NCBI GenBank assembly: GCA_039809905.1
Contig: JBDHVY010000001.1
Location: forward strand, 780,001-812,000
DNA: 32,000 bases
Direction: 5' to 3'
DNA from: Candidatus Babelota bacterium
GTDB taxonomy: Bacteria; Babelota; Babeliae; Babelales; Vermiphilaceae
Positions 1 to 32,000 of the stretch are shown here, in pieces. The notes beneath the pieces are model-generated. The model was not told the origin of the DNA. It searched no databases and worked only from the letters and a program-made list of their open reading frames with translations. Every line of letters starts with the position of its first letter. The stretch's first letter is position 1. The translations under genes were made by a program, and so were the position numbers.

Positions 1-269
1 ACAATCAATTACTTCTGCTTTCTCCTTATAAATCTGTATTTACGGATAATGATTTTTCTTCTCCTTTAAGAAAGTTTTCAAGGTCTTATAATCAAAATTC
101 TATTGTGCTTATTCCGGGAACGCTTCTCACGGAGTTTTCTCTGTATCCAACTCCTCATATTGTTCAGCAAAGCGGAAAAATTCGATACGCTACCATTGCA
201 TTTGCCATGAGACCTCATTACACGTCTCAAAAAAATAATTTTTCAGTTTTACCTGACGTTAAATCTTGA
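1..269 (+). CDS. 3' end of a CDS entering from the left window edge (product unknown)
   Basis: Hand translation: frame starting at nt 3 is open for 88 codons to TGA at 267-269 (NQLLLLSPYKSVFTDNDF...NNFSVLPDVKS*). A stop-free run this long is unusual in such AT-rich DNA. It has no start in the window, so it is absent from the ORF track. Confidence 0.4.
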   Translation, partial: NQLLLLSPYKSVFTDNDFSSPLRKFSRSYNQNSIVLIPGTLLTEFSLYPTPHIVQQSGKIRYATIAFAMRPHYTSQKNNFSVLPDVKS

Positions 270-337
270 ATTTATCTTCAAAAGAATATAATGATGAAAA
301 ATAATTCTATAAAGAAAAAAGTAAGGTAGGATATGCT

Positions 338-2911
338 ATGCTCAATTTTATAGCGAAAATCATTAGAAAAACCCGCGAAAGCGATCCAAAAAATGTCTGG
401 AATTGGGGTCCCCATTCGACATGTAATAAAGAATGGGGTTTAATTTTTCTTTTTTTTTGTCACTCATTACAAGGTTTAACAACACTGCATGTAACATCAA
501 GCTCAGATAATAATCCGGGTGGTATGGGGGATATTGGTGATTTGAGATATTGCTTAAATGTAATGAATCAAAATCTCAACTCAATCCCTGATGATTATGC
601 AATTGTTTTTGATTTTCCCATGACTATTCAACTTAATGGAATTTTGCCCATTATTAATAATTCTTCAAATCCGGTCAATATCACTATTGGTAATACTGGA
701 TCAACTCCTACCGTAACTATCGATGGTAATAGCGGCGCTTATAGTGGATTTTTTATACCAATGGGAAATGTAACCATCCAAAATATGATTTTTCAAAATT
801 TGAGTGCAAAAGGTGGTGATGGTGGGGACGGAATTTCCGGTGGTGGTGGTGGAATGGGTGCTGGAGGAGCTATTTATGTACCACAATTGTTTTTAAACGG
901 ATCGTATCCTTCAATTATTTTGATCAATGTATTAATAGACAATTGCTCTGCTATCGGTGGAAATGGAGGAAGTTACCTCGGTCTTTCTTCCACTGGCAAT
1001 GAAGGTGGCGGAGGGGGTGGGGGCTTTGGTGGTAATGGTGGTTCCATTACTACTGTTGGAAGCACTGGAGGTGGCGGTGGAGGTGGCTTTGGAGGGAATG
1101 GTGGAGACGTTACCCTTTCAATTGATAATTCTGGAGGTGGCGGCGGAGGTGGCGGTGGTATTGGATCTCGTGCTGCCATAGGTTCTTTCACTAATCTGGG
1201 CAACGGAGGATCAGATCAAAATTCAGGTGCAGATGGAAATGGATATGGGCTTTTGATTTCCGGTGGTTCAGGCGCAGGAGGAAGCAGCGGAGGTAATAAC
1301 GCAGGCGGTGGCGGTGGAGGCGCTATTGGAGGTGGCGGAGGAGGAAGTCTTGGATCAGATGGAATGCAGCCTCAAGGTAATATACCACCAGGAGGTAGTG
1401 TTGTACCTTCAGGTGGAAATGGAGGAGATGGTGGTGGTGGCGGCGGAGCTGCTATTGTTGTAACAAGTTTTACCAATGGTATAGATGGCCAAGCGGGTAG
1501 TGGTGGTTATGCTGGTGGAGGCGGTGGTGGAGCCGGAACAGGATCTTATGATGCTGCTTATACCGTGCAAGGTGGATCCGGCGGTATGGGCGGAGGAGGC
1601 GGTGGCGGAGGGGTGAATCAATCTGGTTCTACTTCCGCATCAGGTGGTAATTCTCTTGGCGGCGGTGGTGGTGCAGGAGGCGGTCCTTCCGATGGTTCCA
1701 TTGCTCAAGGTGGAGCTGATATAGGAAATCTTGGTGGAGGATCAGGAGGAGCTGGCGCAAATAGTTATGGACCAGGTTTTGGTGGCGGCGGTGGCGGCGG
1801 CGGAAGTGGTTTGGGCGGAGCTATATTTGTGGACAATAATCTGAATTTAACGATACAAGCTTTTTCCGGGATTCCAACCATTTTTAATACAACAAATAAT
1901 CTGACCCAAGCAGGAGTTCATGGAACTGGAGGTCCTGGTGCTGAAGATGGCCTAGATGGATCAGCGCTGGGAAATAGTATTTTTCTACGATCAGGATCTT
2001 CTTTAACATTTATAGCGCAAGATACTAATGATCTTCTCACTTTGGGTGACCACGTTGCATTTACAGATGGTACAATCTTTGGTGCGGGAGGAACGAGTGT
2101 CTTTGTAAGAGGAAATGGAACAGTTGTTTACAATGGAACAACAGATTATTCAGGAACTATTAGCATTAACAATGCGAATTTCAAAGTGAATGGATTAATC
2201 AATGGAGCATCTATTTCAGTTTGTAGAAATATTAGTATTGGTCAACAAAGGGGTACTCTGAGCGGAATGGGAACAGTAACGGGAAATGTTTTTGCAAATT
2301 CTGGAACAATATCGCCTGATGCGGGACAAACACTTACTCTAGCAAGTTTGACTCTAACTCCAGCAGATCAAAATAATAATACTCTTGGAAGTCTTGTGCA
2401 CATAGCGATTGATTTGAATGGTACATCATTAGTTTCTGTTACTGGTTCTGCGTCGTTAGCAGGTACATTAGAGATTGCATTAGATCAAAATGCTCAGCCT
2501 GGAACGTATACCATTCTCAATTCGTCTGGTATTACCGGTGCTTTTGGTGCTGTTACATTTACGGGAGCGGTTCCTAATTATACACTTTCTTACTTGCCTG
2601 TAGGTAATCCTACGTTTGTACAATTTGATTTTTTAGGTTACCCGAATCCATCACTTCACAAAAAAAAGTTTCGTAAAGTTCTTGCAGGTTATCATCAAGC
2701 GTATCTTTTCAAAAAAGTTGTTAAAGCTATCGGAAAAAATGAAAATAAAGCTGAGTTTCGTCTACGCAAAAAAGAAAGAGATTGGCTAAAAGATTATAAA
2801 GAGCTTCATGGTGATAATAAATTTGTAAAAAATCATTTTAAAAAATTAAAGAAGTTCAAGAGTAAAGAAGTGAGACACATAGTTCATCTGATCAAAAAAG
2901 GTAAGAAATAA
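338..2911 (+). CDS. Glycine-rich autotransporter/Pmp-like passenger protein with lysine-rich C-terminal tail and no beta-barrel translocator
   Basis: 857-aa ORF. Two GGAI motifs (GAGGAIYV, GLGGAIFVDNNLNLT) sit in a long (GGx)n region. The passenger-end signature is classical: RGTLSGMGTVTGNVFANSGTISPD...LVSVTGSASLAGTLEIAL...PGTYTILNSSGITGAFG. The last ~85 aa are K-rich (HKKKFRKV...LIKKGKK). SD-like AAGGTAGGA lies 7 nt before ATG 338, but the conserved hairpin motif at 405-438 falls inside this 5' extension, so the alternative start ATG 524 (MGDIGDL...) is possible. A strong terminator follows. Confidence 0.75.
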   Translation: MLNFIAKIIRKTRESDPKNVWNWGPHSTCNKEWGLIFLFFCHSLQGLTTLHVTSSSDNNPGGMGDIGDLRYCLNVMNQNLNSIPDDYAIVFDFPMTIQLNGILPIINNSSNPVNITIGNTGSTPTVTIDGNSGAYSGFFIPMGNVTIQNMIFQNLSAKGGDGGDGISGGGGGMGAGGAIYVPQLFLNGSYPSIILINVLIDNCSAIGGNGGSYLGLSSTGNEGGGGGGGFGGNGGSITTVGSTGGGGGGGFGGNGGDVTLSIDNSGGGGGGGGGIGSRAAIGSFTNLGNGGSDQNSGADGNGYGLLISGGSGAGGSSGGNNAGGGGGGAIGGGGGGSLGSDGMQPQGNIPPGGSVVPSGGNGGDGGGGGGAAIVVTSFTNGIDGQAGSGGYAGGGGGGAGTGSYDAAYTVQGGSGGMGGGGGGGGVNQSGSTSASGGNSLGGGGGAGGGPSDGSIAQGGADIGNLGGGSGGAGANSYGPGFGGGGGGGGSGLGGAIFVDNNLNLTIQAFSGIPTIFNTTNNLTQAGVHGTGGPGAEDGLDGSALGNSIFLRSGSSLTFIAQDTNDLLTLGDHVAFTDGTIFGAGGTSVFVRGNGTVVYNGTTDYSGTISINNANFKVNGLINGASISVCRNISIGQQRGTLSGMGTVTGNVFANSGTISPDAGQTLTLASLTLTPADQNNNTLGSLVHIAIDLNGTSLVSVTGSASLAGTLEIALDQNAQPGTYTILNSSGITGAFGAVTFTGAVPNYTLSYLPVGNPTFVQFDFLGYPNPSLHKKKFRKVLAGYHQAYLFKKVVKAIGKNENKAEFRLRKKERDWLKDYKELHGDNKFVKNHFKKLKKFKSKEVRHIVHLIKKGKK
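405..438 (+). promoter_or_regulatory. Conserved hairpin motif, copy 1 (GGGG-T-CCCCATTC / 13-nt loop / GAATGGGG), followed by a T-rich tract
   Basis: Read directly: GGGG 405-408, T 409, CCCCATTC 410-417, loop gacatgtaataaa 418-430, GAATGGGG 431-438, then TTTAATTTTTCTTTTTTTTT to 458. Same architecture as the copies at 9237, 10649 and 23970. Confidence 0.55.
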
Positions 2912-2943
2912 GAAATATCATTATTATATTGTGCTGAAATATA

Positions 2944-2987
2944 AAAAAGATCACTTTTTATGGTAATTCATAAAAAGTGATCTTTTT
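2944..2987 (+). terminator. Rho-independent terminator after the passenger-like gene
   Basis: Perfect 18-bp inverted repeat AAAAAGATCACTTTTTAT (2944-2961) / ATAAAAAGTGATCTTTTT (2970-2987) ending in a T run, 33 nt after the stop codon. Confidence 0.8.
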
Positions 2988-3074
2988 CGATTTTATAAAA
3001 TTTGTGTAATACAAAAAAATCATTACAATTTAACAAAACAATTTTTTCATTATATATCTTTTTGGAGTAACTAC

Positions 3075-4430
3075 ATGCCGTACGCACGTCATACTATTTT
3101 CGCATCTATATTATTTTTCCAATTTGCCTTGTCAAACAATTCCATTGATTCTAATAATATTCATGATGTGCATTTCGATATAAAATCATTACACGCGGCT
3201 GAAATACCAGAAGAAATTCGTAAAAAAATTATTGATGAAATAGCTCAACAACAAATAAATTCTAACCCATCAAAAAAAACCGAATTTTTCACTAAAAAAG
3301 ATATTGAAGAGATGGACTTTGTCTTTGAATCTTCGCCAGAAGAAGCTCAGTCTATAGTCAATTATCTACACGATTCTAACTATTTCCCGGGTGTTGAAGG
3401 ATATAGATCAGTCTTTTTTGTGGGAGAACCTGGAACCGGAAAATCCATTATGGCTAAAGCAATAGCACATAAGATGATGCAAGCAGGTTGGGAATATAGT
3501 TTTCTATCAAGCACATCTTTTTTAAAAGAATATCGCAATCAAACAGCTATACACCTAAAAAAAGAACTAGAAAAAATTGAGGCTTCTAATAAACCCACTA
3601 TTTTAATTATCGATGAAATACATCGCTTACTTGAAAACACTGAAAGTAAGCATCATGACACAGATGAAACAGCAACAGCGTTGTGGACATTTCTTGACAG
3701 GCAAAAAAACAATAATAACTTCTTTCTTATTGGAACAATGAATCGTGTACATAAATTACCAAAACCAGTTAAAAGTAGAATCATCTCTGATTTTATAGAA
3801 TTCCCATTAATGACTGACCCAATAAGAAAAAACAATATTCTTCGTAGAAACCTATCGACTAAAAATAGTCAAATGAGTATAGAAATAACTGAAAGTTTTT
3901 TAATTAAAGAATTAGAAAAAATAAATCCTTGTTCTGGACGAGATTTAGAAAAATTATCAAAAGAAATCTTGGTGCAAAGTAAATTAAGTAATAAAAATCA
4001 ACCTTATCCAATAACTATCACCCAAAATAATATTTCTCAAGGAATGAATAACTACCTAAGGAAAAAAGCCAGAATAAAATATGATATGGAAGAAGAAACG
4101 GATGAAGAACGACAAAATCGTTATCATAAAGAAAATCTAGAAATGCATGAACGTCATTTTGTTCAACAGCAAAAAATCAATATAGCCATACATGATCATC
4201 AAAATAATGCTAACCAAAATGTTTGTAGTGGTCATCTTAATCTTGAAAGTAGAGCACATATTGATTCTTTAATTTCAGATGAACAAAACCAACTTTACAA
4301 AAGCATGATGGCAAATACTGAAGCAAGAAAAGCCCAAGACGCTGCAGATAAAAAAGCTGCTGAAAAAGAAAAAGCGAAAAGAGATGCAGAAAATTCTTTA
4401 ATAAACCAATTTAAAAAGCTATTTTCATGA
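3075..4430 (+). CDS. AAA+ ATPase with N-terminal signal peptide/anchor and C-terminal charged coiled-coil tail
   Basis: Walker A GEPGTGKS, Walker B ILIIDEIH, sensor-1/SRH region LIGTMNRVHKLPKPVKSR. N-terminus MPYARHTIFASILFFQFALS is signal-like. GGAG lies upstream of the ATG. The stop overlaps the next start (ATGA at 4427-4430). Confidence 0.8.
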   Translation: MPYARHTIFASILFFQFALSNNSIDSNNIHDVHFDIKSLHAAEIPEEIRKKIIDEIAQQQINSNPSKKTEFFTKKDIEEMDFVFESSPEEAQSIVNYLHDSNYFPGVEGYRSVFFVGEPGTGKSIMAKAIAHKMMQAGWEYSFLSSTSFLKEYRNQTAIHLKKELEKIEASNKPTILIIDEIHRLLENTESKHHDTDETATALWTFLDRQKNNNNFFLIGTMNRVHKLPKPVKSRIISDFIEFPLMTDPIRKNNILRRNLSTKNSQMSIEITESFLIKELEKINPCSGRDLEKLSKEILVQSKLSNKNQPYPITITQNNISQGMNNYLRKKARIKYDMEEETDEERQNRYHKENLEMHERHFVQQQKINIAIHDHQNNANQNVCSGHLNLESRAHIDSLISDEQNQLYKSMMANTEARKAQDAADKKAAEKEKAKRDAENSLINQFKKLFS

Positions 4431-5581
4431 ATAAACTTAAATTAATTACTTTAATAATTTTATCCAGTTATCTATTAGTTGCTCAAGAAAAACAACAAAC
4501 TCCAACAGATAAAACTGTAAATTTTAATATCTCTCCATTATATCTGCCGGACCCTGAATATTTTCAACAAAATGTAGCAAAAGAAAACATTCCTCAAGAA
4601 AGTCAAAAAACAAATAAGGCTCTATTGACAAGGCCTGCACGATGGATCGTAGAATCAGCAATGGAAAATGCCCCAAAATTAGTAAAAGGTATCTTTACCT
4701 ATTTACAATTATGTTCACGTTGCGCTATTTCAACTCAAACCATTATCAACATACCGTCTTTTCATCGTTTTATTTTAGTAGGACCGCCTGGATCAGGTAA
4801 AACAACCTTAGCTTACGCTATAGCTGAAATGCTTGGATATACCTACACGTTTATTCCTGCGGCAGATCTTTTAGGAAAATTTAGAAATGAAACTGCTATT
4901 AATTTGCAAAAAATTATACAAAAGTGTATCTCTGATGGAGGAAAAAGAATAATCATTATTGATGAATTACACAAACTATTTGAACATCATAAAATCGAAC
5001 AAACAGATCATTCTGAAACTGCTGCCAGTTTTTGGCTTATTCTCGATCATATAGAAAAACACCTTCCTAATATTATTATCATTGGGACTGCTAATAATGT
5101 TGATAAACTGCCTCCGGAAATTAAAAGTCGCTTTGCAGGAAAGATTATTAACATACAAGCTCCTAATAAAGAACAAAAAATTCAAATTTTTAAAAATAGT
5201 ATTCTACATGATCAATCAATAGAGCTTGATCAATCAATTACTGATGTTTTTATTACAAAAATAATACAGCAAATGGAACAACAATCATTACGTGACATAC
5301 GTTCATTAATTGATTCAGCAAAAATATTTTACTATGCGGAGCAAATTACTTCTCATCCAAAACTGCCTATTATTTTAAGAAAAATACATTTTCAGCAAGC
5401 GCTTAATCAATTGCAGGTAGAATCGCAAGTATTAAAAGAAAACTTCTCAGACCAACTTTGTAAAAAGTTGCAACCTTGGGGTGTTGTTTTTGCAATTGCC
5501 GCCAACATAATCACACTCATAAAAGGATCACACGAATTAGCATGTAAAACTGAGGTTCTGCTAAAAAAATACAGTCACTAA
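4427..5581 (+). CDS. AAA+ ATPase with N-terminal signal peptide and C-terminal hydrophobic segment
   Basis: Walker A GPPGSGKT, Walker B IIIIDELH, IIGTANNVDKLPPEIKSRF. N-terminus MNKLKLITLIILSSYLLVAQE is signal-like. C-terminal WGVVFAIAANIITLI is hydrophobic. Translationally coupled to the preceding AAA+ gene. Confidence 0.8.
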   Translation: MNKLKLITLIILSSYLLVAQEKQQTPTDKTVNFNISPLYLPDPEYFQQNVAKENIPQESQKTNKALLTRPARWIVESAMENAPKLVKGIFTYLQLCSRCAISTQTIINIPSFHRFILVGPPGSGKTTLAYAIAEMLGYTYTFIPAADLLGKFRNETAINLQKIIQKCISDGGKRIIIIDELHKLFEHHKIEQTDHSETAASFWLILDHIEKHLPNIIIIGTANNVDKLPPEIKSRFAGKIINIQAPNKEQKIQIFKNSILHDQSIELDQSITDVFITKIIQQMEQQSLRDIRSLIDSAKIFYYAEQITSHPKLPIILRKIHFQQALNQLQVESQVLKENFSDQLCKKLQPWGVVFAIAANIITLIKGSHELACKTEVLLKKYSH

Positions 5582-5621
5582 AAGCAAAACAAATTTATTA
5601 TATTTTTTTTGGATAAACTAT

Positions 5622-8600
5622 ATGTTTCATATAAAAAAAAGCATATTAACCACTATTTTCACATTTTTTATTTTTTCTCATATTTTCGCATTAAAGGTTC
5701 AAGATACTGATCCTGAACCTTTCTTCGGCATGGAAAGAAATTCTGAAACAAGTACAAGCACTACTACTGAAACTACGACTACAAACAGTATAAATACATT
5801 TGATACACAACCTTACAATTTTAGTCGCGAAACAAACACAGAAAAAATTGTATCTTATACCATTACTTATGAAGATCGCATTATTCTTGCCCAAGACTAT
5901 TACAACAAAGAAACAGGAGATAGCGAACATGGGAAAATGCAACTTTATCCTGATATATCTCTTATGAATGAAGGAAGACAATCATTTGAAATACCTTCAG
6001 ATCTAAATTCTAATACTCAAAACAATTCTAACACAGATAGCATTAATAATCCTCATCCATCAAACAAACAACAAGATCATGATGATTTTGCTAACAAACT
6101 TAAAGATGATATCCTCGACTCTCGTAGGCAAGAAATAGAAAATAGACAAACATCTCAAACAAGCTCACAACAAAATAATATTCGTATAATACAACGTCAA
6201 AAAGCTTTATATGAATTAGATAAATTGCGCACTTCATCTACTGATCCAAAAGAAATATTTGCACCGCCAAGCGTACAAGCTCATTTCAAACAATTTAAAT
6301 ATGATCTTATAGAAAAATATAGGGATAAAAAAGTATTTTTCTTTTCAAGAAAAAAAACATTTCCAACAGCAGAATCTGAAATCAAATTTGCCAATGCACT
6401 TTCAATACAAGTAGCAGAATATCTTTCAAAAATACGATACGCCAATCTAATTGATGCTAAAGTGGCTTTTGCTGAATTAAAAGAGCTATGGCCTTGGGAA
6501 CGTGATCATACTTTTTTAACAAGTAGTTTTGTCGATGGAACTGGCGAAAATGGCTTTATTGCCCATTTGGGTATTGATATAATGAAAATTGCCGAAAGAG
6601 ATTTAATTTCACGTTTTGATTACATTTCTCAACACGTTAACCCAGAATCATTGAAAAATATTCAAGAGTTTAGAGAGAAATGTATCATTTTTCAACAAAT
6701 AGGAAATCGCAGTGCTCTTTTGCAAGAAGAACTCCGGTTGAGGCATGAGCTTTTCGAAAATGGTAAAAATGATAATTTAATAACAAATATTTGTTATGCG
6801 ATAGCAGAAAAAATATATTCTGACTCAATAACAAATGTATTATACGAGATTGTGCATGCTCAATCTCTTGAAAAAGCCTACAATCAATTACATTACTTAG
6901 AAATGCAAATATTAGATCAAGCGAAACAACATAATATTACTCTTACTGATGAGATCAAAAATTTTATTGTAAAGCAATATGGTTTTGATCTGATTGAAGC
7001 TGCATATAATTGTTATACTTCTCGTCCCGATTACATCAAAACAGTAAATGATCAACCTGTTTTATCCAATAACAATCTATCTTCTATCTTACATAATATT
7101 GAACATAAAGCTCTACCTATAGCTCATGCAGAATTAGTTCATCTTCAAAAACAGATAGTTAAAACTTTTGAGTCTTCTAAGATTGCCGACAAAGCTACAC
7201 GAAAAGGTTTAATGGTAAAAAAATTCGGTATGGATATTCTTGAAGAAGCAGATAACACTTATAAAAATCGCTCAGATCATAAAAAACTTGTTAAATCTTT
7301 CATAGATATTGATGTTAACAAAGCAACCGCAACAATACTTGAAAACAACAACCGTTATGAATCAGTAGCGAATGAGATGAGTAACTTAGCAGAACGTATA
7401 TTTGGTAATGCTCGCCTATGCAACCTCAGCAATCTACCCAAAATAGAATCGCATGTCTATGATTCAATAGAGGCTATGAGAATAGCACAAGATCACCCTA
7501 CGTTTATTTTTAATTTCTCAATGGTTAATCACACTCTTGGTGACATTCAACAATTGGCACATGCTATTCTCAGCGGAACGCATCCAGTATTGCAAAGATC
7601 ATCCGAGCTATTAATGGGAGGTTTGGAAACATTTTTTAAGGGACTTAATCCGGTTACACAAGCTTCTAATATGGGACATCTTGCTTGCGACCTGGGATCT
7701 CTTTTAAAAAAGAGCGGTACTGCTTTGTGGAACGACCCTATTGCCGTAATACATAACGGTATGAACACAACATGCACATTGATTGATCTGATAAGAAACA
7801 CAGCTGATTTTACCTCAGATCTGACTGTTGGCAAACTATATCTATCTCCCGAAGAATATAAGCAACGCACGGATCAATTCTGTGCAATGATTGAACCGTT
7901 GCAAGATGTTACAGCTCAACAATGTTTTAACTTTACATTTCAATTGGCTGCAGATGTTATTGTTTGGAAAGGTCTTGGGACTGCCTATACATTCCTTAAA
8001 GAGATAGATGTATTAGAAAAGCTTGGTGGATCAGCGGCTGTTATAGCACGCACATTCAAGAAAGGTTTTGATACGCATCTTGCCAATAATCCTATTGTGG
8101 TTACTGCTGAGGGGATTACAATAAAAATCTCTGAAGCCATGCACAATATTAATAATAATGGTGGCAACAACATCATAAAAAGCACTAAAGATTTATTTGA
8201 AAGTGCTTATGCTAAAATAGCTATTGATTTAGAAGAAAAAATAAAAAAAATACGTGAAGCTTATATTCTTAAACCAAACCACGACTTTCCAAATTTTGGT
8301 AATAGACACATTAAAATCGCTCTTGAACATATTTTAGGTGTAGAACTAAAATGGAGTGAATTAGGATTTTTATTAGATCTTAGCGGTTTTCATCACGATT
8401 TTATGGGAGCTGTAGAAAAAAGCAAAGCATTTAAGTTTCTTAATAAGGTTATGAATGAAAACGGATGCTATAGTGCTGATATAGTTTTAGAGGGTAAAAC
8501 TTTTCCAAAAACTTTTTTTCCTCAACATTGGTCACAAAGAGAAGTAGCTGATAAAATATACGAAGCATATTACAACTTTATAAATAGTGGCGCACCTCTT

Positions 8601-8717
8601 GAATTAGGAAGAGGGGGGAAGTATGTTGTTAAGGGATACACCAGCGAAGGCATAAAAATAGAGATGCATGTAACGCAAAAAGGCCTTATAACAACTGCTT
8701 ATCCTACTTTTAAATAA
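5622..8717 (+). CDS. Large secreted polymorphic-toxin-like protein with C-terminal EndoU-like RNase domain
   Basis: Signal peptide MFHIKKSILTTIFTFFIFSHIFA; S/T/N/Q-rich linker; helical repeat region. A conserved pre-toxin block is repeated downstream in two orphan copies. The C-terminal ~130 aa carry EndoU-type motifs: EHILGVE (cf. XendoU FEHVFVGE), SGFHHDF (cf. GFHNW), FFPQHWS and a terminal ITTAYP. Confidence 0.7.
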   Translation: MFHIKKSILTTIFTFFIFSHIFALKVQDTDPEPFFGMERNSETSTSTTTETTTTNSINTFDTQPYNFSRETNTEKIVSYTITYEDRIILAQDYYNKETGDSEHGKMQLYPDISLMNEGRQSFEIPSDLNSNTQNNSNTDSINNPHPSNKQQDHDDFANKLKDDILDSRRQEIENRQTSQTSSQQNNIRIIQRQKALYELDKLRTSSTDPKEIFAPPSVQAHFKQFKYDLIEKYRDKKVFFFSRKKTFPTAESEIKFANALSIQVAEYLSKIRYANLIDAKVAFAELKELWPWERDHTFLTSSFVDGTGENGFIAHLGIDIMKIAERDLISRFDYISQHVNPESLKNIQEFREKCIIFQQIGNRSALLQEELRLRHELFENGKNDNLITNICYAIAEKIYSDSITNVLYEIVHAQSLEKAYNQLHYLEMQILDQAKQHNITLTDEIKNFIVKQYGFDLIEAAYNCYTSRPDYIKTVNDQPVLSNNNLSSILHNIEHKALPIAHAELVHLQKQIVKTFESSKIADKATRKGLMVKKFGMDILEEADNTYKNRSDHKKLVKSFIDIDVNKATATILENNNRYESVANEMSNLAERIFGNARLCNLSNLPKIESHVYDSIEAMRIAQDHPTFIFNFSMVNHTLGDIQQLAHAILSGTHPVLQRSSELLMGGLETFFKGLNPVTQASNMGHLACDLGSLLKKSGTALWNDPIAVIHNGMNTTCTLIDLIRNTADFTSDLTVGKLYLSPEEYKQRTDQFCAMIEPLQDVTAQQCFNFTFQLAADVIVWKGLGTAYTFLKEIDVLEKLGGSAAVIARTFKKGFDTHLANNPIVVTAEGITIKISEAMHNINNNGGNNIIKSTKDLFESAYAKIAIDLEEKIKKIREAYILKPNHDFPNFGNRHIKIALEHILGVELKWSELGFLLDLSGFHHDFMGAVEKSKAFKFLNKVMNENGCYSADIVLEGKTFPKTFFPQHWSQREVADKIYEAYYNFINSGAPLELGRGGKYVVKGYTSEGIKIEMHVTQKGLITTAYPTFK

Positions 8718-8729
8718 AGGATTACCAAA

Positions 8730-9107
8730 ATGGATAGTGTAGAATTTTTTCTTGATATGAATCACGGAGATTACTCATCTAAAAATGCATCCAGCATAGA
8801 AATGTGTAATCTTGGGTATTTCTTAGCAAGCGATGTTAAATTTCGACCTTCAATTTTTAAAGAATATGCTTTTAATGATCAACAACAGTTTATGAGTTCC
8901 AATGCTACAACATTAGAAAAACAAAATGGCTACATACTATTAAGAGATCAATACCCAGAAGAAGAAATTCCAACCAACCTAAAAATGTCGCGGGATAAAT
9001 TTATAAAATTACTTGAGGACTGGGAAGAAAAAGTATGTAAACTAATGCCCAAAGAAATTTTGATAAAATATGAAAATGGTGAATTTATTATAGAAACAAA
9101 AGATTAA
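8730..9107 (+). CDS. Putative cognate immunity protein 1
   Basis: 125-aa ORF starting 12 nt after the toxin stop with AGGA upstream and no signal peptide. It is a diverged paralog of the ORF that follows the orphan toxin (shared C-terminus W[EQ]EKVCKL.PKE..IKYEN.EF.IETKD). The call is by position and context only. Confidence 0.6.
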   Translation: MDSVEFFLDMNHGDYSSKNASSIEMCNLGYFLASDVKFRPSIFKEYAFNDQQQFMSSNATTLEKQNGYILLRDQYPEEEIPTNLKMSRDKFIKLLEDWEEKVCKLMPKEILIKYENGEFIIETKD

Positions 9108-9236
9108 TTAGATAATTTTCCAATTTTTATATAAGTTTCAAACTCATCCTTTCTACATTTGATCTAGGATTGCTTTTAAAGCGGTAATTATATGAACGGA
9201 ACAGATACATTGGTTTAATTAAGAATCTTTTAATTT

Positions 9237-9270
9237 GGGGTCCCCAATCGGAATATAATAGAGATTGGGG
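9237..9270 (+). promoter_or_regulatory. Conserved hairpin motif, copy 2 (leader of orphan cassette 1)
   Basis: GGGG 9237-9240, T, CCCCAATC 9242-9249, loop ggaatataataga 9250-9262 (contains TATAAT), GATTGGGG 9263-9270. It sits in a ~65-nt block (9217-9282) nearly identical to 10629-10694. Confidence 0.6.
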
Positions 9271-9330
9271 TTATAAAAACTATATCTATCTCCCGAAGAA
9301 TATAAGCAACGCACGGATCAATTCTGTGCA

Positions 9331-10155
9331 ATGATTGAACCATTGCAAGATGTTACAGCTCAACAATGTTTTAACTTTGCATTTCAATTAGCTGCAGATG
9401 TTATTGTTTGGAAAGGTTTTGGGACTGCCTATACATTCCTTAAAGAAATAGACGTGTTAGAAAAGCTTGGCGGATCAGCGGCTGTTGTAGCACGCACATT
9501 CAAAAAAGGTTTTGATACGCATCTTGCAAATAATCCTGTTGTGGTTACTGCTGAGGGCGTTACAATAAAAATCTCTGAAGCCATGCACAATATTAATAGT
9601 AGTGGTGGTGGTAAAAACATTATTAATAGTTCTAAAGCATTACTGGAAAGTGTTTATGCAAAAATTGTTCTTGAATTGGAACCTGAAATAGTTGCAATCA
9701 AAAAAACATACGATCGAGTAAAAGATGGCTTTGCTCAAATTGCTAACAAAATCACAATGGAATATAAACATATTTTAGGTATGGAATTAGATCTCAGTAA
9801 AAAAGGAAAATTAACTATTGGTGGTTTTCACCATGATTTAAAAAATACAATAGAAAAAACGGATATCTTGAGGTTTACCAATAGAGTTTCTTATGAGCAT
9901 GGTTTTTATAAAGCAACATTATTTGATGGGGCAAATTTTGTTAAAGATGTTACATTTTTCCCAGCTGAATGGTCACGTGATACCGTAATTAGTAAAATAT
10001 ATGAAGCTTATGACAATTTTATAAAAAATGGAGCAACAGGGTACATAGAAAAAGGTGGAAAATACATAGTTGATGGATTAATTAGCGAAGGAATTACTAT
10101 TCGTATGTTTATTACTAAAAACGGTCGTATAGTAACCGCTTACCCTAAGCTTTAA
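9331..10155 (+). CDS. Orphan toxin C-terminal cassette (pre-toxin block plus divergent EndoU-like domain), no signal peptide
   Basis: The first ~90 codons are near-identical in DNA to 7887-8155 of the full-length toxin. The sequence then diverges but keeps the EndoU-type motifs (KHILGME, GGFHHDL, FFPAEWS, IVTAYP). An in-frame TAA lies immediately upstream, at the hairpin/homology junction. Confidence 0.7.
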   Translation: MIEPLQDVTAQQCFNFAFQLAADVIVWKGFGTAYTFLKEIDVLEKLGGSAAVVARTFKKGFDTHLANNPVVVTAEGVTIKISEAMHNINSSGGGKNIINSSKALLESVYAKIVLELEPEIVAIKKTYDRVKDGFAQIANKITMEYKHILGMELDLSKKGKLTIGGFHHDLKNTIEKTDILRFTNRVSYEHGFYKATLFDGANFVKDVTFFPAEWSRDTVISKIYEAYDNFIKNGATGYIEKGGKYIVDGLISEGITIRMFITKNGRIVTAYPKL

Positions 10156-10170
10156 ACTTGGAAAATAAAT

Positions 10171-10551
10171 ATGGAATTTGTAAAATTATTATTAAGCGCA
10201 AATCATAAAAGCTATTCTTATATTGATGCATCTGATATCAAAATGGGGATTCTTGGTTTTTTTTTAACAGATGATGTTAGATGTGGTTCTTCACCATTTA
10301 AAGAATGGGCTTTTAATGATAGTTGGGGCGACGAATGTAGTGGTAATATTACGGGATTAGAAAAAGAAGGTAATTACATATTGCTCACTGATTTGTATTC
10401 TGATGAAGAAACCCCAAGTGTGTTAAAAATGACTCGTAAGCAATATGTACAAGTTATAACTGACTGGCAAGAAAAAGTATGCAAATTAAAACCAAAAGAA
10501 GTAATCATCAAATACGAAAATGAAGAATTCGTTATCGAAACAAAAGATTAG
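10171..10551 (+). CDS. Putative cognate immunity protein 2
   Basis: 126-aa ORF 15 nt after the orphan toxin stop. It is a paralog of 8730-9107, with a variable N-terminal half and a conserved C-terminal half. Confidence 0.6.
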   Translation: MEFVKLLLSANHKSYSYIDASDIKMGILGFFLTDDVRCGSSPFKEWAFNDSWGDECSGNITGLEKEGNYILLTDLYSDEETPSVLKMTRKQYVQVITDWQEKVCKLKPKEVIIKYENEEFVIETKD

Positions 10552-10648
10552 TCTAATCTGCAGGGATCGTTTTTAAGAAAATTTGGTTGCTCTATCGAAT
10601 GATATTATTACGGTAATATCATTGATTGAATTAAGAATCTTTTAATTT

Positions 10649-10682
10649 GGGGTCCCCAATCGGCATATAATAGAGATTGGGG
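10649..10682 (+). promoter_or_regulatory. Conserved hairpin motif, copy 3 (leader of truncated orphan stub)
   Basis: GGGG 10649-10652, T, CCCCAATC 10654-10661, loop ggcatataataga 10662-10674, GATTGGGG 10675-10682. One loop base differs from copy 2. Confidence 0.6.
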
Positions 10683-10742
10683 TTATAAAAACAATATCTA
10701 TCTCCCGAAGAATATAAGCAACGCGCTGATACATTCTGTGCA

Positions 10743-11006
10743 ATGATTGAACCGTTGCAAGATGTTACAGCTCAACAATGTTTTAACTTTACATTTCAAT
10801 TGGCTGCAGATGTTGTTGCTTGGAAAGGTCTTGGGACTGCCTATACATTTCTTAAAGAAATAGATGTATTAGAAAAACGTGGTGGATCAGCGGCTGTTGT
10901 AGCACGTACATTGCGCTATATTGAAGAAATATATAATGAACTGGTTTATCCGAGCCATCAAGAGCGTATTGAGATCGCTCAAAAATATTTAACACAAAGA
11001 ATATAA
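10743..11006 (+). pseudogene. Truncated third orphan cassette (pre-toxin block only, no toxin domain and no immunity gene)
   Basis: 87-aa ORF. The first ~57 aa match the pre-toxin block (MIEPLQDVTAQQCFNFTFQLAADV...). Homology stops near 10912, followed by an unrelated 30-aa tail. The stop lies 2 nt from the stop of the convergent gene. Confidence 0.6.
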
Positions 11007-11008
11007 AT

Positions 11009-11674
11009 TTATGGAGTAAATTGTTCCAAGTTATATATTTCTAATTCTTTTTCAATGCGTTCTACTTTTTTTACCATTGTTTCAAAACCTTTTTCACCAA
11101 ATAGTTTATGTTCAAGATCTTCAAATTTTTCTCCCAATTCTTTAAATTCTGTTTCGCTGATAAGAGAGCGTACTTGAGGGAATAAAATGGTATCTTCACG
11201 TGCTTCATGGGGACGATACATTCTGATAAATTTTTGTAATGCATTTTTTATAGATTTTTTAGTCGATTTATCCAGCTTATTTTTTGATGATAGTTTTTGA
11301 AGTTGAGCAGTAATTTCACGTCCTTTATTATGTTGATTTCTTAATGTTTTGATAAGGCGAACTTCTTTTTTTTGTTTTTCAAAAATAGGAAATAGATAAG
11401 TTTCTTCGAGTTTTTCATGATAATCTTCGATAAATGATTTTATGATATTTGCTGTATTAATAAGAGTATCAATTTGAAAATCAATATTGTTTTCAATTCT
11501 TTTAATGATTTCTTCGTAAATTAATAGAACGCGATTTAATACTCCATGTTCACGCATTAAATCTTCGGTTAAGGGAATTTCAAACTCTTCTTTTTTTTTA
11601 TTCATAGATAAATCCTTATCATCAGCAAACATATACTGATTCGTTATAATCATTAATAATAAAAGATATTTCAT
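11009..11674 (-). CDS. Secreted hemerythrin-like (HHE cation-binding) domain protein
   Basis: H/E-bearing helices LMREHGVLNRVLLIYEE, FIEDYHEKLEETYLFP and MYRPHEAREDTILFP. Signal-like MKYLLLLMIITNQYMFA. I prefer ATG at 11674 (AAAGGAA upstream) to the TTG at 11692 used by the ORF track. Confidence 0.7.
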   Translation of the reverse strand: MKYLLLLMIITNQYMFADDKDLSMNKKKEEFEIPLTEDLMREHGVLNRVLLIYEEIIKRIENNIDFQIDTLINTANIIKSFIEDYHEKLEETYLFPIFEKQKKEVRLIKTLRNQHNKGREITAQLQKLSSKNKLDKSTKKSIKNALQKFIRMYRPHEAREDTILFPQVRSLISETEFKELGEKFEDLEHKLFGEKGFETMVKKVERIEKELEIYNLEQFTP

Positions 11675-11727
11675 GTGATTCCTTTGTCTCAAAATTGATA
11701 AAAATTATTGAACCTGATTGTACGTAT

Positions 11728-11777
11728 TATTATGGTTAAAGTTCTATTGTTTTGTTACATTCTTGAAAACAAAAGAT
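11728..11777 (+). repeat. Conserved ~50-bp upstream module, copy A (before the kinase-like gene)
   Basis: TATTATGGTTAAAGTTCTATTGTTTTGTTACATTCTTGAAAACAAAAGAT matches 12854-12902 with about 4 substitutions and 1 indel. A weaker third copy lies at 14040-14107. Confidence 0.6.
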
Positions 11778-11826
11778 ATGCATGTTTTTAATTTTAAGAG
11801 AAGTATGTTTAAAGGAGCTATCTGTT

Positions 11827-12837
11827 ATGAGAATGTATTTTTGGTTTTTTATATTTTTGCATAGTTTTGTAGTCAGTAATATTGTTCAAAAAGATGCTAT
11901 TTTTAATGGATTTAAGCAGTTCTTGGGTGAAGTATATTCATATGAAAGTGAGCAATTGATTGGTGGCTTATCAAAAAATACGCAGTATTTATGGACCGTA
12001 AATAACAAAAAATATGTGGTGCGTGTTTTGGGAGAATCCTTTCCCAAAAGAAAAAATGAAATTAATATACATAGTCTGGCAGCTGCAAATGCAATAGCGC
12101 CAAGGGTTTATTATTATGATGATGCATATTCTTTTATTGTGATGGATTACATTGAAGGGCATACGCTGTTTTTAGAACAAGCAAAAAAAATAGAAGTGCT
12201 GGATTGTATTGTGCAAAAAGTTCGTTCAGTAACACAGCTGGATGCACATGATTTTTTAGATGAAGGTGGATGGAATTTATGTGCTCGCATTAATCAAGAT
12301 TATAATACAATCAAAAATCAGCAGGATGTAAAGCTGAATAGCATGATAGAACAAACATTTAATGCAATGAATAATATCCATCAAAAACTTGAGACTCAAC
12401 AACGGCCCTTAGTTTTTTGCCATAACGATTTAAATTATCGAAATATTTTTTTTACCGAAAAAGATGTGATTTTTATTGATTGGGAAATGGCTGGAATGAA
12501 TTATGAGTTTTATGATTTGGCATATTACTCTGTTTTTTCTTGTTTACATGAAGCAGATGACTATTATTTATTAACCAAATATCTGCAACACATTCCATCA
12601 GCCGATGAGCTTGATTATTTTAAGGATATTAAATTGATGATTAGATGTTGTAATTCCTTTTATGTTCTCGCTTTTTTGGAGCATATTCCTACATCTATTC
12701 CTATGGAATCTATTAAAACTTTTGAATTTTATGCACACGTTTTATGTCGAGATGCAGCGCTTTTTTCCTCTTGTGAGTTTTTATATGCAATTGCTGTAAG
12801 TCAGTTGCAGCAATTTCTTAGCGAATATAGGGCATAA
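11827..12837 (+). CDS. APH/choline-kinase-family phosphotransferase with N-terminal signal-like segment
   Basis: Catalytic loop FCHNDLNYRNIFF (HxDxxxxN) and metal-binding IFIDWEMAG. AAGGAG lies 9 nt upstream of ATG 11827 (the ORF-track start 11782 lacks an RBS). N-terminus is MRMYFWFFIFLHSFVVSN. Confidence 0.7.
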   Translation: MRMYFWFFIFLHSFVVSNIVQKDAIFNGFKQFLGEVYSYESEQLIGGLSKNTQYLWTVNNKKYVVRVLGESFPKRKNEINIHSLAAANAIAPRVYYYDDAYSFIVMDYIEGHTLFLEQAKKIEVLDCIVQKVRSVTQLDAHDFLDEGGWNLCARINQDYNTIKNQQDVKLNSMIEQTFNAMNNIHQKLETQQRPLVFCHNDLNYRNIFFTEKDVIFIDWEMAGMNYEFYDLAYYSVFSCLHEADDYYLLTKYLQHIPSADELDYFKDIKLMIRCCNSFYVLAFLEHIPTSIPMESIKTFEFYAHVLCRDAALFSSCEFLYAIAVSQLQQFLSEYRA

Positions 12838-12853
12838 TTTCTTTTTTTTGCAC

Positions 12854-12902
12854 TATTATGGTTAAAGTTCTGTTGTTTTGCTACATTCTTATAAACAAAG
12901 AT
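12854..12902 (+). repeat. Conserved ~50-bp upstream module, copy B (before WD40-like paralog A)
   Basis: See 11728-11777. It ends 20 nt before ATG 12922. Confidence 0.6.
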
Positions 12903-12921
12903 TTCATAACATAAAGAAAAT

Positions 12922-14034
12922 ATGCACTATAATCAAAGCTTTGCCATAACTATTTGTTTTTTTATCGCAATTACAGAATCTCATGGGATGGAAAATAAGA
13001 ATAAATTTGATCTCCATAAGATAGAAGAAATAACGGCAGTCAAATTTCCACGACGTGTAAAATATGTCTCAAACGATACTATTGCTATTAATAGCTTAAG
13101 CCGCTTTAATATTCTAGATCTAGAAACAAAAGCAACTTTATGCATAGATAAAAGAGATCATAATCGGGAATATGTTAGCTTTCCTATGCTTTATAGCAAT
13201 AATAAAATAATTGTTTCTTCTACTAACGAAAAACTAGTTATTTATGATAAACAAAAAAATGTAACAACATGTTTCATACCAATGCAAAATCCCATTTGGG
13301 GATTAGCTGTGCATCCAAGTAGTAATACGGTATTTTTAGTTTCTCCACAAAGGAAGGTGCTCACAAAATATAACTATGTAACAAACATATCCAAAGATGT
13401 TATTATACTGGGAGAAAGTTTTTCATTGATAGATATTCATCCAAAAAAAGACATTATGTGTATAACTCGTTATTCAGGCAATCTTTCTTTTCATACATTA
13501 GACAACTTGAAGGAACCCTTTAAAACTATTACCTTTGCAAGACCTATTATATATCTTTTTTGCCGATATAGTTTGGATGGATCTCGCATAGTAGCTGGGC
13601 ATAACAAAACAGTATATATCATAGACCCAGATAAAAATGCGTATTGTTCTCTTAAGCCTTTCAAAAATGAACGATTTAATACAGTGGCCTTCCATCCAGA
13701 TGGTTTGACCTTAGCAACCTTAGCCACACGTAAAATATCAAAAACAGATATAAAATCTGTTATACATTATTGGGATTTGCAAACAAAAGAATGTATTTAT
13801 ACAACGTCTGCATTAGGAGATAGCTATGGTCATGATCTTTCTTTTTCCCCAAACGGATTAGAAGTTCTTGTTGCGCTTAATGATAAATGCATAAGAACAT
13901 TGGTTCCTTTTGCAGTGAACAAAAAATGTATAGATCTTTTATTCTGGTTAAATCAACTTAAAGAACAAGAAAAAATACCGCAAGATATTGTAAGATATAG
14001 TATTAATGCTTTTCTGAGATACTTGAGTTTCTAA
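12922..14034 (+). CDS. Secreted WD40-like beta-propeller protein, paralog A
   Basis: Signal-like N-terminus. Repeated propeller-blade patterns: LAVHPSSNTVFL, IDIHPKKDIMCI, CRYSLDGSRIVAG, VAFHPDGLTLATLA...IHYWDL, LSFSPNGLEVLVA. Tandem paralog of 14108-15226. Confidence 0.65.
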   Translation: MHYNQSFAITICFFIAITESHGMENKNKFDLHKIEEITAVKFPRRVKYVSNDTIAINSLSRFNILDLETKATLCIDKRDHNREYVSFPMLYSNNKIIVSSTNEKLVIYDKQKNVTTCFIPMQNPIWGLAVHPSSNTVFLVSPQRKVLTKYNYVTNISKDVIILGESFSLIDIHPKKDIMCITRYSGNLSFHTLDNLKEPFKTITFARPIIYLFCRYSLDGSRIVAGHNKTVYIIDPDKNAYCSLKPFKNERFNTVAFHPDGLTLATLATRKISKTDIKSVIHYWDLQTKECIYTTSALGDSYGHDLSFSPNGLEVLVALNDKCIRTLVPFAVNKKCIDLLFWLNQLKEQEKIPQDIVRYSINAFLRYLSF

Positions 14035-14107
14035 TTTTCTTTATTAGTCAAAGCTACATAGCTCTGCTATATTTTTATAAACAATAACATTAAACATAAA
14101 GAAAAGC

Positions 14108-15226
14108 ATGTCTTACCATAAAAAATTTATCATCAATTTTTGTCTTTTGATTGCAGTAGCACTGTCTTATGGAGCAGAAAATAATAAAAAAAATGATTTT
14201 TATAAGATTCAAGAAATAAAGATAGTTCCTGTTCCACTAGCTATAAAATATATTTCCAATAATACTGTTGCTATTAATAGCGTAAGCTTATTTAGCATTG
14301 TAGATCTAGAAGCAAAAACTATTATGCATATAGACAACAGATATCATAATCGTGAATATCGGAATTTACCTATACTTTATAGCAATGATAAAACAATTTT
14401 TTCGTCTACTAACAAAAAGCTCAGTATTTATGATGAACAAAAAAATGTAAAAACACACTTTATATCAAGAAAAAATAGCATTCAGGGACTAGCTATACAT
14501 CCAAACAGTAATACTGTGTTCTTATGCTGTCCACAAAGAAAAATAATCACAAAATGTAACTATAGAACAAGAATATCCGAAGATGTTATTATACCGGGAG
14601 AAGGTTTCTCATCGATAGATATTCATCCAAAAAAAGGCATTATGTGTATAGCTCGTTCTTCAGGTAATCTTTCTTTTCATCGGTTAAGTAATTTGCAAAA
14701 ATCATTTAAGACTATTACCTTTATAAAACCTATAAACACCATATACTTTTTTTGCCGATATAGTTTAGATGGATCTTGCATAGCAGTTTGGGATAATGAG
14801 ATAGTGCATATCATAGATCCAGATAAAAATACGTATTGTTCTCTCAAGCCTTTCAAAAATGAAATCTTTAATATTATTGCATTCCATCCAGATAGTTTGA
14901 CCTTAGCAACCTTAGCTGCACGGAACCCATTAAAAGCAGATGTAAAAACTGTTATACATTATTGGGATTTGAAAACCAAAGAATGTATTTATACAACGTC
15001 TGAATTAGGAGATGGCTATGCCTGTGATATTTCTTTTTCTCCAGATGGTTTAGAAGTTATTGTTGTGATCAAGAATAAATGCATAAGAACATTGGTTCCT
15101 TTTGCAGTGAACAAAAAATGTATAGATCTTTTATTCTGGTTAAATCAACTTAAAGAACAAGAAAAAATACCGCAAGATATTGTAAGATATAGTATTAATG
15201 CTTTTCTGAGGCATCTACGTTTTTAA
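14108..15226 (+). CDS. Secreted WD40-like beta-propeller protein, paralog B
   Basis: Collinear with paralog A along its whole length. The final 136 nt before the last few codons (15075-15210) are identical to 13883-14018. Confidence 0.65.
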   Translation: MSYHKKFIINFCLLIAVALSYGAENNKKNDFYKIQEIKIVPVPLAIKYISNNTVAINSVSLFSIVDLEAKTIMHIDNRYHNREYRNLPILYSNDKTIFSSTNKKLSIYDEQKNVKTHFISRKNSIQGLAIHPNSNTVFLCCPQRKIITKCNYRTRISEDVIIPGEGFSSIDIHPKKGIMCIARSSGNLSFHRLSNLQKSFKTITFIKPINTIYFFCRYSLDGSCIAVWDNEIVHIIDPDKNTYCSLKPFKNEIFNIIAFHPDSLTLATLAARNPLKADVKTVIHYWDLKTKECIYTTSELGDGYACDISFSPDGLEVIVVIKNKCIRTLVPFAVNKKCIDLLFWLNQLKEQEKIPQDIVRYSINAFLRHLRF

Positions 15227-16386
15227 TATTGATCTGAGAAGTATTTTTTACCTCTAAGTTTCTCAGGCAATAGATCTTCGGTTGTATATTTCTTATAATT
15301 TTTACCGTATCCAAGATCTTTCATCAAAGGCGTTGGTGCATTGCGAATATTTAAAGGAATAGGAAGGTTTCCTAATCGTTTGGCATCAGAGGCAGCGCTC
15401 GTATATGCCTCGTAGGAAGATCTGCTTTTTTTGGCTAAAGATAGGTAGGAAACACCATGAGCTAAGTTAATGGCACATTCGGGGTAACCGATAATTTCAA
15501 CTGATCTGAAAACATCATTTGCAATAGTTAGACCATAGGGATCAGCTAAGCCAATATCTTCTGAGGCAAAAATTACCATACGACGTGCGATAAATTTTGG
15601 ATCTTCACCGGCTTCTACCATTCGTGCTAAATAATATAATGCTGCATCAGGTTGGCTTGCGCGCATTGATTTTATAAAAGCTGAAATAGTATTGTAATGT
15701 TCTTCTGATTTTTTATCATAACGTAAGAATTTATTCTGCAGACTGTTGCGTAGATTTTCAACGGTAATTTTTTTATACAATGCATATGTATTTTCAATCA
15801 TATTCAGTGCTTGGCGTGCATCTCCATTAGCCATTGTAATAATCCAATCCATAGATTCTTGATCTATTTCAATGGCAGTGCGCTGAATAATTTGCTTCAT
15901 CTCATCTGCAGATAATTCTTTTAATACAAATACGCGGCACCGTGAAAGAAGTGCAGGAATAACCTCAAAACTTGGGTTTTCTGTTGTAGCACCAATGAGC
16001 ACTAAATCTCCTGATTCAACGTATGGCAATAAAAAATCTTGTTGTGCTTTATTGAATCGATGAATTTCATCTAAGAATAATACTTTTGTGTGAGTATCGT
16101 CTTTTTTAAGAACAGATTTTATATCTTCTTTTCCCGCTGATACTGCTGAAAATTCATAAAAAGTTGCATCAATAGCTTGGGCATAAATCCGGGCTAAAGA
16201 GGTTTTTCTTACACCGGGAGGTCCCCATAAAATAAAACTAAAAATATGTCTATTTTCAATAGCTATGCGTAAAGGTTTTTCGGGACCGGCAAGATGTTTT
16301 TGACCAATAAATTCATCTAATGAAGCAGGTCTTATTTTTGAAGCAAGAGGTTGATGGGATATGTGATTTTTAGTAGTTTTTACCAT
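15223..16386 (-). CDS. rarA: Replication-associated recombination protein A (RarA/MgsA AAA+ ATPase)
   Basis: [16 protein letters not shown] (P-loop region), Walker [26 protein letters not shown], and the RarA lid [52 protein letters not shown] precedes the ATG at 16386 (the ORF-track start 16422 is likely too long). Confidence 0.9.
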
Positions 16387-16470
16387 AATAAATCTCCTTA
16401 AATTTATAATAACAAAAATCATTAATTTGTCAATTTAATTAATTACAAAAGGGGTTAATTTTCCGTAAGC

Positions 16471-16540
16471 ACAAGAAAAAATACCGCAAGATATTGTAAG
16501 ATATTGTTTGAATGTTCTTTTTACAACTATAACAATCTAA
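16471..16540 (+). pseudogene. Remnant of a third WD40-paralog 3' end
   Basis: 16471-16504 (ACAAGAAAAAATACCGCAAGATATTGTAAGATAT) is identical to 13965-13998 and 15157-15190. In that frame it reads QEKIPQDIVRYCLNVLFTTITI* to a TAA at 16538-16540. No upstream coding body remains. Confidence 0.6.
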
Positions 16541-16610
16541 AATTTTTCTATACTATTGTGTATTCAAGAATTTTGTTAAACTACCTAAATACAATTTTTT
16601 AGGAGTATTT

Positions 16611-16817
16611 ATGGCGATGAATTCAAATCATGTTTTAGGTCTTTTGTGTATGATTGCAGGAGTTGCAATTATTGTTGTTGCAGTTGGTGATTTATTGCTT
16701 CGTATTATTATAGCGCTTATTGCGCTATCTTTGATTAACTATGGATTAAGTCTTCGTGGTTTACCACCATTGCAAAGATTGATCCCCTTAATGATGCATA
16801 GAAATCGTTGGTTTTAA
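16611..16817 (+). CDS. Small two-helix membrane protein
   Basis: 68-aa ORF with AGGAG 7 nt upstream and two hydrophobic stretches. It lies immediately upstream of the MscS-family gene. Confidence 0.55.
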   Translation: MAMNSNHVLGLLCMIAGVAIIVVAVGDLLLRIIIALIALSLINYGLSLRGLPPLQRLIPLMMHRNRWF

Positions 16818-16847
16818 TTTTTTTACTTGTATTGCTTGGATTTATTT

Positions 16848-17639
16848 ATGGATAGTGTTGTTTTGATGATGTATGCGGCAAGTTTGGTACGTATTGCTTT
16901 GCTTGTTGTAATAGGTGTTCCCGTACTCAGTTGGTGTAGAACAAGATTATTGAATGTTTGCTTCCAACGCTTTTCTCATCATAGCTGTGTGTTGCTGGGA
17001 CGTGTTATTTTTTATAGCGGTGTAATACTGATTGTTGTTGCCATCTTGCATGAACTTGGTTTTAATATAACGGCGTTGCTAGGGGTTGCCGGAGTTTTTG
17101 GTTTTGCCGTTGGTTTTGCATCGCAAACAAGTATTTCTAATATTATTAGCGGATTTTTTTTGGTGCTTGAGCGGCCATTTTCAATGGGCGATATCATTAA
17201 AAGTGGGGATGTTATTGGAGTTGTTGAATCAATCAATTTACTTTCGCTCAATGTTCGTACACTTGATAACAAATTAGTACGATTACCCAATGAAACGGTA
17301 TTAAAAAATAGCTTGGTAAATGTAACGTATTATCCAACTAAAAGAATTGATTTTGTGCTTTCAGTTCCTTACACCTCAGATACTCAACAAGTTATAACAC
17401 AGGTTTTTGATGTTGTTAAAAACAATAAATTATTCTTACAAGAACCAGTTCCAACAGTGACGATGCAAAAAATAGCGCAGCATGATTATGATACAGAAAC
17501 AAGAAATTTTTTTACTATTCGCGTATGGGTTGCTAAGGAATATTTTTCATCAGCACCGGGTATTTTAATGCAACAATTAAAAGATCAGTTTGATAAAACA
17601 GATTGTATGATAACTATTGCTCATGCAAATCCGAACTAA
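16848..17639 (+). CDS. MscS-family mechanosensitive ion channel
   Basis: FAVGFASQTSISNIISGFFLVLERPFSMGDIIKSGDVIGVVESINLLSLNVRTLDNKLVRLPN is the canonical MscS TM3/beta-domain signature. The first ATG is at 16848; the ORF track begins at TTG 16827. Confidence 0.85.
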   Translation: MDSVVLMMYAASLVRIALLVVIGVPVLSWCRTRLLNVCFQRFSHHSCVLLGRVIFYSGVILIVVAILHELGFNITALLGVAGVFGFAVGFASQTSISNIISGFFLVLERPFSMGDIIKSGDVIGVVESINLLSLNVRTLDNKLVRLPNETVLKNSLVNVTYYPTKRIDFVLSVPYTSDTQQVITQVFDVVKNNKLFLQEPVPTVTMQKIAQHDYDTETRNFFTIRVWVAKEYFSSAPGILMQQLKDQFDKTDCMITIAHANPN

Positions 17640-17750
17640 TATAATTGACATGCAAGTGTAAATTGGGGTGTAAGTTGTTGCAATTTTTTTTTCAAGTGTG
17701 ATTAGATAATATCCATGTCAGTGCTAATATGTAAAAAAAGGAGTGAGAAG

Positions 17751-18521
17751 ATGAATGAACGGAAATGTTTTACTTTAGATGCCATAAAATTTGCAGTAAG
17801 ATCGCTTATTGACCAAGTGCGCTTATTTGTTTTTGTATTGCTTGCTGGATCAGGCGTTATGGCTTTAGTGGTGGCGCTTTTGGCTCTTTTGAATAAAAGC
17901 TTCATTCAATCTATTTTAGGATCGCAAGCACTTAGAGATTATCAAGAATGCGTTGGTTATAATTGTGCTACCGTAGCATATCAATCTGGTGCTACAATAA
18001 TGGGCTTTGTCACCTCAAGTTTTTTTTCATTACTTATTTCTTTTATAGTCTTAGTTCTTTTTTTTGTTGGTTTAGATTTAGGATTTAGAAAAATTGCATT
18101 ACATATTCATGATGATAAACCAAGTTCGTGGAAAGAATTATTTTCATCTTTCAGCTTAGCGCCAAAAGCATTGATTGGATGGGTTTTATATTGTGTAATG
18201 GTATGGGTTGGTTGGTTGTTATTAATACTTCCAGGATTTATAGCATTGCTTCGTTTTGGATTTTTCCCGTACTTTATTGTTGATAAAAATATGGGTCCAA
18301 TTGATGCGCTTAAACACAGTTATGAAGCAACGCAACATCATATGTGGGAAATATTTGCATTTTGGGTTGCAATGAAAATAGTGATATCTCTTGGTTTTGT
18401 TAGTTGGTTGGGTGTTCTGATTACATGGCCTCTTTGCACGCTTGCATATGCATGTTTTTATCGTGCATTGCTTGGCGATAAAACAGGGCATCATATGTAT
18501 AATGAAGGCAAAATGTATTAA
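17751..18521 (+). CDS. Multi-pass integral membrane protein (DUF975-like topology, function unknown)
   Basis: AAGGAG lies 7 nt before ATG 17751. There are several long hydrophobic segments. The family assignment is an impression only. Confidence 0.5.
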   Translation: MNERKCFTLDAIKFAVRSLIDQVRLFVFVLLAGSGVMALVVALLALLNKSFIQSILGSQALRDYQECVGYNCATVAYQSGATIMGFVTSSFFSLLISFIVLVLFFVGLDLGFRKIALHIHDDKPSSWKELFSSFSLAPKALIGWVLYCVMVWVGWLLLILPGFIALLRFGFFPYFIVDKNMGPIDALKHSYEATQHHMWEIFAFWVAMKIVISLGFVSWLGVLITWPLCTLAYACFYRALLGDKTGHHMYNEGKMY

Positions 18522-18563
18522 TTTTAGCCCCCATGCTCAATACTTTTATACATCTTTCTTTAG

Positions 18564-18590
18564 CCCCGCTTTGTATATTACAGAGTGGGG
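18564..18590 (+). terminator. Hairpin between convergent genes, likely a terminator
   Basis: CCCCGCTTT (18564-18572) pairs with AGAGTGGGG (18582-18590), including 2 G:U pairs, across a 9-nt loop, followed by TAAGTTTTT. It lies 43 nt after the + gene stop and 8 nt from the mutL stop. Confidence 0.45.
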
Positions 18591-18597
18591 TAAGTTT

Positions 18598-20547
18598 TTA
18601 TAATCGCCTTCGAAACTTCTTTTCAATTTCAGGTAATGATAAAAGCCATCCCGTAGGACGTCCGTGAGGGCATGAAAAACGATTCGGAGTTTTTTCTAGA
18701 TCTGATAATAATTGATTCATCTTTTCTTGTGTAAGAATATCGCCGGCTTTGACAGCAGCTTTACACGCCATTTGTGCTTGTAGTTTATGATTGATTGTTT
18801 TTTTAAATTCATTTGCATCAAGCGATTGGCACTCAATGATCCAGGAAATTGCTTCTTTAATAATATCGGTAAGAGATTCATTTTTTAAGTGCACGGGAAG
18901 TGATTGGATAATCAATTGATCACTTGCGCACTGTTCTATCAAGATGCCGTGTTGAATAAATATATCAAGATGTGGAATTATGGTATCCATATCGTTACTA
19001 TTGAGTGTGATGATATGAGGAAAAAGCAATTGAATTGTTGCAACTTCATGAAAACGTTGTGAAAATAACTCATACAAAATACGTTCATGTGCTGCGTGTT
19101 GATCTACTAAAAATAATCCGTCTTCTTTTTCAACCAACAAGTATGTATTATTGTATTGGCCGATAAGACGTCCTTGTTCCTGGCTTGGCAGGGCAAAAGT
19201 TGGTTGATCATAGGTTTCTAATTTAGTTTCATGTGAAGAGATATTTGTGTTTGTATCCTTTAACCCCCAGCTTCGTTTGTCTTCGCCGAGGTCACTCGGT
19301 GAGGGAAATAGGAGGGTGTCGCTCATTACAAATGGGTTCTGGATGTTCGATTCTGATTGTTGCAATTCTTTGCGCTCATCCTGGACTTGTTGAAAGATAA
19401 AGCGCTCTGATTGTTCAATCTTATTTTTCCCGTTCGCATTGAGCGTGTCGAAATGAGTGAATGTTCCAAAAGTAGGTTCGAATGGCTTAAAATTCTGCAT
19501 CTGTTCTGCATAAATGTTTTGTTCTGATTTAAATGTTACATCCTTTTTCAAATGCTTCGATAAATTATCTTCTAAAGCTTTTTTTACGGTTTGTTGCATT
19601 ATCTGTTCCACGCGGCGTGGATGAAGAAATTTAACTTCTTCTTTGCGAGGATGAATATTAATATCAACTTCATGCGTAGGTATGGTAATATGTATGATGC
19701 CAATCGGATATCGGCCATTAGGTATAACGTTTGCATATCCTTTGATAAGTGCGCTGCTTAAATGCTGATTTTTTACCCATCGTTTATTAACAAAAAAATA
19801 AATATTGCTGCGATCATAGCGGTAATTCTGATGATCAGAAATAATAGCATGCAATGAAATATCGCCTGTTACTGATGTTTCAAGAAGATGTTTGTGCATG
19901 GCAGGTTCAAAAAGTTGTAATGCACGGTTTTTTACATTAGCGCTGATGGGGCAATTATGAATCTGTTTGCCTTCAGAAAATAAAGTAAAATGAATATGGG
20001 GATAATCAAAACAAAAAGCGTTAAAAAGAAGCTGAATAGCGCGCCATTCGGTTTGTGTTGCTTTTAAAAATTTTTTACGAGCAGGAACATTAAAAAATAA
20101 ATCGATAATGCTGATATCAGTTCCTGTTGCACACGCAGCTGAACTAATCTGCATTGTTGTATTAGGTTCACTTATAATACATGTTCCTTCCACGTTCTGT
20201 TCTTCTTTTGTCAGCAAGTTAATTTTACTGACTGATGCAATGCTTGCAAGAGCTTCACCACGAAACCCAAAGGTATCAACAGTTTGTAATTCATCAACAG
20301 AAGTGATTTTGCTTGTTGCATGCCGATCAAAACATTTTTGTGCGTCGATAGTATCCATGCCACACCCATTATCAACAACACGAATTAATTGTTTTCCGCC
20401 ATCTTCTATGTAGATGGTAATACGTGTTGCATGAGCATCAATGGAGTTTTCAACTAATTCTTTTACGATGTTTGCAGGGCGTTCAACAACTTCTCCCGCT
20501 GCAATTTTTTGTGCTTCATGTGCTGATAATTGTTTTATTTTAGGCAT
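18598..20547 (-). CDS. mutL: DNA mismatch repair protein MutL (endonuclease-type)
   Basis: GHKL ATPase motifs AGEVVERPANIVKELVENSIDA and VDNGCGM. C-terminal endonuclease motif DQHAAHERILYE and CPHGRP. Confidence 0.95.
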   Translation of the reverse strand: MPKIKQLSAHEAQKIAAGEVVERPANIVKELVENSIDAHATRITIYIEDGGKQLIRVVDNGCGMDTIDAQKCFDRHATSKITSVDELQTVDTFGFRGEALASIASVSKINLLTKEEQNVEGTCIISEPNTTMQISSAACATGTDISIIDLFFNVPARKKFLKATQTEWRAIQLLFNAFCFDYPHIHFTLFSEGKQIHNCPISANVKNRALQLFEPAMHKHLLETSVTGDISLHAIISDHQNYRYDRSNIYFFVNKRWVKNQHLSSALIKGYANVIPNGRYPIGIIHITIPTHEVDINIHPRKEEVKFLHPRRVEQIMQQTVKKALEDNLSKHLKKDVTFKSEQNIYAEQMQNFKPFEPTFGTFTHFDTLNANGKNKIEQSERFIFQQVQDERKELQQSESNIQNPFVMSDTLLFPSPSDLGEDKRSWGLKDTNTNISSHETKLETYDQPTFALPSQEQGRLIGQYNNTYLLVEKEDGLFLVDQHAAHERILYELFSQRFHEVATIQLLFPHIITLNSNDMDTIIPHLDIFIQHGILIEQCASDQLIIQSLPVHLKNESLTDIIKEAISWIIECQSLDANEFKKTINHKLQAQMACKAAVKAGDILTQEKMNQLLSDLEKTPNRFSCPHGRPTGWLLSLPEIEKKFRRRL

Positions 20548-20604
20548 GGTGTTTTCAAAAGTTAAGGTAACATATTAATTATTTTTCATCATATCACATT
20601 TTGT

Positions 20605-20668
20605 TATATACGAATAAAAAAAATAACCCCCACTTAATGGTAGGGGTTATTTTTTTATTTCGTATATA
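20605..20668. terminator. Long palindromic, bidirectional-looking terminator
   Basis: TATATACGAATAAAAAAAATAACCCC / loop cacttaatggta / GGGGTTATTTTTTTATTTCGTATATA. Arms of ~26 nt differ by a 1-nt shift. A/T runs flank both sides. It lies downstream of the - strand ORF 20758-21081. Confidence 0.7.
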
Positions 20669-20757
20669 TTTTTTCTGTGCTGCCTTTGAGAATTGCAGCA
20701 TGATTTTCTGGTGCGATTTATCGAGCTGATTTTCTGTGAATCTGTTTTAGTCAGTTA

Positions 20758-21081
20758 CTATGATTTTTGATAAGGAAACTTCTTTTTTAGGTCTTGTAAA
20801 TCTTTAGCTTGTTCTGCTTTTAGCTGTTGTAGTGTTTCTGGTGAATATGCCTCAGCTAAGAAATTCAGACGCTCAATATCGGAGTTTATTTCTAATGCTT
20901 GAACTAGTACTAGAGTATTAAAGTCTTGAAACTGTTGGATATGTTTTTGCTTTAAAGCGTTTTTTTGTTCTTTATAGTCGTTTGCATGAAGGTGATTTTT
21001 CGGAAATCCAAGATCCATCGCATAAGTATTGTAACTTAGTATTAGCAGACTAAGGTAAAAAACATGTTTTATAGTATTCAT
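20758..21081 (-). CDS. Small secreted protein, unknown function
   Basis: 107-aa ORF with signal-like MNTIKHVFYLSLLILSYNTYA, then a charged helical sequence. A terminator lies downstream. Confidence 0.5.
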   Translation of the reverse strand: MNTIKHVFYLSLLILSYNTYAMDLGFPKNHLHANDYKEQKNALKQKHIQQFQDFNTLVLVQALEINSDIERLNFLAEAYSPETLQQLKAEQAKDLQDLKKKFPYQKS

Positions 21082-21322
21082 ATGGCCTCGTTTTTATTAT
21101 TATTTTTATACTGATCTTATCTGTCATGATAATACAATTTGAAAAAAAGTCAAAATATTGAATTAAGGGAGCTTTTTTGATACAAAATTTTCATGGGAAG
21201 CGACATTTGTGGGTGTTTTGTGGCATCAGGAGTATTCGGCAGAAAAAAAAGATTTTTTGCCTTTAAATGTAAAAATCTTCATTCTTAGTAGAACAGAAGT
21301 CTTTTGTTATTTGAGGAATAGT

Positions 21323-21874
21323 ATGCATACACAAAATATATTATTATTAGAGCTTTTGGCTAATTATCATCCAATTGATACTGCAGAACAAGAATATAAA
21401 AAAAGAATTATTGATTTTCTTAATAATTATCCTAATGCGTTCGAGCGTTCGTTGGAAGTAGGTCATATTACTGCATCGGCATGGTTGATAAATAAAGATA
21501 ATACCAAAGCATTGTTGATGCATCATCGTAAACTGAACATTTGGGTACAACTTGGTGGCCATTGTGATGGCAATACTGATGCACTGGCTGTTGCAATAAA
21601 AGAGGCGCAAGAAGAATCAGGAATAGCGAATATACAGCAGATGAAAGCTGGTATTTTCGATATAGATATTCACCTTATTCCCGAAAATAAAAAAGAAAAA
21701 GCACATTATCATTATGATATTCGTTTTTTGCTGCAAGTTATAAGTGATGAAGATTTTGTAGCAAATGAAGAATCGAACGCGTTGGCATGGATTGATAAAA
21801 ATAAAGATGCATTGCCTACTCAGGAACGATCGGTAACGCGTATGTTTGATAAGTGGACTATGGTAGAGTTATAA
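21323..21874 (+). CDS. Nudix hydrolase
   Basis: Nudix box GHCDGNTDALAVAIKEAQEESGI, with K for R and T for the first E. GAGGA lies 6 nt before ATG 21323; the ORF-track GTG at 21209 is probably an over-extension. Confidence 0.75.
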   Translation: MHTQNILLLELLANYHPIDTAEQEYKKRIIDFLNNYPNAFERSLEVGHITASAWLINKDNTKALLMHHRKLNIWVQLGGHCDGNTDALAVAIKEAQEESGIANIQQMKAGIFDIDIHLIPENKKEKAHYHYDIRFLLQVISDEDFVANEESNALAWIDKNKDALPTQERSVTRMFDKWTMVEL

Positions 21875-21893
21875 AAATAATTCTACCATAGTC
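21856..21893. terminator. Hairpin between convergent genes
   Basis: GACTATGGTAGA (21856-21867) / TCTACCATAGTC (21882-21893), a perfect 12-bp stem overlapping the Nudix stop codon. Confidence 0.55.
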
Positions 21894-21923
21894 GATAAAG
21901 TTCATAAGAATATGAAACAATTT

Positions 21924-22325
21924 TTATACAGCACGATACCGAGGTTGAGTTTCTTGTATTGTTTTTACAAGAGCATACCTTTCTTGGCGATCACCTGCAG
22001 GAGCCCCAGAATTCCAGCTCAATACACCAAAGCTTGAAACGGCTAGCCCACTGCAAGCTGTAAAAACATTGTTTTGCAAGCTTGGATTATCTTTACCAAT
22101 ACCCAATGAAATAACCATTCCGACGACACTTGCAACAGTAACCACCGTAGCCATTTGCGATACTGTCCATTGATTATCCATGCTCTCTAATGCTTGTTGC
22201 GCGATTTTCATTTTAGCTAATGCAAATTTTTCTGGATTTTGATCAAGATTTATCTTTTCGGAACTTTCGCTGTAAGAATTAACGAAATTAATCGCTAAAA
22301 TTATCGCAAGAAAATTTTTGTACAT
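21924..22325 (-). CDS. Small signal-peptide/membrane protein, unknown function
   Basis: 133-aa ORF with N-terminal MYKNFLAIILAINFVNS and an internal hydrophobic segment MATVVTVASVVGMVISLGIG. Confidence 0.5.
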   Translation of the reverse strand: MYKNFLAIILAINFVNSYSESSEKINLDQNPEKFALAKMKIAQQALESMDNQWTVSQMATVVTVASVVGMVISLGIGKDNPSLQNNVFTACSGLAVSSFGVLSWNSGAPAGDRQERYALVKTIQETQPRYRAV

Positions 22326-22519
22326 TCTTATGCCTTTTGTAGTATTAAAAAATAAATGTTTATTTACTTTAAATTAGTGTAGATATTAAAAATTTTTTCT
22401 CAAATAATATAATTTTTTTTTGAAGCGATATGTTTAAGTGTGTTTTTTGATGATTATGATACGATGAAAAGCATTATTAATAAATAACTAATATCGATAT
22501 ATAAAAAAATTGGCATGTT

Positions 22520-23935
22520 ATGAAAAATGTAACAATAATTCTTTTTGGTGCAACGGGAGATTTAAGCAAACGCAAAATAATACCAGCATTATATCGTTTT
22601 GTGGCACACAATAAATTAGAAAATTTTGCTATTGTTGGAGCAGCATTTGATGATGTTGCCGCTGAAGATATGATAAATGGGGCGCAGCCATTCGTTGAAA
22701 ATGGTGATGAAAAAATATGGAATCTGTTGCGTAACAATAGTTTTTATAAAAAAATTAATTTTACTGAACATGCTCACTATCAAAACTTATATACTTTTGT
22801 GCAGGATTGTGAGCGTAGTAGGGGCATGGATGAGCAAGGATTAAATCGGTTATTTTATTTAGCAACAGCGGCATCTTTTTTTTGTCCTATTACCCATAAG
22901 TGTGCAGATGTTGGCTTATTGCAGCGTAAAGATGCCCGAGATAATGGCTGGCATAGAGTTGTGTATGAAAAACCATTTGGATATGATTTAAAATCAGCAC
23001 GAGAAATTAATGAATGTATTAAAAATACTATTAATGAAACACAAGTTTATCGTATTGACCATTATCTTACCAAAGAAGTAGTCAGTAATATTGCCATGAT
23101 TCGTTTTACCAATTGTGTATTGGAACCATTATGGTCAAACAGATATATCGATCAAGTACAAATTGTTTTAAGCGAAAGTGGTGGAGTTGAAGGTCGTGGA
23201 ATGTATTATGATACTGCCGGTGCACTGCGCGATATTGTACAAAATCATATATTAGAGATGCTTGCTCTATTATGCATGGAATCTCCTGAAAAATTAACGG
23301 GTGATTATATCCGTGCACAGCGCGTTAATGTGTTAGAAAAAGTACGTTTTATTGATGGTATTTTAGGGCAGTATGATGGTTATTTATCCGAAAAACACGT
23401 GAGTGAAAATTCACGAACTGATACATATGCATCATTAAAGCTTGCAGTTGATACTCCGCGCTGGTTGGGTGTGCCGTTTTACGTAAAGACGGGTAAGTGT
23501 TTAGATAAAAAAGAAACAATTATTCATATTAAATTCAAGCAAGTTGATTGTTTGCTTATGCGCGGATGTCCTACTGATTCTAATTGGTTAACTCTACAAA
23601 TTTCTCCTGAGGCAATATTTTCATTAACACTGAATGCAAAAGTGCCGGGAACGCCTGATCAGGTGATGCCCGTTGAAATGGAATTTTGTCATAGTTGTAT
23701 TTATGGATTACAAACACCAGAAGCATACGAAGTATTGATTGAAGAAGTGATGCGGGGAGAACAATCGATTTCTGTTAGATTTGATGAAATTGAATACGCA
23801 TGGAAATTGATTGATACAATTATTGCACAAAAATTACCGGTATATCGATACACTCAAGGATCTACTGGGCCACAAGAAGAGAAGCAATTTGTTGCTAAGC
23901 ATGGGATAGCAAAAGTTGCTACAGTGAAGCGATAG
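22520..23935 (+). CDS. zwf: Glucose-6-phosphate 1-dehydrogenase
   Basis: NADP-binding ILFGATGDLSKRKIIPALY, active-site peptide RIDHYLTKE and the later QNHILEMLAL motif. Confidence 0.95.
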   Translation: MKNVTIILFGATGDLSKRKIIPALYRFVAHNKLENFAIVGAAFDDVAAEDMINGAQPFVENGDEKIWNLLRNNSFYKKINFTEHAHYQNLYTFVQDCERSRGMDEQGLNRLFYLATAASFFCPITHKCADVGLLQRKDARDNGWHRVVYEKPFGYDLKSAREINECIKNTINETQVYRIDHYLTKEVVSNIAMIRFTNCVLEPLWSNRYIDQVQIVLSESGGVEGRGMYYDTAGALRDIVQNHILEMLALLCMESPEKLTGDYIRAQRVNVLEKVRFIDGILGQYDGYLSEKHVSENSRTDTYASLKLAVDTPRWLGVPFYVKTGKCLDKKETIIHIKFKQVDCLLMRGCPTDSNWLTLQISPEAIFSLTLNAKVPGTPDQVMPVEMEFCHSCIYGLQTPEAYEVLIEEVMRGEQSISVRFDEIEYAWKLIDTIIAQKLPVYRYTQGSTGPQEEKQFVAKHGIAKVATVKR

Positions 23936-23969
23936 TTTGTAAAAATAGAGATTAAAAAACTTTTTTAAT

Positions 23970-24002
23970 GGGTCCCTAGTCGGAATAAAATAAAGACTGG
24001 GG
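23970..24002 (+). promoter_or_regulatory. Conserved hairpin motif, copy 4 (zwf-gnd intercistronic; 3' arm is the only SD-like run before gnd)
   Basis: GGG 23970-23972, T, CCCTAGTC 23974-23981, loop ggaataaaataaa 23982-23994, GACTGGGG 23995-24002. The gnd ATG is at 24012. Confidence 0.6.
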
Positions 24003-24011
24003 TTAAATGGT

Positions 24012-24932
24012 ATGGCGAACCTAAAAAAAATAAAATTTGCATTAGTGGGTTTAGGGAAAATGGGGCAAGCGCTTGCGTATCGTGCATTGCAAGCAGGTCA
24101 TGAAGTTTTTGGTTTTGATTTAAATGCTGATAACTGTGCTATTGCTGAACAAGCGGGTGTGCACATTGTCAAAAACATTGCTGATTTTGTGCACCATGAC
24201 ATTCATATTTTTTGGTTGCTGGTACCGCAAGGGCCTATTGTAGATACGGTTATTGCGCAATTGCAACCATTTCTGAATGCTGGAGATATTATTATTGATG
24301 GAGGCAATAGCAAATTTACTGATTCAATGAGACGTGCACAAGAGCTTGCATTACGGAGCATTTTTTTTATAGATTGTGGAACATCAGGTGGTGTGCATGG
24401 GCGTGAGAACGGTTTTTGTTTAATGGTAGGTGGACAAAAAGAAGCTTACGAAAAAATAGAACCATTATTGCAGTCTGTTGCAACACATGGTGGTTGTGCA
24501 TACGTGGGGCCTTCTGGTGCAGGGCATTATGTGAAAATGGTGCACAATGGTATAGAATACGGATTGCTGCAAGCATATGCTGAAGGGTTTCATTTACTCA
24601 AAAATGGTGAGTTTGAATCGGCGCATCTTGATCTTGAAGAAATTGCATCATTGTGGAATCATGGATCAGTTATTCGCTCATGGATTCTGGAATTAGTCGA
24701 AGATATTATGAAAGATGACCAAAATTTAGATGATATTTCAGGAAATATTGCTTCAACAGGAATGGGGCAATGGACGGTGGAAGCTGCGCATAAATCTGGT
24801 ATACCTGTTGATGTTATTGAAGAATCATTGAAAGTACGTGAATGGTCGGAAAAAACAGGGGGTAATTATGCTACTAAGGTTGTAGCAATGCTACGCAATA
24901 AATTTGGTGGGCATATGGTTACGAAAAAATAA
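24012..24932 (+). CDS. gnd: 6-phosphogluconate dehydrogenase, short (about 300 aa) decarboxylating form
   Basis: Rossmann VGLGKMGQALAYR and 6PGDH signature GAGHYVKMVHNGIEYGLLQAYAEG. Adjacent to zwf. Confidence 0.85.
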   Translation: MANLKKIKFALVGLGKMGQALAYRALQAGHEVFGFDLNADNCAIAEQAGVHIVKNIADFVHHDIHIFWLLVPQGPIVDTVIAQLQPFLNAGDIIIDGGNSKFTDSMRRAQELALRSIFFIDCGTSGGVHGRENGFCLMVGGQKEAYEKIEPLLQSVATHGGCAYVGPSGAGHYVKMVHNGIEYGLLQAYAEGFHLLKNGEFESAHLDLEEIASLWNHGSVIRSWILELVEDIMKDDQNLDDISGNIASTGMGQWTVEAAHKSGIPVDVIEESLKVREWSEKTGGNYATKVVAMLRNKFGGHMVTKK

Positions 24933-24938
24933 AGGATA

Positions 24939-25571
24939 GTGATGAAAATATTTGATATTAGTTGGCCAATTAGCAAAGCAACAACAGGATACAAAGATCG
25001 TTATATCGTTGGTATTGATGAAATAAAAAATTTCAATCGCGATGGCGTGCGAGAAACAGCTATTCATTTGAGTTCTCATTCGGGTACGCATGTTGATGCA
25101 CCATCTCATTTTTTGCGTGAAGGTAAAACTATTGATGAAATGCATCTTGATCGCTTGATTGGTGATTGTGTAGTGCTTGATATGACTACATGCGCTGAAC
25201 GCATTACACGTGATTGTTTGCTTGCGCATGATAATGAAATTGCTGAAGGCGGTATTATCCTGTTACGTACTACTAATAGTGATTTTTCTGCTACCGATAA
25301 ATTTAGTCCTCATTTTGTATATTTAGAGGCAAGTGGTGCTGCATATTTAGCAGAAAAAAAAGTAAAAGCAGTAGGTATTGATTATCTTGGTATTGAACAT
25401 AGCCAACCAGGCCATCCAACCCATGAAAATTTACTTAATGCGGATATTGTTATCGTTGAAGGATTGCGTTTACGGCATGTGCAGCCAGGAAGTTATTTTT
25501 TTGTGTGTTTGCCGCTTAATGTGATTGGTACTGAAGCAGCTCCTGCACGTGCGGTATTGATGGCGAAATAA
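24939..25571 (+). CDS. Cyclase-family protein / kynurenine formamidase-like (arylformamidase)
   Basis: HSGTHVDAPSHF matches the HxGTHxDxPxH metal-binding motif of the cyclase/KynB family. AAGGA lies upstream of the ATG. Confidence 0.75.
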   Translation: MMKIFDISWPISKATTGYKDRYIVGIDEIKNFNRDGVRETAIHLSSHSGTHVDAPSHFLREGKTIDEMHLDRLIGDCVVLDMTTCAERITRDCLLAHDNEIAEGGIILLRTTNSDFSATDKFSPHFVYLEASGAAYLAEKKVKAVGIDYLGIEHSQPGHPTHENLLNADIVIVEGLRLRHVQPGSYFFVCLPLNVIGTEAAPARAVLMAK

Positions 25572-25625
25572 AAAGATTATTGCAAAGCTAATTTATAGTA
25601 AAAATCCTTGGGCCGATGTGATTTT

Positions 25626-32000: not shown

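Follow-up and report, generated by a model that had tools for sequence, protein, structure and literature searches.

A 32,000-nucleotide stretch of DNA from a Babeliales (Dependentiae) bacterium, which we call the window, raises the question of what keeps a block of about 320 bp almost unchanged ahead of toxin tails and immunity genes that have diverged. A preliminary description had proposed that recombination maintains the block and allows C-terminal (CT) toxin/immunity pairs to be swapped. Our analysis indicates that the locus is very probably a polymorphic toxin system in the sense of Zhang et al. 2012, in which orphan modules and the full-length gene have a region of homology in common (PMC4436062), and that its tails and immunity genes are exchanged through the block. 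Homologues of the main gene combine a conserved N-terminal region with differing C-terminal toxin domains, the gene directly downstream varies with the tail, and further downstream lie orphan modules homologous to the full-length gene. The locus is laid out as follows.

3075–4430, + strand: AAA+ ATPase 1 (Pfam AAA, PF00004, E 1.6e-23), with an N-terminal hydrophobic segment
4427–5581, + strand: AAA+ ATPase 2 (Pfam AAA, E 6e-25), with an N-terminal hydrophobic segment
5622–8717, + strand: ORF of the putative full-length polymorphic toxin, 1031 aa, with EndoU_bacteria at aa 901–1029
7833–8155, + strand: repeat block copy 1, pre-toxin domain aa 738–845 (KLYLSPEEY...VTAEG...SEAMHNIN)
8100–8114, + strand: VTAEG codons, the family-wide border between conserved region and variable tail
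8322–8708, + strand: predicted EndoU RNase domain of the main toxin (PF14436, E 6.7e-13)
8730–9107, + strand: immunity gene 1, 125 aa, directly downstream of the main tail and cognate to it by position
9277–9599, + strand: repeat block copy 2, the 5' part of orphan 1, with its first in-frame ATG at 9331
9331–10155, + strand: orphan-1 ORF, 274 aa, a truncated pre-toxin domain followed by an intact EndoU tail
10171–10551, + strand: immunity gene 2, 126 aa, with 54% amino acid identity to immunity 1 and, by position, the cognate of orphan 1
10689–10912, + strand: repeat block copy 3 (the stub), which breaks off within the pre-toxin domain, before VTAEG
10913–11006, + strand: end of the stub ORF, corresponding to the final ~30 codons of a Peptidase_M48 gene

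The main toxin runs from a signal-peptide-like N-terminus through a mostly helical body and the pre-toxin domain to the EndoU tail. Its N-terminus, MFHIKKSILTTIFTFFIFSHIFA, resembles a Sec signal and is conserved among homologues, suggesting that the toxin may be exported; we identified no secretion apparatus for it. The body has no match in Pfam, NCBIfam or PDB, no Pfam match other than EndoU appears in the 1031-aa protein at E up to 0.1, and the AlphaFold model is mostly helical with a mean pLDDT of 53.7, a poor model of the body. As had been noted, both C-termini keep the catalytic motifs: the main and orphan-1 tails score 49.6 and 39.8 bits against a PF14436 gathering score of 25.3, and each retains the histidine motifs HILG and GFHHD. 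The orphan-1 tail (PF14436, E 6.8e-10) is 47% identical in amino acids to the main tail. RNase activity of EndoU has been shown for a MafB toxin (PMC4287609), whereas here it is predicted from the family match. Immunity gene 1 belongs to a family of 53 proteins, 49 of them 122–134 aa long, with source names only from Dependentiae and no relative in Pfam, NCBIfam or PDB; its homologues follow EndoU tails in many related loci. We infer that the tail of the putative toxin is toxic to a target cell and that the small downstream protein neutralises it.

A repeat finder recovered the block at 7833–8132, 9277–9576 (95%) and 10689–10988 (77% over 300 nt, lowered by the end of the third copy near 10912). 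Without gaps, 7833–8153 and 9277–9597 differ at 14 of 321 positions, all at or past 7898, and the stub (10689–10913) differs at 14 of 225 positions from the main copy and at 19 of 225 from orphan 1. Both comparisons bear out the earlier reading of three collinear copies, the first two near-identical and the third truncated, and the by-eye count of about 14 mismatches over ~270 nt from ATGATTGAACC onward between the main gene and orphan 1 proved exact. A repeat of 300 nt with 95% identity lies well outside what chance would give. At its 5' edge the block begins abruptly: 30-nt windows lying fully upstream of 7833/9277 are 33–63% identical and the window straddling the edge 70%, and from 7833/9277 onward identity is 100%. 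At the 3' edge, where an abrupt collapse of similarity had been claimed, identity falls in one step rather than gradually: the maximum chi-square change-point lies at 8164/9611 (chi2 119, 0 of 1000 permutations), identity being 95.2% on its left and 62.1% on its right, and a shoulder of ~75% at 8155–8234 forms no significant separate step (308 of 1000 permutations). Identical runs inside the block measure 65, 39, 36, 28, 27 and 23 nt, lengths that suffice for homologous pairing.

Related loci show the same border. Sixteen homologues share the body (41–77% identical to the main body) and carry variable tails, which at a minimum alignment coverage of 50% fall into four mutually non-aligning groups, namely EndoU, two classes of 127 aa and 153 aa, and a singleton; within EndoU there are several divergent subtypes. 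The pre-toxin domain ends in NPIxVTAEG, in which the T, E and G of VTAEG are invariant across the 16-sequence alignment, V is nearly so and the third residue is A or T, and family tails part ways after it. The homologues are mosaic exactly at this junction: P0003 resembles P0005 and P0007 in body (84–88%) and pre-toxin domain (86–93%) and has an unrelated tail, and P0005 shares a 90–91% identical tail with P0008 and P0009, from which it differs more in body (56–64%) and pre-toxin domain (44–48%). The downstream gene tracks the tail class, with the ~125-aa family after EndoU tails, a product of 269–270 aa after the 127-aa class and one of 147 aa where the tail is of the 153-aa class. In a wider set of 60 pre-toxin domain representatives, we found EndoU in 18, Ntox21 in 2, Ntox35 in 2 and PT-HINT in 3. 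Many relatives also have orphans, stubs or orphan immunity genes (e.g. P0074 and P0094).

Comparisons between strains, which the preliminary description had called for, bring these patterns to single loci. The main gene of locus L034 shares ~700 nt with its own orphan at ~99.7% identity before dropping to 55–70%. That orphan's tail is 84% identical in amino acids to the window's main tail, and the immunity gene after it is 75% identical to immunity 1 and 52% to immunity 2, so that a tail of the window's main type occupies the orphan slot in an independent genome. In L015 and L035, near-identical metagenome contigs from a close relative, spacer, hairpin and block are 97–100% identical and identity falls to ~55% just past VTAEG; one slot thus holds different toxins in different strains. 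These relatives show genuine tail swapping. The particular junction that had been predicted, a main N-terminus fused to the orphan-1 CT, did not turn up: among the word-sharing candidates scored, no main-type body carried an orphan-1-type tail closer than 74% identity, and the best relative of the orphan-1 CT, 74% identical, sits on a short ORF.

A hairpin element and a stop codon lie directly before each orphan, and the element recurs elsewhere in the window.

389–440, + strand: further hairpin copy, inside the 5' part of glycine-rich ORF 338–2911
9221–9272, + strand: hairpin element before orphan 1, stem 9242–9249 with 9263–9270, TATAAT in the loop
9274–9276, + strand: in-frame TAA before orphan 1, abutting the first shared codon
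10633–10684, + strand: hairpin element before the stub, stem 10654–10661 with 10675–10682
10686–10688, + strand: in-frame TAA before the stub, abutting the first shared codon
23953–24004, + strand: further hairpin copy, between G6PD-like ORF 22520–23935 and ORF 24012–24932

Orphan homology indeed starts right at the in-frame TAA that abuts the hairpin, at both positions. The stem is conserved, with compensatory changes between copies, and the element is a dispersed repeat. The copy at 23953–24004 stops 7 nt short of ATG 24012; ORF 24012–24932 resembles 6-phosphogluconate dehydrogenase by eye.

The stub ends differently from orphan 1. Its tail matches the end of ORF 4711–5727 of locus L029, itself a Peptidase_M48 match, at 66% identity over 29 aa (tblastn), and the contig of P0017 has an M48 gene right behind the immunity gene. 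The fusion of stub and M48 gene is a deletion scar: a single deletion would have taken the second orphan's tail and immunity gene together with most of the adjoining peptidase gene. The stub is a decaying copy, and cassettes in this array therefore also decay. Orphan 1 is intact, and its ORF is called as a protein (P0138) in the NCBI-sourced record.

Could the array have arisen without recombination, from a single tandem duplication followed by purifying selection on the block and diversifying selection on toxin and immunity genes? The copies are indeed collinear and in tandem, and the block has a dN/dS of 0.14, below the 0.40 of the tail and the 0.27 of the immunity gene. Such a history, however, predicts equal synonymous divergence throughout, and dS between the main and orphan-1 copies is 0.14 in the block, 8–10 times below the values for the toxin tail (1.08) and immunity gene (1.38), with a third-codon-position identity of 0.92 for the block as opposed to 0.49 for the toxin. 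This contrast gives block, toxin and immunity gene different histories, and protein-level constraint alone cannot explain the low dS of the block. The single sharp change-point, the L034 repeat that is about twice as long and nearly identical, and the shuffling of tails among bodies between genomes also speak against plain duplication, which we regard as highly unlikely. Still less probable, to the point of being negligible, is an assembly artefact in which a repeat of a metagenome-assembled genome was collapsed or wrongly joined. It is true that such repeats break assemblies, that P0009's contig stops right past its toxin gene and that many related contigs are only 1–2 kb long; but the copies here differ at 14–19 positions between unique flanks, the source contig measures 1.23 Mb, and like arrangements recur in independent assemblies (L015, L035, L016/L019, L017/L018 and L034).

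Two further explanations turn on the hairpin. The orphans may be retained chiefly as protection from the toxins of neighbours, transcribed on their own, with the hairpin as promoter or leader and the block as an unused scar of past displacement. The same element precedes each orphan and sits just before ATG 24012, and it contains a hexamer resembling TATAAT, 18 nt downstream of an AT-rich hexamer; immunity gene 1 has its own SD-like AAGGA and immunity gene 2 a weakly SD-like TGGAAA; toxin-less orphan immunity genes are common in relatives (L007, L009, L012, L024, L027 and L034), and orphan-sized ORFs starting MIEPLQ recur in other assemblies. Yet in two independent genomes, whose block protein sequences differ by ~25%, a scar would not have stayed 95–100% identical to the local main gene. 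The element was also absent from the results of a consensus promoter scan, and ATG 9331 lacks a good SD upstream. We consider this reading possible but doubtful; it is compatible with swapping and does not exclude it. That the hairpins are instead sites at which a site-specific recombinase moves cassettes, as in an integron-like array, would fit one conserved-stem hairpin with compensatory changes ahead of each orphan and homology beginning exactly at the element's 3' end. The element also lies inside the glycine-rich ORF and between genes before ATG 24012, however, which makes it a dispersed repeat; no integrase- or recombinase-like product was seen by eye among translations of ORFs of at least 90 aa in the 11–32 kb interval or found among the upstream proteins scanned against Pfam, and relatives have hairpin-less orphans whose 5' ends fall at body aa 559, 606 or 683 or at pre-toxin aa ~23. 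There is accordingly very little chance that such an array explains the locus.

Exchange through the block thus remains our preferred reading, and the proposal of a block homogenised by recombination, through which CT/immunity pairs swap, is supported by the dS contrast, the mosaicism at VTAEG and the strain contigs. Each orphan cassette would comprise the hairpin element, the last ~107 pre-toxin codons, a tail and an immunity gene, and the ~320-bp block would supply the homology for exchange. RecA-type recombination between direct repeats 1444 bp apart would place the orphan-1 tail on the body, with loss of the main tail, of immunity gene 1 and of the first hairpin; DNA arriving with another tail could also cross over within the block. 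The likeness of the blocks would come either from ongoing gene conversion or from repeated import of CT/immunity modules at the block, both of which amount to toxin swapping, and recombination may still be ongoing in this lineage. Several points weigh on the other side, among them the missing junction of main body and orphan-1 tail and the decay of the stub. Deletion-type swapping would forfeit immunity gene 1, which counts against the model as costly among clonemates, and an intact mismatch-repair gene, mutL, lies at 18598–20547, whose product would dampen recombination between repeats 4.4% diverged. No recA lies within the 32,000-nt window.

Upstream of the toxin gene, the start of ATPase 2 overlaps the end of ATPase 1 by 4 nt, and the order AAA/AAA/toxin recurs in 12 of the 13 related loci that include upstream sequence, which marks both ATPases as conserved partners of the toxin gene. 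ATPase 2 does not qualify as the type VII protein EccA (38.6 bits against an NCBIfam cut-off of 466.65) and shows generic AAA similarity. It is conceivable, if improbable, that the AAA+ pair, both signal-anchored, the toxin and its pre-toxin domain together form an unrecognised Dependentiae delivery system for polymorphic toxins, in which the ATPases would power toxin export or unfolding and the hairpin would be a lineage-specific regulated orphan leader. Were this true, intracellular parasites of protists would be fighting each other or manipulating their host with a swappable RNase arsenal.

Dependentiae are obligate protist parasites with genomes of ~1–1.5 Mb (PMC4776705), and our full-text literature searches found no paper connecting polymorphic toxins with them. 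Upkeep and turnover of several toxin/immunity cassettes imply antagonism between related bacteria or use of toxins against the host, neither of which would be expected in so reduced a lineage. The principle of cassette swapping is textbook, known from CdiA, Rhs and MafB orphans. The toxin family, its AAA+ partners, the phylum and the hairpin before the orphans appear undescribed so far. New parts comprise the helical carrier, two conserved AAA+ ATPases, a family of immunity proteins for EndoU tails, and a pre-toxin domain whose VTAEG junction also offers a practical marker for mining more tails.

Among known systems, MafB/MafI of pathogenic Neisseria has a similar layout, which comparative evidence for MafB-CT cassettes fits (PMC4287609, PMC4436062). 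Both have a toxin with a conserved N-terminal region, opening here with a signal-peptide-like stretch where MafB has a signal peptide, an immunity gene directly downstream, further CT and immunity cassettes with or without a start codon, and EndoU RNases among their tails, and in both, by comparison, one strain's cassette tail is another's main tail. The motif before the variable tail is DWVKN in class 3 MafB and VTAEG here. In contrast to MafB, the locus belongs to another phylum and an obligate protist parasite, a dispersed hairpin precedes each orphan, the Pfam search found no MafB N-terminal domain (DUF1020), and two AAA+ ATPase genes lie upstream where no mafA-like gene was seen; lacking DUF1020 and mafA, it is not a MafB system.

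The 1031-aa protein is a third or less of the size of CdiA and, in its predicted model, helical. CdiA-CT/CdiI resembles it in that downstream orphan pairs keep a conserved piece up to a motif, VENN there and VTAEG here (PMC4436062), past which similarity drops sharply. We do not assign the locus to CDI: Pfam detected neither the TPS domain nor the FHA repeats of CdiA, VTAEG stands in place of a VENN (or LYN) motif, and no CdiB/TpsB transporter gene was seen, the upstream genes being AAA. In Rhs, direct repeats shared by main gene and orphan allow recombination to move the orphan tail onto the delivery body, according to a 2014 study as summarised in PMC4436062; the repeats are alike, whereas recombination was observed there and is deduced here from comparisons. 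With no RHS/YD repeats in Pfam, no PxxxxDPxGL motif in the sequence and a helical model, the protein is not of the Rhs/YD type, and the window holds no type VI secretion genes. Nor is it an LXG/type VII toxin, having no LXG match in Pfam and a signal-peptide-like N-terminus instead. The finding is confirmatory, a clean natural case with strain-level evidence for the orphan-cassette recombination model known from CdiA, Rhs and MafB.

A repeat finder recovered the pre-toxin block as a three-member family, with copies at 7833-8132 in the main toxin gene, at 9277-9576 in the first orphan (95% identical) and at 10689-10988 in the stub (77% over the full 300 nt).

Predicted toxin and immunity genes of the locus
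5622-8717: main toxin ORF, 1031 aa; N-terminus resembling a signal peptide, EndoU_bacteria domain at aa 901-1029
8730-9107 and 10171-10551: predicted immunity ORFs, 125 and 126 aa, one after each toxin gene
9331-10155: orphan-1 ORF, 274 aa, with an intact EndoU domain

The orphan-1 reading frame is open from 9277, and its EndoU domain is 47% identical to that of the main gene; the two immunity proteins are 54% identical to each other. Ungapped comparison of 7833-8153 with 9277-9597 gave 14 mismatches in 321 nt, exactly the number that the preliminary description had estimated by eye. All of them lie at or after 7898, and identical runs within the block reach 65 nt. Copy 3 (10689-10913) differs from the main copy at 14 of 225 positions and from orphan 1 at 19 of 225, and breaks off inside the pre-toxin domain after 10913; the last 30 codons of the stub are the end of a Peptidase_M48 gene, which in relatives lies directly 3' of the immunity gene. 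As direct repeats, the blocks are spaced 1444 and 1412 bp apart.

Both edges of the block are sharp. Upstream of 7833/9277 identity is at background level, and immediately after it is 100%. At both 9274-9276 and 10686-10688, an in-frame TAA separates a hairpin element from the first codon that the copies share, as had been proposed for the start of the orphan homology. At the 3' edge, a maximum chi-square test on a protein-guided codon alignment placed a single break at 8164/9611, with 95.2% identity to its left and 62.1% to its right (chi2 119; 0 of 1000 permutations). An intermediate shoulder of about 75% after the block was considered as a second change-point and rejected as not significant. 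Identity therefore decays stepwise; a gradual decay is what would, by the preliminary description, have spoken against swapping.

Substitution estimates by segment (Nei-Gojobori)
Block: dS 0.139, dN 0.020, third-position identity 0.92
Toxin tail: dS 1.08, dN 0.43, third-position identity 0.49 (8226-8714; the short stretch 8154-8225 has 0.58)
Immunity gene: dS 1.38, dN 0.38

The dN/dS comparison suggested for linker, toxin and immunity segments thus revealed different histories (dS as tabulated). One duplication event with subsequent protein-level selection and no recombination cannot account for them, since it could not leave synonymous sites eight to ten times more diverged in one segment than in another. 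Judged by these sites, the block coalesced far more recently than the adjoining toxin and immunity modules, which implies recombination, either as conversion of the block or as import of modules at the block.

Related proteins are mosaic at the same junction. Sixteen homologues have this body in common, along with a pre-toxin domain that ends in NPIxVT(A/T)EG, past which their tails diverge into several EndoU subtypes, a 127-aa class, a 153-aa class and one singleton, and the gene 3' of the toxin varies with tail class. Between homologue P0003 and homologues P0005 and P0007, bodies are 84-88% and pre-toxin domains 86-93% identical and the tails are unrelated; between P0005 and P0008 or P0009, tails are 90-91% identical and bodies 56-64%. 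With the pre-toxin domain alone as query, we recovered 71 representative clusters among 1.84 billion proteins, and tail domains in the 60 representatives examined included EndoU (18), Ntox21 (2), Ntox35 (2) and PT-HINT (3), all names from the polymorphic-toxin catalogue. Orphans in related loci begin their homology at body aa 559, 606 or 683 or at about aa 23 of the pre-toxin domain, and these loci also hold stubs and free-standing immunity genes; one protein, P0094, is the block fused to half an immunity gene. In one complete Babeliales chromosome (OY968764.1; locus L008, 10247-11223), the main gene contains about 980 bp that interrupt its pre-toxin domain between residues 84 and 82 and may be an insertion.

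Two comparisons capture exchange between positions and strains. In the related locus L034, about 700 nt of the main gene recur at about 99.7% identity in an orphan of 414 aa, beyond which identity is 55-70%. The tail of this orphan is 84% identical to the main tail in the window and its immunity gene 75% identical to the first immunity gene, and the L034 main tail is closer to the orphan-1 tail (64%); a toxin type that is in the expressed position in one genome is thus found in an orphan position in another. L015 and L035, metagenome contigs of a close relative from different samples, are 97-100% identical through spacer, hairpin and block and about 55% just after the VTAEG motif. Their upstream spacer corresponds to 10560-10640 of the window, indicating one slot that holds two EndoU subtypes in two strains and the deleted stub in the window. 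These alignments show that modules have moved from lineage to lineage and from one position to another.

In the proposed mechanism, homologous recombination between copies 1 and 2 would remove 1444 bp, so that the body is followed by the orphan-1 tail and the second immunity gene; alternatively, a crossover with incoming DNA could take place in the block. In Salmonella, repeat recombination that puts the tail of an Rhs orphan behind the body has been demonstrated, as cited in PMC4436062. The repeated, abruptly diverging block described previously is confirmed. Its interpretation, that recombination keeps the block alike and permits swapping of tail-immunity pairs, is supported at the sequence level by the dS contrast, the mosaic relatives, L034 and the L015/L035 pair, but the predicted recombinant of main body and orphan-1 tail was not found: among the word-sharing candidates scored there was no full-length protein with an orphan-1-type tail, only short ORFs at no more than 74% identity. 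Two further observations weigh against swapping, namely that one cassette is decaying and that the window carries an intact mutL.

The immunity proteins have no relative in Pfam, NCBIfam or PDB. Their family has 53 members, with four exceptions 122-134 aa long, for which the only source-given names are Dependentiae; several contigs carry two members. By the names that homologues bear, the source organism belongs to Babeliales/Dependentiae. A sequence search of Pfam, NCBIfam and PDB likewise detected no relative of the large protein's body. The AlphaFold model, mostly helical and of low confidence (mean pLDDT 53.7), is too poor for fold claims, and Foldseek with this model returned nothing meaningful.

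Upstream of the toxin gene lie two overlapping AAA+ ATPase genes (3075-4430 and 4427-5581), each encoding an N-terminal hydrophobic segment resembling a signal or anchor. The pair is found 5' of the toxin gene in 12 of the 13 loci with upstream sequence, including the distant member L036, and it may serve the toxin as a dedicated partner, which is only a lead on delivery. In a 1.35-Mb genome (locus L005), an opposite-strand DDE transposase gene at 8525-9556 lies inside the second ATPase gene, just 5' of the toxin gene, and the locus is therefore disrupted there.

Other repetitive genes occupy the window. An 857-aa glycine-rich protein (338-2911) with repeated GGAI/GGAG-type motifs lifts local G+C to 53%, against about 33% for the genome; neither Pfam nor NCBIfam matched it, and by eye it resembles chlamydial polymorphic membrane proteins. 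Tandem WD40/beta-propeller-like paralogues with signal peptides (12922-14034 and 14108-15226) are 85% identical in parts and 100% identical over 53 nt at their 3' ends, with a third, isolated copy of this 53-mer (89%) at 16467-16519 and a 46-nt upstream repeat at 11728-11773 and 12854-12899 (91%), which suggests that gene conversion acted locally or that a third paralogue has decayed. Two tandem paralogues on the minus strand (25626-27662 and 27849-29852), which encode signal-peptide proteins of 678 and 667 aa, are about 75% identical in DNA over long stretches; they have no Pfam match, and their conserved GHG...SCYAGGY, noted by eye, is a putative His/Cys protease dyad.

The hairpin element, 52-75 nt long, has four copies in the window (389-440, 9221-9272, 10633-10684 and 23953-24004) and others at 51-121 of L015 and, read directly, at about 100-160 of L035. 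Its GC-rich 8-bp stem is paired in every copy, and one pair is seen as A-T, T-A and G-C, although compensatory support is weak (four sequences, 27 of 500 shuffles). The 13-nt loop carries TATAAT, TGTAAT or TAAAAT, and the element also holds a GGGGTCCCC palindrome. Since no Rfam family matched anywhere in the window at gathering thresholds, the hairpin lies outside every described RNA family, and since a covariance-model search of about 400 kb of related Babeliales loci found no convincing copy beyond L015, it is lineage-specific. A scan of 8600-11100 for consensus promoters and terminators gave no more sites than shuffled sequence, and the hairpin was not among them. The copy at 389-440 falls within the 5' coding region of the glycine-rich ORF and seems to be a 19-codon in-frame insertion in the signal peptide, reminiscent of the palindromic elements of Rickettsia, and the copy at 23953-24004 ends 7 nt 5' of the start of ORF 24012; the hairpin is therefore a dispersed element, not a dedicated toxin leader. 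As orphans in other genomes lack it, it is unnecessary for the cassette system. It could be a promoter/operator or a selfish palindromic repeat. A TM6 genome reportedly has a conserved upstream palindromic motif, to which we give no evidential weight; the Dependentiae papers searched do not mention one.

The principle of swapping is already well known. A full-text literature search for polymorphic toxins and Dependentiae returned no paper, so the protein family, the immunity family and the hairpin element appear undescribed, as does the phylum in this setting. In a related genome (L003), a second, different polymorphic toxin follows the toxin locus (14227-16122 and 16386-16718), a 631-aa protein with a CdiA_C domain (PF18451) and no VTAEG pre-toxin block, beside a gene marked CdiI-like by precomputed annotation; the Babeliales repertoire thus includes at least two polymorphic toxin families. 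The window locus itself has no TPS, FHA or VENN features and no CdiB gene, unlike CdiA/CDI systems, no RHS repeats, unlike Rhs, and its toxin has neither a MafB domain nor the LXG domain of LXG toxins. It does display all three testable features of polymorphic toxin systems in general, namely varied tails on a conserved N-terminus, an adjacent tail-matched immunity gene and orphans sharing a homologous region, and in this it works like the MafB, CdiA and Rhs loci with orphan modules (PMC4436062, PMC4287609).

Follow-up and report, generated by a model that had tools for sequence, protein, structure and literature searches.

A strand-specific hairpin family dispersed in Dependentiae genomes, probably a non-autonomous selfish palindromic repeat

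The hairpins that recur in the 32-kb stretch of DNA analyzed here (the window) probably belong to a non-autonomous, selfish family of palindromic repeats native to Dependentiae (Babeliales) genomes. We give this reading a probability of about 0.7, and with the same confidence we place the family alongside REP, REPIN and Rickettsia palindromic elements (RPEs) rather than among dedicated gene-control signals. The family is apparently undescribed so far; keyword searches of the Dependentiae/TM6 literature, genome papers on this phylum and a sequence-string search yielded no description of the element. A REP- or MITE-like palindrome was one of several explanations offered by the initial annotation of this DNA, and it is the one that the data supports, on account of the many dispersed copies, their occurrence in either orientation, their variable presence at orthologous sites, the target duplications and the in-frame insertions into coding sequence.

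Hairpin copies in the window

Four hairpins had been reported on the + strand, and all four are present at their reported sites (Table 1), each with a 13-nt loop, GGG(G)T on the 5′ side of the stem and TT on the 3′ side. Their stems differ by compensatory changes, with T:A, A:T or G:C at position 6, and the T:G pair at position 4 belongs to copy 4. The pattern GGGTCCCNNNTC-N7-AAT-N3-GANNNGGGTT had four exact matches in the window, compared to 0.00 in 100 dinucleotide shuffles. A covariance model built from the hairpin family recovered these four copies and no others in the window. The fold energies of the extended regions were unremarkable (z-scores of −0.55 to −2.3), so thermodynamics by itself would have missed the hairpin.

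Table 1. Coordinates of the hairpin copies and associated features in the window (5′ arm and 3′ arm of a core denote its stem)
Feature	Position	Strand	Description
Copy 1, core	405..438	+	Covariance model, 58.8 bits
Copy 1, head and 5′ arm	405-417	+	GGGG 405-408; T 409; 5′ arm CCCCATTC 410-417
Copy 1, loop and 3′ arm	418-438	+	Folded loop GAC-AT-GTA-AT-AAA 418-430; 3′ arm GAATGGGG 431-438
Copy 1, in-frame insertion	351..434	+	84 nt relative to the L126 orthologue (alignment, 84 gap columns); limits follow alignment placement, true boundaries ambiguous by a few nt within 346-442
Copy 2, 5′ arm of the unit	9212..9236	+	Pyrimidine-rich ...AAGAATCTTTTAATTT; matches the conserved TTTCTCTTAA-NN flank of the family
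Copy 2, core	9237..9270	+	Covariance model, 68.1 bits
Copy 2, head and 5′ arm	9237-9249	+	GGGG 9237-9240; T 9241; 5′ arm CCCCAATC 9242-9249 (same stem in copy 3)
Copy 2, loop and 3′ arm	9250-9270	+	Loop GGA-AT-ATA-AT-AGA 9250-9262; 3′ arm GATTGGGG 9263-9270 (same stem in copy 3)
Copy 3, core	10649..10682	+	Duplicate of copy 2, from which it differs at one loop base (A to C); 64.3 bits
Copy 4, 5′ arm of the unit	23946..23969	+	GATTAAAAAACTTTTTTAAT, small A/T palindrome; missing from the uninterrupted L124 zwf-gnd spacer
Copy 4, core	23970..24002	+	Covariance model, 55.8 bits
Copy 4, head and 5′ arm	23970-23981	+	GGG 23970-23972; T 23973; 5′ arm CCCTAGTC 23974-23981
Copy 4, loop and 3′ arm	23982-24002	+	Loop GGA-AT-AAA-AT-AAA 23982-23994; 3′ arm GACTGGGG 23995-24002

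The description of all copies as lying 5′ of start codons does not hold for copy 1, which is inside a Pmp-like ORF (338-2911), where it encodes WGPHSTCNKEWG. The gene shares its start codon, ATGCTCAA at 338, with the uninterrupted L126 orthologue, and the insertion, which comprises copy 1 and a 5′ module including CGCGAAAGCG, lies downstream of this codon. Pmp-like homologues begin with M-L-K-F-R-Y-W-IFLFF and are about 26 amino acids shorter than the window protein. Copy 1 thereby appears to have added 28 codons to the signal peptide, as a by-product of its insertion.

Copy 2 is flanked on one side by an immunity gene (ending at 9107) and on the other by the first of the orphan EndoU toxin modules, which is homologous to the main toxin gene from 9277 onward; copy 3 is found at the 5′ boundary of a second, truncated orphan module, with homology from 10689. 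The arm preceding the copy 2 core is probably what decay has left of the other, left-hand unit in a head-to-head doublet. The two copies, which differ by one base, both belong to an EndoU toxin/immunity orphan cassette that is duplicated (repeat D2: 7833 / 9277 / 10689). Therefore, the count of four stands for the sites, but only three of the window copies are independent. That copies 2 and 3 mark the 5′ boundary of both orphan modules is likely a by-product as well.

The exact position of these two copies at the module boundaries, with toxin homology starting 7 nt after the hairpin, prompted the idea of an attC-type recombination site that folds as single-stranded DNA and delimits exchangeable toxin/immunity cassettes. 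Like integron attC sites, the element has a strand-specific, single-stranded fold whose structure is conserved above its variable sequence, and two window copies share the cassette-boundary position. However, most copies in the family adjoin housekeeping genes outside of cassette arrays and occur in both orientations, R/L core sites are lacking (none of the GTTRRRY type is present in the element alignments), no integrase is found nearby or elsewhere in the window, and the CdiI-like immunity genes of L126 have no adjacent element. A single insertion, followed by cassette duplication, could account for copies 2 and 3. We rejected the attC-like idea because the copies are dispersed, and consider it very unlikely.

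Copy 4 is inserted into the zwf-gnd junction, where 9 nt separate its 3′ GGGG from the downstream gnd ATG (24012). The junction has no element in L123, L124 or L125; in L123 and L125 the two genes overlap, and in L124 the spacer between them is 28 nt. It appears that copy 4 separates two normally overlapping genes and that the Shine-Dalgarno-like GGGG of gnd is now in the stem, which would again be a by-product.

Structure and covariation of the family

The element is composed of an invariant GGGG-T head and a hairpin. The core, including its GGG(G)-T head, spans 33-34 nt and the whole unit about 55-85 nt, with about 25 nt of pyrimidine-rich TTTCTCTTAA-NN sequence 5′ of the head and TTAAAA, or TTATAA, after the stem. 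Some units are singlets, and others form doublets, which are head-to-head pairs around a common GGGG-T/A-CCCC center (L031, L033, L035, L051, L052, L071, L089, L108, L122 and L123); the GGGG head is followed by T, or by A on the partner unit within a doublet. The outer stem has 7-8 bp, always starting with CCCC(A/G) and ending with TGGGG, and its inner positions covary (9 further pair types; covariation score of 0.39, compared to 0.16 in shuffles).

According to covariation, the 13-nt interior folds as (GNA)(RY)(GNA)(RY)(GNA); it comprises a symmetric internal loop (GNA/GNA), a 2-bp helix that covaries and a triloop (GNA), with a longer stem in place of the triloop in some copies. Pairing was observed at loop positions 4:10 in 93% of copies and at positions 5:9 in 89%, compared to 71% and 60% in shuffles, and 0 of 2000 shuffles attained the observed pairing. 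The pair types at these positions are AT, GC, CG, TA and TG; the inner helix is paired at 98% in A2 and at 85% in A5, with double changes at both pairs. Consequently, while the compensatory stem changes and wobbles first described in the window are real, the supposed 13-nt loop actually contains a covarying inner helix.

Among the non-Watson-Crick pairs at outer-stem positions 4-8 and in the inner helix, 18 are G·T or T·G and none is A·C, which indicates that one strand folds as a single strand; a fully paired fold is possible for one strand only. Together, the compensatory changes, the G·T wobbles and the inner helix support a single-stranded fold under constraint.

The interior GGAAT-GAAAT-GAA can be read as 2.6 repeats of GNAAY. 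In the fold-back of (GGAAT)n / (TGGAA)n satellites, A:T pairs are flanked by sheared G·A mismatches, and the interior of the element can similarly pair A-T with A-T with its GNA triplets facing each other. The analogy is structural only: the satellite is a eukaryotic tandem repeat, whereas the element is dispersed and bacterial, with a geometry derived from covariation.

The same measurements bear on whether the motif is read as duplex DNA, either as a promoter with its −10 hexamer in the loop or as an operator with inverted half-sites 21 bp apart. The window loops do carry the hexamers TATAAT, TGTAAT or TAAAAT, and the inverted arms are about two helical turns apart. Yet the TATAAT-like hexamer is restricted to the copies of this genome: the family loop consensus is GNAAYGNARYGNA, in which hexamer position 2 is usually not A, and that base is missing there from the most frequent loops, for example GGAATGAAATGAA and GTAACAAAGTGAA. 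A promoter scan was blank at the element and found 9 promoter-like sites in the region, compared to 9.9 expected, and the element does not have the −35/−10 arrangement of sigma-70 promoters with 16-18 bp spacing and a conserved −10. The arms vary within one genome while staying complementary, a pairing that a sequence-reading dimer does not need; several stem sequences coexisting in one genome are a poor fit for a sequence-specific duplex operator. For a duplex site, the occurrence of G·T but not A·C pairs would make no sense, and copies are found within genes and between convergent genes. The promoter or operator reading is unsupported, and we consider a duplex-DNA site highly improbable.

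Distribution, orientation and mobility

We identified at least 120 loci in a metagenome scan; among the matches listed, 55 had this 13-nt interior and a GC content of 30-42%. The covariance model gave 128 matches in 372 kb. Each of four verified Dependentiae relatives carried 2-5 matches per 21 kb, and the 32-kb window carried 4. Taxonomy was verified for L002 and L123-L126, and the other low-GC loci are assigned by assumption from their composition; the zwf and Pmp-like homologues of the window genes carry Babeliales/Dependentiae labels, which identifies the window as part of a Dependentiae genome. By extrapolation from the 32 kb of the source genome that were covered, both for genome-wide copy number and for distribution, the copies probably number hundreds per genome. 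A motif scan of the genome collection, which evidently does not include the source species, produced one chance match in an alphaproteobacterial MAG without stem complementarity, and a single viral contig match was rejected as an ordinary long terminator hairpin outside of the family. When a GGGGTCCCC-AWT foot was imposed, hairpins in higher-GC bacteria were found in tRNA clusters and in one rRNA spacer.

Intergenic positions account for 56 of 71 classifiable copies, and the neighbors are unrelated housekeeping genes (for example zwf/gnd, mutL, rpsB, ftsZ and tRNA genes). Between co-directional genes, 19 singlets were sense (>E>) and 14 antisense (<E<; p = 0.49), with 10 more between divergent genes (<E>) and 8 between convergent genes (>E<). 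When orientation was scored against local GC skew, which serves as a proxy for the lagging-strand template, the split was 29:18 and not significant. Some copies are in frame within coding sequence, read on either strand. In the MutL linker of L124, the element lies in an intact ORF and is translated as PYSDSLHTGTP; the L125 MutL is split where the L124 MutL carries the element.

These counts are central to a reading of the hairpin as a cis-acting RNA, whereby a 5′ leader or intercistronic structure stabilizes or processes the adjacent + strand mRNAs or recruits a protein to them. Several features are consistent with such a function, including the confinement of G·U-compatible wobbles to one strand, a GNA-rich interior that covaries like structured RNAs, the exchange of the triloop for a longer stem, which is a common pattern among RNAs, the co-orientation of all four window copies with their flanking genes, and the GGGG of copy 4, which could be a sequestered Shine-Dalgarno sequence. 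The initial annotation had named random orientation and position as evidence against this reading, and the tabulation shows that both are random across the family; an RNA-leader role is accordingly unsupported as the family's function. The zwf-gnd junction, the sole orthologous site filled in two genomes, holds the element in opposite orientations (+ strand in the window and − strand in L002) and is without it in three relatives, while other copies are in frame inside coding sequence or are flanked by target duplications. The initial annotation had not recognized the hairpin as a named RNA family, and Rfam had no match in the window at gathering thresholds, and its single match at E ≤ 10 was a chance miRNA hit of 13 bits. 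Overall, a cis-acting RNA is unlikely.

The element could also act through RNA as a transcription signal, serving either for intrinsic termination or for antitermination at a lambda-nut-like site, with TCTCTTAA as boxA and the hairpin as boxB. It is a GC-rich hairpin in an AT-rich genome, in each of the four window cases it follows a + strand gene, and similar hairpins occur near tRNA, tmRNA and rRNA genes. The conserved upstream TTTCTCTTAA resembles boxA, which is CGCUCUUA in lambda and GCUCUUUAACAA in rrn operons. Intrinsic terminators combine a GC-rich stem and a 3-8-nt loop with a U-tract; here, the interior has 13 nt, the stem has no U-tract in either orientation and a terminator scan was blank. 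With four copies per about 26 genes, the element cannot be a general terminator. Copies are found inside ORFs. Their orientation with respect to transcription is random, for which reason the boxA/boxB idea was rejected. We give a transcription signal very little probability.

In contrast to these alternatives, a mobile, selfish repeat accommodates the differences in presence and absence at orthologous sites, as seen at the zwf-gnd junction and at the Pmp-like 5′ end. The L002 zwf-gnd insert is flanked on both sides by a 22-bp sequence that is present in a single copy in L124. Overall, flanking direct repeats were found for at least 6 of 88 copies, with 14-22 exact nt and up to about 27 nt with mismatches, lengths reached in 0 of 100 shuffles per copy. 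The insertions bounded by duplications have 5′ parts of 23-27 nt, and the inserted units in L002, L061 and L102 have unrelated ends and duplications of variable length (14-27 bp).

We found no transposase in the 32-kb window. No mobilizing enzyme was present among the 25 best-represented Pfam families of 67 low-GC neighbor ORFs; 100 ORFs next to high- or mid-GC hairpins included one IstB_IS21 helper ATPase and no Y1 transposase among their 25 best-represented families. No family was enriched in either set, although a single-copy gene could have fallen below the 25 families considered. Similarly, a RAYT gene was absent from the window and from the best-represented Pfam families of the 167 element-adjacent ORFs, in a search that covered 32 kb from the source genome plus about 0.4 Mb from relatives.

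A plausible mechanism takes the doublet of about 60 nt as the basic mobile unit, with most singlets arising from doublets through decay of the left half. In its folded form, the top strand (single-stranded DNA or possibly RNA) would be recognized by a trans-acting, structure-specific enzyme that copies the unit elsewhere, by analogy with the supposed handling of REP and REPIN elements by RAYT transposases. The long target duplications would imply that the target is cut with a stagger of about two helical turns, so that a classical HUH/RAYT enzyme is probably not responsible. The local effects in the window, on the signal peptide, on zwf/gnd spacing and on cassette boundaries, would all be by-products of this process.

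Comparison to known repeats and significance

REP and REPIN elements, which are mobilized by RAYT transposases in Enterobacteria and Pseudomonas (PMC3116915, PMC3337134), resemble the element in many respects. Both are short, imperfect palindromes (20-40 nt), mostly extragenic, in many copies and in both orientations, with a conserved short head 5′ of the hairpin (PMC3116915, PMC3337134); both occur as singlets and inverted doublets, the singlets plausibly being decayed doublets, and both show compensatory stem changes and long persistence in one bacterial lineage. In contrast, the REP head is GTAG/GTGG rather than GGGG-T, REPs do not have the defined (GNA)(RY)(GNA)(RY)(GNA) interior, and their hosts are unlike the obligate intracellular, reduced-genome phylum that carries the element. 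The REP analogy may also break down at the mechanistic level, as HUH single-strand transposition, including that by RAYT or IS200/IS605 enzymes, proceeds without target duplication, whereas some insertions of the element have long, variable duplications.

RPEs (PMC10969869) are likewise selfish palindromes of an obligate intracellular bacterium that are inserted in frame and translated, as found for the element in the window Pmp-like signal peptide and in the L124 MutL linker. They are set apart by their described size and host (about 100-150 bp in Rickettsia-specific families, compared to about 55-85 nt), and unlike RPEs the element is mostly intergenic. With bacterial MITEs (Correia/NEMIS, ERIC, RUP and others; PMC10969869), it shares a small, non-coding, non-autonomous and interspersed unit, insertion polymorphism between related genomes and target-site duplications. 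However, it has no terminal inverted repeats at the ends of the inserted unit, no related autonomous IS was found, its fold is strand-asymmetric and its duplications, unlike the short ones of fixed length in MITEs, are long and vary in size. Duplications of 14-27 bp therefore fit neither HUH/RAYT enzymes, which leave none, nor DDE-mobilized MITEs.

It is conceivable, though we hold it only tentatively, that the family represents an undescribed kind of mobile element, combining a doublet of about 60 nt, a GGGG-T-headed, strand-specific (GNAAY)2GNA hairpin, a single-strand-specific enzyme, 14-27 bp duplications and Dependentiae-wide persistence. Given the strong conservation of the fold across divergent genomes, it could also have a host-beneficial role.

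The intracellular parasites that make up the Dependentiae are widespread, and the phylum has barely been cultured. Genome papers on it describe almost no mobile DNA, with one IS4 transposase in Babela, and do not mention palindromic repeats. A dense, structured repeat family that reshapes proteins, as in the Pmp-like signal peptide and the MutL linker, would revise this mobile-poor picture. Genome annotators can mistake the element for a regulatory RNA, ORFs are split or lengthened by it, and recent rearrangements can be recognized from its presence. Its strand-specific fold and long duplications, with no visible transposase, suggest an unrecognized enzyme or a hijacked host function, and its three GNA triplets and covarying helices form a very regular architecture that would make it a tractable model for the recognition of small palindromic repeats.

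Copies in the window and a dispersed family

We found by sequence inspection that all four window sites share the anatomy described by the initial annotation: a GGG(G)-T head, an 8-nt arm starting with CCC, 13 nt, a complementary arm ending in GGGG, and TT. A pattern that left the variable stem positions free gave exactly these four matches, all on the + strand, compared to none in 100 dinucleotide shuffles, and a repeat finder grouped them as one family (D9). According to the stem sequences, position 6 does carry double changes and position 4 a T:G pair, as the initial annotation stated. A single base separates copies 2 and 3, both of which lie in a module that is duplicated within an EndoU toxin/immunity locus; therefore, the four sites amount to three independent copies. 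The claim that every copy lies 5′ of a start fails for copy 1, which is located within the open reading frame (ORF) beginning at 338. In the EndoU locus, a 1031-aa EndoU-toxin protein is followed by the immunity gene belonging to it and then by a pair of orphan toxin/immunity modules; a pre-toxin region is common to the main gene and both orphan modules (repeat D2), and the element stands 7 nt before the start of this homology in both modules.

Features of the window and of related loci, with coordinates
Feature	Location	Strand	Detail
Copy 1	window 405-438	+	stem CCCCATTC/GAATGGGG
Copy 2	window 9237-9270	+	stem CCCCAATC/GATTGGGG
Copy 3	window 10649-10682	+	stem CCCCAATC/GATTGGGG
Copy 4	window 23970-24002	+	stem CCCTAGTC/GACTGGGG
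Glycine-rich, chlamydial-Pmp-like protein	window 338-2911		857 aa; GGAI and FxxN motifs; no Pfam match
Genes between Pmp-like gene and mgsA	window 3075-11700		two secreted AAA ATPases, toxin locus, further genes
EndoU toxin/immunity locus	window 5622-11006		
Repeat D2	window 7833/9277/10689		in EndoU locus; repeat finder, Pfam
Orphan toxin/immunity modules	window 9331-10551; 10743-11006		second truncated
Tandem WD40-like paralogues (12861-15226)	window 12922-14034; 14108-15226		DNA identity up to 85%
mutL	window 18598-20547		
GAGCGC(T)...TCCTTCAACAAGTTCAGGAYGAGCGC repeat	window 19372-19389	-	inside mutL
Tandem unannotated paralogues (25626-29852)	window 25626-27662; 27849-29852		~670 aa, 70-76%
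Conserved 53-nt 3′ segment (D10)			three window sites
Split MutL	L125 6769-8658		N-terminal and C-terminal ORFs
tmRNA gene	L023, within 5720-6300	-	
Stem-loop in place of triloop	L023 2941-3030; L002 5346-5432		~30 nt
Hairpin in 23S-5S rRNA spacer	L043 2875-2907		single case

The window has a GC content of 30-37%, except for its glycine-rich gene, and the closest relatives of its zwf and Pmp-like proteins are labelled Candidatus Babeliales, Babeliaceae or Dependentiae. A motif scan of a genome collection returned one chance match only, and a metagenome scan with the pattern GGGGTCCCCAWT-N13-15-AWTGGGG returned at least 120 loci. Among the matches listed, 55 low-GC loci (30-42%) have the same 13-nt interior, with TTTCTCTTAA-NN upstream and TTAAAA downstream. 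According to a descriptor scan, their flanks hold further copies that the search pattern could not select, among them copies with the stems CCCCATGT/ACATGGGG, CCCCATAT/ATATGGGG, CCCCATC/GATGGGG, CCCCGCTT/AAGTGGGG, CCCCGGCT/AGCTGGGG and CCCTGGTTT/AAACTGGGG. A covariance model, here seeded with 27 copies, gave 128 matches in 372 kb; within the window it detected only the four known copies. Four loci of Dependentiae relatives (L002, L123, L124/L126 and L125) were fetched via zwf or Pmp-like homologues and are hence motif-independent; each contains 2-5 good matches per 21 kb, which extrapolates to about 100-250 copies per genome. The neighbours are unrelated housekeeping genes, including rpsB, rpsI, ftsZ, ftsA, tsaD, cmk, ppa, ffh and dnaJ.

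Many loci carry doublets, two head-to-head units with a common GGGG-T/A-CCCC centre, such as CCCCATC-TTCAGTTCCTTTC-GATGGGG-T-CCCCAAT-GGAATGAAATGAA-ATTGGGG in L031, a locus outside the window. We infer that singlets may be doublets with a decayed left half, because the singlet 5′ arm together with GGGG roughly matches a left unit in length, the arm resembles the complement of the loop in being rich in pyrimidines, and singlet inserts between duplications are doublet-sized. The same decay, from REPIN to REP singlet, has been proposed for REP sequences (PMC3116915, PMC3337134).

The metagenome matches of higher GC content share a GGGGTCCCC-AWT foot that the search pattern imposed, and consequently the foot does not show common descent for either group. 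The high-GC loci (55-68% GC) contain long, near-perfect hairpins with short loops, GGGGTCCCCAATCGCG-loop-CGCGATTGGGG(T)CCCC, whose outer GGGG and CCCC can also pair. With loops of 4-6 nt and a T·T mismatch at the GGGGTCCCC level, they are abundant in high-GC soil and sediment bacteria (L007, L012, L015, L019, L034, L048 and ~50 other loci); no RAYT was found among the listed neighbouring gene families. Within tRNA clusters, the mid-GC loci (45-52% GC) carry hairpins such as GGGGTCCCCATTGTGCGGAGTTGCGCAATGGGG, consistently antisense to the tRNA gene and 80-150 nt downstream (L064, L086, L087, L093, L100, L027, L029, L032 and L078), and the interval holds a conserved spacer, AAGCGTAAG..CGTG..AAGC.GGAAG.AATTTG.

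Fold of the interior and strand asymmetry

The outer stem always starts with CCCC(A/G) and ends with TGGGG, while positions 6-8 covary via UA, AU, CG and GC. As the seed was selected for pairing, the interior provides the stronger evidence of a fold. In 61 distinct copies chosen by outer stem only, loop positions 4:10 are paired in 93% (AT 43, GC 10, CG 2, TA 1) and positions 5:9 in 89% (TA 27, CG 16, TG 5, GC 4, AT 2), compared to 71% and 60% in column shuffles; the observed values were reached in 0 of 2000 shuffles, and shifted pairings remained at background level. Two disjoint alignments agree with this: pairing in the inner helix reaches 98% in one and 85% in the other, with double changes at both pairs. 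The compensatory hairpin of the initial annotation is thus upheld, but its plain 13-nt loop is not.

With this pairing and the preferred bases G1/A13 (49 of 61 copies), A3/G11 (43) and G6/A8 (36), the interior reads (GNA)(RY)(GNA)(RY)(GNA), in which a symmetric internal loop of facing GNA triplets is followed by a 2-bp helix capped with a GNA triloop; the same sequence can also be described as 2.6 repeats of GNAAY. The window loops fit this scheme (GGA-AT-ATA-AT-AGA, GAC-AT-GTA-AT-AAA and GGA-AT-AAA-AT-AAA). The TATAAT-like string of the window copies is a local accident of the GNA/RY interior. In L023 (another locus outside the window) and L002, an extra stem-loop replaces the triloop (e.g. 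...GAAATGA-CCTGTCCTTCGTAGCTCGAAGAGCGAAGTAGG-AAATGG...), which may represent either a nested insertion or a lengthening of the inner helix.

With a single non-Watson-Crick pair permitted, whatever its kind, outer-stem positions 4-8 and the inner helix together showed 18 G·T/T·G pairs and 0 A·C. The complementary strand would have C·A mismatches and UNC/UNC loops. This asymmetry indicates that one defined strand is selected for single-stranded folding, be it as DNA or as RNA.

Orientation, empty sites and target duplications

The initial annotation listed a 5′ leader or intercistronic RNA hairpin among its competing explanations and named random orientation as a refuting result. The element's orientation is random: relative to flanking genes, the counts for singlets are 19 >E>, 14 <E< (binomial p = 0.49), 10 <E> and 8 >E<, and those for doublet members are 6 to 6. 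The element is also missing from relatives at an orthologous site, where L123 and L125 have a 4-nt overlap between zwf and gnd, and L124 has a gap of 28 nt. The spacer is 76 nt in the window, with the element on the gene strand, and 83 nt in L002, with the element on the opposite strand. These opposite orientations at one site, the absences and the insertions within coding sequence described below contradict an RNA leader as the element's function. An incidental effect on individual mRNAs is possible, for example on gnd, whose Shine-Dalgarno-like GGGG now lies within the element's 3′ arm in the window.

In L002, a direct repeat of 22 nt (top-strand reading AAATTTCATAATGTATTCCATT) stands on either side of the insert, and the homologous sequence is single in L124. 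At least 6 of 88 copies have flanking direct repeats of 14-22 exact nt, or up to ~27 nt with mismatches, a length reached in 0 of 100 shuffles per copy. Between these repeats, singlet inserts span 61-68 nt and a doublet insert 93 nt, with a fairly constant 5′ part (23-27 nt) and a variable 3′ part (4-19 nt). In L023, ~27 nt of the tmRNA 5′ end and upstream sequence (GATCTTTGAAAAACTCTGGGGGCGTAC) occur in three copies with two different elements between them, as if a single target had received one insertion after another and been duplicated each time.

Within coding sequence, the Pmp-like genes of the window and L126 have a common start, ATGCTCAA, after which the window gene has 84 extra nt (28 codons) that include copy 1; the alignment picks up again at the signal peptide's hydrophobic core. 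All nine close homologues (9/9) start M-x-K-F/L-R-Y-x-IFLFF and are ~26 residues shorter. In L124, the element lies in frame in a variable linker of an intact MutL, with its complementary strand read as PYSDSLHTGTP. The L125 MutL is split exactly at a degenerate copy in the same place, and could be a pseudogene or a two-piece MutL. The element therefore behaves as mobile, selfish DNA.

Unrelated to the element is a second family of repeats, GAGCGC(T)...TCCTTCAACAAGTTCAGGAYGAGCGC, with 28 matches in low-GC loci, often in inverted pairs and often adjoining the GGGGTCCCC hairpin; its copies in the window and L124 are in frame within the MutL linker, where they are translated as ...FQQVQDER.... 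An autotransporter beta-barrel (PF03797), absent from the window protein, is present in some Pmp-like homologues of 1143-1193 aa, and a few close homologues are labelled Chlamydiales or Parachlamydiales. In L126, mgsA directly follows the Pmp-like gene, and the extra genes of the window show that this region differs between relatives.

Mechanism and known systems

Dispersed copies, random orientation, empty orthologous sites and target duplications support the REP/MITE-like palindromic reading of the initial annotation. By analogy, the best-supported mechanism would be that of a palindromic, non-autonomous element, with a putative trans-acting, structure-specific enzyme recognizing the folded form of its top strand. 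The promoter/operator reading fails in a defining feature, as do the terminator, nut-like and attC-like readings. REP/RAYT is the nearest working analogy, sharing a hairpin with a conserved head on its 5′ side, doublets, positions outside genes and persistence within a single lineage, but the element fails to match its GTAG head and its absence of target duplication.

Long target duplications occur elsewhere in IS1634-type IS4 elements (variable) and casposons (14-15 bp), and Ku and LigD are encoded in Dependentiae; we found no link between any of these and the element. No transposase was found in the window, among the listed Pfam families of 67 low-GC neighbour ORFs, or among those of 100 ORFs beside the higher-GC hairpins, except for one IstB_IS21 helper ATPase. 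Element orientation relative to GC skew (29:18) was not significant. The mobile elements reported for Babela come down to one IS4 transposase. Rfam holds no such family, in agreement with the initial annotation, and neither searches with the element's sequence string nor the Dependentiae genome papers gave a description of it.

We file the element with the small palindromic interspersed repeats (REP/REPIN, MITE, RPE). It is unusual among them in its strand-specific, precisely structured interior, its long target duplications and its in-frame residence in proteins of an intracellular parasite.
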